This document shows positions 1 to 64,000 of a DNA stretch of 64,000 nucleotides, piece by piece. A model generated the notes under the pieces. That model ran no database searches. It saw only the letters and a program-made list of their open reading frames with translations, and was not told the origin of the DNA. The stretch covers positions 34,089 to 98,088 of the forward strand of contig JAOZPM010000001.1 in the NCBI GenBank assembly GCA_029932765.1, read 5' to 3'. Within the stretch, counting starts at the first letter, position 1, and every line of letters starts with the position of its first letter. Source of the DNA: Bacteroidales bacterium (GTDB taxonomy: Bacteria > Bacteroidota > Bacteroidia > Bacteroidales > UBA1556). The translations under genes were made by a program, and so were the position numbers.

Positions 1-555
1 TTTTCTTCAGAACTTAGCGAAATAAATAAATATCAAGCTCAAAAGACTGGGCAAATGATTGACCCATCAGATACTACAGAAGTTACTAAAGAATTTAGCA
101 AAACGGCTGAATTTGTTGGGGCTATATTAAGTATTGATTTCAAAGTTATAATTGGTTCTTTCATTTTTTACTTCCTATTTGGATACTTGCTTTATGGCGC
201 TTTATTTGCAGCTGTGGGTTCAGCAGTTGATAACGAAACTGACACTCAACAATTTATAATGCCCATAACTATTCCATTGATTATTAGCATTGTAACAATA
301 CAAACCATTGCTAATAACCCTGATGGTCCCCTAGCCTTTTGGTTTTCGATGATACCGCTTACATCTCCAATATCTATGATGGTTCGAATTCCTTATGGTG
401 TGCCTTATTGGGAGTTAGGCTTGTCAATGCTGATTTTGATTCTTACTTTTATTCTATTTACTTGGTTTGCAGGCAAAATATATAGAGTTGGAATATTGAT
501 GTACGGCAAGAAACCTTCTTATAAAGAAATTTGGAAGTGGATAAAATATAGTTAG
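1..555 (+). CDS. ABC-2 type transporter permease, C-terminal portion (5' end outside window)
   Basis: Frame 1 is open from nt 1 (FSSELSEINKYQAQKTGQ precedes the listed Met at 55). The sequence is multi-TM and hydrophobic, ending in a GKIYRVGILMYGKKPSYKEIWKWIKY tail typical of NatB/YhaP-like ABC-2 permeases (by eye). Confidence 0.55.
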   Translation, partial: FSSELSEINKYQAQKTGQMIDPSDTTEVTKEFSKTAEFVGAILSIDFKVIIGSFIFYFLFGYLLYGALFAAVGSAVDNETDTQQFIMPITIPLIISIVTIQTIANNPDGPLAFWFSMIPLTSPISMMVRIPYGVPYWELGLSMLILILTFILFTWFAGKIYRVGILMYGKKPSYKEIWKWIKYS

Positions 556-597
556 AATTAAGGATAGAGGATTAAGAACTAGGATAAGAATAATTAT
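552..597 (+). repeat. Short 7-bp-periodic purine-rich repeat abutting the stop codon (TTAGAAT TAAGGAT AGAGGAT TAAGAAC TAGGATA AGAATAA)
   Basis: Read directly from the sequence. It starts at the TAG stop (553-555) and has the same TTAAGA core and 7-nt period as the arrays at 46321-46452, 41486-41510 and 46460-46493. Confidence 0.4.
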
Positions 598-685
598 TTT
601 ACTCTAACACCCGTTCTTCATCCTTTATATTCCAACTAAATAATTTGTATTTTTACATATTATTAAAAACAAAGGTAAGAGTTTA

Positions 686-1795
686 TTGAAAACAATAACA
701 ATATCAGTTAGTAATGATCTTTTTAGCGACCAGAGGGTTAAGAAGATGTGTAATAGTATACAAAGCCTAGGTTTTGAGATTACTCTATTGGGTAGATTAT
801 TACCCAGTAGCAAGGCTTTATCTGATAGAACTTATAAAACTAAACGTTTTAAACTCCCATTTAATAATGGAGCATTATTTTATGCTTCACTTAATATAAG
901 GCTCTTCTTCTACTTATTATTCAATAAAACTGATGTGCTTCTGGCTAATGACCTTGATACTTTATTAGCTAATTACCTGATTTCTAAAATCAAAGGAATT
1001 CCTCTTGTTTACGATACTCATGAGTATTTTACGGAAGTTCCTGAATTGCAAGGCCGCTATGCTAAAAAAATATGGGAAAAGATTGAAAGAAAGATATTTC
1101 CAAACCTAAAGGATGTAATTACAGTAAACCAATCAATTGCAGATATTTATTCAAAAAAATATGGAATACATATTAATGTTATAAAAAACCTACCTAATAA
1201 GCTTGTATCCTTTACTCCACTTTCGAAGAAAGAACTAGGAATTGAGCATATTAAAAAATATATAATACTACAAGGAGCTGGAATTAATATTGATAGAGGT
1301 GCTGAGGAATTAATTGAAGCAATGATTGAGGTAAACAAAGCTAAACTATTGATAGTAGGTAGTGGAGATGTTATTAGTATCCTTAAAAATAGAGTTAATA
1401 ACTCTGATCTAAAAGATAAAATTGTATTTATTGATAAGCAAAGTCCTGAAAGACTAAAGTCGTATACTTATTATGCCGAATTGGGTTTAAGCTTGGATAA
1501 AGACAGCAATATGAATTACCGATATAGTTTACCAAATAAAATATTTGATTATATAAATATGGGAGTGCCAGTTCTTGTATCAGACTTGGTAGAAGTTAGT
1601 AAAGTTGTAAGAGAATATGGCGTTGGTAATATTCTAAACACATACTCTACAGCAGAAATAGCTAAACAAATTAATAAAATGCTTACCGATAATTCAAAAG
1701 AAAATTTGAAAGGAAATCTTTTGATGGCTAGTAAAGAATTAAATTGGGAGAATCAGGAAGTTATAATATCAGAAATTTATTCGAAATTCATATGA
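686..1795 (+). CDS. Glycosyltransferase, GT4 family-like
   Basis: 369-aa ORF with a TTG start. The N-terminus MKTITISVSNDLFSDQRVKK...LLGR and the C-terminal region (GVPVLVSD...) resemble GT-B fold GT4 enzymes. Its stop overlaps the next start (ATGA at 1792-1795). Confidence 0.65.
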   Translation: MKTITISVSNDLFSDQRVKKMCNSIQSLGFEITLLGRLLPSSKALSDRTYKTKRFKLPFNNGALFYASLNIRLFFYLLFNKTDVLLANDLDTLLANYLISKIKGIPLVYDTHEYFTEVPELQGRYAKKIWEKIERKIFPNLKDVITVNQSIADIYSKKYGIHINVIKNLPNKLVSFTPLSKKELGIEHIKKYIILQGAGINIDRGAEELIEAMIEVNKAKLLIVGSGDVISILKNRVNNSDLKDKIVFIDKQSPERLKSYTYYAELGLSLDKDSNMNYRYSLPNKIFDYINMGVPVLVSDLVEVSKVVREYGVGNILNTYSTAEIAKQINKMLTDNSKENLKGNLLMASKELNWENQEVIISEIYSKFI

Positions 1796-2931
1796 ACAAG
1801 CACTTACATATAATATCCTTTGATATACCTTATCCTGCTGATTACGGAGGAGTTATTGATGTGTTTTATAAACTAAAAGCATTTCATAAGGCTGGTATAT
1901 TAGTGCATTTGCATTGTTTTGAATATGGAAGAGAACATTCCGAAGAACTTAATAAGTTTTGCCAACAAATTAATTATTATAAGCGCAGTACGGGTTTAAA
2001 GTCTAATTTGAGCACTATTCCATATATTGTCAAAAGTCGTTTATCCAAAGAGCTAGAAAGCCGATTATTGCAAGACTCCTATCCTATTCTCTGCGAGGGA
2101 ATGCATACTTGTGGCATTATTGAATCTAATAAATTTACGAACAGAAAGATAATATATAGAGCTGCAAATATAGAACACGATTACTATATGGCTTTGTATA
2201 AAGCAGAAAACAGTATTATTAAAAGAGCTTATTACTTCATTGAAGCTAATAAACTTAAAAAATGGGAGCATAAATTATTAACTGTGGACATTATTCTTAC
2301 TATAAGTATTAATGATGAGAAGTATTATAAGAATCTATTTCCTAATAAAGACGTAATTAATACATTTCCTTTTTTCAATAATGATATTAATATAAAACCT
2401 AATTTTAAAACTAAGGATAAATATATTCTATTTCATGCCAAATTGAGTGTGCAAGAGAATATTGAGACGGCATTGTATATTATCAAGAGCATTGCATCAA
2501 AAATTGATTCCAAATTTATTATTGCAGGATTAGAGCCTGATGACTCTATAATAACTGCGGCTAATACTGCTGACAATGTTGAAATACAAGCCAATTTATC
2601 GGAGATCAAAATGCAGAGTTTACTTAATAATGCGCATATAAATATCCTAACTACTAAGCAAGCAACTGGTCTTAAACTCAAACTAGTAAATAGCTTATAT
2701 CAAAGTAAATTTATTATTGCAAATAACGAAATGCTAAGTGGTAGCGGATTGGATAAGCTTGTGGAAATAGCAAATACTAGTTCCGAAATAATAAGTAAAA
2801 GCAATGAATTATTGGAGAAATCCTTTACTGAAATCGATTATGAAAAAAGGATGAAAATGATTCCTAAAGAATACAATAACAAAAAGAGAATTGAAGAAGT
2901 TATTAAACTAATATATAATAAGCATGAGTAA
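1792..2931 (+). CDS. Glycosyltransferase-like protein (GT-B fold, family 1/4-like)
   Basis: The ORF track starts at 1744. I prefer the ATG at 1792 (MNKHLHIISFDIPYPADYGG...), which forms an ATGA overlap with the upstream stop. The N-terminal motif is common in Bacteroidota glycosyltransferases. Confidence 0.5.
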   Translation: MNKHLHIISFDIPYPADYGGVIDVFYKLKAFHKAGILVHLHCFEYGREHSEELNKFCQQINYYKRSTGLKSNLSTIPYIVKSRLSKELESRLLQDSYPILCEGMHTCGIIESNKFTNRKIIYRAANIEHDYYMALYKAENSIIKRAYYFIEANKLKKWEHKLLTVDIILTISINDEKYYKNLFPNKDVINTFPFFNNDINIKPNFKTKDKYILFHAKLSVQENIETALYIIKSIASKIDSKFIIAGLEPDDSIITAANTADNVEIQANLSEIKMQSLLNNAHINILTTKQATGLKLKLVNSLYQSKFIIANNEMLSGSGLDKLVEIANTSSEIISKSNELLEKSFTEIDYEKRMKMIPKEYNNKKRIEEVIKLIYNKHE

Positions 2932-3301
2932 CTTACAAATAGGATTAGAGAATATTTTAGAGTCTAAAGTTGAAATAAAAGACTGTGCTATAACCTATGG
3001 CTCAGGTAATTTAAATGTATATGCGACTCCTGCAATGATAAGCCAGATGGAAAAAGCTGCTTTTGAATTAGCTCAAGAATTTATGGAATTTGGCGATACT
3101 ACTGTTGGTGTAGCAGTTGATATTAAACATCTAAAAGCAAGTCCAGTTGGTGTACCTGTAAATACTGTTGCTCGCCTAATTGAGTTTAATGACAAAAAAC
3201 TTAGCTTTGAGGTTGAAGCTTACGATATTAATGGATTAATTGGCTCTGGAATACATAAGAGATATATTGTGAATGAGATTGAGTTTATGGGAAACTTATA
3301 A
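2924..3301 (+). CDS. Hotdog-fold thioesterase family protein
   Basis: 125-aa ORF overlapping the upstream gene by 8 nt. The YATPAMISQMEKAA...VGVAVDIKHLKASPVG pattern resembles FlK/YbgC-like small thioesterases (by eye). Confidence 0.5.
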   Translation: MSNLQIGLENILESKVEIKDCAITYGSGNLNVYATPAMISQMEKAAFELAQEFMEFGDTTVGVAVDIKHLKASPVGVPVNTVARLIEFNDKKLSFEVEAYDINGLIGSGIHKRYIVNEIEFMGNL

Positions 3302-3370
3302 CATATAGCAATAGTAATATTATCTAATATCTTCTAATATATTTTAGAAAAAAGCAATGTCAAAAATCAT

Positions 3371-3378
3371 TACTTTTG
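3371..3378 (+). promoter_or_regulatory. Bacteroidota -7 promoter box TACTTTTG (TAnnTTTG) upstream of gldF
   Basis: Exact match to the TAnnTTTG consensus, 53 nt upstream of the ATG at 3432. Confidence 0.4.
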
Positions 3379-3431
3379 CGCTCAATTTAGCATCTTTTAT
3401 ATGCATATAAATTACAAATAAATAAAAAACT

Positions 3432-4163
3432 ATGCTTGCATTATTTTGGAAAGAGATTTCAAGTTTTTTTTCGTCAATAATAGGCTATATCGTAATTATT
3501 ATTTTTCTTTTAATTACTAGTTTATTTCTGTGGGTTTTCCCTATTGATTCAAATATTCTAAATTACGGTTATGCACAACTTAATGGGTTATTTTTAATAG
3601 CTCCATATGTGTTCCTATTTCTAGTTCCTGCAATTAGTATGCGATCTTTTGCTGATGAAAACAAAAGTGGAACAATAGAGCTTTTATTAACCAAACCCAT
3701 TAGCGATTTGCAAATTGTTCTTGCTAAATTTGGAGCAGCATTTGTTCTTTTGCTAATTGCTATTCTTCCAACTTTGGTTTATTATTTCTCCATATATCAA
3801 CTTGGCTACCCTGCTGGCAACATTGATAGTGGCGGAGTATTAGGGAGTTATATTGGGCTTCTATTATTAGGCAGTGCTTTTATATCAATAGGTATATTTG
3901 CATCCTCTATTACTTCCAATCAGATAGTATCGTTTATAGTAGCTGTTGTACTCAGTGGCTTTTTATTTATTGGCTTTGAGTTTATTTACAATCTTGCTTT
4001 GTTTGGCGATGCTGGTTTACTTATTAAAACTCTTGGCATATACGATCATTACTCTAGCATTAGTCGTGGTGTACTCGATACTCGTGATCTAATTTATTTT
4101 TTTAGCTTAATAAGCTTGTTCTTATTTTTAACGCGCTTTTCACTTCAAAGCAGAAAATGGTAA
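3432..4163 (+). CDS. gldF: Gliding motility-associated ABC transporter permease GldF
   Basis: 243-aa polytopic protein. The N-terminus WKEISSFFSSIIGYIVIIIFLLITSLFLWVFP...MRSFADENKSGTIELLLTKP matches the GldF pattern, and gldG follows 4 nt downstream. Confidence 0.85.
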   Translation: MLALFWKEISSFFSSIIGYIVIIIFLLITSLFLWVFPIDSNILNYGYAQLNGLFLIAPYVFLFLVPAISMRSFADENKSGTIELLLTKPISDLQIVLAKFGAAFVLLLIAILPTLVYYFSIYQLGYPAGNIDSGGVLGSYIGLLLLGSAFISIGIFASSITSNQIVSFIVAVVLSGFLFIGFEFIYNLALFGDAGLLIKTLGIYDHYSSISRGVLDTRDLIYFFSLISLFLFLTRFSLQSRKW

Positions 4164-4167
4164 AACT

Positions 4168-5898
4168 ATGATAACAAGCAAGAACATAAAAATGCAAAAT
4201 ATGATTCAACTATTATCATTAATAGTTGCAATTATCGGAATAAACATTATTGCTCAATTCTATTTTGGGCGTTATGACTTAACTACTGAGAAAAGATACT
4301 CAGTATCAGAAACTACAAAAGGTATAATAGAGAATATAGATGATATTGTTTATGTAAAAGTATACCTTGATGGAGATTTACCTGCAAATTTTAAGAAATT
4401 AAAAAACAGTACTCGTGAGCTACTTGACGATCTTAGAGCTTATAATAGCAATATAATGTACGAGTTTATTAATCCATCGGAAGACGAGAATAAAGAGAAT
4501 AGACAAAAACTGTATAAAGAGTTGGTTGACAATGGACTAGCTTACTATAACATTCCAGTAGAAAACAAAGATGGCTTTGCTCAAAAAACTGTATTTCCTA
4601 GTGCTTTGATTACTTATAGGGATAAAAGCATAGCTTTAAACTTACTTACCAGCAACAGAAAGGTTCCTGTAGATTCTGAAATTGATAATTCAATTCAAAC
4701 TCTAGAATTAAAAATGGTTAATACTCTTGGCAAACTTACTAAGAGAAGAATTCCATCAGTAGTATTTACCGTTGACCATGGCGAGCTTAATAATTACGAA
4801 ACTGCTGATATAGCTTATGAGTTATCCAAAATGTATGAAGTTGGGCAAATAAAAATAGGGAAACAACTTACTTCGCTAATGCGTAGAGTTAAGATTGATT
4901 CTGTAACTTCCAAAATGATTCCAAATTTTGATTTATTAATTATTGCTAAGCCAACAATAGCCTTCGATATGAAAGATCTATTTCTTATAGATCAGTATAT
5001 AATGCATGGCGGCAAAGTAGTATGGGCTGTTGATGCTGTGGAAGCTAATATGGATAGTTTGCGTTATTCAACATCAACTATTGGTATGCCTATTGACTTA
5101 GGTCTTGCAGAAATGTTTTTCAAATATGGACTTAGGTTAAATTCTAATTTGATACTTAATAGAAATGCCCTCGCAATTGGTACTGCAGAAGGCGAACTAC
5201 GTACATGGGATTTCTTTCCTCATGCATTGCCTGTTAAAGGAAGTATAATTACTAATAATCTTTCTGCTGTTAAAACCCATTTTGTTAGCAGTATTGACAC
5301 TGTGGGCTCATTGAGTATTCAAAAGACGGTGTTGTTACAAACTGACCGCAACTCAAGATTGATGCCTGCTCCTGCCTTAATTGACCTAGTAGATATAATA
5401 TATAGAGAGCCAAATATTTCTTTATATCATAAACCTCAACAGCCAATTGCTGTTTTACTAGAAGGTGAATTTAGCTCTGTTTTTGAGAACAGAATGATTG
5501 ATCCAAGGATTATGGAGCAGAAGAAAATACTTGATATTGAATATAAGAGTGTAGCTACATCGCAATTAGTTATTTCTGATGGGGATATAATAAGAAATCA
5601 ATTAATGGCTAGCGCGCAAGGAAAATCACCTTATCCTCTTGGATATGATAGATATTCAAAGCGAATGTTTGATAATAAAAAATTCTTGCTTAACTCCATC
5701 AATTATATGCTTGGAGATAAAGCTTTGATAAAACTCAGGAATAAGCAATACAAAATACGATTATTAAATAAGGATAAAGTAGCCAACGAAAAACTTAAAT
5801 GGCAACTCACCAATACTATAGTTCCCATAGGACTAATCATTATTATGGGGATAATTATAGGTATAATTAAGCGTAGGAAGTATGCTAACCAAAAATAA
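4168..5898 (+). CDS. gldG: Gliding motility-associated ABC transporter substrate-binding-like component GldG
   Basis: 576 aa with an N-terminal TM, a RYDLTTEKRYSVSE motif and a C-terminal TM anchor. It sits in the conserved position after gldF. Confidence 0.85.
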   Translation: MITSKNIKMQNMIQLLSLIVAIIGINIIAQFYFGRYDLTTEKRYSVSETTKGIIENIDDIVYVKVYLDGDLPANFKKLKNSTRELLDDLRAYNSNIMYEFINPSEDENKENRQKLYKELVDNGLAYYNIPVENKDGFAQKTVFPSALITYRDKSIALNLLTSNRKVPVDSEIDNSIQTLELKMVNTLGKLTKRRIPSVVFTVDHGELNNYETADIAYELSKMYEVGQIKIGKQLTSLMRRVKIDSVTSKMIPNFDLLIIAKPTIAFDMKDLFLIDQYIMHGGKVVWAVDAVEANMDSLRYSTSTIGMPIDLGLAEMFFKYGLRLNSNLILNRNALAIGTAEGELRTWDFFPHALPVKGSIITNNLSAVKTHFVSSIDTVGSLSIQKTVLLQTDRNSRLMPAPALIDLVDIIYREPNISLYHKPQQPIAVLLEGEFSSVFENRMIDPRIMEQKKILDIEYKSVATSQLVISDGDIIRNQLMASAQGKSPYPLGYDRYSKRMFDNKKFLLNSINYMLGDKALIKLRNKQYKIRLLNKDKVANEKLKWQLTNTIVPIGLIIIMGIIIGIIKRRKYANQK

Positions 5899-5935
5899 GA
5901 ATCATTAAAATAGGATTTTTCTTAAAACAAAAAAA

Positions 5936-7012
5936 ATGAATAAAAAAACCATCTATATTTTTATATTTAGTCTTATTGCTATTACAATTGCAATTATAAG
6001 CATTAATAACAAAAAGAGCGGCACTATAAGTAATGAATTCATTCTTTACGACACATCCAATGTTGTGCAAATATTTATGGTAAACAAGCAAAACCAACAA
6101 GTTAGTCTTGATAGAAGAAATAATATCTGGTATGTTGACAACAACAATACTGCTATTGGCGAGAATGTGGAGATACTTCTTAAAACACTTATGTATATCG
6201 AAATAAAGAATCCTGTTTCGATTGCAGCTCGCAGTAGTTATATTAGCAAAATGGCTACAAACTCTACTAAAGTAGAAATTTATGAGAATTCACCTTTATT
6301 CACTCTGCTAGGAATAGATTTTTTTAAGAACAATCGTAAAACAAAGGTTTTTTATGTTGGACCTCCTACTCGTAATTATAAAGGCACAGTTATGAAAATG
6401 GAAGATTCTGACGAATTATACGTTACTTACTTACCAGGATTTAATGGATATCTATCAGAAAGATTCTCAGCAAACTACGGCGATTGGCTAAACCATAATG
6501 TGTTTGAACTTCCCATAAAATCAATCATTAATCTAAGTGTAGAATACCATAATCAGCCAGAACAATCGTATACAATTAATAGTATTGGAAACAGAAATTA
6601 TGATTTAACTGCCATAAGTAACAATCAAAAAGCATTGAAATATGATACTCTAAAAGTATTGGAAGAATTGGCAGCTTTTAGAAATATTAATTTCGAAACT
6701 CTGTTGGATGACATTCCCCAATATAGATTTGATTCGTTAAAAACAAGTATTCCATATATTACTATATCAGTTACTAATGTTGCACAGCAAACAAAAACAG
6801 TTAAACTATATAGAAGACCAAATTATACAAATAAGCCCGATTTTAATGGTGATATTATATCCTATGATGTAGATAGAATGTATGCTCTTATTGATGGGTT
6901 TGATTATATTGTTACTGCGCAATACTTTGTTTTTGATAATATCTCTCGTCCTTTGGATTACCTTCTTGGAAATAATATTTATAGCGAACGAAGCTTAGAA
7001 TTATTGCAGTAG
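5936..7012 (+). CDS. DUF4340-like protein (membrane-anchored, follows gldG)
   Basis: 358 aa with an N-terminal TM. Its position after gldFG is typical of DUF4340 genes in Bacteroidota. The assignment is by context and general resemblance only. Confidence 0.45.
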   Translation: MNKKTIYIFIFSLIAITIAIISINNKKSGTISNEFILYDTSNVVQIFMVNKQNQQVSLDRRNNIWYVDNNNTAIGENVEILLKTLMYIEIKNPVSIAARSSYISKMATNSTKVEIYENSPLFTLLGIDFFKNNRKTKVFYVGPPTRNYKGTVMKMEDSDELYVTYLPGFNGYLSERFSANYGDWLNHNVFELPIKSIINLSVEYHNQPEQSYTINSIGNRNYDLTAISNNQKALKYDTLKVLEELAAFRNINFETLLDDIPQYRFDSLKTSIPYITISVTNVAQQTKTVKLYRRPNYTNKPDFNGDIISYDVDRMYALIDGFDYIVTAQYFVFDNISRPLDYLLGNNIYSERSLELLQ

Positions 7013-7040
7013 TTATTCACTAAAAAAAATATAACTGAAT

Positions 7041-7072
7041 AAAAAAGAGCAAGTTAATACTTGCTCTTTTTT
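7041..7072. terminator. Bidirectional intrinsic terminator
   Basis: Perfect 10-bp stem (aagagcaagt / acttgctctt, 7045-7068) with a 4-nt loop, flanked by an A-run and a T-run. It lies between convergent genes. Confidence 0.65.
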
Positions 7073-7105
7073 GGATTAAAACTATTCTAATTATAAAAAC
7101 TATAA

Positions 7106-8929
7106 TTAACTATCAGCCTTCAATTCCTCTCTAAGTCCCAAATTACCTGTCTCTTCAGAGTAACCATATAGGAAATCCAGTTTCTTAGTATAAATATTCT
7201 TAATATGCTTACGCTTAAGTTTTAGTGTTGGTGATAATTCACCTGTTTCAGGAGCCCACTCACGACATGTTAGCGCCCATTTTCTTATCTGACGTTCGTG
7301 ACCTAAGTTCTCATTAATCTTATCAACCTCTATTTGAAAGCGTTTAATTACTCTCTCATCATGTATTAATTCAACATTGTCGCGAAAGTGAAGTTTTTTA
7401 TTGGCAGCCCAACTATGAAGGAATTCAAAGTTAGGGCTTATTATTGCCGCTGTAAACTTTTCTCCTTCTCCAACTACTAATATCTGCTCAATAAATTGAG
7501 ATTCCTTTGCTCTGTTCTCTAATATTTGAGGTGCTACATACTTTCCTGTGGAAAGCTTAAAAATTTCTTTCTTACGGTCAGTGATTTTAAGGAAGTTATC
7601 AGAATCAACCTCACCAATATCACCAGTATGTAACCATCCTTCAGCATCAATAACTTCTTTAGTTTTTTCCTCATCCTTATAATAGCCCATCATCTGACTA
7701 GCACCTTTCATGCATATTTCACCATCTTCAGCAATCTTAACTTCAACATTTGCAAGTATTGGGCCTACTGTGCCAAATCGGACACCATTCTGAAGTTCAT
7801 GATTTACAGAAATAACGGGCGATGTTTCTGTCATACCATAACCTTCCATCACTGGAATCCCTGCTGCATTAAAAGAACGAGCCAATCGCTCTTGTAAGGC
7901 TGCTCCACCACTAATAATAATCTTAATATTTCCACCTAATGCTTCTCGCCATTTACTATAAATAAGCTTGTCAACTATTTTATGCTGAAATTTGTACCAT
8001 GCAGAAGTATTCTCTGGCAAATCATACTTAACACCTAATTCTATTGCCCAATAGAATAATTTTTTCTTAATTCCTGTTAGATCATTACCTTTGGCTAAGA
8101 TTTTATCATAAGTTTTCTCCAAAACACGTGGCACGCTTGTAAAACCATCAGGCTTAATATCACGCATATCTTCACCAGCTGTTTCAATACTCTCAGCATA
8201 ATAAACACTACATCCATTATAAAGAACTAAGTAGTTTACCATACGCTCAAGAATATGACATAAAGGTAAGAAACTTAAGTATCTATCACCTGGTTTTACT
8301 GGCATAAAATCATTGGTTGCTTCCACATTTGCCATTACATTTTTATGGCTTAGCATCACTCCTTTTGAACGACCTGTTGTGCCAGAAGTATAAATAATAG
8401 ACATTAAATCATCAGGCTCTACACTAGATCTAATCTCCTGCAGTTTATCCCACAATTCTGCCTTCTTCTTTTTTCCTAAGTCTACAATATCTTCCCAATT
8501 GTTGATTCCATCAAGTTTATCAATAGAGTATATATCGTTTATTTTAGAATTCTCTTTCACCGATTCTAAAACCCTTTGATAATGTTCGTCAGCACCAGCA
8601 ATAACCATCTTAGCATCAGAATGATCAAGAATATAATCATACTCTAGTTTACCCATATTAGGATAAACAGGAACATGTACTACTCCTATCTGACTCATTC
8701 CCATATCTATAAAATTCCACTCAGGTCGGTTATTAGATATTGTTAATATTTTATCGTTTTTAGCATATCCTAAAGCCAATAAACCTAAACTAAAATTATC
8801 TCTATAATTAATAAATTCTTCAGCACTAAAGTCTTCCCAACCGCCATTACGCTTTATTGATAGTACAACCTTATTAGGATTTGTCTCTTTATTTTTTTCT
8901 ATTATTTCAAATGTTCTTAATATTGGCAT
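7106..8929 (-). CDS. Long-chain fatty acid-CoA ligase (AMP-forming)
   Basis: 607 aa. Contains the AMP-binding signature IIYTSGTTGRSKGVMLSH, plus GYGMTE and TGDIG...ITDRKKE motifs. Confidence 0.85.
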   Translation of the reverse strand: MPILRTFEIIEKNKETNPNKVVLSIKRNGGWEDFSAEEFINYRDNFSLGLLALGYAKNDKILTISNNRPEWNFIDMGMSQIGVVHVPVYPNMGKLEYDYILDHSDAKMVIAGADEHYQRVLESVKENSKINDIYSIDKLDGINNWEDIVDLGKKKKAELWDKLQEIRSSVEPDDLMSIIYTSGTTGRSKGVMLSHKNVMANVEATNDFMPVKPGDRYLSFLPLCHILERMVNYLVLYNGCSVYYAESIETAGEDMRDIKPDGFTSVPRVLEKTYDKILAKGNDLTGIKKKLFYWAIELGVKYDLPENTSAWYKFQHKIVDKLIYSKWREALGGNIKIIISGGAALQERLARSFNAAGIPVMEGYGMTETSPVISVNHELQNGVRFGTVGPILANVEVKIAEDGEICMKGASQMMGYYKDEEKTKEVIDAEGWLHTGDIGEVDSDNFLKITDRKKEIFKLSTGKYVAPQILENRAKESQFIEQILVVGEGEKFTAAIISPNFEFLHSWAANKKLHFRDNVELIHDERVIKRFQIEVDKINENLGHERQIRKWALTCREWAPETGELSPTLKLKRKHIKNIYTKKLDFLYGYSEETGNLGLREELKADS

Positions 8930-8973
8930 GATAATAGTTTTTATGTGGTTTATATTATGGGCTTTTTCAATAT

Positions 8974-9444
8974 TTACTTCTTTGTTTTAAATGTCCATGT
9001 AAAATTAAAAACGGAGACGACATCACCATCTTTATCTATTCCTTCAGATTTTACATTAATTGTGACTCCTTCTCCTGTTTCTATGGTTTCTTTTACTGCA
9101 TTGTTTATATCTTCAACCTGCTGACAAGTAAAAACAATCTTCGATCTTGCTTTTTTAACAAAGCTTGCATTCATATCAAAAACTAGCATCGAAACTTTTT
9201 CTCTACTTTTCATAATTGCATCCATTGCAACCACTCCAGTAGATAATTCAGCAGCCATTGCTTGTACTGCAAAATACACTGATTGAAAAGGATTCTTTGT
9301 AATAGTATTATACGGAACACTTACATCGCATTGTTGATCAGTAAATTTTATAACTCGCATGCCCGCAAGAAATCCCATTGGCATTTTCTGGAGAAAAAAT
9401 AACTTAATCTTAAACTTATTTAATAATGCTTTTCTAATATCCAT
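8974..9444 (-). CDS. DUF4442-like hotdog-fold (thioesterase-like) protein
   Basis: The ORF track starts at a TTG (9486). I prefer the ATG at 9444 (MDIRKALLNKF...). The KNPFQSVYFAVQAMAAELSTG motif resembles DUF4442/PaaI-like proteins, and the gene lies within the fatty-acid cluster. Confidence 0.5.
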   Translation of the reverse strand: MDIRKALLNKFKIKLFFLQKMPMGFLAGMRVIKFTDQQCDVSVPYNTITKNPFQSVYFAVQAMAAELSTGVVAMDAIMKSREKVSMLVFDMNASFVKKARSKIVFTCQQVEDINNAVKETIETGEGVTINVKSEGIDKDGDVVSVFNFTWTFKTKK

Positions 9445-9486
9445 ATAGTTAATTAATTTCTTTATTATTAATTTAGTCAAACTCAA

Positions 9487-9516
9487 GAAGTATAAGGGTT
9501 AGCACCCTTATACTTC
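9487..9516 (-). other. Perfect 13-bp stem / 4-nt loop hairpin between the acyl-CoA dehydrogenase and DUF4442 genes
   Basis: gaagtataagggt-tagc-acccttatacttc, read directly. On the minus strand it is followed by ttgagtttg, which is only moderately U-rich. Confidence 0.45.
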
Positions 9517-9688
9517 AAATTTGAACAAACACCGAATGAATAATCATTCGAAAAAGCCAACATAACTCATAACACTCTGATTAACAACAGATAAAATATG
9601 TGGCAAAGCAGTATAGAACTGCATTTAATTTAATACGCTAAATAACGTATTATAACATGGGAGTTGTTTTCTATTAAAAACACTAGAA

Positions 9689-11467
9689 TTAAAGAGTATA
9701 TTTATTCTCTTCAATTAAAGCATCTGCAATATTTCTTCTTGCTTTTACAACATTCACTGATTTAATTTTAGTGAAGCGTTTCATTCCCATCAACATAGCT
9801 TTTTGCTCATCTCCTTCAGCAAAAGAATTCACACCGTCAATACCAAGCTTATTAATTAGATGTGCATAATCATACATTACAACATCAAGGATATCCTTAT
9901 AGATTCCCATTTTATCTTCATCAAGCATGGAGTTTAATTTTTCAACACGCAATAATGTAGATTCTGCAGCATAAGTATACATAAGCATATCAGCAGCATT
10001 CATAAGTAGCTCTTGCTCATTATTAATATCTTGCATATATTTTTGTAGAGCTGCTCCAGAAACCATTAGAATACTTTTCTTGAATTTCTTTATAGCTACA
10101 TGATACTCTTCAAAATAATCTAGGCTAACGCTTCCAAAATCAGGAATTCCCATTAATTCTTCAGCAACAGCCATTGCAGGCCCCATCATATCTATTTCAC
10201 CTTTCATGGCACGTTTAATAAGCTCCCCAACAGTAACCATACGGTTAATTTCGTTGGTTCCCTCAAATATTCTATTAATACGGCTATCGCGGTAAGCACG
10301 CTCTACAGCACTTTCTGCTGAATAACCCATTCCTCCATGAATTTGTACAGCTTCGTCCACAACATAATCCAATGCCTCAGAGCCAAACACCTTTGCTATT
10401 GAAGCTTCAATGCCATATTGGCGAAGACTTTCAACGCTAGCTTTTCCTTTCTCTATACCATCAGCAACAGCTTCATTAATAGCATCATCAATATTTTGTG
10501 ATATTCTATATGTTAATGATTCGCTAACAAAAGTACGAATCGACATTTCTGCAATTTTATATTTAATTGCTCCAAAATGTGCTATAGGAGTTTTAAATTG
10601 TTTACGCTCATTAGCATATTTTACACTTACGTCAATAGTAGCTTTAGATGCTCCAATAGTTGCTCCAGAAAGCTTAATACGTCCCAAATTAAGAATATAA
10701 AGTGCAATCTTAAAACCACCATTTTGTTTTCCCAATAGGTTCTCTGCAGGAACTTTTACATCCTCAAAGAAAATTTGAACAGTAGAAGAACCTCTAATAC
10801 CAAGTTTTTCTTCATCCACACCAATTGTAATTCCTTCACTTTTAGCATCTATAATAAATGCACTTAGATTTTTATCATCACCTATTTTAGCAAAAACAAT
10901 TAGTAAATCTGCAATACCACCATTGGTAATCCACATCTTTACTCCATTAAGATTATATGTTTTACCATCTTCGCTAAGTATAGCTCGAGATTTGCCACTA
11001 TTAGCATCCGAACCTGCATCAGGCTCAGTTAAACAATAAGCTCCTACAGTTTCTCCTGTAGCCAAACCTGGTAGATATTTTGCTTTCTGCTCCTCAGTAC
11101 CAAAATATAAGATAGGAAGCGTTCCAATACCAGTATGTGCTGAATAAGCAACTGCAAACCCATATCCCTTACCCATTTCTTCAAGTGCAAGCATTGATGT
11201 AACAAAATCTTGCTCAAAACCCATATGCTCTTCAGGAACTGATATTCCTAATAAACCAAGTTCACCAGCTTCTTTCATCAACTGAGCTAATAACACACGA
11301 TCGTGTGTGTCTAATTGGTCTATATTTGGTAAAACTCTAGTATCAGTAAAATCCTTACAAGTTTTAGCAATCATACGCTGCTCCTCGTTAAACTCTTCAG
11401 GAATAAATACATCTTCAAAATTTGTTTCCTTTATTAGAAACTCTCCACCTTTTAATATTTTTGTCAT
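9689..11467 (-). CDS. Acyl-CoA dehydrogenase (long form)
   Basis: 592 aa. Has the ACAD motifs GAYCLTEPDAGSDA and IHGGMGY...RDSRINRIFEGTNEI, plus a C-terminal extension. Confidence 0.85.
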   Translation of the reverse strand: MTKILKGGEFLIKETNFEDVFIPEEFNEEQRMIAKTCKDFTDTRVLPNIDQLDTHDRVLLAQLMKEAGELGLLGISVPEEHMGFEQDFVTSMLALEEMGKGYGFAVAYSAHTGIGTLPILYFGTEEQKAKYLPGLATGETVGAYCLTEPDAGSDANSGKSRAILSEDGKTYNLNGVKMWITNGGIADLLIVFAKIGDDKNLSAFIIDAKSEGITIGVDEEKLGIRGSSTVQIFFEDVKVPAENLLGKQNGGFKIALYILNLGRIKLSGATIGASKATIDVSVKYANERKQFKTPIAHFGAIKYKIAEMSIRTFVSESLTYRISQNIDDAINEAVADGIEKGKASVESLRQYGIEASIAKVFGSEALDYVVDEAVQIHGGMGYSAESAVERAYRDSRINRIFEGTNEINRMVTVGELIKRAMKGEIDMMGPAMAVAEELMGIPDFGSVSLDYFEEYHVAIKKFKKSILMVSGAALQKYMQDINNEQELLMNAADMLMYTYAAESTLLRVEKLNSMLDEDKMGIYKDILDVVMYDYAHLINKLGIDGVNSFAEGDEQKAMLMGMKRFTKIKSVNVVKARRNIADALIEENKYTL

Positions 11468-11555
11468 TTTGTTTCGTTTTTTAATGTTTATTGTTTGTCG
11501 TTCGTTGTTTGTTGTTCAAAACTAATCTACAAACAACAAACTATAAATATTTCTT

Positions 11556-12728
11556 TTATAATAGTTCGTATATACCTGCTGCTCCCTGTCCTGAGCCAAT
11601 ACACATAGTTACCATACCATATTTCTTATCTTGGCGTTTAAGCTCATTCAATAACTGAACAGTAAGTTTACCACCAGTAGCTCCTAGAGGGTGACCAAGA
11701 GCTATAGCACCACCGTTTACATTTACGATATCAGGATTTATTCCCAAATCGTTGATTACGGCAATACTCTGAGTTGCAAAAGCTTCATTCAATTCAATAA
11801 GATCCATATCCCCAAGCTTCATTCCTGCATGCTTCAACACTTTAGGAATTGCTGCAATTGGGCCTACTCCCATTTTATATGGCTCAACTCCCGCAACTTG
11901 ATAATCTACAAGTCGTGCAATTGGTGTTAGATTATAATCTTTAAGAGCCTGCTCCGATACCACTAAAACAAAAGCAGCACCATCGCTCATTTGAGATGAA
12001 TTACCCGCAGTAGAAATGCCATCTGTAGCAAAAGCAGGTCTTAACTTACCTAAACCTTCAGCAGTAGTTCCTCGTCGAGGACCTTCATCCACATCAAATA
12101 CCTTATTACGAGTTTTCATCTTGCCATCAGCATAGTAATTCTCTTTTATGTTTATAGGAACTATCTGATCCTTAAAATATCCTTTATCAATAGCATTTAT
12201 TGCTTTTGATACCGATTTTGCAGCAAAAACATCTAACTCTTCTCTATTCTGTTTATACTCACGAGCAACCATCTCCGATGTTAAACCCATTGACAGATAC
12301 CATTTTGGATTATTTTTGGCGATATCAGGATTAGGAACCTGTCTCCAGCCTCCCATTGATATCATAGACATAGACTCAGCACCTCCAGCAATAATAACAT
12401 CAGCCATTCCAGCCTTTATTTTTGCTGTAGCAATTGCTATTGATTCTATTCCACTGGCACAATATCTATTAATTGTAGAACCAGGTACTTCTACAGTATC
12501 CATAGACATTAGCGACAACATACGACCCATATTAAAGCCACTTTCTGCTTCAGGAAATGCATTTCCTACAACAATGTCATCAATTTTTTCTTTTTCTATC
12601 TGTGGAAAATCCTTCATCAAATGACGTATCACTTGAGCTGCTATATCATCAGGACGAGTAAATTTTAGAACTCCTCTTGGTGCTTTTCCTATTGCTGAGC
12701 GGTAACCCGCTACTATATATGCATTCAT
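11556..12728 (-). CDS. Acetyl-CoA C-acyltransferase (thiolase)
   Basis: 390 aa. Has the active-site regions [16 protein letters not shown] and [14 protein letters not shown]...CIGSGQG. Confidence 0.9.
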
Positions 12729-12755
12729 AATATTTTGTTTTCTTCAGTTAATAAA

Positions 12756-15158
12756 TTAGTTACGCAAAATTTTACCTTTAGTAATAATACTTTGAACTCT
12801 CTCCAAAGTTTTACGTTTAGTACATAATTCAAGGAAAGCTTTGCGCTCAAGATCCAATAAGTATTGTTCCGAAACCTTAGTTAATGGAATAGATATTTCT
12901 CCTCCAGCCATTACCCAACCAAGCTTTTCAGCAATAAGCTTATCATGCTCACTCATATAATGCCCTTCGGTAAAACCATCAGCACCAACATAAACTAAGC
13001 CCATAGCTTCATTACCAAGTATCTTAATATCATTGCGTGGAGCAGGTTGTGTATAACCTTTATCAGCCATTTGCAATGCTGTTAGTTTAGCATATGCCAA
13101 CTGATGCGCTCTGCTTATAATAACTTCGTCAACACCTTCGCGCATATAACCTAAGTCAAATGCTTCGTATGCAGAAGTACTAACTTTAGCTTGACCTATA
13201 CTTAAATATCTATTTAGAAAAGCATTTGTTCTCATATCACCAGTATTAAGCTCATCACTCAATCGTAGGGCAAACTCTTTAGTGCCACCACCACCAGGGA
13301 TAAGACCAACACCAAATTCTACAAGGCCCATATAAGTTTCGGCATGAGCAATTACTTTATCGCTATGCATACAGAGCTCACATCCGCCACCAAGAGCCAT
13401 TCCGTGAGGAGCAGCAACTACAGGAATAGATGAATAACGCATTCTCATGGTAGTTTTTTGAAACCACTGAATAGCCATATCTAAGTCTTCCCACTCTTGC
13501 TCAATTGCAAGCATATATATCATTCCTACATTTGCTCCAGCAGAAAAATGATCGCCTTCATTTGATATAACTAAAGCCTTATAATCAGCTTCAGCCAAAT
13601 CTACAGCTTTGTTCAATCCTACCAAAACACCTTCGCCAATAGTATTCATTTTAGTGTGAATTTCAGCATTTAACACCCCATCACCTAAATCTATTATTGA
13701 AAGATCATTGTTCTCCCATATGGTATTTGTTTCTTTAAGATTTGCCAATGATAAAAGTGCTTCTTGTCCTGGAATAACCTTATAAGCTTTTGTTGTAATG
13801 TCATAGAAGTATTTACGACCCGAGTCTATTTTATAGAAACTTTTAACTCCTGAATCAAGCATATCGTAAATCCATTGAGCAGGCTTTTTATCAATCTCTT
13901 CCATAGCTTTTACACTAGCCTCTACTCCTACAGCATCCCACGTTTGAAATGGACCTAGTTTCCATCCAAAACCAGCATTCAATGCATCATCTACTTTATA
14001 TATATCTTCGGTAATCTCTGGAATACGATTTGATACAAATTGGAAAAGACCATAGAATGATTTTCTGTAAAAATCACCAACCTTGGTATCATCAGCCATA
14101 AATATAGCTACTCGTTTTCCAATATCATCAATACCTTTAGTTTTTTCAAAAACCTTAAATTTTGGTTTTTTATCTTCTGTATATTCTAATGATTCAAAAT
14201 CAAGAGTATAGAATTTCTTTTTACCATTAACTACAGTCTTCTTAAAGAATCCTTGCTTAGTTTTTGAGCCTAACCAATTATTTTTCAACATTGTAGTTAA
14301 ATAATCCGGAATAGAGAACGCATCATTAGCTTCGTCATTGGTAGTTTCCTTAATATTATTTGCAACATGTACAAGAGTATCAAGTCCCACAAGGTCAGCT
14401 GTTCTGAAAGTAGCAGACTTTGCTCTTCCAATTAGCGGCCCAGTAAGTTTATCAATTTCAGTAATTGTAAGACCATAATCTTTTACATTATTAAACAAAT
14501 CCATTATAGAATAAGTACCTATTCTATTGGCGATAAAAGCCGGAGTGTCTTTTGCTAATACAGCAGTTTTTCCTAAAAACCTACCAGCATAGTCGGTTAA
14601 AAACTCAAGTACTTCGGGATTAGTCTTTGTAGAAGGAATAATTTCAAATAACTGTAAATAACGTGGAGGGTTAAAGAAATGCGTTCCACAGAAATTAGCC
14701 TGAAAATCATCACTCCTACCTTCTAGCATTGCCTCTATTGAGATACCTGAAGTATTTGTAGTAATTAAACTACCTTTTTTACGATATTTTTCCACATTCT
14801 CAAAAACTGATTTTTTAATATCAAGTCTTTCAATTACAACCTCAATAACCCAGTCGCAATCTTTTATATACTTTAGATCATCATCAAAATTACCCGTAGT
14901 AATTCTATCAGCAAATGATTTTTTGTAAATTGGGCTTGGTTTTGATTTTAATGCTGCAGCTAATGCTCCATTAACAATACGATTCCTAAAAACCTTATCA
15001 GTAGTTTTAATACCCTGTTTTTGTTCTTTTTTGTTGAGTTCATTTGGCACAATATCCAAAAGCAACACTTCTGCTCCTATATTGGCAAAATGACATGCAA
15101 TACCTGATCCCATTACTCCTGAACCTAATACTGCAATTTTTTTTATTTTGCGATTCAT
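12756..15158 (-). CDS. Bifunctional 3-hydroxyacyl-CoA dehydrogenase / enoyl-CoA hydratase (FadN-type domain order)
   Basis: 800 aa. N-terminal Rossmann motif KIAVLGSGVMGSGIA (HAD) and a C-terminal crotonase segment GDHFSAGANVGMI...GGGCEL. Confidence 0.85.
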   Translation of the reverse strand: MNRKIKKIAVLGSGVMGSGIACHFANIGAEVLLLDIVPNELNKKEQKQGIKTTDKVFRNRIVNGALAAALKSKPSPIYKKSFADRITTGNFDDDLKYIKDCDWVIEVVIERLDIKKSVFENVEKYRKKGSLITTNTSGISIEAMLEGRSDDFQANFCGTHFFNPPRYLQLFEIIPSTKTNPEVLEFLTDYAGRFLGKTAVLAKDTPAFIANRIGTYSIMDLFNNVKDYGLTITEIDKLTGPLIGRAKSATFRTADLVGLDTLVHVANNIKETTNDEANDAFSIPDYLTTMLKNNWLGSKTKQGFFKKTVVNGKKKFYTLDFESLEYTEDKKPKFKVFEKTKGIDDIGKRVAIFMADDTKVGDFYRKSFYGLFQFVSNRIPEITEDIYKVDDALNAGFGWKLGPFQTWDAVGVEASVKAMEEIDKKPAQWIYDMLDSGVKSFYKIDSGRKYFYDITTKAYKVIPGQEALLSLANLKETNTIWENNDLSIIDLGDGVLNAEIHTKMNTIGEGVLVGLNKAVDLAEADYKALVISNEGDHFSAGANVGMIYMLAIEQEWEDLDMAIQWFQKTTMRMRYSSIPVVAAPHGMALGGGCELCMHSDKVIAHAETYMGLVEFGVGLIPGGGGTKEFALRLSDELNTGDMRTNAFLNRYLSIGQAKVSTSAYEAFDLGYMREGVDEVIISRAHQLAYAKLTALQMADKGYTQPAPRNDIKILGNEAMGLVYVGADGFTEGHYMSEHDKLIAEKLGWVMAGGEISIPLTKVSEQYLLDLERKAFLELCTKRKTLERVQSIITKGKILRN

Positions 15159-15187
15159 AAATACTTGTTTTATGTGGTTATTTTGTA

Positions 15188-15622
15188 TTATTTCTTTTCT
15201 ATTATACTATCAACTTCACTAGTAATTATCTTAGATACTTTTATAAACGCATCTAGTTCAGTATCACTAACTGAAGTCATAATACGCTCATTAAAGCCTA
15301 GAACGGCTACTTTTGCAATACGACGGCGTTCTAAACCTTTTTCTGTTAAGAATAATTTTGTAATTCTTTTATCGTCAGAGTCATTCTTTTTATAAATGCA
15401 TCCTTCTTCTTCCATTTTGTTTAGTAAGCGTGTTAAACTAGATTTCTTCATCTCTAGTTTTTCTGATAGTTTTCCTGGCGAAATACCTTCTTTTGCTATA
15501 TATACTAATACAAAACCTATTGTTTGCGTGATTCCATAATCTGAACCTACGTAATTATACATTCTTTTCAAAGCCATCGATGAGGCTTTTGTGTAAAATT
15601 CTATTGTTTCGTTTAATTGCAT
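15188..15622 (-). CDS. MarR family transcriptional regulator
   Basis: 144 aa. Winged-HTH pattern ISPGKLSEKLEMKKSSLTRLLNKMEEEGCIYKKNDSDDKRITKLFLTEKG. First gene of the beta-oxidation operon. Confidence 0.8.
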   Translation of the reverse strand: MQLNETIEFYTKASSMALKRMYNYVGSDYGITQTIGFVLVYIAKEGISPGKLSEKLEMKKSSLTRLLNKMEEEGCIYKKNDSDDKRITKLFLTEKGLERRRIAKVAVLGFNERIMTSVSDTELDAFIKVSKIITSEVDSIIEKK

Positions 15623-15714
15623 ATTTTAATAAATTATGAACTTGGATATTACTACCCATTTTTAGTGTTTTTAGCATTTTGTAATTAGCAATATTTGGAA
15701 ACTAACCACATTTA

Positions 15715-15759
15715 GTATGCATGCGTACAAAATTAGGAAAAAATAGTACGCATGCGAAC
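15715..15759. promoter_or_regulatory. Two imperfect 14-bp palindromes (GTATGCATGCGTAC, GTACGCATGCGAAC) flanking a -7 box; candidate MarR operator
   Basis: Palindromes at 15715-15728 and 15746-15759, centres 31 bp apart. The minus-strand -7 box CAAAATTA (rc TAATTTTG) at 15728-15735 lies between and overlaps them. Confidence 0.45.
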
Positions 15760-15891
15760 TATTTTAATAAAATAATCAATAAAATCTTAGCACTACAGTT
15801 TATAGTACTGTATGTCAGTATAATAAGATACTAATTAATTTGGTAAGAAATATGGAATTATGTGATTTTTATAATAAAAAGAAAAAAATAC

Positions 15892-16869
15892 TTATAAATA
15901 TGGGCCTATTTTTCCCAGATATTTGATATTTATTTTCTTACCAAGCTTAATACTCCACAATGTGTACACAGTTCCTAAATATGAATTATTATATTTTGCT
16001 CTATTGCTTTCCATGGATAGAATAAGAGATACAAAGTAGCTTTTTGTACTATAACCAATTGTAGAATTCCACTCAAATACTGGCATTACTCCATATAAAT
16101 ATTTATTTTGATCGTTGTATTTAATCGTATTTTTATTAAGTCCTATTCCCAATCCAAGCATATTTGCAAAGTAGAATCCACGATAAACCACCGTTGCTGC
16201 AAAACTTGGTATTATATGTAAAGACAGACTTCCTATCTCAGTCATTATTGTTTGATTAATCTGAGAAGAAGAATCACTTAAAAGAAAATCTCCATTGATA
16301 CTATAATTACCAATACCAACATTAATAAAAGGACTTATTGCACTCTTTTTCTGTAGATTATAGTTCTTATAATTAGCATCAAAATTAAACTTTTTGCAAA
16401 GAAAAAAATACATATTACCTCCATACTCAGTAATTGTTATATCCTTTCTAATATTAACTACAGCTCCATTGTTTCCAGGGTATTCAATAGTTTCTTCCAC
16501 TCCAGAATATTTCTTTATTCGAAGCTCTGCAAAAAATCTACGATAAGAGTATCCTCCCTTAAAATTAAATGCATTATGTTCTTTTAGCTCTGGAATATTT
16601 GTATATGGTAATTCAAAAGTTAAACTAAAACCAAATCTATAGAAACTAGCGCCAATACCTATACTATTATATTGTCGTGTATGATACTCTATACTAGTAA
16701 CATTATTGTTTGCATCATAATAATCATAAAAAAAAGTTGAAACGGCAGACTCTGCCAACGGATAAAGAGAGAATTTATCTTTTGTGAGGTACACATAGTT
16801 AGTATCAAACTGAGCCATTGCTCCTACTCCAATAAACAATAAGACGAATAAACCAACCACTTTCAACAT
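15892..16869 (-). CDS. Hypothetical secreted protein, probable outer-membrane beta-barrel (DUF4421-like?)
   Basis: 325 aa with a signal peptide (MLKVVGLFVLLFIGVGAMAQ) and Y/F/G/N-rich alternating segments suggestive of beta strands. It lies 4 nt downstream of the preceding ORF. The family assignment is tentative. Confidence 0.4.
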   Translation of the reverse strand: MLKVVGLFVLLFIGVGAMAQFDTNYVYLTKDKFSLYPLAESAVSTFFYDYYDANNNVTSIEYHTRQYNSIGIGASFYRFGFSLTFELPYTNIPELKEHNAFNFKGGYSYRRFFAELRIKKYSGVEETIEYPGNNGAVVNIRKDITITEYGGNMYFFLCKKFNFDANYKNYNLQKKSAISPFINVGIGNYSINGDFLLSDSSSQINQTIMTEIGSLSLHIIPSFAATVVYRGFYFANMLGLGIGLNKNTIKYNDQNKYLYGVMPVFEWNSTIGYSTKSYFVSLILSMESNRAKYNNSYLGTVYTLWSIKLGKKINIKYLGKIGPYL

Positions 16870-16873
16870 AGCA

Positions 16874-18223
16874 TTAATTGATTTTTTTTAGTTTTGTTAA
16901 AATGCGTCTCCTTGCATTACGGATCTCAATTTTACTAATTTTAGAGTCCGACATTATACTTTCCACCTCATCAAGTATTTTATAAGGTATATTTGACAAA
17001 ACACGATCCTTAAGCTCAGCACTCTGATTCTCTATTGAATAGAGTATTGTTTGAGCATCAAAACCTGAAAATAGCTTCTTTACCTTTAATTTAGGCATAT
17101 TTTCTATATCAGCAAATCTAGTTTTGTATGAATCATTACCCTCATTACATATATCCAATGAAGATACTAGGCGATTATAATCACTTAAAACATAATCAAT
17201 AATAATTGCTGGGCTCTCCAATTCTTTGATCTCCTGATTTGCGTAAATATCTGTTTCAAAGTTGCGATAAATATTAATAGAACTTATCTGACGCCATAAA
17301 TAAGATTTCTCAATAGTCCTACATCTATACACTTCATTAGCTACATTCTCACATTCAATAATAAGCTGTTTTGAGTATTCATTTTCATAATTAATACTTA
17401 ATATATTGTCCGCAATAGAATCAATGCTCGCTGCAATATATTTGGCCTCTGAATAATTAAAAGCATCTTCTAACGAAATAAATGCATAATTACTCTCACT
17501 CATAAGCTTTTCAGGGAATTCCTTCAATTTACTTAAAAGAACCTCATTATCAATAAAATCAGAATAATTTATATTAATATTTACAATTTCAGTATCATCA
17601 GGCTTATTATTCAATATATTAATAATAGAGTCCAAATCATTATTACTATCTATAAAAGATGTTAGAAAGCCTGAATCATTCTGCAATAGTTTTATATTAT
17701 GAATTTCATCAGAAAGTAGTACCTTATTATTATTATTATCAAAGCTTTTATTTACCAGTATTGCTGAAATATCACTTTTGTTTATACTATTCAGTAATTC
17801 CTTATTCAATAAACCCGAGTCATAAAGTATATTTGTACACTCTTTATTGAGCAGTGATCTAATATAAATCTGGTAATCAGTTATTTCATTCGTCAGCTTA
17901 TTAGAATTTGTAATTGCTGATAATGATGATAAAGTATGGAGATAGCTAACCGATAGTTTATTAAGCTGCTTTAAACTATCGATAAAACTTGGATTATATG
18001 TATTATAAAAACCAAGGCTATCTTTAGAAATACTTATACTATACTTAAAAAGACTACCAAACTCACTGCTTATTTTTATTAATATATCATTTATCTTAGA
18101 GTAATACTTTTTAATTATTTCTCTATTAATATCCTCATTAAAGAGTCTTTTTTCATTATCAGACAACTCAGAATTATTACACTGAATATGGTTAATTTCA
18201 AAATTTAAACAAATGGAACGCAT
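16874..18223 (-). CDS. Hypothetical protein; N-terminus resembles a degenerate GH57 fold, C-terminus resembles a FliG_C/MgtE_N-type helical domain
   Basis: 449 aa. MRSICLNFEINHIQ... compares with GH57 M.SICLYFQVHQP.R, but the HQP motif is lost. The C-terminal ELKDRVLSNIPYKILDEVESIM...IEIRNARRRILTKLKKI resembles FliG C-terminal repeats. Both similarities are by eye only. Confidence 0.3.
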   Translation of the reverse strand: MRSICLNFEINHIQCNNSELSDNEKRLFNEDINREIIKKYYSKINDILIKISSEFGSLFKYSISISKDSLGFYNTYNPSFIDSLKQLNKLSVSYLHTLSSLSAITNSNKLTNEITDYQIYIRSLLNKECTNILYDSGLLNKELLNSINKSDISAILVNKSFDNNNNKVLLSDEIHNIKLLQNDSGFLTSFIDSNNDLDSIINILNNKPDDTEIVNININYSDFIDNEVLLSKLKEFPEKLMSESNYAFISLEDAFNYSEAKYIAASIDSIADNILSINYENEYSKQLIIECENVANEVYRCRTIEKSYLWRQISSINIYRNFETDIYANQEIKELESPAIIIDYVLSDYNRLVSSLDICNEGNDSYKTRFADIENMPKLKVKKLFSGFDAQTILYSIENQSAELKDRVLSNIPYKILDEVESIMSDSKISKIEIRNARRRILTKLKKIN

Positions 18224-18276
18224 ATTAATAGGGTTATAACAATGATTATAATTAGGTATTTTGCTTATCTGCCATG

Positions 18277-18284
18277 CAAAAATA
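18277..18284 (-). promoter_or_regulatory. Minus-strand -7 box (CAAAAATA = rc TATTTTTG) for the 16874-18223 operon
   Basis: Exact TAnnTTTG on the minus strand, 54 nt upstream of the start at 18223. It is flanked by 13-bp direct repeats at 18239-18251 and 18304-18316. Confidence 0.35.
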
Positions 18285-18443
18285 CTATTAATATCGCTAA
18301 ACTACAATGATTATAAGATAAATGTATATAATAAATAATTTATGATTTTCAACAAAACAAAGATGATAACTAAATTGATTATACAAAAATAAGCTAGAAA
18401 TTGTAATTATTTTTATGCTTTAATACTGAAATAATTTTTACTT

Positions 18444-19811
18444 ATGAGCAAAATACATTTTATAGCAATTGGCGGTAGCGCAATGCATAATCTGGCAATA
18501 GCATTGCATTTAAAGGGTTATGAGGTTAGTGGATCTGACGACGAAATATTTGAACCATCAAAATCTAGACTTAAAAAATACAATATACTTCCAAGCACTA
18601 ATGGATGGAATATTGATAAAATCACCCCAGAATTAGATGCTATAATTGTTGGAATGCATGCACGTATCGACAACCCAGAGCTCCTTAAGGCACAAAAACT
18701 AGGCCTTAAAATCTTCTCATACCCTGAGTTTCTTTATGAACAATCAAAGGACAAAACAAGAATAGTAATTGGAGGAAGTCATGGTAAAACTACCATAACA
18801 TCAATGATATTGCATGTAATGCAGGATCTAAATATTGAAACAGATTATATGGTAGGTGCTAAACTTGAAGGTTTTGAGGTAATGGTAAAACTTACCGATA
18901 GTGCAAAATACATGGTAATTGAAGGCGATGAATATCTTACTTCCCCCATCGATCGTAGACCTAAATTTCACCTCTATATGCCTCATATTGCATTGCTTAG
19001 TGGTATAGCCTGGGACCACATCAACGTATTCCCTACTTTTGATAATTATGTAAGTCAGTTTAGTACTTTTATTAATTTGATTGATAAAAATGGGGCTTTA
19101 ATCTATTGTAAAGAGGATGATGAATTAAATAAAATTGCCAAAGAAGCAGAACCTAAACTATTAAAGTATCCTTATGGAATACCTGAACATAGAATTGACG
19201 ACAATGGTATTACGCATATAAAAATTGACAATATTGAATATGCGCTAAAGGTATTTGGTGATCATAACCTTATGAATCTTAATGGAGCGCAGTTGGTCTG
19301 CCAACAAATTGGAATTAATAAGCATGATTTTTATAAGTCGATAAGTAGTTTCAAAGGAGCATCAAACAGATTAGAACTTATTGGCGAAAATGCAAATACG
19401 AAGGTATTTAAAGACTTTGCTCATAGCCCATCAAAGCTTATGGCTACTACTTCTGCAATGAAGCATCAGTTTAAAAAGCGTAAATTAGTAGCATGTATGG
19501 AGCTTCATACTTTCAGCTCGTTAAGTGCAGACTTCCTTTCTCATTATAAAGGTGCAATGGACGATGCCGATATTGCAATTGTTTATTTCAATCCTCATAC
19601 AATTGCCCACAAAAAACTACCTGAAATTAGTGTAGAACAAGTTAAAGATGGATTTGATAATAAAAAATTACTAATTTTTACAGAATCAAATAAATTGCAG
19701 AATTACCTTAAAGAGATTGACTATAGTGATAAAAATTTATTAATAATGACCTCTGGTAATCTAGATGGTGTTAATTTAGGAGAATTTGCAAAAGAAATTA
19801 TTGATAAATAG
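18444..19811 (+). CDS. mpl: UDP-N-acetylmuramate:L-alanyl-gamma-D-glutamyl-meso-diaminopimelate ligase (Mur ligase family, Mpl-like)
   Basis: 455 aa. N-terminus IHFIAIGGSAMHNLAIALHLKGYEVSGSD, P-loop GGSHGKTTITSM and EGDEY motifs of Mur ligases. Confidence 0.75.
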   Translation: MSKIHFIAIGGSAMHNLAIALHLKGYEVSGSDDEIFEPSKSRLKKYNILPSTNGWNIDKITPELDAIIVGMHARIDNPELLKAQKLGLKIFSYPEFLYEQSKDKTRIVIGGSHGKTTITSMILHVMQDLNIETDYMVGAKLEGFEVMVKLTDSAKYMVIEGDEYLTSPIDRRPKFHLYMPHIALLSGIAWDHINVFPTFDNYVSQFSTFINLIDKNGALIYCKEDDELNKIAKEAEPKLLKYPYGIPEHRIDDNGITHIKIDNIEYALKVFGDHNLMNLNGAQLVCQQIGINKHDFYKSISSFKGASNRLELIGENANTKVFKDFAHSPSKLMATTSAMKHQFKKRKLVACMELHTFSSLSADFLSHYKGAMDDADIAIVYFNPHTIAHKKLPEISVEQVKDGFDNKKLLIFTESNKLQNYLKEIDYSDKNLLIMTSGNLDGVNLGEFAKEIIDK

Positions 19812-20083
19812 ATCAATTATGCTTTGGAAAATATTATTTATTTAATCCTAGTACATAATTTTTACCTATTTATTTATAATTAATGTAATACTATTAACAT
19901 TTTTTAATATTTTTGAGAACTTATCAAATTTTTTGCTTAAATAATAACAAATACAGACAATAGATAAGCGATTATTAACAATAATTTTAATTTTATAGAT
20001 AAATGTGAAATATTAAGCTTACTTAATTTATATATTACCAAAGAAAAACTATTTCACACTCGTCTTAAATATAGTTACACTCA

Positions 20084-20641
20084 ATGAGTACCAATAATCA
20101 AACCGAATTATCGGAATTAATTGATGGAATACGAGCTAATAAACGCAAAAGTCAAAAGCGTTTATATGAGAAGTATTTTGGTCTTATGATGAGTATCTCG
20201 ATGAGATACTGTGGTAACTGGGATGAAGCTAGTGAGGTTGTTAATAGTGGGTTTTTAAAAGTTTTCCTTAAGATTGATAAATATTCAGGAAAAGGCTCAT
20301 TTGAAGGATGGATGAAACGTATTATTGTAAATACTGCTCTAGACCATATAAAAAGCTTAAAGCTAGAATCTGTTGAATTAAATGATAATAATATCTTTGA
20401 AAGTGATTTCTATTTTGAGAATGATGCTTTAAGTGATTTTAATGTAGAGGAGATATTAGATTATGTTCAGATGCTTCCCCCAATGACAAGAGCTGTTTTT
20501 AACATGAATATTATGGAAGGTATGAAACATAAGGAAATATCTGACAAACTAAATATTAGTGAAGGAACATCTCATTGGCATTTGCAGAATGCAAGAAAGA
20601 TATTAAGAGGTAATATCGATAGACACAACTATTCTAAATAA
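20084..20641 (+). CDS. RNA polymerase ECF-type sigma-70 factor
   Basis: 185 aa. Region 2 (YEKYFGLMMSISMRYCGNWDEASEVVNSGFLKVF) and region 4 HTH (MKHKEISDKLNISEGTSHWHLQNARKIL). Confidence 0.85.
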   Translation: MSTNNQTELSELIDGIRANKRKSQKRLYEKYFGLMMSISMRYCGNWDEASEVVNSGFLKVFLKIDKYSGKGSFEGWMKRIIVNTALDHIKSLKLESVELNDNNIFESDFYFENDALSDFNVEEILDYVQMLPPMTRAVFNMNIMEGMKHKEISDKLNISEGTSHWHLQNARKILRGNIDRHNYSK

Positions 20642-20649
20642 ATATATAT

Positions 20650-21456
20650 ATGGCTAATCCAAACATAGACAAATTAATTCAAGACAAGCTCAATGACTTG
20701 AATTGCGAATATAAGTCAGAGTACTGGACTAATATGGAAAAGGTGATAAATAGCTCTACATTATCTAATGTTGGAGCTACTGCTACTCAAGTAGCCTCTT
20801 CTTCTTTTTCTACGACTTTAATTGTTTCAATCAGTACTGTTGCTATTATAGTTGCAGGCTTCACTTATTACCTTCTAAACCTAGATTGCTTAACAAGTGA
20901 TGATGACAATACAGTGGATACTAATGTAACTAGCGCTTCTATTAATATTATAAATACAGAAGATATTAAACAAATAGAACCTTCTGAATTTAATAATTCT
21001 AATAAATTAACCAAAGAGGTAATTAGTATTACTGATAACAATACTATAATACCTAGCAAAAAAGTTTCTATAGAAACTACAAGCAATAATATAGAATTAG
21101 TAATTGAAGAAACAGAGCTTTTCACCAAGAGTAATATTGATTTAATAGAAAACTCTGATGCAACTAGTAAAGATTGTGAAGAAGTTGATATAAATGATAT
21201 AGTAGTTGATGAATTAAATACTGAAGATTTCAATAATCATCTTGAAAGTGATAAAGTAGAAACACATTTAATTCAAAATGCAGCAATCGTAAATATCGAA
21301 CAAGATTCTAATACTAATCCTACTAAAGAAGTTAATACTCAATTAGTAAAGAAGGATAATAGTGAAGTTAAGAATGTTAAACCTATGAGAAACCCTTCGG
21401 GAAAAGTGTTTAAGAAGAAGGGTGGAATCTTCAAATGGTTATCTAGGAAAAAATAA
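20650..21456 (+). CDS. Hypothetical single-pass membrane protein, possible anti-sigma factor
   Basis: 268 aa, 8 nt after the sigma gene. It has one TM (LIVSISTVAIIVAGFTYYLL), an N/T/D/E-rich low-complexity ectodomain and a basic C-terminus. No recognisable anti-sigma domain. Confidence 0.35.
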   Translation: MANPNIDKLIQDKLNDLNCEYKSEYWTNMEKVINSSTLSNVGATATQVASSSFSTTLIVSISTVAIIVAGFTYYLLNLDCLTSDDDNTVDTNVTSASINIINTEDIKQIEPSEFNNSNKLTKEVISITDNNTIIPSKKVSIETTSNNIELVIEETELFTKSNIDLIENSDATSKDCEEVDINDIVVDELNTEDFNNHLESDKVETHLIQNAAIVNIEQDSNTNPTKEVNTQLVKKDNSEVKNVKPMRNPSGKVFKKKGGIFKWLSRKK

Positions 21457-21460
21457 AATT

Positions 21461-21490
21461 AAAAAGCTCACAATAATGTGAGCTTTTTTT
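21461..21490 (+). terminator. Intrinsic terminator after the sigma/anti-sigma-like pair
   Basis: 12-bp stem aaaaagctcaca / tgtgagcttttt with a 4-nt loop, followed by a T-run. Confidence 0.65.
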
Positions 21491-21498
21491 TATATTTG
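21491..21498 (+). promoter_or_regulatory. -7 box TATATTTG upstream of 21542
   Basis: Exact TAnnTTTG, 43 nt upstream of the ATG. Confidence 0.4.
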
Positions 21499-21541
21499 CA
21501 ATTACTAGTTAATAGACTACCCTATTATATAACTATTAAAA

Positions 21542-22369
21542 ATGAAGTATATACCATTCAAAATACAAAGCTTTTTTATAATAATAATACTAGCCGCATT
21601 TACGTCATGCAATGGAGTTAATAGCGGCGAAACAAATAGAACAAGCAATAATCCAAAAAGTATACATCTTGCTATTACTAAAGCCCATGGCAGTACTGGT
21701 TATGAACAATATAAAAAATGGATATTGCACCACGATTCTGCTATCATTATATATGATCTATACGATTTATCATTAGATAGTGCGAGTAAAATTATAGATA
21801 TTGTTGATGGAATAATAATAAGCGGTGGACCAGATGTTAACCCTAAACTTTATCATGAAGATAGCCTTTCCTATATATGTGAAGTCCCTGACAATTATCG
21901 CGATTCGTTAGAATTTCAATCAATATTTTTAGCTTATAGCAAACAACTACCTATATTGGGAATCTGCAGAGGACAACAAATTCTGAATGTATTTTTTGGA
22001 GGTAGCCTAATTGCTGATATACCAACGATGCATGGAACCAAAGTAATACATCGTATAGATACAGGAGCAATTCATCAAATTATTGTACAAACAGAAGATA
22101 TTCTATTGGGATCAAATATTTATGATACAATTCTTGTAAATTCATATCATCATCAAGCAATAAATAGATTAGCAAAATCTTTTGTAGTAAATGCTATCTC
22201 AACAGATAGTATAGTAGAATCTGTAATTTTAAAAGATACTATATACTATCCAAGTTTTTTCTTAGGAGTTCAGTTTCACCCAGAACATATGATTGATACT
22301 GACATTTCGAATTCAATAGCTAAAAATTTTATAGCATCTTTAAAAAAACAATCTCAAAAAAATAATTAA
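21542..22369 (+). CDS. Class I glutamine amidotransferase / gamma-glutamyl-gamma-aminobutyrate hydrolase family (peptidase C26) lipoprotein
   Basis: 275 aa. Lipobox-like AAFTSC, nucleophile elbow GICRGQQILN and GVQFHPE motif. Confidence 0.7.
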   Translation: MKYIPFKIQSFFIIIILAAFTSCNGVNSGETNRTSNNPKSIHLAITKAHGSTGYEQYKKWILHHDSAIIIYDLYDLSLDSASKIIDIVDGIIISGGPDVNPKLYHEDSLSYICEVPDNYRDSLEFQSIFLAYSKQLPILGICRGQQILNVFFGGSLIADIPTMHGTKVIHRIDTGAIHQIIVQTEDILLGSNIYDTILVNSYHHQAINRLAKSFVVNAISTDSIVESVILKDTIYYPSFFLGVQFHPEHMIDTDISNSIAKNFIASLKKQSQKNN

Positions 22370-22370
22370 A

Positions 22371-23696
22371 ATGACAAAGTGGTCTTTATCGTACGAAATG
22401 CTCAGAGTAGTAATACGACAGTTCTTCCAAAATTTTTATAGGAAAATTGAAAGTGATGGATTGGAAAATATTCCTGATAATAAGCCTACTATTTTTGCGG
22501 CCAATCACCAGAATGCGCTGATGGATCCTTGGGGGATTTTATTTACTAGTAAGCAACAAACAGTATTTCTAACTAGAGCAGATATTTTTAATAATCCAAT
22601 ATTATTAAAAATATTTACATTCTTCAAAATGTTGCCTATTTATAGAATTAGAGATGGAAAAGAGAGCCTTAAGAAAAATGAAGAAATATTTAATAAAAGT
22701 ATTGAGATATTAGAAGCAAATATGTCTTTAGGATTATTTCCTGAAGCAACCCATACTAATAAACGTCACCTGCGACCATTAAAAAAAGCTGTTCCAAGAA
22801 TTGCTTTTCAAGCTGAAATAAATAATAACTATGAACTGGATTTAACTATAATTCCAGTTGGCATATACTATGATGACTATGTTCACTCGAATTCAAATTT
22901 GTTTGTTAACTATGGTAAACCAATTAAAATTAAGCAATTTAAAAAAGAATTTGAAGAAAATGAGCAAAAAGGATTTAACGCTCTGAAGGTGAAATTAGAA
23001 GAAGAAATTAAGCCTTTAATAATTCATGAGCCTGATATGCAGCATTACGATTTATATGAAGGTATTAGAACGTATTATAGAAATACAATGCTTCAAAAGC
23101 TCAATCTCAAATCGAATTTACTTAAGAACCGATTTAAGGCTGACAAAGTAACTGTTGATCGTTTAAAAAATTACTTTATTGATCAAGATAATAGTATAAG
23201 TAACTTAGACACAGCATTTAATCAGTTTAATACTTTTTGTAATAAAAAAGGAATTAGTACAATTGATACTAAAAAACCAATCTCTTTTATCAGCATAATA
23301 TATAATTCTTTGCTATTCCTGCTTGGTTTGCCAATATTTATTTTTGCTTTTATTAATAATGCTATTTACTACAAACTACTAATGAAGTTTCTTGTAAGTA
23401 TAAAAGACAAGCAATTTCATACTTCCATAAAGTCGGTAGTTACTCTATTACTAACATTTGTAATATATCCTATACAAGCTGCTATTTTGTGGGCAATTAG
23501 TGGAAATGGACAATGGGCACTCGTTTATCTAGTCTTATTACCATTAACAGCTTTATTTGCTAATAAATACCGTTATAAATTTAATGATTTTAAAAATAAA
23601 CTAATTTTCTGGAAATTAATAAAATCGAAAGATTATAAGGAATATACAGCAAAGAAAGGTAATATGGATAAGATACTTATTAAGGTAATGAGTTAG
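22371..23696 (+). CDS. Lysophospholipid (1-acyl-sn-glycerol-3-phosphate) acyltransferase family protein with C-terminal TM extension
   Basis: 441 aa. Has the HX4D-type motif ANHQNALMDP, the FPEATHT motif and C-terminal hydrophobic helices. Confidence 0.65.
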   Translation: MTKWSLSYEMLRVVIRQFFQNFYRKIESDGLENIPDNKPTIFAANHQNALMDPWGILFTSKQQTVFLTRADIFNNPILLKIFTFFKMLPIYRIRDGKESLKKNEEIFNKSIEILEANMSLGLFPEATHTNKRHLRPLKKAVPRIAFQAEINNNYELDLTIIPVGIYYDDYVHSNSNLFVNYGKPIKIKQFKKEFEENEQKGFNALKVKLEEEIKPLIIHEPDMQHYDLYEGIRTYYRNTMLQKLNLKSNLLKNRFKADKVTVDRLKNYFIDQDNSISNLDTAFNQFNTFCNKKGISTIDTKKPISFISIIYNSLLFLLGLPIFIFAFINNAIYYKLLMKFLVSIKDKQFHTSIKSVVTLLLTFVIYPIQAAILWAISGNGQWALVYLVLLPLTALFANKYRYKFNDFKNKLIFWKLIKSKDYKEYTAKKGNMDKILIKVMS

Positions 23697-23699
23697 TAG

Positions 23700-24662
23700 C
23701 TATCGTTTCTTTTGCTTTTTCTTAGCTTTTTCTGATTTAATACCACTAACTTCTTTCTCCTTCTTTACTTTTTTCTTAATCTGTTTTTCTTCTTTTTGAG
23801 GAGCAGTTGCAGCAACTTCTATTGGCTTATTAATGGTATCAGCTTTAATTTCGCACATACAACGAAATGTAATCCAATCAGTTGTCTTTTCAAAAGCCAT
23901 ATAGCTAACATCGCCTATTCCTGCCTCATCAATCCAATTGAAACCAATAGTAATTATACCACCTTTAAGATACTCTGCTGCATTTTCTGATTCATAACAA
24001 AATCTTTTACCTTTTTTAGTATTATAAGGGCTTGCCAAATTACTAATTACAGGATTTCTTTTTATAGTTTTAATCTTAACCACATCTTCAAAAAATATGC
24101 CCATAGCCTTCTCCCATTCTTTTCTTTCTATAACCCTATAAACAAAATTAATGGGAAACTTTTTTCTTTGGTTTAAAGTTTTGCATTGTATAGCATAATT
24201 CAACTTAACTTTATCTGTACGCCATTTGCAATACTCTTTTATTTGTCGAGGATTAATATTTACCATTGGATAATGATAGAAATTAGACCTAGTAAGTCTA
24301 TGATCAACTTCGTATATGTGTTTATCATTACCAACAGTTTTCCAAATTCTAGTAAGCATATCTTTATAGTAAATACTATCCATTGGTAAAGAAGCATATA
24401 CTTGCTTAAGATCCTCAGCATTTAAACCAAATATTGGAAGCTTATGTAATGTGTCGCGTAATCCTGGAGAATAAGAACGACGTATATCTGCTAAAAACTC
24501 TAAATAATCATATACTTTTATTGGCTGTTTATCAATATATAAACTATCTGATAAAGGTATAGTTCCATAAGGCAAATTATGGAACTCCACTTTTCTTCTA
24601 TTTGGATTAGGAGCAAAGCCAAACAGAATAATTACAAATATTATTAACAGTCTATATAACAA
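23700..24662 (-). CDS. Hypothetical protein, possibly SUMF1/FGE-like domain, with Lys-rich C-terminal tail
   Basis: 320 aa with a TTG start and an N-terminal TM. It shows weak FGE-like features (…WITFRCMCE) and ends in a KEEKQIKKKVKKEKE...KKKQKKR tail. Function uncertain. Confidence 0.3.
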   Translation of the reverse strand: MLYRLLIIFVIILFGFAPNPNRRKVEFHNLPYGTIPLSDSLYIDKQPIKVYDYLEFLADIRRSYSPGLRDTLHKLPIFGLNAEDLKQVYASLPMDSIYYKDMLTRIWKTVGNDKHIYEVDHRLTRSNFYHYPMVNINPRQIKEYCKWRTDKVKLNYAIQCKTLNQRKKFPINFVYRVIERKEWEKAMGIFFEDVVKIKTIKRNPVISNLASPYNTKKGKRFCYESENAAEYLKGGIITIGFNWIDEAGIGDVSYMAFEKTTDWITFRCMCEIKADTINKPIEVAATAPQKEEKQIKKKVKKEKEVSGIKSEKAKKKQKKR

Positions 24663-24731
24663 AGGTCTATATTTTAATAAATCTAGGAACTTTTATACGC
24701 ACAAATTACTAAAAGGTTATATCAATTTAAT

Positions 24732-24739
24732 TACTTTTG
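24732..24739 (+). promoter_or_regulatory. -7 box TACTTTTG only 5 nt before the ATG at 24745 (leaderless-type arrangement)
   Basis: Exact TAnnTTTG. The ATG is at 24745-24747. Confidence 0.35.
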
Positions 24740-24744
24740 TTGGT

Positions 24745-25464
24745 ATGATAAAAGACGCAATAATTATAACAGGCACTAGTTCTGGAATCGGTTTAGGATT
24801 AACAAAATATTATCTAGAAAAAAGATATAAAGTTATTGGCCTTGCTCGCAGAAATCCTAAAGAACTATCATCATATAATAACTATTCCCATATTAGTATG
24901 GATATTACTGACCCAATTGCAATTAGTAAAGCTTTTGACAAACTTCTTAAAGAGATAATTAGTATAAAGCTTATGGTTTTAAACGCTGGTGTTCTGGGCG
25001 GTATAGATAGATTAGAGAATATTAGTATTGAAGACTCGAAGAATGTATTGGAGACAAACCTATGGGCGAATAAATCAATAATAGATAAATTAATTCTGTC
25101 TAAAACTAATCTTAAACAAGTTATAGCAATCTCGAGTGGTGCCTCTAAAAATGGCTCTGCAGGTTGGGGCCCTTATAGTATATCAAAGGCTGCATTGAAT
25201 ATATTAATTAATACATACTCCAAAGAAAACCCTGAAATACATTTTAGCAGTATAGCTCCAGGGCTTGTGGATACAGCAATGCAAGAACATATTACTAGTC
25301 TGGATAATAATGATAATTTTGAATCAATAAATAGAATTCAAGCAGCAAAAGGAACAAGTGATATGCCTTTGCCATCGGCAATTGCAAAAGACCTTGCAAT
25401 AATGTTTGAAAAAATATACACTAATGAAATATCAGGAGAATTTTTTGATATAAGAAATTACTAA
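24745..25464 (+). CDS. Short-chain dehydrogenase/reductase (SDR) family oxidoreductase
   Basis: 239 aa. Has the TGTSSGIGLG cofactor motif and the YSISKAAL catalytic motif. Confidence 0.8.
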   Translation: MIKDAIIITGTSSGIGLGLTKYYLEKRYKVIGLARRNPKELSSYNNYSHISMDITDPIAISKAFDKLLKEIISIKLMVLNAGVLGGIDRLENISIEDSKNVLETNLWANKSIIDKLILSKTNLKQVIAISSGASKNGSAGWGPYSISKAALNILINTYSKENPEIHFSSIAPGLVDTAMQEHITSLDNNDNFESINRIQAAKGTSDMPLPSAIAKDLAIMFEKIYTNEISGEFFDIRNY

Positions 25465-25973
25465 TCAACCTTAAACATTGGGCATAACTCCTGGTATATC
25501 ATATAATTGATATCATCGTAGCATACAAAAGTTACATTAAGATTATATTTTCCTTCGTTTAAGAATTTAGTGACAGTTTCGATAGCCACATGTGCTGCAT
25601 CTATCTTAGGCATACCATATACACCTGTAGAGATATTAGGAAAAGCAATAGATTTACAATTGTTCTCAACAGCCAATAATAGTGAATTCCTATATGCAGA
25701 TCTTAATAATTCTATTTCGTCATCGTTTCCACCATTCCACACAGGACCAACAGCATGAATAACAAATGAAGAAGGTAGATTATATGCTTTTGTAATCTTA
25801 GCTTCGCCTACGGCACAACCACCAAGACTTAATGATTCTTTTAATAAATTTGAGCCAGCAGCTTTATTAATTGCTCCATCAACACCACCACCTCCTTTTA
25901 GTTGAGGATTAGCAGCATTTACAATAGCATCAACTTTTAATTTCGTAATATCTCCCTTAATTGTATTTTTCAT
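25461..25973 (-). CDS. Macro domain protein (O-acetyl-ADP-ribose deacetylase, YmdB-like)
   Basis: 170 aa. Motifs IVNAANPQLKGGGGVDGAI and ISTGVYG. Its 3' end overlaps the SDR gene by 4 nt (convergent). Confidence 0.85.
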   Translation of the reverse strand: MKNTIKGDITKLKVDAIVNAANPQLKGGGGVDGAINKAAGSNLLKESLSLGGCAVGEAKITKAYNLPSSFVIHAVGPVWNGGNDDEIELLRSAYRNSLLLAVENNCKSIAFPNISTGVYGMPKIDAAHVAIETVTKFLNEGKYNLNVTFVCYDDINYMIYQELCPMFKVD

Positions 25974-26072
25974 AATTTATTAATTCCCTTAGAATTATAT
26001 CTCATTTGCAAAAATATAATATTTTATTATATCTAATTCATATTTATAGAAAAACCACTATAATAATTTTAG

Positions 26073-26080
26073 TAAATTTG
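26073..26080 (+). promoter_or_regulatory. -7 box TAAATTTG upstream of the GT2 gene
   Basis: Exact TAnnTTTG, 25 nt upstream of the TTG start at 26106. Confidence 0.35.
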
Positions 26081-26105
26081 TTTTTAAATAATACAACCTT
26101 TTATA

Positions 26106-27317
26106 TTGAAAAATAAGCTTTACATAGCACTACCACTACTCGACGAACTTGAAAATATTGATCTTATATTCAATAGTTTAAGAATGCAAACATATACTAA
26201 TTTTGTATTAGTAGTTTGTGTTAATCAACCTGATGATTGGTGGAATGACAGCACCAAAATAGAAATCTGCAAGCGTAATATCAAAAGTATTAATATAATA
26301 AATAAGTATTCCATAGATTATAATATCGAGACTCATATTATAGATAAAAGCAGTAAAGGCAATGGATGGCAGGCTAAAAAAATAGGTGTTGGTTGGGCTC
26401 GTAAAACCATAATAGATAAGATAGGAACTATTGCCAAAGATGAAGATATAATAATAAGCCTTGATGGAGACACTTACTATCATGAACGATATTTTGAAGC
26501 AATAGTTGAGAGTCTTGCTAACAATAAAGATATTGATATAATATCTATACCATACTATCATCCGCTAAATGATGATGATAAAGCAAATAGGGCAATTCTC
26601 CGCTATGAAATATATATGCGTTACTATTTTCTAAATTTAATACGTATAAAAAGCCCTTATGCATTCTCTGCATTGGGGTCTGCCATAGCTTTTAAACAAA
26701 AAGCCATTAAAAAGATAGGTGGTTTTACACCTAAAAAAAGTGGTGAGGATTTTTACTTTATTCAAAAAATGATTAAGCATAAACCCATTGGAAATTGGCT
26801 TGATGAGAAAGTTTATCCTGCTGCAAGATTTTCGAATAGAGTATTTTTTGGTACAGGACCGGCAATGATAAGAGGCAATGCTGATAATTGGGATTCTTAT
26901 CCGCTATACCCTATTTTTCTATTTAATAAAGTCCAAGAATTTTATAATTTAATTCCTCAGCTTTATTCGAAAAATATAGATACGCCAATTGATTCTTTCT
27001 GGAATAGCAAAGAATCTAAAGATACAATTTTTGAAAAACTAAGAAAGAATAATAAGGATCTAAAGCATTTTACTAAAGCTATTTATGATTACTTTGATGC
27101 TTTACGAACATTACAGTTTCTTAAGTCTAATTACACTAGCAATAAAGAGGAAGAAAATCTTATGGAATTTCTTAGAACTGATTTTGCCAAAGGAATTGAT
27201 GATAAACTCCTAATAAATTTAGACTTTAAGGATTCATCTTTACATCAATTGAATGCAATAAGAGATTATCTTTGTAATATTGAAGATAAATATAGAAAAC
27301 AAATTTCTAATTTCTAA
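26106..27317 (+). CDS. Glycosyltransferase family 2-like protein
   Basis: 403 aa with a TTG start. GT-A features: FVLVVCVNQPDD and SLDGDTYY (DxD-like). Confidence 0.55.
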   Translation: MKNKLYIALPLLDELENIDLIFNSLRMQTYTNFVLVVCVNQPDDWWNDSTKIEICKRNIKSINIINKYSIDYNIETHIIDKSSKGNGWQAKKIGVGWARKTIIDKIGTIAKDEDIIISLDGDTYYHERYFEAIVESLANNKDIDIISIPYYHPLNDDDKANRAILRYEIYMRYYFLNLIRIKSPYAFSALGSAIAFKQKAIKKIGGFTPKKSGEDFYFIQKMIKHKPIGNWLDEKVYPAARFSNRVFFGTGPAMIRGNADNWDSYPLYPIFLFNKVQEFYNLIPQLYSKNIDTPIDSFWNSKESKDTIFEKLRKNNKDLKHFTKAIYDYFDALRTLQFLKSNYTSNKEEENLMEFLRTDFAKGIDDKLLINLDFKDSSLHQLNAIRDYLCNIEDKYRKQISNF

Positions 27318-27319
27318 TT

Positions 27320-28231
27320 ATGGAAAACAAACTTATTACAATACTAGGAACCACGGCAACTGGCAAGACCAAATTAGCAGCAAGCCTTGCAGCTATTATA
27401 GGTGGTGAGATAATAAGTGCCGATTCGAGACAAGTTTATAGAGGAATGGATATTGGATCAGGAAAGGATATTACGGAATTTAATATAAATGGAATTGAAA
27501 TTCCATATCATTTAATTGATATTGTGGACCCTGGTTATGAGTATAATGTTTATGAATATCAAAATGATTTTTTTAAAGCATATAAACAAATTATTGAGAA
27601 TAATAATATTGCAATTATAGCTGGAGGAACAGGAATGTATATAGAATCTGTACTTAAAGGCTACCGAATGGCTAAGGTAAATACTAATGAAGCATTACGA
27701 TTGCAACTGCATAAGAAAACTGATAAAGAACTTCAAGAGATTCTTTTTGAACGAAGAGTTCCGCATAATACAACAGATTTAAACGATAGAGAAAGAGCTT
27801 ATAGAGCCATTGAAATAGAAGAATACTACAAAAAACATCCAGAATTACTTATTGATGTTCCTAAGATTGAATCCATAAACTATGGAATAAGATACGATCG
27901 CCAAGAAATAAGAAACAGAATTACAGACAGATTAGATCAAAGACTTAATGAAGGCATGATCTCTGAAGTAGAGAATCTTATAAATAATGGATTAGAACCA
28001 AATAAGCTAAAGTTCTACGGACTAGAATATAAGTTTATTACTCAATATGTTATGAAAGAAATTGAGTATGGCGAGATGTTTTCTGGGCTTAATACCGCTA
28101 TTCATCAATTTGCTAAACGTCAAGAAACATGGTGGCGCAGAATGGAGAAAAATGGTACTAAAATAATTTGGATAAATGGTGACATATCTCTGGAAGAAAA
28201 ACTGGCATTTATTATTGGAAATTTAAAATAG
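27320..28231 (+). CDS. miaA: tRNA dimethylallyltransferase
   Basis: 303 aa. P-loop GTTATGKTKLA, then ISADSRQVYRGMDIGSGK. Confidence 0.9.
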   Translation: MENKLITILGTTATGKTKLAASLAAIIGGEIISADSRQVYRGMDIGSGKDITEFNINGIEIPYHLIDIVDPGYEYNVYEYQNDFFKAYKQIIENNNIAIIAGGTGMYIESVLKGYRMAKVNTNEALRLQLHKKTDKELQEILFERRVPHNTTDLNDRERAYRAIEIEEYYKKHPELLIDVPKIESINYGIRYDRQEIRNRITDRLDQRLNEGMISEVENLINNGLEPNKLKFYGLEYKFITQYVMKEIEYGEMFSGLNTAIHQFAKRQETWWRRMEKNGTKIIWINGDISLEEKLAFIIGNLK

Positions 28232-28244
28232 TCTCAATTATTTA

Positions 28245-29192
28245 CTATTTAAATTTCTTAGTATAAAAATGGCAATATGGTCTTCCAGTAGTTTTCTCAT
28301 AATATTTTTGATGTTTTTTCTCTGCTTGCCAAAACCTCTCTGAATCGTGAACCTCGGTGACCACTTCTACCCCATTATTTTCAAGTATTTCAATCAATTT
28401 AAGTATTGTTTCTTTCTGTTGTGAATTAATACAGAAAACAGCTGATTTGTACTGCTCACCAATATCAGGTCCTTGCCTATTTACTTGAGCAGGATCATGA
28501 ATTTCAAAAAACAGTTTTGCTAACTCTTCATAAGATATTATATTCTCATCAAACTCAACTTTCAAGGCCTCAATATGACCTGTACCGCCAGCACAAACCT
28601 GCTCATAGCTTGGGTTTCTTATACTTCCGCCAATATATCCAACTTGTGTAGATAATACACCTTTCTTTTTCTGAAAATAATATTCCATACCCCAAAAGCA
28701 TCCGCCAGCAAATATTGCTGTAGTCATTTTACTATAATTTACACCCATAACATTAACCTTTATTGGATTAAAACTTAAACTCAATGAATTTACACAATGA
28801 CGTATATCTTTATCAGTATATTGTTCGCCATTAAAAACATGACCTAAGTGAGCACCACATTGAGCACATAATATTTCAGTACGACTACCATCGGCATCAG
28901 TTTTTCTTTCTACCGCACCTTCTATTTCATCATCGAAACTAGGCCAACCACAATGAGAATCAAATTTATCTTCAGAATTATATAAAGGAGCATCACATTG
29001 CTTACATGCGTATACTCCTTCCTCTTTGCTATGTACATACCTACCCGTAAATGGAGCTTCCGTACCTTTATTAAGTATTACAAACCGCTCTTGTTCAGTC
29101 AATTTATTATATTCCTTTTTGTCTTGTGCACTCATTTTTATGTTATTTAGAAATACTAATGATAGAACAAAAATAACTATTATTTTATTCAT
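28245..29192 (-). CDS. msrAB: Bifunctional peptide-methionine sulfoxide reductase MsrB-MsrA, secreted
   Basis: 315 aa with a signal peptide. MsrB Zn/catalytic motifs CKQCDAPL...GWPSF...CAQCGAHLGHVF, followed by the MsrA motif GGCFWGME. Confidence 0.9.
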   Translation of the reverse strand: MNKIIVIFVLSLVFLNNIKMSAQDKKEYNKLTEQERFVILNKGTEAPFTGRYVHSKEEGVYACKQCDAPLYNSEDKFDSHCGWPSFDDEIEGAVERKTDADGSRTEILCAQCGAHLGHVFNGEQYTDKDIRHCVNSLSLSFNPIKVNVMGVNYSKMTTAIFAGGCFWGMEYYFQKKKGVLSTQVGYIGGSIRNPSYEQVCAGGTGHIEALKVEFDENIISYEELAKLFFEIHDPAQVNRQGPDIGEQYKSAVFCINSQQKETILKLIEILENNGVEVVTEVHDSERFWQAEKKHQKYYEKTTGRPYCHFYTKKFK

Positions 29193-29331
29193 TTTTATAG
29201 CTTAAAATAAGAACTTATAGAAAATTATAGCATATAACTTTATTGTCTTTATTATAAGAACAAAGCTATACCATTGATAACGAAAAAAAGTGAAAATAAT
29301 GCAATAATTATCAGAGCAATAAAAATAGTAA

Positions 29332-32300
29332 TTATTTATTACGTGCTTTACTTACTGATATTCTTTTAGCACCTTCGAATGCAATAATAAAAGCATCGCT
29401 TGAACCATTTTGTTTGATAATAGAACGCTCCTGTGCTGCAGCTTCGTATGTGTCAAAGGATCTACTTGTATAAATAATTAAACCACTTGCTCTTGTATAA
29501 TAGTCGAGTCCATTAGGGCTCAATGATTTCAAGCTTTGAAGCTGATCTCCTTTTCTAACACTCCTAAAGGCTCCTATTTGGACTTTATATACAATTTTTG
29601 TACTTTCAACTATATTATTACTGGTTTCGTCACTAATTTTTACTGTATTATTAGTTGAAGATGTTTGTTCTGTATTACTACTCGTATTATTACCTACTTT
29701 ATTAGTAGCTTGTTTATCACTTGCTTTATTTGCAGCTTGCTTATTCGTAGTAGTTTTATTACTAGCAACAGTAGTTGTAGTAGCTACAATTGTTCTTGCT
29801 TTAGTAATACTAATACGTTCACCTTTCTTAAATGCTACTATAAATGCATCACTTATTCCTATTTTTCTCATATTATTTCTTGATGCAACTGCATCACTCT
29901 CATTATTATAAGTGCCTGAGAAGTATCTATAATAACCTTTAGGTGTTCTATTATAAAACAGATCTTGAATATTAAATAATCGAGAAGAAGTTCTTAAACC
30001 ACCATAAACACCTATTTGAACACTATAGATTACATTATCGTCATTATATAATTCAGTATTAGCAATGCTTAGGCCTGTATTTTTAGGAGTATTAGACTCC
30101 GCCATTTTTTGTTTTTCAACAGAAGCACCATAATTTGCAACACTCAAGTTATTACTTTTGCTAGCAAGTTTAGTATCTGTATAAGCATCTCCATTATCAA
30201 TTATTCTACGAGCAGCAGCAACACTCATTCTTTGTCCGTTATAATAAGCAACTATAAATGCATCTCTATAACCCACCGAACGAATACTTAATTTTGCAAT
30301 ATTAGCATCATCATAATTAACAAATAGACCTGCTAAATATCTAGTATATGCAGAGTTAGATATTACTTCAGCGCAAACTGGCTTTATTCCTTTAAAAGTA
30401 TTTTGTGGTATTTCTTTTTTAAATGCACCTATCTGAACTTTATAAATTAAGCCCATAGGATTTTTAGGATTTACTTTAATTTTTTTAGACTCAGTATAGA
30501 ATTCTTCTTTAGATTCTTTTTTATCAGCAATATATACACCTACTATATCTGCTTTCCGTATCTTATATTCTGTAGTCTGTTTTGGTGTTAAATTATCTGT
30601 ATTTACCAAATACAATTTATCCAGCTCAATACTTGCGATTGTAGTTTTAGCTGTTACTTCAATCTTATCTTTATTATTAATACTCTTAGAAGCATTGGTA
30701 TTATTAGATTCTTTAGCAACTTCTATTTTATCAATAGCAATATTCTCTTTCTCATTATTAGCAATAATAGCTTCTGTTTTCAATAATTTCATTGCTTTAC
30801 GTTGATTACTTATTGCTAACTCAGTATATTGTTTTGCTTGTTCTTCGAATTGCACCTGTACTTCTTCTGATATATCATTTTTTTCAGCTGATACATTACT
30901 ACGATCTGCCAAAGCAAAATTTTGATCTGCAATTAGGAAAAATTCCTTAGCCTGATTTCTTATTAATTGATTTGTTGTACCATTATACATACGCATTATT
31001 ACAACATTTGTACGTTGTATCTCATTTTCAGAAATAAGGCTATTAAGCTTTTCTGCAGTTGTTTTCATTGAATCTGAATACAATCTCAAATCTTCACTTA
31101 AGCTTATAACATTCTGTTTTGAAGACCCTTCAAGAGCATTAGAACTATCTAGTAGTTCAACAGATAATTGTAAATATCTTGTTGATTGCTTTTTCAAATC
31201 CCCTACTATATTCTTATCACTTATCATGCTAAAATCTTCTTTTTCAGAATTATGGTCTTTAATATATTTGACCAAATATAGTTCACCACCTTCAATGATT
31301 CCTCTCTGCTTCTTAAGTTTTGCAATTCTTTTATCAAACTTAACATCCTTAAATCCCTCAAGAATACTAATTTCTTCATCAATAAGTACTCTTTTTTTAA
31401 TAATGAGCATATGCTTTGCTTGAGCAACCTGTATATCATTAACATATATTAGGTCTGTTGAGTTACCATAATAATAGTCCTTTACCACATCGTTATTATA
31501 CACATTATTAAGGATGTAATTACTGCTAACAATTTTGTCATCCTTATCAATAGTTGCATCAGCTAGAAAAATATCGTCATCAAAACTTACATTTTTAACT
31601 AAGTCTATTTCTGCAATTATACTAGTATCCTGTACCGCAATTGAGCTACTTCCTTCAATATAAGTACTTATTGCGTTAAACTCTTTTATTATATTACCAT
31701 TCTTATCAATTACTATTCTCTCATTTGTTATCTCTGTATCTTTAGCAATAATTTCCTCATCAATAATTAATATACTATCATTGAGTAATTCAAGTTCTAT
31801 ATTAACATTTTCTCTTTTCTTTTTGGAAATTTCCAAACTCAATTCATTTTCTAGTTTATCTTGTTTCTGAATTATTTCTGACTTTTCGTTTAAAATTTCA
31901 TCTTTAGAAATCTCAAGTTCAATTTTGTTCTCTTTAGCTATATAAAACTCTTCAGAAATTTCATTTTGGTATTCTTCCAAAGGTGTCTTTTTATTTTCAC
32001 TATCAATAACTGCAGCATAACTATCCATACTAATAGAAAGAAAATTATTTGCAGTAATATAATTCCGGTTTTCTTTAAACTCCTTTTTAATGCAAATTAT
32101 ATTGCTATCAACCTGTTTATTGCCTTCATATAATAATCTTGAGTACATTGCCCCAGCAATTGCTTTACGTTGTACTGCAATAAGTTGCTTGTTTTTATCT
32201 TCTAAACTTACTATTAATCCTGCTTTTTCCTTCGGATTATCTGTATTTTCAATTTTTTCTTCTACATTCTTAATATCAATCTTTACATCTTCAGAAATAT

Positions 32301-35300
32301 CAAAATTTACTTTTGCTAACTGTACACTCTTAGATAGTTTCTGCTTGTTCTCTTTATTTTCTTCGCTTAATTCATTAATTTTATCAATAGCAGGTGCTAA
32401 GTATTTACTACTAACAGCAATCATTGATTCATCAGTAAATTCTGGAATATAAATAGAATCTTGTTTTATAGCAATAATTACAGCTTTATTCTGCATTAGC
32501 TCTAATTTGCGAATATTTTCATTCAACTGTTTATCTTCACTATTATCTTCACTCTCTGAAACAACTTTCGCAAATTCAGAATTACTAACTTCTGGCACAC
32601 TATCAAGCTCATTATAGTGTGCAATTACTACATCTTGAGAAGAATGAGTTTCTTTTTTATCAACAAGAGCCTTCTTCTCTTCATCAAGTAATGCTAGAGT
32701 TTCAAGATCTTTTTTCTTTTCCTGATCATTATCTCCATCTGCTATTTTTGTTAATTCTTCTACTATCTCCAAATTTATTGCCTGAAGTTTTTCTTCACTT
32801 AATTCATCAAATATAGAATTACTCTTAACTTCTAAATATTCTATTTGTACTTCTTCTACTTTTTGAACTACAGTTTTATTATAAGTTTCATAGCTTTTAT
32901 CTTCATTATTAGCCAAATACTCTTCATTTTGAATTTTTATTTCTTCCAAAACTTCAATATTCTTATTATTCTCTTTCTGAATATTCTCTCCTTCTTCTAC
33001 TTTCTCAATAGCAAAACTAGTCGCCACCTTATAGCTTTTCACCTCTTTATAAAGATTCTTTGCTACTATAATTTCTTCAGGAGTAGCATTTTCTTCTGTC
33101 TTTTCGATCGATGCCATTATTTCATTAGCCTCATCTAACTTCTCCTTATTATTTTTGTGCTCTACTACTGCAACAGTCTTAAGTTTATTAATTTTATTAT
33201 TATTGAGATCAATTGCAACTTCTATACTATCGCTTTTAGATTCAAGTATTACAGTATTAGTTGCAATCAATTTTTCATTCACTTCAATATTAGAGCTACT
33301 TTCACTATCAGAACTACTATCTTTTCTTGCGATACTAGTGTTTACACCAACACCTACAGCAACTCCAACTCCTTTATTTACACCATCAGCACTATTGCTT
33401 TTATTGGAAATACTATTATCTTTCTTAGTATTATTAGCGACCTTAGTACTTTTATCAGATTCTTTTTTAGAATTTGATGCCTCAGCTATTAGCTCCGAAT
33501 TATCCGTATTACTTATAGTTAATATGGAGTCTTTATTCACATTATCTTGCAATTCTATTTTTGAATTGGCTTTATTATTATTATCAGCAATGCTTTTATT
33601 TACAGATAATTCAATATTATTATTATTTGAATCAGAACTTAAACTCACTTTAGCATTTGAGCTTTTATTTACTGTACTATCGTCTTTATTATCTGCCTTA
33701 TTTAATTCTAATTTTACTTCTGAGTTTCCCTCAGAATTACCATTAGCATTATTAGACGCTAATATTTCATTAGAATTATTTGCTAAATAATAATCATCTA
33801 ACCTATGTTTTTCTACTAATATATTACTATCAATCATAGCAATTTCGGAAACAGTAACAGTAGAGTCATCTATATAACTACTAGATTTCATATAAGATTT
33901 TATTAAATCTTCGACATCAGCAATAATACTTTCCTCTTCGTTGGCCTCCTTATTAAGGTTATTATATTCTAATACATTACTAATATTTTTATTCTTCTTT
34001 TTTTCTAAATCGGATTCTGTTAAAGCAATTAATTCCGTATACTCCTGCCTTTCTTCAGCATCAGTAGTTTTACTAAGCTCTTCATTATACATTAATAACT
34101 CCTGCCTCAAATCTTTAATTTCTATCAATAATAGTTTACCTTTAAGGTGGTATGTTTTTGATACACTACGCTTTGCAACTACCATTGCTCGCTGCAGAGA
34201 GGTTACCTGCATTACATAATCAGCAACTTTTTCGTTTCGCTTGTTTATATCATTTACATGCTGAAATGCCAATGCAACAGAATCTTTATTGTCACTATTT
34301 GTATATTTGTATATATTCTCTGTTTCAGCAAGAATTGCATTAGCATCAGCTATCATCTCAGTAATCTTTTTATCTAATTTTCCTACAATTTCAGTAGAAA
34401 GTTCAATCGTTTTTTGATGCTTTTTCAATTCCTCTATGGATTTCTCATCACCTTTTTCTGCTATTTGTTTTGCCAAAACCTTACTCTCATCTATTATTTT
34501 TATAAAATTAGTTTTCTTCTTTTGCAACTCAACTATTTTATAATTAAGTTTTTTATATGAGCTATAGCTAGAATCTATTATTGTTTCAAAATCCTCTTTA
34601 TCAGTTAATTGGATAATTTCATTACTATTAGTAGCAACTTCTGGTTCTTCAGTAGATTCCTTAATAGGAATCTTCTTTTTATAATCATCTACATTTATAT
34701 TAGTTTTGAGCTCAGCAATATCTTTCAACAATTTTACAATATCCGTTGCATCTCCTTTATCACGAAAAGCTTTAGCAAAATCTTGTTCGTTAGCCTCATA
34801 GTTAAGCCCAATATGATATACATATATTTCGCCACTAATACTTTTTCTATCTGATGAGAAATACGCCATAGCACCACTAGTATCAGGCACATAAAATACA
34901 TCATTGAAAGGAGTATTTGTAGGAAAGTTCATATTCTTACAATCATTCCAAGAGAGCTTACTTACATTAAATGTAGTTTTAAAAACATCATAGCCACCTA
35001 TACTAGTATGACCTTTTGAGCTAAAGTATAAAGTACTGCCATCCTTTGTTATATATGGGTATGCATCGTCGTAAGGTGTATTAATCTGAGCGCCTAAATT
35101 TTCGGGCTCACCCCAGTCTCCACTAGCCATCAGCTCAGACTTATATATATCCAAACCCATTTCGGCCTTATCACCATAACTTGCAAAGTATAATACATTA
35201 TCATTAGGCAGATACACCCCAAAACTAGGAGAAGAGTGCTTCTTATCGTATTTTGTTTTCAATACCGTGGGAACAGCTATAACTCTACCAAAGGATTCTT

Positions 35301-35826
35301 TAAAATTATAGCTCTTATAAAACGTTTCACTTCTTACTAATTGTTTTTCAATAACATACAGAAGTTTTATATGTGATAATAATAAAATTCCATTTTTACA
35401 TTCCTTAATTCGCTTATCAATATCGAAACTCTTAACATTACGTTTTTTAGCTAAATTTTTATAATTAGTATAAGATGTCTGAGCATCAGAAAATCTATAA
35501 TTTTGATGATATGCTCTTCCCAAATAGTAATGAACTCTATTATCTTCTATAGATAAGTCAATAGCATCAACAAAATATTTTATTGGCCGAGTTTTATTAT
35601 CAGGCTCACTATACATCATACATACTCCTAGGCGAAAGTTGTAATCAGCATTCTCGGAGTTATTACTTCTCAATGTTTGATAATATGGGTATGCAGCTTT
35701 AAAGTTATTCTTTTCAAATAGCTTATTAGCTTCTTTAATGTAGTCATCAACATCAGAGTGATTTTGAGCAACGACATTAAATTGCAAAAGAAAAATAAAC
35801 AATATGTAAAATATATGCTTTATCAA
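29332..35826 (-). CDS. Giant envelope protein: signal peptide + TPR + PD40/TolB-like beta-propeller repeats + ~1300-aa E/K/N-rich coiled-coil/low-complexity spacer + three C-terminal SPOR-like domains
   Basis: 2164-aa uninterrupted ORF with a TTG start. The N-terminus carries TPR-like segments and PD40-like segments (LYFSSKGHTSIGGYDVF, AYFSSDRKSISGEIYVY). It also contains a GVGVAVGVGV tract and three C-terminal Y(K/S)VQIG(A/V)(F/Y)...DAFI(V/I)A modules. Confidence 0.7.
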   Translation of the reverse strand: MIKHIFYILFIFLLQFNVVAQNHSDVDDYIKEANKLFEKNNFKAAYPYYQTLRSNNSENADYNFRLGVCMMYSEPDNKTRPIKYFVDAIDLSIEDNRVHYYLGRAYHQNYRFSDAQTSYTNYKNLAKKRNVKSFDIDKRIKECKNGILLLSHIKLLYVIEKQLVRSETFYKSYNFKESFGRVIAVPTVLKTKYDKKHSSPSFGVYLPNDNVLYFASYGDKAEMGLDIYKSELMASGDWGEPENLGAQINTPYDDAYPYITKDGSTLYFSSKGHTSIGGYDVFKTTFNVSKLSWNDCKNMNFPTNTPFNDVFYVPDTSGAMAYFSSDRKSISGEIYVYHIGLNYEANEQDFAKAFRDKGDATDIVKLLKDIAELKTNINVDDYKKKIPIKESTEEPEVATNSNEIIQLTDKEDFETIIDSSYSSYKKLNYKIVELQKKKTNFIKIIDESKVLAKQIAEKGDEKSIEELKKHQKTIELSTEIVGKLDKKITEMIADANAILAETENIYKYTNSDNKDSVALAFQHVNDINKRNEKVADYVMQVTSLQRAMVVAKRSVSKTYHLKGKLLLIEIKDLRQELLMYNEELSKTTDAEERQEYTELIALTESDLEKKKNKNISNVLEYNNLNKEANEEESIIADVEDLIKSYMKSSSYIDDSTVTVSEIAMIDSNILVEKHRLDDYYLANNSNEILASNNANGNSEGNSEVKLELNKADNKDDSTVNKSSNAKVSLSSDSNNNNIELSVNKSIADNNNKANSKIELQDNVNKDSILTISNTDNSELIAEASNSKKESDKSTKVANNTKKDNSISNKSNSADGVNKGVGVAVGVGVNTSIARKDSSSDSESSSNIEVNEKLIATNTVILESKSDSIEVAIDLNNNKINKLKTVAVVEHKNNKEKLDEANEIMASIEKTEENATPEEIIVAKNLYKEVKSYKVATSFAIEKVEEGENIQKENNKNIEVLEEIKIQNEEYLANNEDKSYETYNKTVVQKVEEVQIEYLEVKSNSIFDELSEEKLQAINLEIVEELTKIADGDNDQEKKKDLETLALLDEEKKALVDKKETHSSQDVVIAHYNELDSVPEVSNSEFAKVVSESEDNSEDKQLNENIRKLELMQNKAVIIAIKQDSIYIPEFTDESMIAVSSKYLAPAIDKINELSEENKENKQKLSKSVQLAKVNFDISEDVKIDIKNVEEKIENTDNPKEKAGLIVSLEDKNKQLIAVQRKAIAGAMYSRLLYEGNKQVDSNIICIKKEFKENRNYITANNFLSISMDSYAAVIDSENKKTPLEEYQNEISEEFYIAKENKIELEISKDEILNEKSEIIQKQDKLENELSLEISKKKRENVNIELELLNDSILIIDEEIIAKDTEITNERIVIDKNGNIIKEFNAISTYIEGSSSIAVQDTSIIAEIDLVKNVSFDDDIFLADATIDKDDKIVSSNYILNNVYNNDVVKDYYYGNSTDLIYVNDIQVAQAKHMLIIKKRVLIDEEISILEGFKDVKFDKRIAKLKKQRGIIEGGELYLVKYIKDHNSEKEDFSMISDKNIVGDLKKQSTRYLQLSVELLDSSNALEGSSKQNVISLSEDLRLYSDSMKTTAEKLNSLISENEIQRTNVVIMRMYNGTTNQLIRNQAKEFFLIADQNFALADRSNVSAEKNDISEEVQVQFEEQAKQYTELAISNQRKAMKLLKTEAIIANNEKENIAIDKIEVAKESNNTNASKSINNKDKIEVTAKTTIASIELDKLYLVNTDNLTPKQTTEYKIRKADIVGVYIADKKESKEEFYTESKKIKVNPKNPMGLIYKVQIGAFKKEIPQNTFKGIKPVCAEVISNSAYTRYLAGLFVNYDDANIAKLSIRSVGYRDAFIVAYYNGQRMSVAAARRIIDNGDAYTDTKLASKSNNLSVANYGASVEKQKMAESNTPKNTGLSIANTELYNDDNVIYSVQIGVYGGLRTSSRLFNIQDLFYNRTPKGYYRYFSGTYNNESDAVASRNNMRKIGISDAFIVAFKKGERISITKARTIVATTTTVASNKTTTNKQAANKASDKQATNKVGNNTSSNTEQTSSTNNTVKISDETSNNIVESTKIVYKVQIGAFRSVRKGDQLQSLKSLSPNGLDYYTRASGLIIYTSRSFDTYEAAAQERSIIKQNGSSDAFIIAFEGAKRISVSKARNK
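29335..30455 (-). repeat. Three tandem SPOR-like domain-coding modules inside the giant gene (approx. 30200-30455, 29790-30040, 29335-29600)
   Basis: Translated repeats YKVQIGAFKKE...DAFIVAYYNGQRMSVAAARRI, YSVQIGVYGG...DAFIVAFKKGERISITKARTI and YKVQIGAFRS...DAFIIAFEGAKRISVSKARNK. Module boundaries are approximate. Confidence 0.5.
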
Positions 35827-35874
35827 AAAACTATCTTTAGTTAAAACTCTGTTATAGTATAGTATTTACTACAT

Positions 35875-35882
35875 CAAAACTA
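35875..35882 (-). promoter_or_regulatory. Minus-strand -7 box (CAAAACTA = rc TAGTTTTG) upstream of the giant gene
   Basis: Exact TAnnTTTG on the minus strand, 49 nt upstream of the start at 35826. Confidence 0.35.
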
Positions 35883-35920
35883 TGATTTTTATACTTATAA
35901 TTAACAATTTTGTTACATTA

Positions 35921-35961
35921 AAAAAGCACTAAATGTTTTTAATAACAATTTAGTGCTTTTT
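35921..35961 (-). terminator. Intrinsic terminator downstream of fabI
   Basis: 14-bp stem aaaaagcactaaat / atttagtgcttttt with a 13-nt loop. The A/T runs are symmetric, so a U-tract is present in either orientation. Confidence 0.55.
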
Positions 35962-36060
35962 TTACAGCTATATTTTGAATAATATATGTATAAAAACCTA
36001 ACAAACAATGTTTAACAGAGTTTATCTATTATACAAAATCATTAAGTTTATATATAATAA

Positions 36061-36918
36061 TTAATCATCAAAATTGAACTCTCCATCTTCTACGGCTTGT
36101 TCTATGCTCTTATTATACATTTTCATGGCTCTCCAGCTCATTCCCATGCTTGAAAATCCACCATCATGGTATAAATTCTGCATGGTAACTTTTCTTGTGA
36201 GGTCAGAAAACATAACTATTGTATAATCAGCACATTCATCAGCACTAGCATTTCCTAATGGCGACATTCTTTCTGTAAAATCAATTAAAGAATCCATTCC
36301 TTTAATTCCTTTACCAGCAGTAGTCCTGGTAGGCGATTGAGAAATAGTATTCACTCTAATCTTCTTATCACGTCCGTAGATATAACCAAAGCTACGAGCA
36401 ATAGATTCAAGCATTGCTTTTGCTTCTGCCATGTCGTTATATCCAAATAATGTACGTTGAGCAGCAACATATGATAAAGCCACAACAGAACCATATTCAT
36501 TCATCGCATCAAGTTTACGCGATACTTGAAGCATCTTATGGAAGGATATTGCTGATATATCTATAGTTTTCTGAAAGAAATCGTAATTTAGGTCATCATA
36601 ATTCTTTCCTTTACGCACATTCATCGACATACCTATGGAATGTAATATAAAATCAATCTTTCCACCCAATATCTCTACTGATTTTGAAATTACCATTTCT
36701 AAATCTTCAACACTTGTAGCATCAGCAACAATAATTTCTGAACCTGTTTTCTCTGCTAATTCATTTATTTCTCCAAAACGGAGAGCCAAAGGTGTATTAG
36801 ATAAAGTAAATATTGCTCCTTCTTCGTGAGCCTTTTCAGCTGTTTTCCATGCAATAGAATCTTTATCTAAAGCTCCGAAAATAATTCCTTTTTTCCCTTT
36901 TAATAAATTGTATGACAT
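36061..36918 (-). CDS. fabI: Enoyl-[acyl-carrier-protein] reductase (NADH)
   Basis: 285 aa. Motifs GKKGIIFGALDKDSIAW, YVAAQRT..., MAEAKAMLES and SQSPTRTTAG, typical of FabI. Confidence 0.88.
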   Translation of the reverse strand: MSYNLLKGKKGIIFGALDKDSIAWKTAEKAHEEGAIFTLSNTPLALRFGEINELAEKTGSEIIVADATSVEDLEMVISKSVEILGGKIDFILHSIGMSMNVRKGKNYDDLNYDFFQKTIDISAISFHKMLQVSRKLDAMNEYGSVVALSYVAAQRTLFGYNDMAEAKAMLESIARSFGYIYGRDKKIRVNTISQSPTRTTAGKGIKGMDSLIDFTERMSPLGNASADECADYTIVMFSDLTRKVTMQNLYHDGGFSSMGMSWRAMKMYNKSIEQAVEDGEFNFDD

Positions 36919-37038
36919 AATAATTATTTCATGTTAATATTCTTACTATCAAATTTTTAATAGTTTTTTTTACAAAAAATGATTTTCTCTTACTGTATTA
37001 TTTGTATAATCTACTTCTAACTGTATATAGTTAATAGA

Positions 37039-37524
37039 CTATTTATATTTTGGATAATCGATGGTTTTTATAAGATTAGCTTCTTTATCATAAAATGACC
37101 ACTCGCCCACTCTATCTCCTTCTATCATATTTCCTTCGTAGAACTTAATTCCATTGCTATACCAAACAGTATAAATTCCACTTTCTTTACCAACTTTATA
37201 AGTTCCTTGTGCAATTAAAGCTCCTTTTTCTTCATAGCCTTTCCAAATCCCATGGCGTAGTGTATCATACATTGGACCTTCTAGCCATAAATTACCATTT
37301 CGATAATATTGCCATTCGTAATGCATTTCATTATCATTGGCCTTATAACCATACACCAACCTAATACTACCATCATCATACTTTGACTTTATAATAGTAT
37401 CACTCCATTCTTTAAACGCAGTATTTCTATCATCTTCAGTTAGTTTCTTGCTTGAAGTATCACAAGAAACAATTGCTAATGACAGAAAAATCGAAAAAAT
37501 AAAACCTTTTATTATTGTATTCAT
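37039..37524 (-). CDS. MORN-repeat (YwqK-like) lipoprotein
   Basis: 161 aa. Lipobox LAIVSC and repeated G.W..Y..NG......Y..G...G.W modules. Confidence 0.55.
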   Translation of the reverse strand: MNTIIKGFIFSIFLSLAIVSCDTSSKKLTEDDRNTAFKEWSDTIIKSKYDDGSIRLVYGYKANDNEMHYEWQYYRNGNLWLEGPMYDTLRHGIWKGYEEKGALIAQGTYKVGKESGIYTVWYSNGIKFYEGNMIEGDRVGEWSFYDKEANLIKTIDYPKYK

Positions 37525-37564
37525 AAAAAATTAATTCTACTTTAAAATTCAATAATGTGCAATA

Positions 37565-38218
37565 TTAATGTCTGCTTTCGAAATCATATTTAGCATTAAG
37601 TCTAGTAACTACATCTCCAGTAATGTCCAACTTAGGGTCAGCAGATAATAAACCGCTCATTGAACCGTAGTTTAATATCAATGTATAGTTCTTCTCTAAT
37701 CTATAATTATTAAGAAATGAAATGATTGTATCTGTAACTTCAGAACTAATGGCTTGACGCTGCATAGAACTTTGTTGTCCCAAATTCTGCTCCATTTCCA
37801 TTAAACCTTGCTGCTCTTTTTGCAATCTAGCTTCTGTATCTTGTTGCTGCTTAAGAGTTAGCATGCCAGCTTTTGCCTGCTCAATATAATTATCATAATC
37901 TTCTTTTAACTTACGAGCCTTATATTCATATTTCTTTTGAATTTTAGTTTCAAATGCTTGAATCTTCATACTAGCATCTTGATAAAACTTATATTTAGTC
38001 ATTAAACTATCTGTATTCACATAAGCAATAGAAATCCCAGAAGACGTTGCTGTGCTTTGAGTAGCAACATCAGCTTGAGCTACAGGTATCTCTTCAATAC
38101 TCTTTTGTGTTTCTACATTATCAGATTTAGCATCTCCTTCAACAGGTTGATTACACGACTGAAACATAAATAATGATGTACTAATTGCTGCAATAGCTAC
38201 TACTTTTGTTAATTTCAT
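37565..38218 (-). CDS. OmpH/Skp-family periplasmic chaperone-like lipoprotein
   Basis: 217 aa. Signal peptide with a Cys (FMFQSC), a Q/E/K-rich coiled-coil core, and the IAYVNTDSLM start typical of OmpH family proteins. Confidence 0.6.
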   Translation of the reverse strand: MKLTKVVAIAAISTSLFMFQSCNQPVEGDAKSDNVETQKSIEEIPVAQADVATQSTATSSGISIAYVNTDSLMTKYKFYQDASMKIQAFETKIQKKYEYKARKLKEDYDNYIEQAKAGMLTLKQQQDTEARLQKEQQGLMEMEQNLGQQSSMQRQAISSEVTDTIISFLNNYRLEKNYTLILNYGSMSGLLSADPKLDITGDVVTRLNAKYDFESRH

Positions 38219-38463
38219 AATTGTTTATTTATTATAATTTATACCTTTTAGATATTCTATTAATATTTGAATTGGCAAATATATGAAAGATATAAGAACT
38301 ATTACCCGAAAATAATAAGATTTTTATTCAGTTATTCACATGATAGTTTTAATTATATGACTGATTATCTTGGTTTTAATTAATATTATTTGTTAATAAA
38401 CCTATCTTTAATAAAAAAACTGTGCTAAAACAAAAATAAATCTCCATAGAATACAATTATTCA

Positions 38464-38471
38464 TATTTTTG
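38464..38471 (+). promoter_or_regulatory. -7 box TATTTTTG upstream of the DUF349 gene
   Basis: Exact TAnnTTTG, 85 nt upstream of the ATG at 38557. The predicted leader contains a 7-bp hairpin, aacgtat-taagaag-atacgtt. Confidence 0.35.
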
Positions 38472-38556
38472 CAGTAATATATTATATAACGTATTAAGAA
38501 GATACGTTGGAAACTAAGCATTTTAATAATAATCAAGATTTAATCAAACAAGATTG

Positions 38557-40836
38557 ATGGATACTACAGAAGCAAAGAATGACAAAGTGGAGAATGAAAT
38601 TACAACTCCACAGGACACAACAACTGCAAAAGAAGCAGCTAAAGAAGAAACTAAAGCTACAGAAGTTGAAAAAACTACTATTAGCAATGATTCTAAAGTA
38701 GAAGAAATAATTGAAACTACAGAAGAAACTACTACCAAAAAGACTGAAAGTTCTGAAGAAGAAACTAAAGCTACGGAAGAAGAAGAAATTAAGGTAGATA
38801 AGCCAGAAGTAATTGAAGAGACTACTACTGAAGAGAATTCTAAGGTAGAAGAAAAACCTAAAGTTAAGGAAGATATTACTATCGAAGAGGCTGAAAATAC
38901 TGAGGAAGAAATTAAGGTGGATAAGCCAGAAGTAAATGAAGAGGCTACTACTGAAGATGGTTCTAATGTAGAAGAAGAAACTGAAACTATTGAAGAAACT
39001 ACTGTTGAAGAGCCTAAAAATTCAACTGAAGAAACTAGCATTGAAACTAGTAAGGCCAAAGAACATATAAATGATAAATCAGCCGTTAAAGACAATAACG
39101 TAACTAAAGTGGTTGATTATGAAAACCTCAGCATGGAAGAATTAGCAGCAGCTCTTACAGAGCTTGTTGGTACTGATAATATTGAAAGTATTAAAAGAGA
39201 TGTTGGTAGTATTAAGTCTAATTTCATAAAAAAAATAAAGCAAATAAAGCAAGACCATTACGACAAGCATATTAGTAATGGTGGCACTGATGATGATTAT
39301 AAAACTATAAAGTTTGATTATGAAGAAGTGTATCGCTCAGCATATAATATATATAAGGAGAAGCGCCGTATATATGTAGCTCAAATGGAACAAATGAAAG
39401 TAGAAAATCTTAAGAAAAAAAATGACCTTCTTGAGAATTTACGTAATATGATTAATTCAGACGAAAACCTTAATACTGTATATAAGGAATTTCAGAAACT
39501 GCAAGAAGAATGGAGAGAAATAGGTCTTGTAGCTCAAACTGAGGTTAAGAATCTTTGGGAAAATTATCACTTTTTAGTAGAGAAGTTCTTCGATAAAGTA
39601 AGGATTAACAAAGAGCTTATGATGATTGGATTAAACAAGAATCTTGAGCAAAAGATCATATTATGCGAGAAAGCAGAAGAGTTACTTCTTGAAAAATCTA
39701 TTAATAAATCTTTCCTAACTCTTCAAGAGTACCATACAAAATGGAAAGAAGTTGGGCCAGTTCCTAACGAAAAAAATGATGAAATTTGGGAAAGATTTAA
39801 GAATGCCTCAGACAAAGTAAACGAAAGAAGACAAGAGCATTATGAAGAAATGCATAAGGAGCAGCTTCAGAATTTAGAACTCAAGACTTTTCTTTGCGAA
39901 AAGATAGAAGCTATGGTAGAAGTTCTTCCTGACGATATTAAAAATTGGAATAATGTAACTGATAGTATTAACGAAATATTTGCAAATTGGAAAAAACTTG
40001 GTCCTACGCCTAAAAAACAGAATGATGAAATTTGGATACGTTTTAAAAAATCAATGAATCTATTTTTTAATGAAAAGAAAGCCTTTTTCGGAAGTCTTAA
40101 AGACGAACAAATGAATAACTATCAACTTAAGCAAAACTTGGTAGAGCAGGCAAACACTATTAAGAATAGCGACGATTGGAAAAATGCTACTCAAAGTCTA
40201 ATTAACCTTCAAAAGAAATGGAAAACCATTGGCCCTACTCCTAGAAAATATTCTAATGATATTTGGAAGGAGTTTAGAGCTGCTTGCGATCATTTCTTCA
40301 ATACAAAGGATGAATTTTTCAAGAATATAAATGCTTCGGAAAAGGAAAATAAAGCATTAAAACTTGAACTTATTAAGAAATTTGAGAATCAAGAATTTAC
40401 TGATGATAGTAAAGCTAGCTTAGAAATAATTAAGAATTATCAACGCGACTGGATAAATGTTGGAAGGGTTCCAATAAAGGATAAGAATAGTTTACAAGCT
40501 AAATTCCAGGAGGTTGTAGAAAAACACCTAAGTAATTTAAACATTGATAGATTTGAATTTCAGAATGCTACATTTAAAACTAAACTTGATGGAGCTGAAA
40601 ACCCAAAAGATGCGGAACAAATGATTCAAAAAGAGATCAACTTCATTAAAGGAAAAGTTGACACAATAGTTAAGGATGTAACTTTATGGGAAAATAATAT
40701 GACTTTCTTTAATAACTCTAAGAATGCTGACTTATTAAAAGCTGATTTTGAGAAAAAGATTGTTAAAGCGAAGAATGATATAAAATCTTTTAAAGCAAAA
40801 CTTCGTCAATTTGATAAAATGAAACGTAATTTATAA
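38557..40836 (+). CDS. DUF349 repeat protein with acidic T/E-rich N-terminal region
   Basis: The ORF track starts at a TTG (38554) and an ATG follows directly at 38557. The protein has multiple W(K/R)..G(P)(V/T)P.....D.(I/L)W..F modules characteristic of DUF349. Confidence 0.75.
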   Translation: MDTTEAKNDKVENEITTPQDTTTAKEAAKEETKATEVEKTTISNDSKVEEIIETTEETTTKKTESSEEETKATEEEEIKVDKPEVIEETTTEENSKVEEKPKVKEDITIEEAENTEEEIKVDKPEVNEEATTEDGSNVEEETETIEETTVEEPKNSTEETSIETSKAKEHINDKSAVKDNNVTKVVDYENLSMEELAAALTELVGTDNIESIKRDVGSIKSNFIKKIKQIKQDHYDKHISNGGTDDDYKTIKFDYEEVYRSAYNIYKEKRRIYVAQMEQMKVENLKKKNDLLENLRNMINSDENLNTVYKEFQKLQEEWREIGLVAQTEVKNLWENYHFLVEKFFDKVRINKELMMIGLNKNLEQKIILCEKAEELLLEKSINKSFLTLQEYHTKWKEVGPVPNEKNDEIWERFKNASDKVNERRQEHYEEMHKEQLQNLELKTFLCEKIEAMVEVLPDDIKNWNNVTDSINEIFANWKKLGPTPKKQNDEIWIRFKKSMNLFFNEKKAFFGSLKDEQMNNYQLKQNLVEQANTIKNSDDWKNATQSLINLQKKWKTIGPTPRKYSNDIWKEFRAACDHFFNTKDEFFKNINASEKENKALKLELIKKFENQEFTDDSKASLEIIKNYQRDWINVGRVPIKDKNSLQAKFQEVVEKHLSNLNIDRFEFQNATFKTKLDGAENPKDAEQMIQKEINFIKGKVDTIVKDVTLWENNMTFFNNSKNADLLKADFEKKIVKAKNDIKSFKAKLRQFDKMKRNL
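38782..38976 (+). repeat. In-frame 123-bp (41-codon) near-duplication in the acidic N-terminus of the DUF349 gene
   Basis: gaagaaattaaggt(a/g)gataagccagaagtaa... occurs at 38782 and again at 38905. It encodes EEIKVDKPEV(I/N)EE(T/A)TTE(E/D)(N/G)S(K/N)VEE twice. Confidence 0.6.
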
Positions 40837-40855
40837 GCTATAAATTAATAATAAT

Positions 40856-40885
40856 AAAAAAAGGAGCTAATTAGCTCCTTTTTTA
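40856..40885. terminator. Bidirectional intrinsic terminator (perfect 20-nt palindrome aaggagctaattagctcctt)
   Basis: Palindrome at 40861-40880, flanked by an A-run and a T-run. It lies between the convergent DUF349 and folA genes. Confidence 0.7.
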
Positions 40886-40904
40886 TTATCTGATAGAATC
40901 AGAT

Positions 40905-41396
40905 TTATTTTCTCTCATAAATTTCATAAGTAAAAGCAAAGCTCCCTTCCTTTTCTGGCTCCATATCAGTTTTTTCTACTAATTTCCATATCTCTAAATC
41001 AATATCAGGAAAAAATGTATCAGCATCAAAATCTTGATGAACACGAGTTATATAAAGCTTATTAGCAACGGTCATAAACTGCTTATAAATAGAACCACCA
41101 CCCATAATAAAGTTCTCCTGAGAGGCATCCATCATTTCTATCGATTCCTCAATGGAATATGCCATTTCGCAACCTTCAATCTTTTCATCAGCCACATCAG
41201 TAAGTACTATATTCCTACGCTTTGGCAGGGGGCGAAAAGGTAAAGAAAAGAATGTGTTTTTTCCCATAACCACAGGATGACCTGATGTTATTCTTTTAAA
41301 TCGCTTTAGGTCGTCAGAAATATGCCATAAAAGATTATTATCTTTTCCTATTGCATAATTTGATGCTATTGCTACTATTATCGATATTGGTTTCAT
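40905..41396 (-). CDS. folA: Dihydrofolate reductase
   Basis: The ORF track starts at 41447. I prefer the ATG at 41396 (MKPISIIVAIASNYAIGKDNNLLWH...), which matches the canonical DHFR N-terminus. GKNTF and GGGSIY motifs are present. Confidence 0.85.
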   Translation of the reverse strand: MKPISIIVAIASNYAIGKDNNLLWHISDDLKRFKRITSGHPVVMGKNTFFSLPFRPLPKRRNIVLTDVADEKIEGCEMAYSIEESIEMMDASQENFIMGGGSIYKQFMTVANKLYITRVHQDFDADTFFPDIDLEIWKLVEKTDMEPEKEGSFAFTYEIYERK

Positions 41397-41485
41397 TGCT
41401 GTGTTATTACGCTTGCCCAAAAATATCAATTTCATTGTTGTCCGCAAACTTGATAATTTTTTGCCTAAGCTGATTAAAAGCTATA

Positions 41486-41510
41486 TTAATTCTTAATTCC
41501 TAATTCCCTC
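41486..41510 (-). repeat. 7-bp-periodic repeat immediately after the thyA stop (minus strand GAGGGAA TTAGGAA TTAAGAA TTAA)
   Basis: Plus strand reads ttaattcttaattcctaattccctc, directly adjacent to the thyA stop at 41511-41513. It has the same ATTAAGAA core as the other stop-adjacent repeats. Confidence 0.35.
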
Positions 41511-42305
41511 TTATATCGAAATAGCTCCTTTAATATGTGGATGCGACTCATACCCTTCTAATTTAAAATCCTCAAATTTAAAATCAAAGATATTCTTTAC
41601 ATCAGGATTAATTTTCAATATTGGGAGTTTATACGGCTCACGAGAAATCTGTAATTTTGATTGTTCAATATGATTTGTATAGATATGAGCATCGCCTAAA
41701 GTATGAACAAAAGTACCAGGCTTAAGACCTGTAACCTGAGCCACCATTTGCAATAATAAAGCATAAGAAGCTATATTGAAAGGTACGCCAAGAAAAATAT
41801 CAGCACTACGCTGATACAACTGACAACTTAGTTTTCCGTCGGCAACATAAAATTGAAATAAAATATGACATGGAGGCAAATTCATATCATCAATAGCACC
41901 AACATTCCATGCACTTACTATATGTCTTCGTGAGTTAGGATTATTCTTTATACTTTCAATAACATTTGTAATCTGATCGATATTACCACCTTCATAATCA
42001 GGCCATGAGCGCCACTGATAACCATAAATAGGTCCTAGTTCACCATCATCATCAGCCCATTCATTCCATATCTTTACACCATTTTCTTGTAAATACTTTA
42101 CATTAGTACTACCTTTCAAAAACCAAAGCAATTCATATATTATAGATTTCAAATGGAGTTTCTTAGTAGTTAAAACAGGAAATCCATCCGCTAAATTAAA
42201 TCGCATTTGGTATCCAAAAGTGCTTATTGTTCCTGTTCCTGTTCTATCTTCTTTTTTTACACCATTTTTTACAACATGGTCTAATAATTCAATATATTGC
42301 TTCAT
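41511..42305 (-). CDS. thyA: Thymidylate synthase
   Basis: 264 aa. Highly conserved ThyA sequence (DRTGTGT, PPCH..FQFYV, DAHIY). Confidence 0.95.
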
Positions 42306-42334
42306 TATTATATTTTGTTTCTAATTTTTTAGTA

Positions 42335-43582
42335 TTAAATTTTATCTAATTCTTCTGGCTTATGCTCATGCTTGAATACCAATGCAAAAGCAATAGCTAT
42401 TACCAACGAATATGCTGCAAAAGTAAACCATATTTCTTCCCACATAAGGTGTCCTTGTGCACTAGTAAAATATTCATCAATTAACATTCCACTTGCCCAA
42501 CTTCCAAATATAGCTCCAAAACCATTGGTCATCATCATAAATAACCCTTGAGCACTTGCCCTTATTGAAGAGTCTGTTTGACTTTCTACAAATAGTGAGC
42601 CCGAAATATTGAAAAAATCAAAGGCCATTCCGTAAATTATGTTAGATGCTATAATCAAGACCAAACCTTCGGCAGGATTTCCAATACCAAATAATGCGAA
42701 TCTTAAAACCCAAGCAACCATACTCATTAGCATTACTTTCTTAATTCCAAATCTTTTTAGAAAGAAAGGTATTGCTAGTATAAATAATGTTTCTGATATT
42801 TGCGATATAGACATTACAATAGCTGGATATTCTATTACCAATAAATCTTTATACTCAGGTATTTTTGCAAAATCATGTAAGAATGTATCTCCATACATAT
42901 TTGTTAATTGCAATGACGCACCCAACAGCATTGAAAAGATAAAGAACATTGCCATTTTAGAATTCTTAAATAACTTAAAAGCATTTAAACCCAATACATC
43001 AATAAAAGACTTGCTCTGAGGATTGGGATTTACATCACATTTAGGCAATGTAAAAGCATATAAACCAAGCAATACCGAAGCTGCTGATGCTACATAAAAC
43101 TGAGCAGCAGAAGTTTCTATTTTGAGAAGGCTCACTGTCCACATAGCTACAATAAAACCTATAGTACCATAAACTCTAATTGGTGGATATTTTGTAACAA
43201 TATCCATATTTGCTTTATTAAGCGATGAATATGCTACAGTTATAGATAATGATATTGTAGGCATATAGAATATCATATTTAGCATCATTACCCAGAAAAA
43301 AGCTGTTGGAGAATCAACATTTGGAAGATAAAACAACATTGCTGCTCCAAACAAATGAAATATTCCAAGAAGTTTTTCTGCATTAATCCACCTATCGGCA
43401 ATAATACCTGATATTGCAGGCATAAATAATGATGCAATACCCATGGTAGAAAATATAGCACCAAACTCAGCACCAGACCATGATTTATTTTGAAACCAGA
43501 AACTACCAACGGTAATTAGCCATGCTCCCCAGATAAAAAACTGGAGGAAATTCATTATTATTAATCGTAATTTTAAACTCAT
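42335..43582 (-). CDS. MFS nucleoside permease (NupG/XapB-like nucleoside:H+ symporter)
   Basis: 415 aa with about 12 TMs. The N-terminus LRLIIMNFLQFFIWGAWLIT is typical of this family, and the gene sits in a context with thyA and folA. Confidence 0.7.
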   Translation of the reverse strand: MSLKLRLIIMNFLQFFIWGAWLITVGSFWFQNKSWSGAEFGAIFSTMGIASLFMPAISGIIADRWINAEKLLGIFHLFGAAMLFYLPNVDSPTAFFWVMMLNMIFYMPTISLSITVAYSSLNKANMDIVTKYPPIRVYGTIGFIVAMWTVSLLKIETSAAQFYVASAASVLLGLYAFTLPKCDVNPNPQSKSFIDVLGLNAFKLFKNSKMAMFFIFSMLLGASLQLTNMYGDTFLHDFAKIPEYKDLLVIEYPAIVMSISQISETLFILAIPFFLKRFGIKKVMLMSMVAWVLRFALFGIGNPAEGLVLIIASNIIYGMAFDFFNISGSLFVESQTDSSIRASAQGLFMMMTNGFGAIFGSWASGMLIDEYFTSAQGHLMWEEIWFTFAAYSLVIAIAFALVFKHEHKPEELDKI

Positions 43583-43587
43583 AAAAT

Positions 43588-44157
43588 TTATTCTTTTTTT
43601 CTTAAATTAATCTCATCTCTAACTCTTGAGGCTTCCTCATAATTCTCTTCTTCAATAAGTTTGACTAAATAAGCTTCAAGTTCTGCCAATGTTAGTTCAA
43701 TTTCATCATCACCTTCTTCTACATTAGTAGGTGCATCTTCATAATCAGCATCAGAAGTCATCGCTGTTTCGATAATAACTATATCTTCTGCATAAATAGG
43801 TACTTTAAATCTAACTGCCAAAGCAACAGCATCAGAGGTACGAGAGTCTATCTCTACCCTAGTTTTACCGTCATTTAATAATAAGTATGAATAGAATACA
43901 CCTTCGCTAAATTTACTTATGCATACCTCTACTAATGCGATATTATAATTATCTAGCATGTTTTTAATCAAATCATGAGTCAATGGCCTACTAGGCGACA
44001 TACCCTCCAATTCAAGAGCTATTGATTGAGCTTCTGAAGGTCCAATGATAATAGGAATTCGCTGATTTGTAGCCTCTACCTCAAGTATTAATGCAAATGA
44101 ATTTGATTGCAGATTACTTGATGAAATACCTATTATTTTAAGTAATTGTTTCGACAT
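43588..44157 (-). CDS. Bifunctional nuclease family protein with C-terminal UVR motif
   Basis: 189 aa. RIPIIIGPSEAQSIALELEG...RPLTHDL core, with a C-terminal EENYEEASRVRDEI (UvrB/C-like) motif. Confidence 0.7.
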   Translation of the reverse strand: MSKQLLKIIGISSSNLQSNSFALILEVEATNQRIPIIIGPSEAQSIALELEGMSPSRPLTHDLIKNMLDNYNIALVEVCISKFSEGVFYSYLLLNDGKTRVEIDSRTSDAVALAVRFKVPIYAEDIVIIETAMTSDADYEDAPTNVEEGDDEIELTLAELEAYLVKLIEEENYEEASRVRDEINLRKKE

Positions 44158-44373
44158 AAAAAATTAATACTTATTTATTATTAAAGCCGCGTAAAATTAC
44201 AAAAAAAACAATGTTAAAATAAATGAATTTTCCCTCAATAATAAAATTTATATTACCGACAAGGCAGGAATAAATAAGAATGTTAATATAATGAGTTTTA
44301 CTTATCAGAAAATGAAATTATAAAAACAGTTATTGACACATTATTTCTAATTTAGATATTGAATAAATAAGCA

Positions 44374-44381
44374 TACTTTTG
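44374..44381 (+). promoter_or_regulatory. -7 box TACTTTTG upstream of the M49 peptidase gene
   Basis: Exact TAnnTTTG, 19 nt upstream of the ATG at 44401. Confidence 0.4.
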
Positions 44382-44400
44382 CCCGCAAACTAATAAAATA

Positions 44401-46323
44401 ATGAACGACTTTAAATACCAAACTGAGCAATTCGGTGATATACGCATATTGCGTTATCAAGTTCCTAATTTTGAGAACCTTGACTTAACAAAAAAGAGGC
44501 AACTTTTCTATCTGCACCAGGCTGCACTTTGGGGTAGAGATATTATCTACGACCAAAATTACAAGCATAATCTTGCAATTAGAAATACACTTGAAGCTAT
44601 TCTTAAGACTTATGCCGGAGATAGAGAAACTACCGATTTTAGTAGTTTTGTTGTATATCTAAAGAAAGTATGGTTTAGCAACGGTATTCATCACCATTAT
44701 TCAATGGATAAGTTTTATCCTGATTTTAGTAGTAAATATTGGGACCAACTTATCAATAATTCTAGTAATCTACCAAATATTGAAATAGATATTAAAGAGA
44801 TTATTTTTAGTAATACTATTGACATTAAAAGAGTTAGCCTAGACGATGGTGTTGATTTATTAGAAGCATCAGCAAATAATTATTATGAAGGAGTAAGTCA
44901 GGCCGAAGCTGAAGAGTTTTACTCAAATATGGCTAAAAATGCAAGTTCGGAGCCAATAAGCTATGGCATGAACTCAAAGCTAATAAAAGAAAATGGCAAA
45001 ATAAAAGAGCTCATCTGGAAAGTTGGAGGAATGTATTCTCCACAAATTGAAAAAATGGTTTATTGGCTTAAGAAAGCCCAACAGCATTGTGAAACTAAAA
45101 TTCAAGAGAAGGCTTTTGGAAAACTAATTGAATATTATGAAACTGGAGACTTAGCAAAATTTGATGAATATAGCATACTATGGCTTAACGATACTGAATC
45201 TACAGTAGATGCAGTGCATGGTTTTATAGAGGTATATGGCGATTCATTGGGTAAGAAAGCAAGTTTTGAGAGCGTTGTATCAATAAGAGACATCGAAGCT
45301 AGTAAAAGAGCTAAAACTATTTCGGATAATGCGCAATGGTTTGAAGACAACAGTAGTACAAGCAAAAAATATAAGAAGGAGAAAATTAAAGGCGTTAGCG
45401 CTAAAGCCATAAATGTAGTTATAGAGTCAGGCGATTGCAGCCCATCTACACCTATTGGAATAAACTTACCTAATGCAGAATGGATTCGTGAAAAACATGG
45501 CTCAAAATCTGTTAGCATAAGCAATATTTTGGAAGCCTACGATAAAGCATCAAAAGACTCTGGGGCTTTACAGGAGTTCGCATATAGTGAAGATGAAGTT
45601 GAACTTTCTAAAAAATGGAGTAATCAAGCCTCTGCCCTTCATGTGGATCTACATGAGATAATAGGTCATGGCTCAGGCAAAATGGCTACTGGAGTTGGTG
45701 ATCCATCTGATACACTTAAGAATTACGCTTCTACTCTTGAAGAGGCTCGTGCCGACTTAGTAGCCTTATATTTTGCTACCGATACAAAGTTAGAGGAACT
45801 TGGATTGCAAAGTTCGCATATGGTAGGCATTACAGAATATAATGGATATATACGCGGCGGATTGATGACTCAGTTGGTAAGAATTGAGCTTGGTAAAAAT
45901 GTTGAAGAATCGCATATGCGTAATAGACAACTTATTGCAAAGTGGGTTTTTGAGAAAGGAAAAGATGATAATATTATTGAAAGAAAAACTAAAGATAATA
46001 AGACCTATTTTATTGTAAATGACCATAATAAGCTTCGTGAATTATTTGGTCAGTTATTAGCAGAAGTCCAAAGAATAAAATCAGAAGGTGATTATAATGC
46101 TGGTAAAAATCTAGTAGAAAATTATGGGGTAAAAATTAATTACGACCTCCATAAGGAAGTACTTGAAAGATGGAATAAACTAAATATTGCACCATACTCT
46201 GGATTTATACAACCACAATTAGAAGCCATATATTCTAACGATATTATTAGCGATGTAAAAATTAGTTATCCCGATAATTTTGGTAAACAGATGCTTTGGT
46301 ATAAGGAAAACTTTTCGAGTTAA
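44401..46323 (+). CDS. Peptidase family M49 (dipeptidyl-peptidase III-like) zinc metallopeptidase
   Basis: 640 aa. HEIIGHGSG matches the HExxGH-type M49 motif, and the second motif EEARADL matches EExR(A/K)(E/D). Confidence 0.75.
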   Translation: MNDFKYQTEQFGDIRILRYQVPNFENLDLTKKRQLFYLHQAALWGRDIIYDQNYKHNLAIRNTLEAILKTYAGDRETTDFSSFVVYLKKVWFSNGIHHHYSMDKFYPDFSSKYWDQLINNSSNLPNIEIDIKEIIFSNTIDIKRVSLDDGVDLLEASANNYYEGVSQAEAEEFYSNMAKNASSEPISYGMNSKLIKENGKIKELIWKVGGMYSPQIEKMVYWLKKAQQHCETKIQEKAFGKLIEYYETGDLAKFDEYSILWLNDTESTVDAVHGFIEVYGDSLGKKASFESVVSIRDIEASKRAKTISDNAQWFEDNSSTSKKYKKEKIKGVSAKAINVVIESGDCSPSTPIGINLPNAEWIREKHGSKSVSISNILEAYDKASKDSGALQEFAYSEDEVELSKKWSNQASALHVDLHEIIGHGSGKMATGVGDPSDTLKNYASTLEEARADLVALYFATDTKLEELGLQSSHMVGITEYNGYIRGGLMTQLVRIELGKNVEESHMRNRQLIAKWVFEKGKDDNIIERKTKDNKTYFIVNDHNKLRELFGQLLAEVQRIKSEGDYNAGKNLVENYGVKINYDLHKEVLERWNKLNIAPYSGFIQPQLEAIYSNDIISDVKISYPDNFGKQMLWYKENFSS

Positions 46324-46452
46324 GAGTTGAGATTTAAGAGTTAAGATTTAAGAGTTAAGAGTTGAGATTTAAGAGTTAAGAGTTGAGATTTAAGAGTTAA
46401 GAGTTGAGATTTAAGAGTGAGAGTTAAGATTTAAGAGTTAAGAGTGTAGAAT
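46321..46452 (+). repeat. Tandem array of ~18 seven-bp units (TAAGAGT / TGAGATT / TAAGATT) with a 21-bp higher-order unit repeated exactly 3x (46349-46411)
   Basis: Parsed unit by unit from the sequence. The first unit is the TAA stop of the M49 gene, and one unit (46419-46424) is 6 nt long. Confidence 0.9.
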
Positions 46453-46493
46453 AATTAATACTAATTTAATAAATTCACATTCTTAATTCTCCT

Positions 46494-47594
46494 TTATTCT
46501 CCCTTAAGCAAAGTTGCAAAATCAGTACCAATTGAGATTGTATTTGTACCTCCTGCAAGATGATAATTAGCTCTAGTATACGAAATCTTGAATTTATAAA
46601 CCTTTATACCAAAGCCAAAAGAAAAGCCCACAAGGCCAGTTTTACTGTATATTTTCATTTCTCGTTGGCGGCGATAATTATAACCCACTCGCACCATAAA
46701 GTTTCCTTTACCAGGCACAAACTCCACTCCCATTGCTAAATGACGCATAGCATTATCGCCAAAAGTAGCATACTTATTCTCTTCTTCTTTTTCTCCAGTA
46801 AAAGGATCAATACCTTCTTTAGAATCAGGATTTTCGTATTTCAGACTCCATTTATGCATATTATTTATTAAGAAAACTAGCCTAATTGGTGCATGCTCAA
46901 ACTTCTTTGCAACACCAAGTTGTATATCAAAAGGTAGGGATTCTCTTTCTAAACCAGTATAAGTAGATATCTGCCTTCCCATATTCTTAAAAATTAGTGA
47001 ACTAGAGAATTGGCTCTCAGTATCAAAATATGTAAGTGCAACATCTGCAGCTATTCCGTATGATTTATACTCTTCCAAGGATGAAAATATATTCTTAATA
47101 TTGGCACCAATAACAAGCTTATCAGAAAGCGGTTTAGACCAACCAATAATAAAAGCAAAATCTGAAGCATTAAACTCACCAATGATTTGCCCCTCGGTAT
47201 TAGTTTGATCAAATTTGCCATAGCTAGCAAACTGCATACTAGCAACGAAAGTCCCTACTTTATCAAAATTATATGCATAACTAACTATTCCTGAATTAAT
47301 ATCAGCAATAAAATCTATATAATCAATGGAGATATTATTATGCATTTCAGCATTAATAAGCGATGGGTTTGAATATGCTAATGAGATATCATTATCATAT
47401 ATTGGCAAAAAATTGGATCCTAAAGCTGTAATTCTTGACGAATTTGTTGCATTCAAAAAATTGTAAACAGAATTACCAGCCTGCTGACCAAATGAATAAC
47501 TACTTGAATATATAATAGTTAATGCTATTAATACTATCCTTATTTGATGCTTATTTCCCAATTTTATATTCTTAATTTTATTATTATAAAACAC
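46494..47594 (-). CDS. T9SS-associated outer-membrane beta-barrel, PorQ-like
   Basis: 366 aa with a GTG start and a signal peptide. NSVYNFLNATNSSRITALGSNF resembles the conserved N-terminal motif of PorQ/PorV-type barrels. The assignment is by eye. Confidence 0.5.
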   Translation of the reverse strand: MFYNNKIKNIKLGNKHQIRIVLIALTIIYSSSYSFGQQAGNSVYNFLNATNSSRITALGSNFLPIYDNDISLAYSNPSLINAEMHNNISIDYIDFIADINSGIVSYAYNFDKVGTFVASMQFASYGKFDQTNTEGQIIGEFNASDFAFIIGWSKPLSDKLVIGANIKNIFSSLEEYKSYGIAADVALTYFDTESQFSSSLIFKNMGRQISTYTGLERESLPFDIQLGVAKKFEHAPIRLVFLINNMHKWSLKYENPDSKEGIDPFTGEKEEENKYATFGDNAMRHLAMGVEFVPGKGNFMVRVGYNYRRQREMKIYSKTGLVGFSFGFGIKVYKFKISYTRANYHLAGGTNTISIGTDFATLLKGE

Positions 47595-47683
47595 AAACGC
47601 AAATTAACATTTTTTATTACATTCTTTAACAATAATCATATGATTTATTATAATTTATCATACATTTAAGATATCAAAAGAAC

Positions 47684-47691
47684 TACATTTG
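47684..47691 (+). promoter_or_regulatory. -7 box TACATTTG 4 nt before the lgt ATG (leaderless-type)
   Basis: Exact TAnnTTTG. The ATG is at 47696. Confidence 0.35.
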
Positions 47692-47695
47692 CAAT

Positions 47696-48508
47696 ATGTG
47701 GATATTACAATCAATTGAGTGGACGATTTCTCCGGAATTATTTAGCATAGGGTTTATACATATTAGGTATTATGGACTATTATTTGCTATTGGTTTTATG
47801 ACAGGATTTTATATTATTCAAAAATATTATAAAGATGCTGGACAAGACCCTCTAGAAGTTGATAATTTTCTTATATATACTATTTTAGGTGGAATAATTG
47901 GTGCTCGCTTGGGACATATGCTATTCTACGAGTTTGATTATTATATGGCCTATCCTTCTGAAATTCTGAAGGTTTGGCATGGTGGACTTGCTAGTCATGG
48001 TGGAGTTGCTGGTGTATTATTTTCTACATACTTATTTTCCAGGAAATACAAAAAACCTTATCTATGGATAACCGACAGACTTGCTATGCCTGCGGCTTTT
48101 ATTGGTGGACTTATTAGACTTGGAAACCTTATGAATAGTGAGATATATGGTCCTGAAACAGATATGCCTTGGGGCTTTATATTTAGAATTAATGGCGAAG
48201 TGGTTGCCAAACACCCTACTCAACTATATGAGGCTTTTACTTATTTTGCAATAGCTATTTTTATATGGTTTGCTTATAAAAAAGAGAATGGAAAGATCCA
48301 TTTTGGGAAACTTACTGGCTACTTTTTATCTCTAGTTTTTATTGCAAGATTTTTTATAGAATTCATAAAGAACAATCAAACAGCATTTGAAGAAAATATG
48401 CTATTAAATGTAGGTCAACTACTTAGTATTCCAATTATTGCAGTTGGTATATACTTAATTATATCTTCTAAAAATAGACCTAATTCACTCAAAGATACTC
48501 ATGAATAG
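47696..48508 (+). CDS. lgt: Prolipoprotein diacylglyceryl transferase
   Basis: 270 aa. Motifs IRYYGLLFAIGF, GGIIGARLGH, WHGGLASHGG and HPTQLYE. Confidence 0.9.
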   Translation: MWILQSIEWTISPELFSIGFIHIRYYGLLFAIGFMTGFYIIQKYYKDAGQDPLEVDNFLIYTILGGIIGARLGHMLFYEFDYYMAYPSEILKVWHGGLASHGGVAGVLFSTYLFSRKYKKPYLWITDRLAMPAAFIGGLIRLGNLMNSEIYGPETDMPWGFIFRINGEVVAKHPTQLYEAFTYFAIAIFIWFAYKKENGKIHFGKLTGYFLSLVFIARFFIEFIKNNQTAFEENMLLNVGQLLSIPIIAVGIYLIISSKNRPNSLKDTHE

Positions 48509-48881
48509 TAATATAGCAAAATATAATAAGACTATAGTAATTGCTGATGATGATGAGCTAAACATTGAACTTATTAGGATTATCTTGAAAAATATTGATG
48601 CTAATATAGTTACATTTGGAGACGGACAAGAAGTTATTGACTATATAATTACTAATAACAAAGCTAGTATCGTAATTTTGGATATTCAGATGCCTATTCT
48701 TGACGGCTTTGAAACATCATGCAAATTACATGAGATTGGTTATGAAGGTAAGATATTTGCAATTACAGCGCTAAATACAACTACCGAACTTGAGAAGTAC
48801 AAAGAGTGCTATTTTGATGAAGTAATAGAGAAACCTATTAGAAGAGAAAACTTTCTTAAGCTGATAAATGAGGTAATTTAA
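48501..48881 (+). CDS. Stand-alone response-regulator receiver domain (CheY-like)
   Basis: 126 aa, overlapping lgt by 8 nt. It has the acidic pair DDDE, the phospho-acceptor context VILDIQMPILDG, AITA and EKPI (conserved Thr/Lys positions). Confidence 0.75.
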   Translation: MNSNIAKYNKTIVIADDDELNIELIRIILKNIDANIVTFGDGQEVIDYIITNNKASIVILDIQMPILDGFETSCKLHEIGYEGKIFAITALNTTTELEKYKECYFDEVIEKPIRRENFLKLINEVI

Positions 48882-48896
48882 AAAACCATTATAGAG

Positions 48897-50054
48897 CTAT
48901 GGCTTTAGCAATAATGCTGTGAAAATACCTAAATAATTGCCTATAGCATAGCCCACAATTCCAATGGTAAGTCCACTGATAATCAATGATCTATTATTTA
49001 GAGCTCCAGCTATAACTGGTACAAATGGAGGCGAACATATCAGAGCTGTTGAAGTTATGATAGTAGTATCAGCATCTATTTTAAATATTTTGGAAAGTAA
49101 TATATGCAGCAATAACGACAGAGTAATTGTAAAACTCACATAAAGAAAAATTGGAATTGCCTCCATAGAAAATTTCTCCATATCAGCCATAGAAGCTACC
49201 ACAAGGCTAAAAACAAGAATTAAATACATACCCAATTCATATGTTTTGGGAGTACGTCGTAAAGTGGGAATAAAAGAAGATCCTATACCAATAGTGGTAA
49301 TTGATAATATAATTATCATTACCTGATATTCTTTTGCGAATAACATACTTAAGCCAAAAGAAATAGCAAATATCAATATAGAAACTAGCAACATTCCCAT
49401 CGTAGGAATAATATTATACGTTTTAAAGAAGTTAGTATAGTCTTCACTATTGGTAAAATCTACTCCAGGCTTAATAAAACTCGAATTATTTAAATAACCA
49501 TAAGGAAGCCATTTCTTAAATATAACTTTACCAATAGTCATAAGGAATAACAGATATGCCCCAGAGTATATTAGATCAGAGGTATGCACCATTAGGTATT
49601 CATGCGAAGGTACATCAAGTGCTTCTTTAATTGATGCCAGATTTGGCGTTCCACCAGTATAAACTCCCACTAATAAACCGGCCATCTTCCAGGCGTCGTT
49701 AATAATGGGTTTAAATAAATAATAACCCAATAGTACAACAGTAATAATAGAAATGAGTCCCAATCCTAAAGAAATAAAGCTTTTTGGCGCCATACGTGTC
49801 CATGACGAAAAGTTTAAGCTAACCAACAACAAAGGCAAGGAAAGTAATATGGTGATATTTGTAAGGTTCTCCTGAATAGGTATGCTACTAGAATCTAAAA
49901 TGCCAATATTTCCAAGAATTAAACCAATGATATAAACAACAACAACATTTCCAGCTTTTCGTATTAATAAAAAGTGACCAGCATAATGTATAACTAATGC
50001 AGGTACTACTAAATAAAACACGATTAATAATATATCTTTTAAATGTATATCCAT
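48897..50054 (-). CDS. Polytopic integral membrane protein (DUF819-like)
   Basis: 385 aa with about 10-11 TMs. The family assignment is tentative (by eye). Confidence 0.45.
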   Translation of the reverse strand: MDIHLKDILLIVFYLVVPALVIHYAGHFLLIRKAGNVVVVYIIGLILGNIGILDSSSIPIQENLTNITILLSLPLLLVSLNFSSWTRMAPKSFISLGLGLISIITVVLLGYYLFKPIINDAWKMAGLLVGVYTGGTPNLASIKEALDVPSHEYLMVHTSDLIYSGAYLLFLMTIGKVIFKKWLPYGYLNNSSFIKPGVDFTNSEDYTNFFKTYNIIPTMGMLLVSILIFAISFGLSMLFAKEYQVMIIILSITTIGIGSSFIPTLRRTPKTYELGMYLILVFSLVVASMADMEKFSMEAIPIFLYVSFTITLSLLLHILLSKIFKIDADTTIITSTALICSPPFVPVIAGALNNRSLIISGLTIGIVGYAIGNYLGIFTALLLKP

Positions 50055-50214
50055 TGATTATTATAATTCAAAGTTTGAACTTCAAATTTAATAATATTTT
50101 AGACTAATCTGAATTTAAGATTATATTTTTTTCATTTATTAATATTACATTTAATGAGTGATATAAGTATACTAGTATAAAGCATTTATGATGAGCAAAT
50201 ACTATTTTTTATTA

Positions 50215-50778
50215 TTAGTACTCATGCATATTGCTTGGTTTAATAAAATACTTTATAATAAACATGGAGGATAATTCCTCAATAACTTTTCGCAAAACAT
50301 GGCCTACCCTATGTTCATTGATCTTTGTATTCTCTAATTCTATATCCATAATAAACTGATTTTTAGGTTTTATTACTGATTTGTGGCTGGCCCTTACATC
50401 TTTATTCTTATATTTATATATATCTTCATTAATAGTATTAAGCAATCTATTGCGGACATTACTACTAATAACCGAATTAGCAGATTGATGAATATTACTA
50501 CCCTTTATTTTATATTTTCTTTCTTTTAATAAATCATCATTCTCAGCTTTCTTATTCCTTATAAATAATCCATAGATAATAGCTTTTAGAGAGAATATAT
50601 ACTTTACTATTTGGTAAGTTCCAATTTCTATTTCATTAAACACTTTATTAATAGCAACATCCTCTGACGACTCATAATAAAGCTCACAACTTCCTTTATA
50701 TTCCAAACCTTCCACTTTAAAAATACTATTGCCTAACTCATAAAATCGATCCGATAAACTTAAAACTGCTACACCCAT
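50215..50778 (-). CDS. Hypothetical protein, no recognisable domain
   Basis: 187-aa ORF with an ATG start, K/N/I-rich. It is divergent from 51067-52194. A candidate minus-strand -7 box CAAAACTA lies at 50850-50857. Confidence 0.45.
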   Translation of the reverse strand: MGVAVLSLSDRFYELGNSIFKVEGLEYKGSCELYYESSEDVAINKVFNEIEIGTYQIVKYIFSLKAIIYGLFIRNKKAENDDLLKERKYKIKGSNIHQSANSVISSNVRNRLLNTINEDIYKYKNKDVRASHKSVIKPKNQFIMDIELENTKINEHRVGHVLRKVIEELSSMFIIKYFIKPSNMHEY

Positions 50779-50779
50779 A

Positions 50780-50994
50780 ACTTAATTTACTTAATTTTTG
50801 TATTAATACCTAAAGAATTGCCAAGTCCAAAATAATGACTTAACAGATGCAAAACTACAACCTAAAACATAGTAATATCAAGCTTTTTAAGCGGTTTCTT
50901 TCTACTTAATTAATATTTTAAGCAGCTTAATAAGTACTTAATATTACTTAAGCTACTTATCTTATACTTAATTTTTACTTAATAATAATTAAGT
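50780..50994. promoter_or_regulatory. Cluster of (T)ACTTAA motifs, including five copies phased at 9-11 bp plus one inverted copy
   Basis: ACTTAA/T starts at 50780, 50789, 50838, 50904, 50936, 50946, 50955, 50966 and 50977, with inverted TTAAGT at 50989. The cluster lies in the divergent spacer just upstream of the predicted promoter of 51067-52194. Confidence 0.5.
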
Positions 50995-51023
50995 AAAAAC
51001 TTGCATTCAGTTAAGAAATGCTT

Positions 51024-51031
51024 TATATTTG
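51024..51031 (+). promoter_or_regulatory. -7 box TATATTTG upstream of 51067
   Basis: Exact TAnnTTTG, 35 nt upstream of the ATG. A CTTG (-33-like) element at 51000-51003 lies about 20 nt upstream. Confidence 0.4.
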
Positions 51032-51066
51032 CAAACTCGAATCACTGAATTTGAAGATTAAAGGCA

Positions 51067-52194
51067 ATGACTGCAACACTACAAAAAAATCATTTTGAAG
51101 TAATTGATTTACTAGCACAAAGCATTAGCTTGGTGCCTGGATTTCAGCATGCGTATGCTTTTTATTACCACCCTATTGATAAAGAAATACAGGCTGCTTA
51201 TGCTACCAATGATAGTATTAGCACCATAGATACAGGCTTTGATAAGTTATCGATTAACATTGCAAAACTTAGAAAATCAAAGCAAAAGATTGAATGGGTT
51301 GATAAAAATGAGATTCCTTTTGACAAGAGAACTAAGAATCTAGAAATTCAGAAAGAAGTTTTTGATGAATTAAAACATCATATACTACTGTATAGAGTAA
51401 AGAATACTTTTGATAATAGCTACGACTTACTATATGTTTTCTTTAAGGCTGACTCGTCAAATTTTGGAATTAAGAATTCCAATAATAATCTTTCTACTGA
51501 TCAAAAGAGTATTATCTCTACGCTAATCACAAATTCTTTTAATATTTTTCTCAAACAACGAAAAGAAAATAATAAGGCTCAGGAGCTTTTGCGTCAAGAT
51601 TTGGCAAGAGTGAATCAGTACCTTAAAAAATATAAAAGCAGTTCTGAAGTTAAGAAATACAAAAAAATAATTAAAAGCTACATCTACTCTACTTTTGATA
51701 TTGAAATAAACAAACTTAATCTTATTGGGAACTATTCCGAAGAGATTGATGAATTAATGAATTCATATACAGGAAATATAAATACCATTCAGAATAATGT
51801 AAAACAATGTGTTGCAATGGCATATCGTATTCAGAATCCTATAATTGGTAGTATTATAAATATTGATGAAATTATTTACCAATCATTTTTTAGTACTATT
51901 GAAAATGAGTCTGTTACTTCTACAAATTATTCGTCCATTGATAGCCGAAAGCAAAAAGCTGTTCAATTCTTAAATAATCTGGAAAATGCTGCTCGTGTAG
52001 TTTTATCTAAAGGTGATAATATTACTGGTGTAAAAGTAGGTCAAGCAATGGAGGCGCCAATAACTGCTCCTGCAATTAGCGATTATATTAAAAAGTATCA
52101 AAAACCAATAAAGCTCCTCTGTCAAGAAAATCCAGAGCAATGGCTAATTATTCAGAAATCATTTAATCCTTTGAAAAATATACTTTCTGCATAA
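51067..52194 (+). CDS. Hypothetical protein, no recognisable domain
   Basis: 375-aa ORF with an ATG start. Its composition is typical of coding sequence in this genome, and I recognise no motif. It converges on the phosphonate operon with a 7-nt gap. Confidence 0.55.
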   Translation: MTATLQKNHFEVIDLLAQSISLVPGFQHAYAFYYHPIDKEIQAAYATNDSISTIDTGFDKLSINIAKLRKSKQKIEWVDKNEIPFDKRTKNLEIQKEVFDELKHHILLYRVKNTFDNSYDLLYVFFKADSSNFGIKNSNNNLSTDQKSIISTLITNSFNIFLKQRKENNKAQELLRQDLARVNQYLKKYKSSSEVKKYKKIIKSYIYSTFDIEINKLNLIGNYSEEIDELMNSYTGNINTIQNNVKQCVAMAYRIQNPIIGSIINIDEIIYQSFFSTIENESVTSTNYSSIDSRKQKAVQFLNNLENAARVVLSKGDNITGVKVGQAMEAPITAPAISDYIKKYQKPIKLLCQENPEQWLIIQKSFNPLKNILSA

Positions 52195-52201
52195 TTAGGC
52201 T

Positions 52202-55200
52202 TTACTCCTTATCTAATCTAGTCCAGTTATCAGCATCGAATACATTATCCTTAACTTTATACCAATAGCTATAAGAGAATTTTTTGCTTTTATCAATACT
52301 CTCTGCCCACCAAGCAATAAATGCTGGAAGCGTACGAGAAACTATGCTATCATTTGTAGGGTTTATCTCATCAAACATAATAGAATTAACATCAGCGTTC
52401 GACATAAATCTATTATCAATAAGCATATCTCCTTTTTCATTAAAATCTTTCACCAATAATAATGGATTTAGTGAAAGTAGATGTTCTTGGCTCACCTTTT
52501 CCTCATTAGTATTTATAAATGGAAAATTAACTTCTATCTCTCCATCATATCGATGCCAAGGCACTCCATGGTCCGAAACTATAATAATTTTAGTATTATC
52601 GTAAACACCATTTTTTTTCATCCATTTAACCCAATGGGCAAAAGTTTCTATTGTCCATCTATTAGTAGTCAAAGGTGAAACATTAGTATGTAGCTCACCT
52701 GTATTATCAACATAATTCCAAGGAAAATGAGTATTAAATGAATAAAGTAGTATTAAATTTGGTTGATCATTCTGAGTAGTTGAAATATGAGGTAATAAAC
52801 GTAGAAAGTTATAGCTATTAGCCATCCAAGAATTCTCATGCATTTCTTGCTTAACAAAATATGATTTCAACCAACTACCTTCATTATAAACTAAAGATTT
52901 AAGAACCAAAGGAACACAATAAAGCAAAGCAGTTTCAATAATTAGTTCCGAATTATCTGATTTTACACTATTAATTCCTAGTTCATAATTATATGAATCC
53001 CACTCTTTATTCCATCTTGGCAATAGTATATCATAACCTATTTCTTCAATATTAGTATATGGAAATTTATTCATTGTAACAGCAAAACCATTATTATGGG
53101 CTTTATCTATAAGAGATTTCATTGCTGTTGTCATTTTCTGACGAATAGTGTGTACAGTATCTTTATCCAATACATTTGGCACAAAATCAAAGCCTCCAAT
53201 AAGAGCAGGCATTGTGGAGTTTGTTACTCTCGAAACTGACAGAGTATTTCTATACCACTTAAACCCTGTATATTCATTTACAATATTAGGATTATCTTCT
53301 ATAATAGTTTCCATTGCTAGCCCTTGAAACATATCGGGCATAAGAAGAATAATATTCTTTTTTGTTTTAGAAAAATTAATAATTAATTCACCTTCTATAA
53401 CTCTTTCAACTTGATTTTTGCTACTAAAAAATTTATCAGATGAGATACTTTTGACAATACTCTGAGTTGCAACTACTATATTTAGCACTATTAAGCTATA
53501 AACTATATATGTAGATTTTTTTCGTTTTAATAACCAAACAAATATAAAGAACGAACTAAGTATTAACAAACTCTCTACAATAAAGTAGATAATCGGAGCA
53601 TCGAGATTTTTCTCTTCAGAAAAGCGATTAACCTGCAATGTGCCTAAATCAAAAGGGAATAGCGTATTATTAAAGAATGCTATAAATACAATTACTAAGA
53701 GTGTTATTAGCATAATAAGCTTTGTTCTTTTGCGAAGAAAAAAGAATACTACTAGTAACAAAATCAAGACAATTGCTAAATATTGAGCACCTTTTATAAT
53801 AATATCAATAGCAGAAAATTCAAAAGCTTCGGGAAAAGATGAAAAGCTCATAAGTGGTCCCCAAATGAAAATCTGACCAAAAATATATAATGCAGACAAA
53901 AGGAATAATAAATAATAATTGCTAATTTCAAATAATTGTAACTTCTTCTGCTTTTGATAAAAGAAAAACAAAACACTTGTAACAATAATTCCTACACTAC
54001 GAAATGTAAATAAGAAACTATTCTCCATAGAGTAGCCTATCTCATACACTGTCAATAACTTATCAGCCAATTGCAAAATACCTAGAGTATTACTAAATTG
54101 TAGTATAATAAGAGGCAATACTAATAGTAACGAAAATGATTTATACCTTAAAGTTTTTAGATCTCTTAAGTAATATCCAATTGCTATAAGCTCAATGGGA
54201 ATAAGAAATAATAAAGAAACAAAATCAAGGCTTTTATTCATTTCTTGATAAAAGAATATTGAAGACATATGAAAATATGCAGCAAAAAACAATAAGGAAA
54301 GGTATACCCTAGGCTCAATTTCAATATTTATTATACTTATAATAGATTTCTTAATTTGTTCTTGAAAAAGAATATAGATAATGTATAATACTATTGATAT
54401 AAGTAATGCTAATCCTATTCTCAAAGCAAACAAATCATAAGTATGGTTAAGTGCCCAGTTGACTTGTATTATCACAAATGCTATAGCAAGGATATAAAAT
54501 ACTTTTAGAGACGCAATTAACCTTTCCTTAAAAGAAGACATTTCTAGTTCAATTACCTGAGTATTTACTGTTAAGGTTCGCTTTATTTTAAACACTTCTG
54601 GATTAGTAATAAACAACCTAAAAAAGCTAAAAACATTATTTAGTGTCCAATAAAGCAAAAGAGCAGATGGTAAATTATACAACATTATTAAAAATACTGC
54701 AGCAATAACTATCATTTGATTTCGTTCCTTTTTTTCGCCATTAATTGTATAGAAGTAAACTGTAACTAAATTCACTATTGTCATTAATACTGGAAGTATA
54801 TTTATTGCTCCCATAAATGAATCTGCCTTACTTAAGTCATTGATAAAAAGGAAACTCTGACCAATAAGTGGAGAATAATGCTCCAAAAACTGATAGGCAG
54901 CAATAAAAAATGGAATCTGAATAAGTAAACTCAGCACAGGAATTAGTGCACGAGTTGGGCTATAATTGTGTTGTCTATTGAGTGTTTTTAGATAGTAATA
55001 CCTCTCCTGCCCTTTATAGCAAGCTTTTATTTCCTCTACCAAAGGTTTCATCCTCTGTTTTATGGTATCATCTTTCTTTTTTGCCTTTTCAATAAAAATA
55101 AAAATTGGCAATAGAATTAATGAAATAAATAAACTTAATAATACAATGGCAACGCCATAATCTCCACTAAGATTATATGAAAATAAGAAAATATATTTTA

Positions 55201-55243
55201 TTATAAAAACAAAAGGGCTCATTATAATTTCAAATACATCCAT
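52202..55243 (-). CDS. Fusion protein: YidC/Oxa1-like insertase domain + large polytopic block + C-terminal sulfatase/alkaline-phosphatase-superfamily (LtaS/EptA-like) domain
   Basis: 1013 aa. The N-terminal ~215 aa (approx. 54600-55243) resemble YidC/Oxa1 (GDYGVAIVLLSLFISLILLP, KPLVEEIK..YKG, LLLYWTLNNVFS). Many TMs follow (approx. 53370-54600). The C-terminal domain (52202-~53370) has NIILLMPDMFQG and IIIVSDHG motifs. Confidence 0.6.
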   Translation of the reverse strand: MDVFEIIMSPFVFIIKYIFLFSYNLSGDYGVAIVLLSLFISLILLPIFIFIEKAKKKDDTIKQRMKPLVEEIKACYKGQERYYYLKTLNRQHNYSPTRALIPVLSLLIQIPFFIAAYQFLEHYSPLIGQSFLFINDLSKADSFMGAINILPVLMTIVNLVTVYFYTINGEKKERNQMIVIAAVFLIMLYNLPSALLLYWTLNNVFSFFRLFITNPEVFKIKRTLTVNTQVIELEMSSFKERLIASLKVFYILAIAFVIIQVNWALNHTYDLFALRIGLALLISIVLYIIYILFQEQIKKSIISIINIEIEPRVYLSLLFFAAYFHMSSIFFYQEMNKSLDFVSLLFLIPIELIAIGYYLRDLKTLRYKSFSLLLVLPLIILQFSNTLGILQLADKLLTVYEIGYSMENSFLFTFRSVGIIVTSVLFFFYQKQKKLQLFEISNYYLLFLLSALYIFGQIFIWGPLMSFSSFPEAFEFSAIDIIIKGAQYLAIVLILLLVVFFFLRKRTKLIMLITLLVIVFIAFFNNTLFPFDLGTLQVNRFSEEKNLDAPIIYFIVESLLILSSFFIFVWLLKRKKSTYIVYSLIVLNIVVATQSIVKSISSDKFFSSKNQVERVIEGELIINFSKTKKNIILLMPDMFQGLAMETIIEDNPNIVNEYTGFKWYRNTLSVSRVTNSTMPALIGGFDFVPNVLDKDTVHTIRQKMTTAMKSLIDKAHNNGFAVTMNKFPYTNIEEIGYDILLPRWNKEWDSYNYELGINSVKSDNSELIIETALLYCVPLVLKSLVYNEGSWLKSYFVKQEMHENSWMANSYNFLRLLPHISTTQNDQPNLILLYSFNTHFPWNYVDNTGELHTNVSPLTTNRWTIETFAHWVKWMKKNGVYDNTKIIIVSDHGVPWHRYDGEIEVNFPFINTNEEKVSQEHLLSLNPLLLVKDFNEKGDMLIDNRFMSNADVNSIMFDEINPTNDSIVSRTLPAFIAWWAESIDKSKKFSYSYWYKVKDNVFDADNWTRLDKE

Positions 55244-56505
55244 TATTCTTGCCCTCCTTTATTATCATCCAAATGGATATTATCTACAATAGTAATAATC
55301 TGGTCAGCAGCTACTTCTCCTGCTTTTCCAAAGTTAAATACCGATTCGTTTTTCAAGTCAGATAATTGCATCTCTGGAGGATTCAAAATTAGATTATTAA
55401 CAATATCACTAATATTTGACACATCATTCTCATCAAATATCTTTCCTAGTCTTTTTCGCTCTTTAACTTCCCACATCTCATAATTAAGTTCGCTACCTTC
55501 AAAACCCAAGATATCATCAAAATTTGTTTTAAGCAGAAGAACTGGCTTCGAATAAAGAAAAGCAAAATCCCAAATTACTCCCGATAGATCACTTATCATA
55601 AGATCAGCCTTTGCCATACTCTCCGTTCCCAAGCGATTATTATCTATACTAAAGCGAGCTTCATTAACAAATTTTTTCTCTATATCAGATATAACTTTTG
55701 GAAAGCTTACATAGCTTTGTGGGTGTGGGCGTAAAATAATATTATAATTACTATTGTTTAATAATGCATCAAAAAAATCTGTACCAAACCTATTAATTAT
55801 TGAATACTCCTTCCATGTTGGAGCAACCAATACTACAGGATTTTTATTTTCATTTTTTGGTAAATGGGAAATCTCATCGAGCATTATATCATAATATGTA
55901 AGCCCTGTTTCCAAAAGAAGTTTTTCATCAGTTTTTCTTTGTTTTTCTAATTGCCTAATCCCTTTAATTTGATGAGGCCCTGAACAAAATACTGAATCAA
56001 AATAGTCGAAGGCAAATTTTCGGTAAGTAAAAACATCTATTGGAGCATGTACAATATGCCCATAATGACTAACATTTTTTGAACGACGAATCATCATAAC
56101 ATCAAGCTGTGGTGTAGTCATTCCCACAAATTTTGCTTTAAGTTTACTCAAATATACCGATGTCATCGTTATATTACCAATATATTTACTTTGGTATAAA
56201 ACTGAAGAATATCTTAAACCCGGATCATCTTTATCAGATGATAAATAAACACAAGCCCTACCTTTTAGCTCCAACGCTCTAATTATTGGTAAAAATACAT
56301 TCCAGTATTGTTTTCCTTCAGAATAAAAGATAATATCAGAATTACCAAACTCATTGTCGGTACTAAAACCATTGCCAAGGACAAAATTCTTAAGTTTATA
56401 AAAAAAACCACGCAAAGAATATGCTACTGTAGCAACCACTGCTACAATTATATATAATAATGCACTGGTAGATGCTGGGTCTATATATAATAAGTGAGCA
56501 AGCAT
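55243..56505 (-). CDS. CDP-glycerol glycerophosphotransferase (TagB/TagF) family protein with N-terminal TM
   Basis: 420 aa. The C-terminal region DLMISDLSGVIWDFAFLYSKPVLL resembles the TagF-family donor-binding region. The stop and start overlap by 1 nt (TAATG) at both ends. Confidence 0.65.
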   Translation of the reverse strand: MLAHLLYIDPASTSALLYIIVAVVATVAYSLRGFFYKLKNFVLGNGFSTDNEFGNSDIIFYSEGKQYWNVFLPIIRALELKGRACVYLSSDKDDPGLRYSSVLYQSKYIGNITMTSVYLSKLKAKFVGMTTPQLDVMMIRRSKNVSHYGHIVHAPIDVFTYRKFAFDYFDSVFCSGPHQIKGIRQLEKQRKTDEKLLLETGLTYYDIMLDEISHLPKNENKNPVVLVAPTWKEYSIINRFGTDFFDALLNNSNYNIILRPHPQSYVSFPKVISDIEKKFVNEARFSIDNNRLGTESMAKADLMISDLSGVIWDFAFLYSKPVLLLKTNFDDILGFEGSELNYEMWEVKERKRLGKIFDENDVSNISDIVNNLILNPPEMQLSDLKNESVFNFGKAGEVAADQIITIVDNIHLDDNKGGQE

Positions 56506-57626
56506 TAATTATTAGTGTTTAAAAAATCCTTTATAGTATCATTACTAACCCTACGAGGATTATTATTAAGTCTTTCAAAATTAATACTTCTGAGCATTAA
56601 TTTCGTATCTATATTTCCAATTAATTTATTAATATTTAGTTCTAGTCCTATTTTTTTAAGAAAATCATTAAGAATATCAAATGCCGTATTTTCATCTGCA
56701 TTCATTATTTCCAATAACTTTCTAATTCTAACTTTAACATCTATAGAACCTTTATTTAGTGTACAATCTACATCCGTAACTTCTGAGTTAAATTTCAGAA
56801 AGAAAGCTAAACTTAAACCTACAGCATGGCCATGTGCAATACCGTAATAACTTGTAAAGAAATAAGACAGAGCGTGTGGCGCAGTGGTTTTAGTTATATT
56901 AATGGCCTTACCTGCAATAAACGAAGCTTCAAGCATTTTAGCTTTAGCATTTTCATTATTATCAATTACAGCTGCTTCAATATTATTCCATATCATCTCG
57001 AATGCCTCTAAAGAAAGCTCTTCTGATTTAGCATTTGCATTAATACTCCATTGCGACTCCATAGCTTGTGCCATGGCATCTACTCCCGTTACAGCAATTA
57101 AATATGGACTTGCCGAAATTAAAAATCTAGGTGATAAGAATACATATTTAGGAAGAATACTATCATTGGAAACAGAGTATTTCTGTTTATTGATATATAC
57201 AACTGCAAAATGCGTAGCTTCGGCTCCTGTACCTGCAGTAGTTGGAATTGCCATTAAGTCAATATTGTTATTATCAAAATCAATATCTCCCTTAATAAGG
57301 TTCTCAACTTCTGTGGGCTGAGTAGCCATTCCCGAAATTAATTTAGCCATATCAATAACGCTTCCACCACCAATTGCTATAATCAATTCGTAATCGCCTT
57401 TATTAAATAATTCTATTCCTTTCTGTAAATCAATACTATTGGGATTTACATCAAAATTAGAGAAACTTGAAAGCTGATTATTAAATTTATTCGCAATAAA
57501 CAATTCAGCACCAGAGTTTTTATATGAATTTTTACCATGGACTAAAAATATTTTATTGGAATCATATTTTGCTAAAATATCATCTAATATATTAATATCG
57601 TTTTCTCTGATTATCTCTTGCTGCAT
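56505..57626 (-). CDS. Iron-containing alcohol dehydrogenase, predicted phosphonoacetaldehyde reductase
   Basis: 373 aa. Fe-ADH motifs GGGSVIDMAK and His-rich HALSY...GIAHGHAVG. The function is inferred from its position after the pepM and ppd genes. Confidence 0.65.
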   Translation of the reverse strand: MQQEIIRENDINILDDILAKYDSNKIFLVHGKNSYKNSGAELFIANKFNNQLSSFSNFDVNPNSIDLQKGIELFNKGDYELIIAIGGGSVIDMAKLISGMATQPTEVENLIKGDIDFDNNNIDLMAIPTTAGTGAEATHFAVVYINKQKYSVSNDSILPKYVFLSPRFLISASPYLIAVTGVDAMAQAMESQWSINANAKSEELSLEAFEMIWNNIEAAVIDNNENAKAKMLEASFIAGKAINITKTTAPHALSYFFTSYYGIAHGHAVGLSLAFFLKFNSEVTDVDCTLNKGSIDVKVRIRKLLEIMNADENTAFDILNDFLKKIGLELNINKLIGNIDTKLMLRSINFERLNNNPRRVSNDTIKDFLNTNN

Positions 57627-57630
57627 ATTC

Positions 57631-58761
57631 CTAATTATCTTTTAGAAAGCTCATAAATTTACGCTTATTACTCAATGGCGGTATAGAAGGTCGTCCAAGA
57701 TTTTTTCTTGAACCAATTTTTACTCTCACTTCTATTAATGAGGGGCCATCGCTCTCTCTAACCTCTTCAAATGCCTTATTAAATGATTCTATATCACTTA
57801 CAGTTATTGCATATTTATAATTGTTAGCCTTTGCCAATTTAGGAATATCAATATCAAAGCCAACTGTGGCTTGGCCTCCAACCGATTCGTGAGCGCCATT
57901 ATTAATAATAATATGGATTAAATTACTAGGGTTAGCTTTACCAATAATAGCCATTGAACCCATATGCATTAATAATGCTCCGTCACCATCAATACATACA
58001 ACTTCTGTATTTGGCTTTGTAATGGCAACACCAAGAGCTATCTGACTAGCATGTCCCATAGAACCTACCGTTAGAAAATCTCTATCATGGTTTTGATCTA
58101 TCTTATCTCTATATTCAAACAATTCGCGAGAAGTTTTGCCAGTGGTAGAAACTATTACCTCACTCCCATTCTGCTTATCTACAATGGCTTTAATAACATC
58201 CTCACGGCTTAGTTTATACTCTGTTTCTATTTTTGAATTCATAGAGTATTTTTCGAATGTATCTTTACGAACCACAATGGCAAAAGGACTTGAGCTTTGC
58301 GAAATTTGCAAAACTGCCATATTTAATTGCAGAATTGCCTCATTCTCATCAGGACTTAATACCACATATGGAATTTGAGCTGCTTCTAAAAATGCAATTG
58401 TCTGTGCACCCTGTGCAATATGCTGTGGTTCATCCTTAATATTAGGTTCGCCACGCCAGCCTATCATAAGCAACATAGGAATTCTATATACCGCCTCACT
58501 CGTGAGCGACATTAGTGGATTTATGGCATTCCCAAAACCTGAGTTCTGCATATATACCATTGGAATTTTTCTGCTTGCCATATGATAACCCGCTGCCAAA
58601 GCAATTGCATTACCTTCATTTGCAGCAATTATATGATTACTATCATCAGTATTATCAGATATATATGAGCATATTTCCTTTAATAGTGAATCTGGCACTC
58701 CCGTAAAAAATTCAATATTATTTTCCTTTAATTTTAGGAAAAACTTCTCTGTATTAATCAT
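57631..58761 (-). CDS. aepY: Phosphonopyruvate decarboxylase (ThDP-dependent)
   Basis: 376 aa. The N-terminus FFTGVPDSLLKE and the ThDP motif GDGALLMHMGS...IIINNGAHES are typical of Ppd/AepY/Fom2. Confidence 0.85.
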   Translation of the reverse strand: MINTEKFFLKLKENNIEFFTGVPDSLLKEICSYISDNTDDSNHIIAANEGNAIALAAGYHMASRKIPMVYMQNSGFGNAINPLMSLTSEAVYRIPMLLMIGWRGEPNIKDEPQHIAQGAQTIAFLEAAQIPYVVLSPDENEAILQLNMAVLQISQSSSPFAIVVRKDTFEKYSMNSKIETEYKLSREDVIKAIVDKQNGSEVIVSTTGKTSRELFEYRDKIDQNHDRDFLTVGSMGHASQIALGVAITKPNTEVVCIDGDGALLMHMGSMAIIGKANPSNLIHIIINNGAHESVGGQATVGFDIDIPKLAKANNYKYAITVSDIESFNKAFEEVRESDGPSLIEVRVKIGSRKNLGRPSIPPLSNKRKFMSFLKDN

Positions 58762-60077
58762 TATTTAGTTCCTGGAATTAAGTTTAATATTTCTTTTATT
58801 GACATACATTTATCATCAACTTCTAGTGAACGTTCATTTTTTAGAATACTCTCTGCTGTTTCCATCATTGCAGGGTAAGCGCTTCGTAATAAATGATTTG
58901 CATAAATAACAATGTTTACTCCAGCATCACTTAATTGCTGCTCTGTAAAATGATTATAACTTGAAGGAACAGCTACCAAAGGCACATTTCCATCTATCTT
59001 CTTATATCTATTGCAAAACTCCATTATCTCCTCACCATCCTTCTCCTTACTATGAATCATAATTGCATCAGCACCAGCCCCTATATAAGCTTTAGCTCTT
59101 TTAATAGCATCATCATTTCCTTGATTAAGTATAAGGCTCTCTATACGAGCTATTATCATAAAATCCTTGGTTACCTGAGCCCTTTTACCAGCAGATATTT
59201 TCTCACAAAACTTCTCAATAGTATCCTGAGTTTGTGCTACGTCTGTTCCAAAAAGTGAATTTTTCTTTAAGCCTGTTTTATCTTCAATAATAACTGCCGA
59301 AACACCTAATCTTTCAAGCGTTCTAACAGTAAAAACAAAATGTTCAGGAATACCGCCAGTATCGCCATCATAAATAATTGGCTTAGTGGTTACTTCAAGA
59401 ATATCATTTAAACCATGTAAGCGCGAAGTCACGTCAACTGCCTCAATATCCGGCTTTCCCTTAGCTGTAGAGTCCGTTAAACTACTAAGCCACATTGCAT
59501 CAAATTCTCTTTTTGCTCCATCTTTATTTACAAATGCATTCTCAACAATAAGTCCCGTAAGACCATTATGAGCTTCCATTACTTTCACTATTGATTTTGC
59601 ATCAATTAATCGTCGCAATTTCGACATGCGAACTTCTGGCGTAGTTCCAATCTCTTTTATCGATTGAATAAGTTGTGTTGATGAAATACCCTTAGTATAT
59701 GGCACTTCGTACAACTCTCCTCCCCATTGTTTTAGTGTATCAATTACATTCTGGCGAGTCTTTTGTTGAACACCATTTTTCCAATCATCGCCATGAACAA
59801 CATAATTAGGTTTCAATTCAATAAGGTTATTTGTATAATCAAGCTCATTTTGAGGCACTACTTTACTAACACCTTTAATGCTTTCTACAACAATTTTTCT
59901 TTGCTCATATTTTAATGCAGGAAGTCGTTTATAGCTCGCAATTGCTTTATCAGTTAATAAGCCAATTGTTACTACTCCCAACATACTTGCTTCCTTTATT
60001 ATATTAAGGTGTCCAGGGTGAATTAAGTCTGCACTCATCCCCACATATACTGTTTTATTTGCCATAGTTATTGTCAT
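58761..60077 (-). CDS. aepX: Bifunctional cytidylyltransferase - phosphoenolpyruvate mutase (Fom1-like architecture)
   Basis: 438 aa. The N-terminal ~135 aa carry the HxGH nucleotidyltransferase motif ([15 protein letters not shown]). The C-terminal domain carries the PepM signature [10 protein letters not shown] (EDKxxxxxNS, nt 59256-59285). An alternative ATG lies at 60065. Confidence 0.85.
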
Positions 60078-60090
60078 AAATCATAAAAAA

Positions 60091-60098
60091 CAAAATTA
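60091..60098 (-). promoter_or_regulatory. Minus-strand -7 box (CAAAATTA = rc TAATTTTG) upstream of the phosphonate operon; a second candidate CAAATCTA at 60114-60121
   Basis: Exact TAnnTTTG matches on the minus strand, in the 167-bp divergent spacer shared with ppa. Confidence 0.35.
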
Positions 60099-60216
60099 GC
60101 ATTTTTATATACGCAAATCTAATTTAGTTTATTGTATTAGAGTGTCTGAAAAGTAAATATCTACAATCATTTTTATTAATTAAACATACTAAATGTATAA
60201 GACTATAATTTTTTAC

Positions 60217-60224
60217 TATTTTTG
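60217..60224 (+). promoter_or_regulatory. -7 box TATTTTTG upstream of ppa
   Basis: Exact TAnnTTTG, 20 nt upstream of the ATG at 60245. Confidence 0.4.
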
Positions 60225-60244
60225 TATAAATCAAATATAACGAT

Positions 60245-60919
60245 ATGAATTCAAACAAATTAATGGATCCCATTGGAAAATTAATGGGATTAAGATATAA
60301 ATCGCATCCATGGCATGGTGTTGATATTGGTCCTGAGAGCCCTGATGTTATTACTTGTTTTGTAGAAATGGTACCTACCGATACTGTAAAATATGAAGTT
60401 GATAAGGCTTCTGGATATTTAATTATAGATAGGCCACAGAAATACTCTAACGTTATTCCGGCACTATATGGCTTTATACCACAAACGTATAGCGATGAAA
60501 GTGTTGCCGAATATTGTATGGAGAAATCTGGTAAAAAAGGCATCAAAGGAGATCAAGACCCTATAGATATTTGTATCCTTACAGAAAAAGTAATTAGTCA
60601 TGGCGATATCTTAGTGAAAGCTAAACCTATTGGGGGATTTAGAATGATTGATGATAACGAATCTGACGATAAGATTGTTGCCGTGCTTCGCAATGATGCT
60701 TTATATGCAGGATTTAATGATATATCAGAAATTCCTGAGACTGTTATTAATAGACTTAAGCACTATTTTCTAACTTATAAAGATCTCCCTGGTAATAAGA
60801 AAGAAGTTGAGATCACTCACACCTTTGGTAAAGAAGAAGCTTTGGAAATAATTGTTAGGTCACAAAAAGATTATCAAGATAAATTTGAAAAACTTGGTAA
60901 TTTGCTAAGTAGCGTATAA
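60245..60919 (+). CDS. ppa: Inorganic pyrophosphatase (family I)
   Basis: 224 aa. Motifs HPWHG, YEVDK..G, DQDPIDICIL and DDKIVAV. Confidence 0.88.
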   Translation: MNSNKLMDPIGKLMGLRYKSHPWHGVDIGPESPDVITCFVEMVPTDTVKYEVDKASGYLIIDRPQKYSNVIPALYGFIPQTYSDESVAEYCMEKSGKKGIKGDQDPIDICILTEKVISHGDILVKAKPIGGFRMIDDNESDDKIVAVLRNDALYAGFNDISEIPETVINRLKHYFLTYKDLPGNKKEVEITHTFGKEEALEIIVRSQKDYQDKFEKLGNLLSSV

Positions 60920-60933
60920 AATACTTATTACAA

Positions 60934-60973
60934 GAAAACACCAGGTATTAACTAACAACTATCTGGTGTTTTC
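60934..60973 (+). terminator. Candidate intrinsic terminator after ppa
   Basis: 11-bp stem gaaaacaccag / ctggtgttttc with an 18-nt loop, followed by tttc. The large loop lowers confidence. Confidence 0.45.
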
Positions 60974-61027
60974 TTTCTAAAATAACTAAATGCATATTTG
61001 CTTTATTAATAAACTACCCTATTTATT

Positions 61028-62869
61028 ATGAAAAATATTTTATTATCTTTTATTGTTTTATTTATTTTTTCTATTAATTCTGAAGCTCAATTAAATATGG
61101 TTTCGGGAATAAAAGGAGAAACATATAATCAATTTGCTCAAGACATTGATAATAATACTGGTGTTAAACTAAATATTATTACATCAAAAGGTAGTATTGA
61201 AAATATCAAACTACTGGATTCCAATAATATACAACTTGCATTTCTTCAATACGATGTATTATATAATTATGGTAAAACTCATAAAAATAGTGAGGATTTC
61301 ATAAAAGTATTTTTACCATTATATAATGAGGAAATTCAACTAATAACTCTTAAAAACTCAGTTCTTAATTCTTTTTCTGATTTGGGTGGAAAAAATATTG
61401 GAATGGGTGGTATGAATTCAGGAACAAATTTTACTGCAAAATTTTTGAAAAAAATTAGTGAGCTATCATGGAAAAATATAGATATTGATGTAAATAATAG
61501 TATCGTTGCTCTTCAAAATGGAGAAATTGATGCTTTCTTCTATGTTGGTGGTGTTCCATCTAATTTTCTTGTACAATTGGATGATAGCATTAAGAGCAAT
61601 CTTAAGTTATTACCAATAGAAATGATTAATGATGAGAAGTGTTATTCTCCAGCTATTATTTATGCACGAACTTATTCGTGGCAAGATGATGAAATTGCAA
61701 CCTATTCTGTAAAAAGTGTTATTGCAGCAAACACTAAAAATATTGATAAGGAAAAGGAGAAGCTTCTTGACTCTCTTTATTTAGATTTAAAATCTAACCT
61801 TAAAGGAATTCAGCTTAATAATTTTTCGCATTCTAAATGGAAAAGCGTAGATTTTACTAACACTGACGGTGTAAATTGGGATGTTTATAAGGAAGAATAC
61901 ACAATGCAAGAAAAAGTTTTGGACGGGCTTGGATGGCTTGCTGCGATTTTAAGTTTCTTTCAAATTTATTTTATTGTAAACAAACTTTGGAAACGAAAGC
62001 ATGAGCAATTAGTTGCTGAGAGTATTTCTATTTCTGCAATGTTTATTAGTCTTTTTATAAATATTTTGTTTGGAATTAAGAATATTGGTGGTGGTGGTTA
62101 TGCTCAACTATCAGGAAATGTATTGTGGGTACTTGCTAGTACTATCAGCTTGTTAATTGGTATTGGTCTTTTTATGAATGCTAATAAAAAAGTGAGTTTC
62201 TTTAAACTACTATTAAGAGCATTAAATATGGAGCGCAAGGAAGCTGGAGATTTGGCAAAGAGCCTATTCCAACCTTCTGCTGCCGATAAAATTATAATTA
62301 TTCTTGGGCGTTTAGCCATGATAGATAACGACCTTGATGATCTTGAAAAGAAGTATATTCAGGAGTTTGCTGATAATTGGCATATAGAAATAGATTGGGA
62401 TGAAATTCATAAATATGAGGACCACTCTAGTGATAAATATAATAAGTTGCGCGATAGTGTACACCAATATCTTAAGAGCTCTCCCCCAAAAGAGCAAGCC
62501 TCTAACTTAATTGATGTTATAAGTCTATTGATAAATGCTGATGGTGTTGTTTCTAAAGAAGAATCTATTATGGAAGCTGAACTTACGGGTATTATTCTTA
62601 AATATCTTGGAAAAGATGATGAGATTGATATTTTTAAAGTAGCTGTAGTTCCCCAAAATGATGAACAAGAAAATGCAGTACAATCACGATTTAATGAACT
62701 TACTAAGGTAGAGATTGCTGGTGGTTATGCTTATTTATCAGAGAACTTTCACTCAGAAAAATATGCTGAAGAAGTATCGAAGCAATACCGTAGTTTTAAT
62801 GTCTTTTCGTTGGTATTTAACCCACGCACAGTAAGTGATTATAGTGAGTTGTTGAATAGTGAAAAATAG
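61028..62869 (+). CDS. Fusion protein: secreted TAXI-type (TRAP-associated) solute-binding domain + 3 TM helices + cytoplasmic TerB-like domain
   Basis: 613 aa with a signal peptide. GSIENIKLLDSNNIQLAFLQYDVLY resembles TAXI receptors. Three TMs lie at about aa 300-390. Two TerB-like half-motifs are present (IIILGRLAMIDNDLDDLEKKYI and LIDVISLLINADGVVSKEES). All calls are by eye. Confidence 0.5.
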   Translation: MKNILLSFIVLFIFSINSEAQLNMVSGIKGETYNQFAQDIDNNTGVKLNIITSKGSIENIKLLDSNNIQLAFLQYDVLYNYGKTHKNSEDFIKVFLPLYNEEIQLITLKNSVLNSFSDLGGKNIGMGGMNSGTNFTAKFLKKISELSWKNIDIDVNNSIVALQNGEIDAFFYVGGVPSNFLVQLDDSIKSNLKLLPIEMINDEKCYSPAIIYARTYSWQDDEIATYSVKSVIAANTKNIDKEKEKLLDSLYLDLKSNLKGIQLNNFSHSKWKSVDFTNTDGVNWDVYKEEYTMQEKVLDGLGWLAAILSFFQIYFIVNKLWKRKHEQLVAESISISAMFISLFINILFGIKNIGGGGYAQLSGNVLWVLASTISLLIGIGLFMNANKKVSFFKLLLRALNMERKEAGDLAKSLFQPSAADKIIIILGRLAMIDNDLDDLEKKYIQEFADNWHIEIDWDEIHKYEDHSSDKYNKLRDSVHQYLKSSPPKEQASNLIDVISLLINADGVVSKEESIMEAELTGIILKYLGKDDEIDIFKVAVVPQNDEQENAVQSRFNELTKVEIAGGYAYLSENFHSEKYAEEVSKQYRSFNVFSLVFNPRTVSDYSELLNSEK

Positions 62870-62870
62870 T

Positions 62871-62878
62871 TACTTTTG
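62871..62878 (+). promoter_or_regulatory. -7 box TACTTTTG upstream of tsaB
   Basis: Exact TAnnTTTG, 2 nt after the upstream stop codon and 27 nt before the ATG at 62906. Confidence 0.4.
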
Positions 62879-62905
62879 CCAACCAATATTAAGATAAATT
62901 GAATA

Positions 62906-63601
62906 ATGATATACATTCTCAATATAGAAACATCTACTAAAGTTTGCGGTGTTAGCTTAAGCAAAAATGGAATATTAATTGATTCTAAGGAAAGTTATGA
63001 GGATAACTCACATTCGGCAAACCTCGCTCCTTTTATTGATATAATAATGAAAAGAAATGATTTAGAATATTCTCAACTTTCTGCAATAGCAATAAGCAAA
63101 GGTCCAGGATCATATACTGGATTACGCATTGGCACATCCACTGCCAAGGGCTTATGTTTTGCTTTGGATATTCCTCTTATTGCAGTTGGTACTCTTAATA
63201 GTATGACTGCTCATGCAAAAAATGTATATGATAGTAATTTTGACGGGAATTTTCGTCCGATGATTGATGCTCGAAGAATGGAAGTTTATTCTCAAAATTT
63301 TGACAACAACTCTAATAGTTTGGATAATGTGAAGGCTGTTATTATTGATGATAATTCTTTTATTGAGGAATTGCAAAACCATAAAATACTCTTCTTTGGC
63401 GATGGTGCAATGAAATGTGCAGAAACTATTACTCATAAAAATGCTATATTCTATACTGACACTCAAGCTAGTGCATTAGGTATGATTGAATTATCTTATG
63501 AAGCATTTCAGAACAAAGACTTTGAAGACCTTGCTTATTTCGAGCCTTTTTACTTGAAAGAATTTATTGCGGCAGTATCTAAAGTTAAAGGTTTGAGGTA
63601 G
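62906..63601 (+). CDS. tsaB: tRNA threonylcarbamoyladenosine biosynthesis protein TsaB
   Basis: 231 aa. ILNIETSTKVCGVSL and GPGSYTGLRIG motifs. Confidence 0.85.
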   Translation: MIYILNIETSTKVCGVSLSKNGILIDSKESYEDNSHSANLAPFIDIIMKRNDLEYSQLSAIAISKGPGSYTGLRIGTSTAKGLCFALDIPLIAVGTLNSMTAHAKNVYDSNFDGNFRPMIDARRMEVYSQNFDNNSNSLDNVKAVIIDDNSFIEELQNHKILFFGDGAMKCAETITHKNAIFYTDTQASALGMIELSYEAFQNKDFEDLAYFEPFYLKEFIAAVSKVKGLR

Positions 63602-63672
63602 ATTTTTAAAACTTATTTCTCTATTTTCAGAGAATACAATATTAAAGAATAATTATAAAACTAAAATAAACA

Positions 63673-64000
63673 ATGTATATTTCAGAAACAAAAATTAGAG
63701 TACGGTATTCCGAAACAGATCAAATGGGATATGTATACTATGGCAATTACCCTGCTTTTTATGAAGTTGGACGTACTGAAGCTCTTCGTCAAATGGGGAC
63801 TAGTTACGATGCTTTAGAAAAAGGAGGAGTAATGATGCCCGTTGCTAGCTTGAGCATAAAATATGTAAAACCAGCCAAATACGATGATTTATTAACCATA
63901 AAAACCATTGTAAAAGAATTACCACGAATGAGAATGTTCTTTAACTATGAAGTATATAATGAAGCTGGCGAATTGCTAAACATTGGAGAAACTGTTTTAG
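63673..64000 (+). CDS. Acyl-CoA thioesterase, YbgC/4HBT family (3' end outside window)
   Basis: This ORF is not in the track because it has no stop within the window. My own translation from the ATG at 63673 gives MYISETKIRVRYSETDQMGYVYYGNYPAFYEVGRTEALRQMG..., the canonical 4HBT N-terminus. Confidence 0.75.
   Translation, partial: MYISETKIRVRYSETDQMGYVYYGNYPAFYEVGRTEALRQMGTSYDALEKGGVMMPVASLSIKYVKPAKYDDLLTIKTIVKELPRMRMFFNYEVYNEAGELLNIGETVL

Follow-up and report, generated by a model that had tools for sequence, protein, structure and literature searches.

A compact operon of five genes in an uncultured Bacteroidales bacterium is very probably devoted to the C-P compound 2-hydroxyethylphosphonate (HEP): it would synthesise HEP, activate it with CMP and pass it to a membrane-protein trio made up of a TagF-like transferase, a YidC-like domain and a periplasmic, LtaS/EptA-like transferase domain of the alkaline phosphatase (AP) superfamily. 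The five genes may well amount to a self-contained system for decorating the cell envelope with 2-hydroxyethylphosphonyl groups, and the trio recurs in many phyla as a portable module with varied head-group supply.

Results

All five ORFs lie on the minus strand of the 64,000-nucleotide window (the whole stretch of DNA that was analysed). Sequence inspection reproduced the layout described in the first-pass annotation: the ORF1/ORF2, ORF3/ORF4 and ORF4/ORF5 junctions (58761, 56505 and 55243) each consist of an overlapping TAATG, and a 4-nt gap at 57627-57630 separates ORF2 from ORF3 (TAG-GAAT-ATG). Every motif quoted there was also recovered, namely the PepM signature, HPGH, GDG and GGGSVIDMAK. 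Upstream of ORF1, the minus strand at 60091-60121 holds candidate Bacteroidota-type promoter elements, TAGATTTG (60121-60114) and TAATTTTG (60098-60091), both fitting TAnnTTTG, which we take to be a Bacteroides promoter motif; a sigma-70 promoter scan gave no excess of matches over shuffled sequence.

ORF1 (58761-60077, 438 aa) is a bifunctional cytidylyltransferase-PEP mutase. In profile searches it matched TIGR02320 at 419 bits (cut-off 320) over model positions 1-283 of 284, and its PEP mutase domain (58767-59618, minus strand, residues 154-437; PF13714, 194 bits) contains the EDKxxxxxNS-type PepM signature, at residue 265. The N-terminal domain (59649-60059, minus strand, residues 7-143) has the HPGH motif at residue 20, scores 48 bits with CTP_transf_like (PF01467, cut-off 21) and, in phmmer, matches the cytidylyltransferase (CyTase) domain of Fom1 (PDB 5x3d) over 137 residues (E=1.4e-57, 197 bits), with ethanolamine-phosphate, glycerol-3-phosphate and choline-phosphate cytidylyltransferases matching far worse. 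This resemblance to the HEP-cytidylyltransferase of Fom1 makes CMP-HEP the likely product; since PF01467-PepM fusions are also carried by AEP-type clusters (PMC8942020), it is no proof of HEP specificity. ORF2 (57631-58761, 376 aa) encodes a ThDP-dependent phosphonopyruvate decarboxylase (Ppd), with TPP_enzyme_N and TPP_enzyme_C domains, a GDG motif at residue 259 and 495 bits with TIGR03297 against a cut-off of 312.5. ORF3 (56505-57626, 373 aa) is an Fe-dependent alcohol dehydrogenase (Fe-ADH; PF00465, 115 bits; PF25137, ADH_Fe_C, 86 bits; GGGSVIDMAK at residue 86) and is predicted to reduce phosphonoacetaldehyde to HEP; its best NCBIfam match is Phn_Fe-ADH (TIGR03405) at 148 bits, under the cut-off of 424. 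Its gene always stands between the Ppd and TagF-like genes in Bacteroidota loci.

The enzyme logic proposed earlier for HEP and CMP-HEP (PepM, Ppd, Fe-ADH and a Fom1-type cytidylyltransferase) is supported, with a 197-bit match to 5x3d for the cytidylyltransferase. The profile searches placed PepM and Ppd above their curated cut-offs and confirmed the Fe-ADH, Glyphos_transf and YidC domains, and there is indeed neither an AEP transaminase nor a Fom3, Fom4 or FomD gene in the cassette, here or in syntenic loci. Judged from sequence, the four cytoplasmic steps from PEP to CMP-HEP are highly likely to be encoded here.

ORF4 (55243-56505, minus strand, 420 aa) is a TagF-like phospho(no)transferase. 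Glyphos_transf (PF04464) covers residues 187-329 only, at 38 bits against a cut-off of 22; a cross-phylum profile of the family matches Cps3D (8qoy, E=2e-7), TagF (3l7j, 6e-5) and TarL (8va1, 3e-4), the family motifs APTW, RPHPQ and SDxSG align to the donor-site motifs of TagF, and TagF (3l7k) is the best Foldseek match of the structure model. By these three approaches, the assignment in the first-pass annotation stands, in that ORF4 contains a genuine TagF-family donor-binding half. The N-terminal half does not align to TagF, and residues 131-204 are poorly modelled by AF2 (pLDDT 31-45); it carries a membrane helix and an invariant Y-x-D-P-G-S/T-G-S motif, unlike known TagF. Lysines and arginines following this helix place the catalytic domain in the cytoplasm, and we predict a protein with an N-terminal membrane anchor and a cytoplasmic catalytic domain. 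It likely uses CMP-HEP as its donor.

ORF5 (52202-55243, minus strand, 1013 aa) is a fusion of a YidC-like and an AP-superfamily domain, referred to here as YidC-AP. The YidC/Oxa1-like domain (54590-55243, minus strand, residues 1-218) scores 87.5 bits with 60KD_IMP (PF02096, cut-off 35) and 97 bits with TIGR03592, also above cut-off, and the profile of the fusion family matches the YidC structures 6y86, 3wvf and 3wo6. No other part of the fusion is as conserved (this domain has 70 invariant columns), and an invariant Ser41 takes the place of the canonical groove Arg. A linker and eleven more transmembrane helices follow (53429-54589, minus strand, residues 219-605; helices across 246-601 in the AF2 model), of which the last five or so, as modelled, are a membrane anchor of the LtaS/EptA/PbgA type; library relatives of the fusion mostly align from about residue 443 onwards. 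With 17 membrane helices in all, and 25 lysines and arginines in loops assigned to the inside versus four outside, the AP domain falls in the periplasm.

This domain (52205-53428, minus strand, residues 606-1013) scores 15.8 bits with the Sulfatase profile, under the cut-off of 25, so that its assignment to the AP superfamily rests on the family profile, the structure model and the conserved catalytic residues. D637, the nucleophile T674, H839 and D891-H892 (within a DHG motif) are invariant in 36 members of the fusion family, and the AP domains of 35 sequences from other phyla retain D in 35/35, T or S in 35/35, H in 33/35 and DH in 35/35. In the AF2 model T674 forms the N-terminus of a helix (674-683). 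The fold matches PbgA, LtaS, MCR-1 and sulfatases in Foldseek, which cannot tell transferases from hydrolases inside this superfamily, and the alignments to full-length PbgA (6xlp) and MCR-1 (9nww) extend over 623-681 columns; the LtaS match of the family profile is marginal (E=0.003-0.01). The final domain had been described earlier as a sulfatase-type enzyme on the outer face of the membrane. The location is borne out by the charge distribution, whereas we reject the sulfatase identity in view of the Thr nucleophile, the lack of a C/S-x-P-x-R motif and the LtaS/EptA/PbgA-like membrane-anchored architecture.

The gene combination is not confined to this genome; it is a conserved cassette. In a comparison of genome neighbourhoods across Bacteroidota, as had been suggested, the five-gene order recurs in about 40 other genomes with unrelated flanks and tight junctions (median gap -1 nt for both PepM/Ppd and Ppd/ADH). 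These cassettes carry one to three tandem fusion paralogs, and Treponema has up to six. More widely, a YidC-like gene lies within 1.5 kb of the TagF-like gene in 72/72 informative loci from at least seven phyla, in three arrangements: YidC-AP fused; YidC and AP separate; or TagF fused to the transmembrane (TM) and AP parts, as in Erysipelothrix, with a separate YidC. The trio stays constant while the head-group supply genes swap by lineage, including other PepM types, TagD-like enzymes and a LicC-choline kinase. The TagF-like protein (68-77% identity across Bacteroidota) and the YidC-like domain (70% mean identity) are far better conserved than the AP domain (43%) or the middle helices (30%), as would be expected if the donor side is constant while the acceptors vary.

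Discussion

We favour, if tentatively, a lipid relay with the final transfer in the periplasm; the relay, its acceptor and any polymer are inferred. In the cytoplasm, PepM would convert PEP to phosphonopyruvate, Ppd would decarboxylate this to phosphonoacetaldehyde, the Fe-ADH would reduce it to HEP, and the Fom1-type domain fused to PepM would join HEP and CTP into CMP-HEP. The TagF-like enzyme would then, on the cytoplasmic side, move the hydroxyethylphosphonyl group onto the hydroxyl of a membrane lipid (diacylglycerol, a glycolipid and ceramide are candidates), freeing CMP and forming a lipid-linked HEP donor. The YidC-like domain would take this lipid to the outer leaflet, dock the anchor of the TagF-like enzyme, or both, after which the AP domain would accept the phosphonyl group on Thr674 and hand it to an envelope acceptor, in the manner of LtaS, GacH, EptA and OpgB, which transfer phospholipid head groups. 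The tandem fusion paralogs found elsewhere may differ in their acceptors, or work together as primase and polymerase.

The part played by the YidC-like domain is the more speculative element. In vitro, E. coli YidC acts as a scramblase of glycerophospholipids (PMC11047089), and a flippase function is conceivable but somewhat doubtful; the domain could simply insert or hold partner proteins. Its fusion or adjacency to an envelope-modifying enzyme, and its co-inheritance with the TagF-like gene, argue for a specialised rather than a housekeeping role.

The TagF family acts on lipid-linked glycans or growing polymers, and we know of no simple lipid that serves one of its members as acceptor, which counts against the lipid-loading step. 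The TagF-like enzyme might instead decorate an Und-PP-linked O-antigen, capsule or other glycan precursor directly in the cytoplasm, like TagB, TagF or LicD, with export left to machinery encoded elsewhere; YidC-AP would separately trim, relocate or hydrolyse phosphonate esters, its YidC part being a private insertase or chaperone. Such a scheme agrees with the matches to TagF, TarL and Cps3D, with the phosphonate monoester hydrolases (4uph) and sulfatases that share the AP fold, and with insertion as the established role of YidC. We nevertheless consider it rather unlikely, as the cassette has no glycosyltransferase or exporter and sits in unrelated flanks, the combination of a Thr/Ser nucleophile with a polytopic anchor is characteristic of lipid-head-group transferases (LtaS, EptA, OpgB), and the unbroken linkage of TagF-like and YidC-AP functions, together with the Erysipelothrix fusion, points to one pathway or complex and not to two jobs.

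Polymerisation of HEP through its free hydroxyl, with the TagF-like enzyme working at the inner face or, at the outer, the LtaS-like domain, would give a lipid-anchored C-P polymer resembling teichoic acid. TagF, TarL, Cps3D and LtaS are all phospho-alcohol polymerases, and the tandem paralogs are reminiscent of LtaP and LtaS, a primase and a polymerase; but nothing in these sequences tells a polymerase from an enzyme that makes a single transfer, the TagF-like protein is small at 420 aa and has no alignable TagF N-terminal acceptor domain, and known HEP glycoconjugates bear single HEP esters (PMC8942020), which leaves a polymer improbable. We find it quite improbable, too, that the TagF-like enzyme makes a HEP membrane lipid as the end product, which YidC-AP would only redistribute or remodel. 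Among the known fates of bacterial phosphonates, incorporation into phosphonolipids is a major one, predicted phosphonolipid clusters contain "multiple sulfatases" (PMC8942020), and the cassette would require no acceptor-synthesis genes; their known synthesis, however, proceeds via CDP-alcohol phosphatidyltransferases, and every AP domain keeps its nucleophile and metal site, which, like the diversifying tandem paralogs, points to onward transfer and varied acceptors. A head group other than HEP (AEP, a derivative methylated or hydroxylated by enzymes encoded elsewhere, or CDP-glycerol with the phosphonate genes otherwise used) would accommodate the sub-cut-off Fe-ADH, the PF01467-PepM fusions of AEP clusters and the non-phosphonate supply genes paired with relatives of the trio. 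It is highly improbable, given five translationally coupled genes co-inherited in about 40 genomes, no transaminase within the cassette or next to it, and a cytidylyltransferase domain far closer to Fom1 than to its phospho-alcohol counterparts.

The lipid relay, as we propose it, would combine parts of several known systems. The four supply chemistries and the CyTase-PepM fusion are shared with fosfomycin biosynthesis in Streptomyces wedmorensis (Fom1, the Fom2 decarboxylase and the Fe-ADH FomC), where CMP-HEP is the expected product (Cho et al., 2017, cited in PMC6697681). The Bacteroidales cassette lacks the Fom3 methyltransferase, FomD hydrolase and Fom4 epoxidase, and CMP-HEP would serve here as a transferase donor rather than a transient protecting group. 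Nucleotidyltransferase-PepM fusions are common, PF01467 fusions accounting for 23.6% of Ppm proteins (PMC6697681). In the Pnt/Lic pathways, a small phospho(no)-alcohol is likewise CMP-activated (PntC/LicC) and transferred to surface glycans by a LicD-type enzyme, the steps beyond activation being said to "remain enigmatic" in the available literature; here, HEP replaces AEP or phosphocholine, a TagF-like enzyme replaces LicD, and a YidC-like and periplasmic AP-superfamily component is added. HEP made by PepM, Ppd and Fe-ADH also feeds extracellular macromolecules, glycans decorated with HEP or methylphosphonate, in the phosphonoglycan producers Stackebrandtia and Glycomyces and in Nitrosopumilus maritimus (PMC8942020, PMC9381506), but these belong to other phyla, have other tailoring genes and are not reported in the available literature to have the trio.

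Among the trio itself, ORF4 shares with TagF, TarL and the TagF-like capsule polymerases Cps3D and Bcs3, enzymes known from both Gram-positive and Gram-negative bacteria, a GT-B-type fold and a CDP-alcohol donor-binding half with APTW(R/K), a conserved His and (S/T)D-x-S, whereas just its C-terminal half is alignable and its presumed donor is a CMP-phosphonate. The fusion resembles LtaS, GacH, EptA/MCR-1, OpgB and PbgA in its last five or so helices, soluble domain, outside location, metal ligands (Asp, Asp-His) and Thr nucleophile at a helix N-terminus. It differs from them in having about 12 extra helices, including the N-terminal YidC/Oxa1 domain, marginal sequence similarity, an obligate cytoplasmic TagF-like partner and a presumed C-P donor head group in place of PG or PE. 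That YidC/Oxa1 domain retains the five-helix core of the insertases but lacks the P1 domain and has the invariant Ser where they conserve the groove Arg.

A search for descriptions of the trio in the searchable literature found none. This previously undescribed module most likely decorates the envelope across many phyla.

Gene order and surroundings of the operon

The cassette consists of five consecutive minus-strand genes, which the first-pass annotation had proposed and which we recovered in the ORF listing: ORF1 (58761-60077), encoding a fused cytidylyltransferase and PEP mutase (CyTase-PepM, 438 aa), ORF2 (57631-58761), encoding a phosphonopyruvate decarboxylase (Ppd), ORF3 (56505-57626), encoding an iron-dependent alcohol dehydrogenase (Fe-ADH), ORF4 (55243-56505), encoding a TagF-like protein of 420 aa, and ORF5 (52202-55243), encoding a 1013-aa fusion protein with a YidC-like domain, further transmembrane (TM) helices and a periplasmic domain of the alkaline-phosphatase superfamily (AP domain). 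The close packing described earlier is also present: three junctions read TAATG on the coding strand, giving 1-nt stop/start overlaps, and the Ppd/ADH junction reads TAG-GAAT-ATG, giving the 4-nt gap. All of the quoted motifs were located, including GDG at residue 259 of ORF2 and GGGSVIDMAK at residue 86 of ORF3. The G+C content is about 30% throughout the window, and the operon shows no compositional break. A scan for sigma-70 promoters and terminators returned 50 promoter-like sites versus 50.9 in shuffled sequences and is uninformative for a Bacteroidota genome.

An ENA metagenome contig (ERZ27227322:k141_2188487) matches the window in gene content and encodes an identical fusion protein. 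The exact sequence of the TagF-like protein is absent from the database, the copy there being 99% identical, and the metagenome-assembled genome (MAG) Bacteroidales bacterium GMC7.concoct.166 carries a TagF-like gene that is 97% identical.

Elsewhere in the window, a 375-aa ORF (51067-52194, plus strand), which is convergent with the fusion gene and ends 7 nt from its stop codon, and a 187-aa ORF (50215-50778, minus strand) have no Pfam or NCBIfam match, and a 2164-aa ORF (29332-35826, minus strand) matches known families only through a SPOR (peptidoglycan-binding) domain at its C-terminus and a single PD40 repeat. A fatty-acid beta-oxidation run (7106-15158, minus strand) encodes an AMP-binding acyl-CoA synthetase, an acyl-CoA dehydrogenase, a thiolase and a fused 3-hydroxyacyl-CoA dehydrogenase/enoyl-CoA hydratase. 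Divergent from the pepM operon lies a gene for an inorganic pyrophosphatase (60245-60919, plus strand; NF001886, 316 bits), which would clear PPi from the cytidylyltransferase step. Since this gene is absent beside the cassette in Lentimicrobium sp. S6 and in locus L004, the adjacency may be coincidental; it is not conserved at other cassette loci, and we rejected the pyrophosphatase as a member of the system.

Synthesis and activation of the head group

In the profile-HMM searches that had been suggested for each ORF, ORF1 and ORF2 match PepM and Ppd above cut-offs and ORF3 falls within the Fe-ADH family. ORF1 gives a full-length match to the PEP mutase family TIGR02320 (419 bits, cut-off 319.6) and carries the EDKxxxxxNS motif at residue 265. 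Its N-terminal domain matches PF01467 (48 bits), with HPGH at residue 20 as the HxGH motif, and its first 150 residues match the CyTase structure of Fom1 (5x3d) with E=1.4e-57 and 197 bits, whereas cytidylyltransferases for ethanolamine-phosphate, glycerol-3-phosphate and choline-phosphate reach only 1e-14 to 1e-3. The Fom1 domain is reported to make CMP-HEP, the cytidylyl-activated form of 2-hydroxyethylphosphonate (HEP) (Cho et al. 2017, as cited in PMC6697681), and the match to it is the strongest single support for CMP-HEP as the predicted product of ORF1.

ORF2 scores 495 bits against TIGR03297 (cut-off 312.5), and both of its ThDP domains (PF02776, PF02775) were found. The family assignment of ORF3 comes from PF00465 (115 bits) and PF25137 (86 bits); since its best NCBIfam match, the phosphonate Fe-ADH TIGR03405, scores 148 bits and is below the cut-off of 423.7, we infer a role as phosphonoacetaldehyde reductase from context and conserved synteny. 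A catabolic Fe-ADH that oxidizes HEP was ruled out by the translational coupling to PepM and Ppd. By homology the predicted chemistry up to CMP-HEP is well supported: PEP would be converted to phosphonopyruvate and phosphonoacetaldehyde, then by a presumed reduction to HEP, and finally to CMP-HEP.

The first-pass annotation had reported no aminotransferase for 2-aminoethylphosphonate (AEP) and no Fom3, FomD or Fom4, and the cassette surroundings and syntenic loci gave the same outcome. A search for an AEP transaminase covered the 23 kb of annotated sequence surrounding the operon, 20 further ORFs of the window and three syntenic loci, and none of these encodes an aminotransferase. Unlike the fosfomycin cluster, the cassette lacks Fom3 (a radical-SAM/B12 methyltransferase), FomD and the Fom4 epoxidase, as do its flanks and the syntenic loci.

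A predicted membrane-anchored TagF-like transferase

The proposal that ORF4 is a TagF-like transferase holds for its donor-binding half: Glyphos_transf (PF04464) scores 38 bits against a gathering score of 22.1, over residues 187-329 only, and a donor-site His lies in the C-terminal Rossmann half. A narrow, Bacteroidota-only profile found no match among PDB sequences at E<=10, so a cross-phylum profile was needed; it matches the capsule polymerase Cps3D (E=2e-7), TagF (6e-5) and TarL (3e-4), all within the C-terminal donor-binding half. In the motif alignment, APTW pairs with APTWR, SDxSG with TDYSS, and the His of RPHPQ (H261) with the LRMH motif of TagF and the RGHH motif of Cps3D. Residues 1-186 give no sequence alignment to the N-terminal half of TagF, and the invariant H153 is a candidate second catalytic His. 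TagF is also the top structural match of an AF2 model built from 16 close homologs, a mediocre model (pLDDT 65, poor at residues 131-204) that was used for the top fold match only.

The first 42 residues (56380-56505, minus strand) contain the motif Y-x-D-P-G/A-S/T-x-S, followed by a membrane helix and then by basic residues, which imply an N-out anchor and a cytoplasmic catalytic domain. The predicted catalytic domain would therefore share the cytoplasm with CMP-HEP synthesis. The Tyr, Asp and Pro of the motif are invariant in 22/22 cross-phylum aligned sequences, a conservation that a role as simple anchor does not explain and that may mark a contact with the YidC-like partner.

A YidC core joined to an LtaS/EptA-like domain

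The YidC-type domain claimed for ORF5 was confirmed above curated cut-offs, with 87.5 bits for PF02096 (cut-off 35) and 97.3 bits for TIGR03592 (cut-off 84.3), covering the five-helix 60KD_IMP core, and the fusion-family profile matches YidC structures. The groove Arg of the first core helix (R366 in E. coli) is not kept: in the HMMER alignment the Arg of YidC IVRLILYPL is paired with an invariant Ser41.

The last domain, which had been read as sulfatase-type, is better described as a putative LtaS/EptA-like transferase. Its score against Sulfatase PF00884 (15.8 bits) is below the cut-off of 25, and at the nucleophile position ORF5 lacks the C/S-x-P-x-R formylglycine motif, x-P-x-R being absent also from 35 relatives in other phyla. 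A 36-member alignment of the fusion family has invariant D637 (LMPDMFQG), T674 (SRVTNSTMP), H839 (NTHFPW) and D891-H892 (VSDHG), the residues that bind metal and serve as nucleophile in enzymes of the alkaline-phosphatase superfamily. In the other-phylum relatives (n=35) the Asp is kept in 35/35, the Asp-His pair in 35/35 and the His in 33/35, and the nucleophile is Thr in 26 and Ser in 9.

In the AlphaFold model of ORF5 (pLDDT 81.8), 17 long helices precede an alpha/beta domain, and T674 is at the N-terminal end of helix 674-683. The loops predicted to be inside contain 25 K/R residues versus 4 in those predicted to be outside, a bias that places the AP catalytic domain in the periplasm. The best Foldseek match of the model is full-length PbgA/YejM (681 aligned columns), then come full-length MCR-1 (623 columns), LtaS, LtaP and many sulfatases; as Foldseek cannot separate AP-superfamily transferases from sulfatases, the statement that the domain is not a sulfatase comes from the motifs and not from fold rank. 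ORF5 has the architecture of an LtaS/EptA-type head-group transferase, which would use a membrane lipid as donor and transfer the head group rather than hydrolyse it, with a YidC core and about six additional helices ahead of it. The fusion protein shares its metal ligands, Thr/Ser nucleophile, polytopic N-terminal anchor and extracytoplasmic domain with LtaS, EptA/MCR-1, OpgB and GacH.

Conservation within Bacteroidota

A genome scan with the TagF-like profile retrieved 80 loci, and a phmmer map of these found the full cassette in about 40 Bacteroidota loci, with median junction gaps of -1 nt. The five genes are in the same order in the cultured strain Lentimicrobium sp. S6 and in MAGs, with unrelated flanks and one to three tandem fusion paralogs. 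The neighbourhood comparison across Bacteroidota shows the gene order to recur, and the combination is not confined to one genome. In locus L003 (1247-3579), which shares its contig with L007, the TagF-like gene is separated from its cassette neighbours by a PDDEXK_3 gene on one side and a ParE-toxin/antitoxin pair on the other, the order of the cassette genes being otherwise undisturbed.

At least 749 proteins in a collection clustered at 90% identity belong to the fusion family; those with a named source all come from MAGs of Bacteroidota, where their annotation reads simply "membrane protein insertase YidC". The TM+AP part has 2365 relatives at E<=1e-3 and 1164 at E<=1e-10 among 50%-identity representatives. 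Within Bacteroidota, identity is 70% in the YidC domain and 68-77% in the TagF-like protein, versus 43% in the periplasmic domain and 30% in the middle helices.

The trio with other supply genes

In 72 of the 80 loci the TagF-like gene has a YidC-like gene no more than 1.5 kb away, and each of the remaining eight is truncated by the end of its contig. Beyond Bacteroidota, the trio of TagF-like protein, YidC-like protein and AP-transferase is kept and the supply genes for head-group synthesis and activation beside it are swapped. These are PepM-NTP_transf_3, Ppd and a methyltransferase in Nitrospirota, a stand-alone PepM and an NTP_transf_3 protein in Massilia, CT-PepM and a methyltransferase in Helicobacter sp., and TagD-sized cytidylyltransferases in Spirochaetia and Desulfovibrionaceae. 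In Helicobacter muridarum ST1 (L070, 9944-15886) the next gene after those for the TagF-like and YidC-AP proteins encodes a fusion of a LicC-like NTP transferase with a choline/ethanolamine kinase, which suggests that the trio there handles a CDP-choline-type head group.

The arrangement of the trio varies as well. YidC and AP are separate genes in Steroidobacteraceae, where a 356-aa cytidylyltransferase sits beside the trio among housekeeping genes, and in Hydrogenophaga and Xanthomonas. For example, Peristeroidobacter soli (L069, 8259-13965) has this cytidylyltransferase, a TagF-like gene and separate genes for a YidC-like protein of 235 aa and an AP-domain protein of 684 aa, flanked by smc, zipA and ligA upstream and PPIase and ispA downstream, with no PepM nearby; similar split modules are found in the same three groups. 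In Erysipelothrix spp. (L065, 9486-13081; also L059, L062 and L066) the TagF-like protein is fused to TM helices and a distant AP-like domain in a product of about 1000 aa, with a small separate YidC-like gene directly upstream; in L065, genes for LicD and a GT4 glycosyltransferase come before this YidC-like gene. The hhalign match of this AP-like domain is weak (E=3e-4, probability 38%), and its catalytic motifs align. Treponema sp. (L054, 3-19792) and Treponema putidum ATCC 700334 (L056, 558-14088) carry tandem arrays of YidC-AP paralogs, four to six in number, with two TagF-like genes among them and no PepM within the 14-21 kb retrieved; beside the L054 array are an MBOAT acyltransferase, a protein whose SGNH match is weak and below threshold, and a glycosyltransferase. 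The downstream trio is a conserved, portable module, and this is our main addition to the earlier reading of the operon.

Discussion

From linkage and topology we infer that the cytoplasm-facing TagF-like enzyme and the periplasm-facing Thr-nucleophile transferase belong to one pathway, in which case a membrane-embedded intermediate must connect them. The known enzymes that share this periplasmic architecture, LtaS, GacH, EptA and OpgB, draw their head groups from membrane lipids, and the simplest model would be a relay of lipid-HEP, in which the TagF-like enzyme would make a lipid-HEP donor, this donor would reach the outer leaflet, and the AP domain would pass the phosphonyl group to an envelope acceptor via a Thr674 intermediate. 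The obligate YidC-like partner might provide the flipping step, since YidC from E. coli has scramblase activity on phospholipids in vitro (PMC11047089); alternatively it might insert or dock the invariant anchor at the N-terminus of the TagF-like protein. Neither a glycosyltransferase nor an exporter is encoded in the cassette, so the acceptor is probably either a widely shared constituent of the envelope or the product of genes at another site. The donor side is constant and the periplasmic domains are duplicated and diversifying, a pattern that would suit several acceptors or a primase/polymerase pair. The envelope destination put forward in the first-pass annotation is well supported.

The most serious rival is direct decoration of a lipid-linked glycan in the cytoplasm, with a distinct periplasmic job for the fusion protein. 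The linkage from which we derive a single pathway favours the relay. Less likely readings are a poly-HEP polymer, which would agree with a primase/polymerase pair, and a phosphonolipid as the end product. Less likely still, the head group could be other than HEP: AEP clusters, too, contain PF01467-PepM fusions (PMC8942020), and the Fom1 match of ORF1 points to HEP. Returning to the lipid-HEP relay, it is possible, if doubtful, that the trio at large is a widespread head-group relay, in which the TagF-like protein builds a lipid-linked phospho(no)-alcohol donor from a CMP- or CDP-activated precursor, a neofunctionalised YidC/Oxa1 paralog (groove Arg to Ser) acts as dedicated flippase, and LtaS/EptA-like domains install or polymerise the head group outside, the Bacteroidota cargo being HEP. 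If true, the envelope would be decorated with HEP or bear an LTA-like poly-HEP, and such bacteria would be candidates for a biological origin of the HEP esters in the environment.

The synthesis of the phosphonate and its cytidylyl activation are ordinary here, since PF01467-PepM fusions (23.6% of Ppm proteins; PMC6697681) and HEP-type pepM neighbourhoods (8.5%; PMC8942020, PMC6697681) are both known, the latter reportedly also in Helicobacter cinaedi and Campylobacter jejuni (PMC8942020); some pepM clusters carry "multiple sulfatases" (PMC8942020). For the module of TagF-like protein, YidC-like protein and AP-transferase, with or without pepM, we found no description in the full-text literature searched, which did not include Yu et al. 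2013. That study, in PNAS, reportedly defined pepM neighbourhood groups and may depict this neighbourhood without naming the trio. The system probably belongs to the nucleotide-activated head-group decoration of envelopes, with an unusual and possibly new role for a YidC/Oxa1 domain.

The steps after phosphonate activation "remain enigmatic" (PMC6697681), and the five-gene operon is a compact candidate for the whole route of CMP-activated phosphonates to the cell surface. Moreover, the trio is found with phosphonate, CDP-glycerol-type and CDP-choline-type supply genes in Bacteroidota, Spirochaetota (including Treponema), Nitrospirota, Desulfovibrionaceae, Proteobacteria, Helicobacter and Erysipelothrix, so that how it works would matter for envelope chemistry far outside this one genome. 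A YidC/Oxa1 domain committed to envelope modification would give the fold a new physiological role and offer a natural way to test scramblase activity, which was recently shown for insertases. Finally, HEP and methylphosphonate esters account for a large share of marine high-molecular-weight organic phosphorus (PMC9381506), and sediment Bacteroidales bearing the cassette may be an unrecognised source of HEP.

Follow-up and report, generated by a model that had tools for sequence, protein, structure and literature searches.

A gene in a Bacteroidales phosphonate operon encodes a YidC/Oxa1-type module, a polytopic block, and an AP-superfamily domain within one polypeptide, and this fusion together with its TagF-like partner is a widespread, undescribed system. 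The gene lies in a window of 64,000 nucleotides (the whole stretch of DNA that was analyzed), whose relevant features are collected in Table 1. The reading we prefer, to which we give about an even chance of being right, is that the fusion is the integral-membrane half of a two-part installer of envelope head groups, with the TagF-like enzyme as the other half, and that here the pair is wired to 2-hydroxyethylphosphonate (HEP). A literature search on the fusion family returned no paper.

Table 1. Positions in the window of the fusion gene, its domains and predicted functional residues, and the other genes of the operon.
Feature	Position	Strand	Description or basis
Whole fusion ORF	52202..55243	minus	1013 aa + stop; YidC-like module, 11-TM block, periplasmic AP-superfamily domain
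YidC/Oxa1-like 5-TM core with C1 cytoplasmic hairpin, residues 1-220	54584..55243	minus	HMM, PDB sequence matches to YidC, Foldseek
Ser41 codon, groove Arg/Lys position of canonical YidC	55121..55123	minus	phmmer alignment to 3wo6
11-TM polytopic block, residues 238-601	53441..54532	minus	AF2 helices, hydropathy, positive-inside count
Periplasmic AP-superfamily domain (predicted), LtaS/EptA-like, residues 620-1013	52205..53386	minus	Foldseek, profile matches
Asp637, predicted metal ligand, end of strand beta-1 (NIILLMPD)	53333..53335	minus	after strand 630-636
Thr674, predicted catalytic nucleophile, N-terminus of helix 674-683 (SRVTNSTMP)	53222..53224	minus	DSSP helix start
His839 (NTHFPW), conserved histidine	52727..52729	minus	sequence conservation
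Asp891-His892 (VSDHG), predicted metal ligands	52568..52573	minus	after strand 884-889
TagF-like (Glyphos_transf) partner, 420 aa	55243..56505	minus	Pfam PF04464, E 1.3e-9
Fe-dependent alcohol dehydrogenase, predicted phosphonoacetaldehyde reductase yielding 2-hydroxyethylphosphonate	56505..57626	minus	Pfam Fe-ADH
Phosphonopyruvate decarboxylase (Ppd)	57631..58761	minus	TIGR03297 495 bits, cut-off 312.5
Cytidylyltransferase-PEP mutase fusion, Fom1-like architecture	58761..60077	minus	CTP_transf_like + PEP_mutase; TIGR02320 419 bits, cut-off 319.55

The preliminary description of this DNA had assigned YidC-like, polytopic, and AP-type domains to a single ORF, which is what the translation gives, and the peptides it quoted (GDYGVAIVLLSLFISLILLP, KPLVEEIKACYKG, LLLYWTLNNVFSFF, NIILLMPDMFQG, and IIIVSDHGVPW) are all found there when read on the minus strand. 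The plus strand of the same interval holds many stops. The start of the fusion is backed by a conserved M1 and N-terminus in 60 homologs, and its ATG and the TAA stop codon of the preceding gene overlap in TAATG. It could be supposed that an assembly or frameshift artifact has fused separate genes, for which no support was found beyond the fragmentation of the genome, a MAG in 233 contigs. This explanation is effectively refuted because hundreds of genomes carry the fusion. Collinear full-length homologs of ~950-1230 aa are present in more than 250 clusters, and at least 474 loci occur in species-representative genomes of five phyla, isolates such as Treponema putidum ATCC 700334 included; furthermore, a genome of the same genus is 95% identical across residues 1-478 with the frame unbroken. 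At E <= 1e-30 the family comprises 910 cluster representatives, with relatives also in the cultured strains Treponema sp. TIM-1, Azohydromonas caseinilytica, and Lentimicrobium sp. S6, and many genomes carry multiple tandem paralogs. The fusion had been called unusual, which holds for the literature but not for genomes, where it is not rare.

Residues 1-220 are a true YidC/Oxa1 core, as had been suggested for the first ~215 residues. Both HMM scores exceed the curated cut-offs (residues 29-214 against Pfam 60KD_IMP, PF02096, 87.5 bits with a cut-off of 35; the module against TIGR03592, 97.3 bits with a cut-off of 84.3), and by Foldseek the module matches YidC2 of B. halodurans (3wo6/3wo7) with a TM-score of 0.73 and an rmsd of 3.0-3.1 A over 210-216 columns. 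The AF2 model of residues 1-605 (pLDDT 82.7) also retrieved YidC of E. coli and T. maritima. Conservation across the fusion family is highest in this module; its dN/dS of 0.13 against the same-genus genome indicates purifying selection, and many residues of the C1 hairpin (residues 52-98) are invariant in 60 homologs. Elsewhere the genome encodes a housekeeping YidC of 653 aa (183 bits), to which the module is 24% identical, and since this separate YidC is present, the fusion module is an extra paralog that need not be the housekeeping insertase. Moreover, stand-alone 222-aa copies of the module exist in the same cassette without a fused polytopic or AP part. Public annotation names the fusion family 'membrane protein insertase YidC', a label that is misleading for these proteins.

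The module differs from canonical YidC in its groove. Ser41 occupies the position of R72 in B. halodurans YidC2, R366 in E. coli YidC, and a Lys in the genome's own YidC, whose groove sequence reads LTILLKIALFPI against LSLFISLILLPI in the fusion. S41 is invariant in 60 close homologs, and among 134 family representatives 128 have N, S, or T there (N58/S49/T21) and none has R or K. Three polar residues (N158, T200, and N202) are specific to the family, the genome's own YidC having M, F, and A there, and four others (Q109, T155, Q176, and N203) are common to the module and that YidC. The idea of a repurposed YidC fold, raised at the outset, is supported by the family-wide loss of the groove Arg/Lys, by the separate housekeeping YidC, and by the stand-alone copies of the module in the cassette. 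The groove may serve as a scramblase- or flippase-like conduit.

Alternatively, the module could act in cis as an insertase or chaperone for the protein's own 11-TM block and ~400-aa periplasmic domain, with no role in the chemistry. This would be in line with the full YidC fold and the four retained groove residues, and the groove Arg is not known to be strictly essential for the function of E. coli YidC. We nevertheless regard this explanation as unlikely: a housekeeping YidC is already encoded in the genome, the module also occurs alone in the cassette with nothing polytopic or AP-type fused to it, and the positive charge is absent family-wide with new polar residues gained. To our knowledge, LtaS, EptA, and other polytopic AP-domain enzymes manage without a private insertase.

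More than ten helices had been noted after the YidC core, and the AF2 model and a hydropathy scan each give 11. The length of this block varies from 316 to 613 aa among paralogs, and Foldseek with the model of residues 1-605 returned no PDB fold match beyond YidC, the next one lying at E > 2. The loops taken as cytoplasmic hold ~40 K/R and those taken as periplasmic ~6. As the topology prediction thus gives 16 TM helices with a strong positive-inside bias, the catalytic domain is predicted to lie outside the cytoplasm, in agreement with the extracytoplasmic placement proposed earlier.

For the C-terminal domain, whose AF2 model has a pLDDT mostly >90, Foldseek retrieved sulfatases, LtaS (4uoo, 2w5q), MCR-1 (9nww), and PbgA/YejM with E ~1e-6 to 1e-7 and a probability of 1.00. 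A profile search likewise returned sulfatases and LtaS (LtaS E 0.0037), and the Pfam Sulfatase model (PF00884) scored 15.8 bits, below its 25-bit cut-off. Sequence and secondary structure served to locate the catalytic residues, and D637, T674, and D891-H892 fall where the fold canonically has them relative to its strands and helices. D637 and D891-H892 are invariant both in 60 homologs and in 82 representatives, the stretch around the latter aligning to LtaS and sulfatase chains. Position 674 is invariant in the 60 homologs and is T in 81 of the 82 representatives and S in the remaining one. H839 is invariant in the 60 homologs and H in 70 of 74 aligned representatives; its role is presumably that of the histidine in the LtaS and EptA sites. 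The C/S-x-P-x-R formylglycine motif is absent, as SRVT674NSTMPAL has a Thr and lacks both the Pro at +2 and the Arg at +4. Taken together, D637, T674, H839, and D891-H892 would fit a site of the LtaS/EptA type and not that of a sulfatase. The C-terminal domain had been introduced as sulfatase-type and likened to those of LtaS, EptA, or OpgB: its AP-superfamily fold is borne out by Foldseek, and its predicted site is of the LtaS/EptA type.

A periplasmic hydrolase (phosphonate monoesterase, phosphodiesterase, or sulfatase) engaged in scavenging or remodeling could also be envisaged, given that many sulfatases are among the top Foldseek and profile matches and that members of the AP superfamily are often promiscuous hydrolases. 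We consider this very unlikely, since the domain has an invariant Thr nucleophile, as in the transferases LtaS, EptA, and MCR-1, where a formylglycine motif would be expected of a sulfatase. In addition, the gene's close linkage is to a biosynthetic operon and to no catabolic one, and the domain is tethered to 16 TM helices like enzymes acting on lipid substrates.

That operon consists of five genes, of which the fusion is the fifth, consistent with its earlier description as the last gene of a phosphonate operon, and at three of the four junctions the stop and start codons overlap by 1 nt. Family assignment supports the prediction that the CyTase-PepM, Ppd, and Fe-ADH enzymes should make HEP and activate it as CMP-HEP; the Fe-ADH belongs clearly to its family, although its best NCBIfam match, TIGR03405 Phn_Fe-ADH at 148 bits, lies below the cut-off of 423.7. 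The cytidylyltransferase-PepM fusion Fom1 makes CMP-HEP (PMC6697681). The TagF-like partner matches PF04464 only partially (residues 187-329) and gave no match to PDB sequences. It carries an invariant N-terminal LLYIDPASTSALLYI motif (YIDPASTS) and one predicted TM helix, and a distant Spirochaetaceae homolog keeps the motif as YIDPATGS. In five cassettes the TagF-like proteins are 66-74% identical, compared with 37-44% for the fusion across the same genomes. Apart from the fusion, the conserved cassette encodes no polytopic membrane protein, and no TagGH-type ABC exporter is found in it.

In an order-level sample of 301 genomes, seven carry the fusion and 16 carry PepM. All seven fusion genomes have the CyTase-PepM, Ppd, Fe-ADH, and TagF-like genes directly upstream, with pepM ~5 kb away on the same strand (hypergeometric P = 2.8e-10), and among the 16 PepM genomes the TagF-like partner is present in exactly these seven. 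The same cassette was observed in Lentimicrobium, Spirochaetaceae, Shewanellaceae, and other genomes. Co-occurrence with pepM, which the preliminary description had put forward as a check, is therefore confirmed by adjacency in the 7/7 sampled Bacteroidales fusion genomes, but the universal partner is the TagF-like gene, found beside the fusion at 37 of the 41 loci of >=12 kb. Outside Bacteroidota the constant partner is again the TagF-like gene and not PepM, which is present at 4 of 20 loci of >=12 kb; because most of these loci lack PepM, HEP would be one of several possible cargoes. At locus L003, a homolog of 58% identity (P0005) is next to ppa, and neither PepM nor a TagF-like gene lies within 10 kb of it, so that this supply may not be indispensable to the enzyme.

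The constancy of the TagF-like partner bears on another explanation, which keeps the same pathway role and takes the YidC-like module as a permanent dock, with the tail and TM helix of the partner (LLYIDPASTSALLYI) held in the lateral groove and the C1 hairpin touching its catalytic domain, as if the contact between insertase and substrate had been frozen into a stable complex. Anchors with a short N-tail and N-out orientation are classical YidC substrates. The partner, with its invariant motif and TM helix, is more conserved than the fusion, the motif is retained in the distant Spirochaetaceae homolog, and the C1 hairpin is rich in invariant residues; furthermore, the TagF-like enzyme and the YidC-like module stay together even where the module is the stand-alone 222-aa form and even where PepM is missing. 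We take docking to be a real but less likely possibility. An invariant Asp of the tail lying in the groove predicts that the groove Arg would be kept, yet it is lost, the passage of the head group to the periplasmic active site is left unexplained, and the orphan fusion at L003 has no TagF-like neighbor.

In the reading we prefer, that of a two-part head-group installer, the TagF-like enzyme would work at the cytoplasmic face, moving the HEP-phosphonyl group from CMP-HEP to a membrane lipid or a lipid-linked acceptor. The fusion, the only polytopic protein of the cassette, would provide the route across the membrane that a cytoplasmic CMP-activated donor needs. The head group may cross along the YidC-derived groove, which lacks the arginine and has extra polar residues, possibly aided by the 11-TM block. 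The periplasmic metallo-domain would then accept the group as a covalent adduct of Thr674, in the manner of LtaS and EptA with their lipid donors, and either polymerize it or transfer it to a glycan or lipid as the final acceptor in the envelope. One point speaks against a conduit: an anionic head group might favor a cationic groove and not one without arginine. There is precedent for one, as lipids are scrambled through this hydrophilic groove by E. coli YidC and other Oxa1-family insertases, both in vitro and in simulations (PMC11047089).

A bolder version, which we think is a long shot, would make the arginine-less groove a substrate-dedicated translocator that flips a HEP-loaded lipid for the LtaS-like ectodomain to polymerize or graft. 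The TagF-like enzyme would load the lipid carrier with HEP, and tandem paralogs would act as primase and polymerase. Since HEP has a hydroxyl of its own, a poly(hydroxyethylphosphonate) resembling teichoic acid could result, or else a glycolipid capped with phosphonate, in a Gram-negative (Bacteroidota) envelope. If true, this would be the first case in the Oxa1 superfamily of a YidC fold used as a translocation groove inside an enzyme.

The attachment of PepM-pathway phosphonates to bacterial surfaces is an acknowledged gap, and Rice et al. 2019 termed the phosphonate tailoring steps 'enigmatic' (PMC6697681). A search of the literature from 2019 on for CMP-AEP transferases and phosphonates found nothing beyond that paper. 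The cassette described here is a concrete candidate for the missing phosphonate transferase and export step. A large clade with an intact YidC fold, no groove charge, and a fused enzyme would moreover be a natural experiment on non-insertase uses of the Oxa1 groove, and it bears directly on the recent claim that insertases act as lipid scramblases (PMC11047089).

Among known systems, the early steps of fosfomycin biosynthesis (Fom1 CyTase-PepM, Fom2 Ppd, and FomC Fe-ADH) share the architecture and the predicted product CMP-HEP with the upstream part of the cassette, which differs from fosfomycin clusters in having no antibiotic tailoring genes. With the phosphonyl-tailoring (Pnt) clusters described by Rice et al. 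2019 it has in common the logic of nucleotide activation for cell-surface tailoring, but a TagF-like enzyme and a YidC-like fusion are found here and not the LicD-like enzymes or glycosyltransferases discussed there (PMC6697681). Like the TagF/TarF CDP-glycerol glycerophosphotransferases, the partner matches PF04464 and should use a CMP-linked donor; it departs from them in the partial extent of that match and in its own N-terminal TM helix with the invariant YIDPASTS.

The fusion resembles LtaS/LtaP and EptA/MCR-1 in that a polytopic anchor is followed by an extracytoplasmic AP-fold domain with a Thr at the nucleophile position and Asp and Asp-His as metal ligands. The tandem paralogs of many genomes recall the pair of LtaP primase and LtaS polymerase (PMC4192460). 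Unlike in LtaS and EptA, however, the anchor comprises 16 TM helices and not 5, and the model of residues 1-605 gave no Foldseek match to the TM anchors of MCR-1, LtaS, or PbgA. The sequence similarity of the C-terminal domain to these enzymes is marginal, and its predicted cargo would come from a nucleotide-activated cytoplasmic donor via the TagF-like enzyme and not from bulk phosphatidylglycerol or phosphatidylethanolamine. PbgA/YejM (5 TM helices and an AP-like periplasmic domain; 6XLP, 6V8Q, 6VAT) is among the best structural matches, with a target-normalized TM-score of up to 0.55. PbgA is a lipid/LPS sensor that is not known to be catalytic, whereas the fusion family keeps the full set of nucleophile and metal ligands.

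Finally, the module shares its 5-TM core and cytoplasmic coiled-coil hairpin with the YidC/Oxa1/Alb3 insertases (3WO6/3WO7; E. coli 3WVF/6AL2) at 24-26% identity to the YidC structures. It differs from them in the absence of the groove Arg/Lys, in the additional polar residues, and in its fusion to a further 11 TM helices plus an enzyme domain. Housekeeping yidC is typically flanked by protein-biogenesis genes, whereas the module is genetically tied to a TagF-like enzyme.

Translation of the window confirmed the fusion gene as described, on the minus strand, and all five peptide strings quoted in the preliminary description were found in its product; a plus-strand reading of the same interval was rejected, as that strand holds no open frame. 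The assigned start codon is supported by the conservation of M1 and the N-terminus in 60 homologs. The ATG of the fusion overlaps the TAA stop codon of the TagF-like gene (TAATG). The operon of five genes spans window positions 52202-60077. At two of its remaining three junctions, stop and start likewise overlap by 1 nt, and Ppd and Fe-ADH are separated by 4 nt. The gene located 3' of the fusion is convergent with 7 nt between the stops; the fusion is the last gene of the operon, as had been claimed. Two ORFs that flank its 3' end gave no Pfam or NCBIfam match, and they are not considered part of the system because they are not conserved beside the cassette in other genomes. Divergent to the operon lies a putative inorganic pyrophosphatase gene, a pairing that recurs in the comparison locus L003 (the Pfam call comes from L003 and the ORF in the window was assigned by syntenic position). 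An inorganic pyrophosphatase at this place would pull the PPi-releasing cytidylylation forward.

Coordinates of the fusion gene, its neighbors, and comparison loci
Feature	Location	Strand	Description
Fusion ORF	window 52202-55243	minus	single uninterrupted frame, 1013 aa
TagF-like partner	window 55243-56505	minus	PF04464
Two ORFs at the 3' end of the fusion	window 50215-52194	minus; plus	187 aa (minus), 375 aa (plus)
Inorganic pyrophosphatase	window 60245-60919	plus	putative; divergent to operon
P0005 (fusion homolog)	L003:9015-13009		locus of P0005 (1002 aa, 58% identical); GCA_022076565.1 contig JAKLPE010000091.1
Tandem fusion paralogs	L005:3646-13045
Tandem fusion paralogs	L006:7090-13393
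Stand-alone YidC-like module	L009:4744-11222		cassette with the 222-aa module; JGI metagenome 3300038679
TagF-like/fusion pairs	L055:1749-9832		two consecutive pairs, 405 + 901 aa and 460 + 953 aa; Treponema putidum ATCC 700334
Aminotransferase fusion, TagF-like, fusion	L079:3883-9598		Lachnospiraceae MAG

The possibility that the ORF is an assembly or frameshift artefact is extremely remote, as the full-length architecture is conserved in more than 250 clusters of homologs and the fusion, when searched for in other genomes, was confirmed at no fewer than 474 loci in a scan of species-representative genomes. A search with the N-terminal module alone returned 910 cluster representatives at E ≤ 1e-30, and a collinear fusion to the alkaline-phosphatase (AP) superfamily domain was present in 81 of 133 examined representatives. 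The fusion occurs in Bacteroidota, Chlorobiota, Spirochaetota (including Treponema putidum ATCC 700334 and Treponema sp. TIM-1), Firmicutes, and Proteobacteria (including Azohydromonas caseinilytica and a Shewanellaceae MAG).

The proposed YidC/Oxa1 identity of the N-terminus held in both sequence and fold. Residues 1-220 score 87.5 bits against Pfam 60KD_IMP (cut-off 35) and 97.3 bits against TIGR03592 (cut-off 84.3). YidC2 of B. halodurans was matched by phmmer (E 1.7e-7), and the T. maritima and E. coli YidC proteins were matched by the family profile (E 2.6e-9 to 7e-7). In Foldseek, the AF2 model of residues 1-605 (pLDDT 82.7) aligned best with 3wo7/3wo6 (TM 0.73, rmsd 3.0-3.1 Å, about 215 columns, 24-26% identity), followed by the YidC structures of E. 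coli and T. maritima. The genome encodes a second YidC of 653 aa on a separate contig (183 bits), with which the fusion module shares only 24% identity. The fusion is thus an extra YidC copy, and it is under selection: dN/dS relative to a same-genus genome is, on small counts, 0.13 in the YidC-like module and 0.23 in the first part of the TM block.

What the module has lost is the charge in the groove. The groove arginine R72 of YidC2 aligns to Ser41 of the fusion, which is invariant in 60 of 60 close homologs. Among 134 representatives taken from a library of 1.8 billion proteins, this position is occupied by N (58), S (49), or T (21) and by R or K in none, whereas the genome's own canonical YidC has a Lys there. 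Furthermore, N158, T200, and N202 are invariant or near-invariant polar residues in the family, where the canonical YidC of the genome has M, F, and A; Q109, T155, Q176, and N203 are kept as in that canonical protein. The module therefore resembles YidC insertases by sequence and fold but differs from them in the groove charge, and it would best be called YidC-derived rather than an insertase YidC. NCBI and JGI label fusion homologs of 950-1230 aa "membrane protein insertase YidC," a name that conceals both the enzyme domain and the absent groove charge.

After a disordered linker, residues 238-601 form 11 further TM helices, for which Foldseek with the 1-605 model gave no fold match. After YidC, the next matches have E > 2, and PglB, MurJ, GPCRs, and transporters were discarded as noise (probability ≤0.15). 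Nor do the long alignments of the full model with full-length PbgA and MCR-1 (622-684 columns, rmsd 16-18 Å) point to a membrane anchor in common. Paralogs differ in the length of the block (316-613 aa), as do the tandem copies of L005, L006, and other Bacteroidales loci, all of which keep the catalytic residues. The C1 hairpin, strongly basic with 13 K/R, sets the orientation of TM1. Over all loops, about 40 K/R fall on the presumed cytoplasmic side and about six on the opposite side. With 16 TM helices in total, this bias places the enzyme domain in the periplasm, so that the predicted topology agrees with the extracytoplasmic location originally suggested.

That C-terminal domain (residues 620-1013) is a confidently modelled alpha/beta domain (full-model pLDDT 85.6), which matches sulfatases, PbgA/YejM, MCR-1, and LtaS in Foldseek with E values of 1e-6 to 1e-7, while its Pfam Sulfatase score of 15.8 bits stays below the cut-off of 25. 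Judged from sequence and secondary structure, as was the groove polarity, D637 lies at the end of strand beta-1, T674 at the start of a helix, H839 within NTHFPW, and D891-H892 after a strand. All of these are conserved over 82 representatives, with T at position 674 in 81 of them and S in one. The site is predicted to be of the LtaS/EptA/MCR-1 type, with a Thr nucleophile and a metal centre. The earlier assignment to the AP superfamily, with likeness to LtaS and EptA, agrees with the fold and the residues. A reading as a true sulfatase was rejected, since the C/S-x-P-x-R formylglycine motif is absent (SRVTNSTMP) and an invariant Thr occupies the nucleophile position. It is also quite unlikely that the domain is a pure hydrolase.

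The genes upstream encode a CyTase-PEP mutase fusion (TIGR02320, 419 bits), a phosphonopyruvate decarboxylase (TIGR03297, 495 bits), an Fe-ADH whose best match, Phn_Fe-ADH, is below the cut-off of that model, and, fourth, the TagF-like protein. The first three follow the same logic as Fom1/Fom2/FomC, a precedent summarized for Fom1 in PMC6697681, with CMP-2-hydroxyethylphosphonate (CMP-HEP) as predicted product. The suspected co-occurrence with pepM was borne out in an order-level sample of 301 genomes, where the fusion occurs in seven and PepM in 16: all seven fusion genomes also have PepM (P = 2.8e-10), and in each of them pepM lies on the strand of the fusion, about 5 kb upstream. The TagF-like gene is found in exactly these seven and is absent from the nine PepM genomes without the fusion. 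Two same-genus genomes that lack the fusion lack PepM as well. Lentimicrobium sp. S6 and a 6-Mb genome carry the same cassette, as do one Spirochaetaceae and one Shewanellaceae MAG. It is also present in several Bacteroidales MAGs, where the fusion comes as one to three tandem paralogs.

When neighbors were counted at loci of at least 12 kb, the TagF-like gene lay beside the fusion in 20 of 21 Bacteroidota and Chlorobiota loci and in 17 of 20 loci from other phyla, whereas PepM was within the locus in 15/21 and 4/20, respectively. What stays constant is therefore the TagF-like partner; the head-group supply module is variable between loci. In the Lachnospiraceae MAG, for example, an NTP_transf_3-aminotransferase fusion with the PntC-AEPT architecture of Treponema denticola Tde1415 sits directly upstream of the TagF-like and fusion genes (one example), which suggests that the same kind of installer is supplied there with aminoethylphosphonate. 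No PepM was found within 7 kb upstream of the two pairs in T. putidum, so their cargo is possibly not a phosphonate; as a cultured oral Treponema, this strain offers an experimental handle. At L009, the stand-alone YidC-like module follows TagF-like, CyTase-PepM, Ppd, and Fe-ADH genes and precedes an ORF of 1893 aa or more in which methyltransferase, GT1, and GT2 domains are joined. Of the 21 Bacteroidota loci that reach 12 kb, 13 have two or three tandem fusion paralogs, and the L005 cassette is interrupted by a ParE/antitoxin pair and a PDDEXK gene. A counter-example is P0005, which occupies the syntenic position beside ppa and a TAXI/NMT1_3 gene: at the L003 locus, neither PepM nor TagF-like was found within 10 kb, and a 311-bp spacer takes the place of the CyTase-PepM, Ppd, Fe-ADH, and TagF-like genes.

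The TagF-like proteins are 66-74% identical across cassettes, whereas the accompanying fusions reach only 37-44%. In the window and in L004-L008, the TagF-like N-terminus consists of an invariant LLYIDPASTSALLYI segment, one TM helix, and then basic residues, and a distant Spirochaetaceae homolog retains YIDPATGS. This arrangement implies a short N-out tail and a cytoplasmic catalytic domain. A PDB sequence search with the TagF-like partner gave no match. In the proposed mechanism, the TagF-like enzyme would attach HEP, on the inner side of the membrane, to a lipid or a lipid-linked acceptor, the head group would cross via the polar YidC-like groove, perhaps with the 11-TM block, and Thr674 would accept the phosphonyl group and hand it to an envelope acceptor or polymerize it. 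The conduit idea stems from the fusion being the sole polytopic membrane protein that the conserved cassette encodes and from the lipid scrambling, by way of the same groove, that YidC and other Oxa1-family insertases show in biochemical reconstitution and simulations (PMC11047089). Alternatively, the module might hold the N-terminal helix of the TagF-like protein, which we consider conceivable but rather doubtful, although such docking accounts equally well for the conservation of the C1 hairpin and for the linkage to the TagF-like gene. That the module serves as an insertase in cis is improbable given that stand-alone modules exist and a housekeeping YidC is present in the genome.

A literature search on YidC-sulfatase/phosphonate and YidC-LtaS fusions and on CMP-AEP transferases found no paper on this architecture. 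What the sequence, the models, and the gene neighborhoods show is a predicted catalytically equipped, outward-facing LtaS/EptA-like domain, a modelled YidC fold minus its positive charge, and the linkage to a membrane-anchored TagF-like enzyme and, in this lineage, also to CMP-HEP synthesis genes. The system is real and conserved, a predicted variant of the envelope head-group transferases with a repurposed YidC fold built in. Its enzyme domain is like LtaS and EptA in residues and location, but by sequence it falls outside PF00884, and the membrane region of the fusion has no fold match among the LtaS/EptA anchors.
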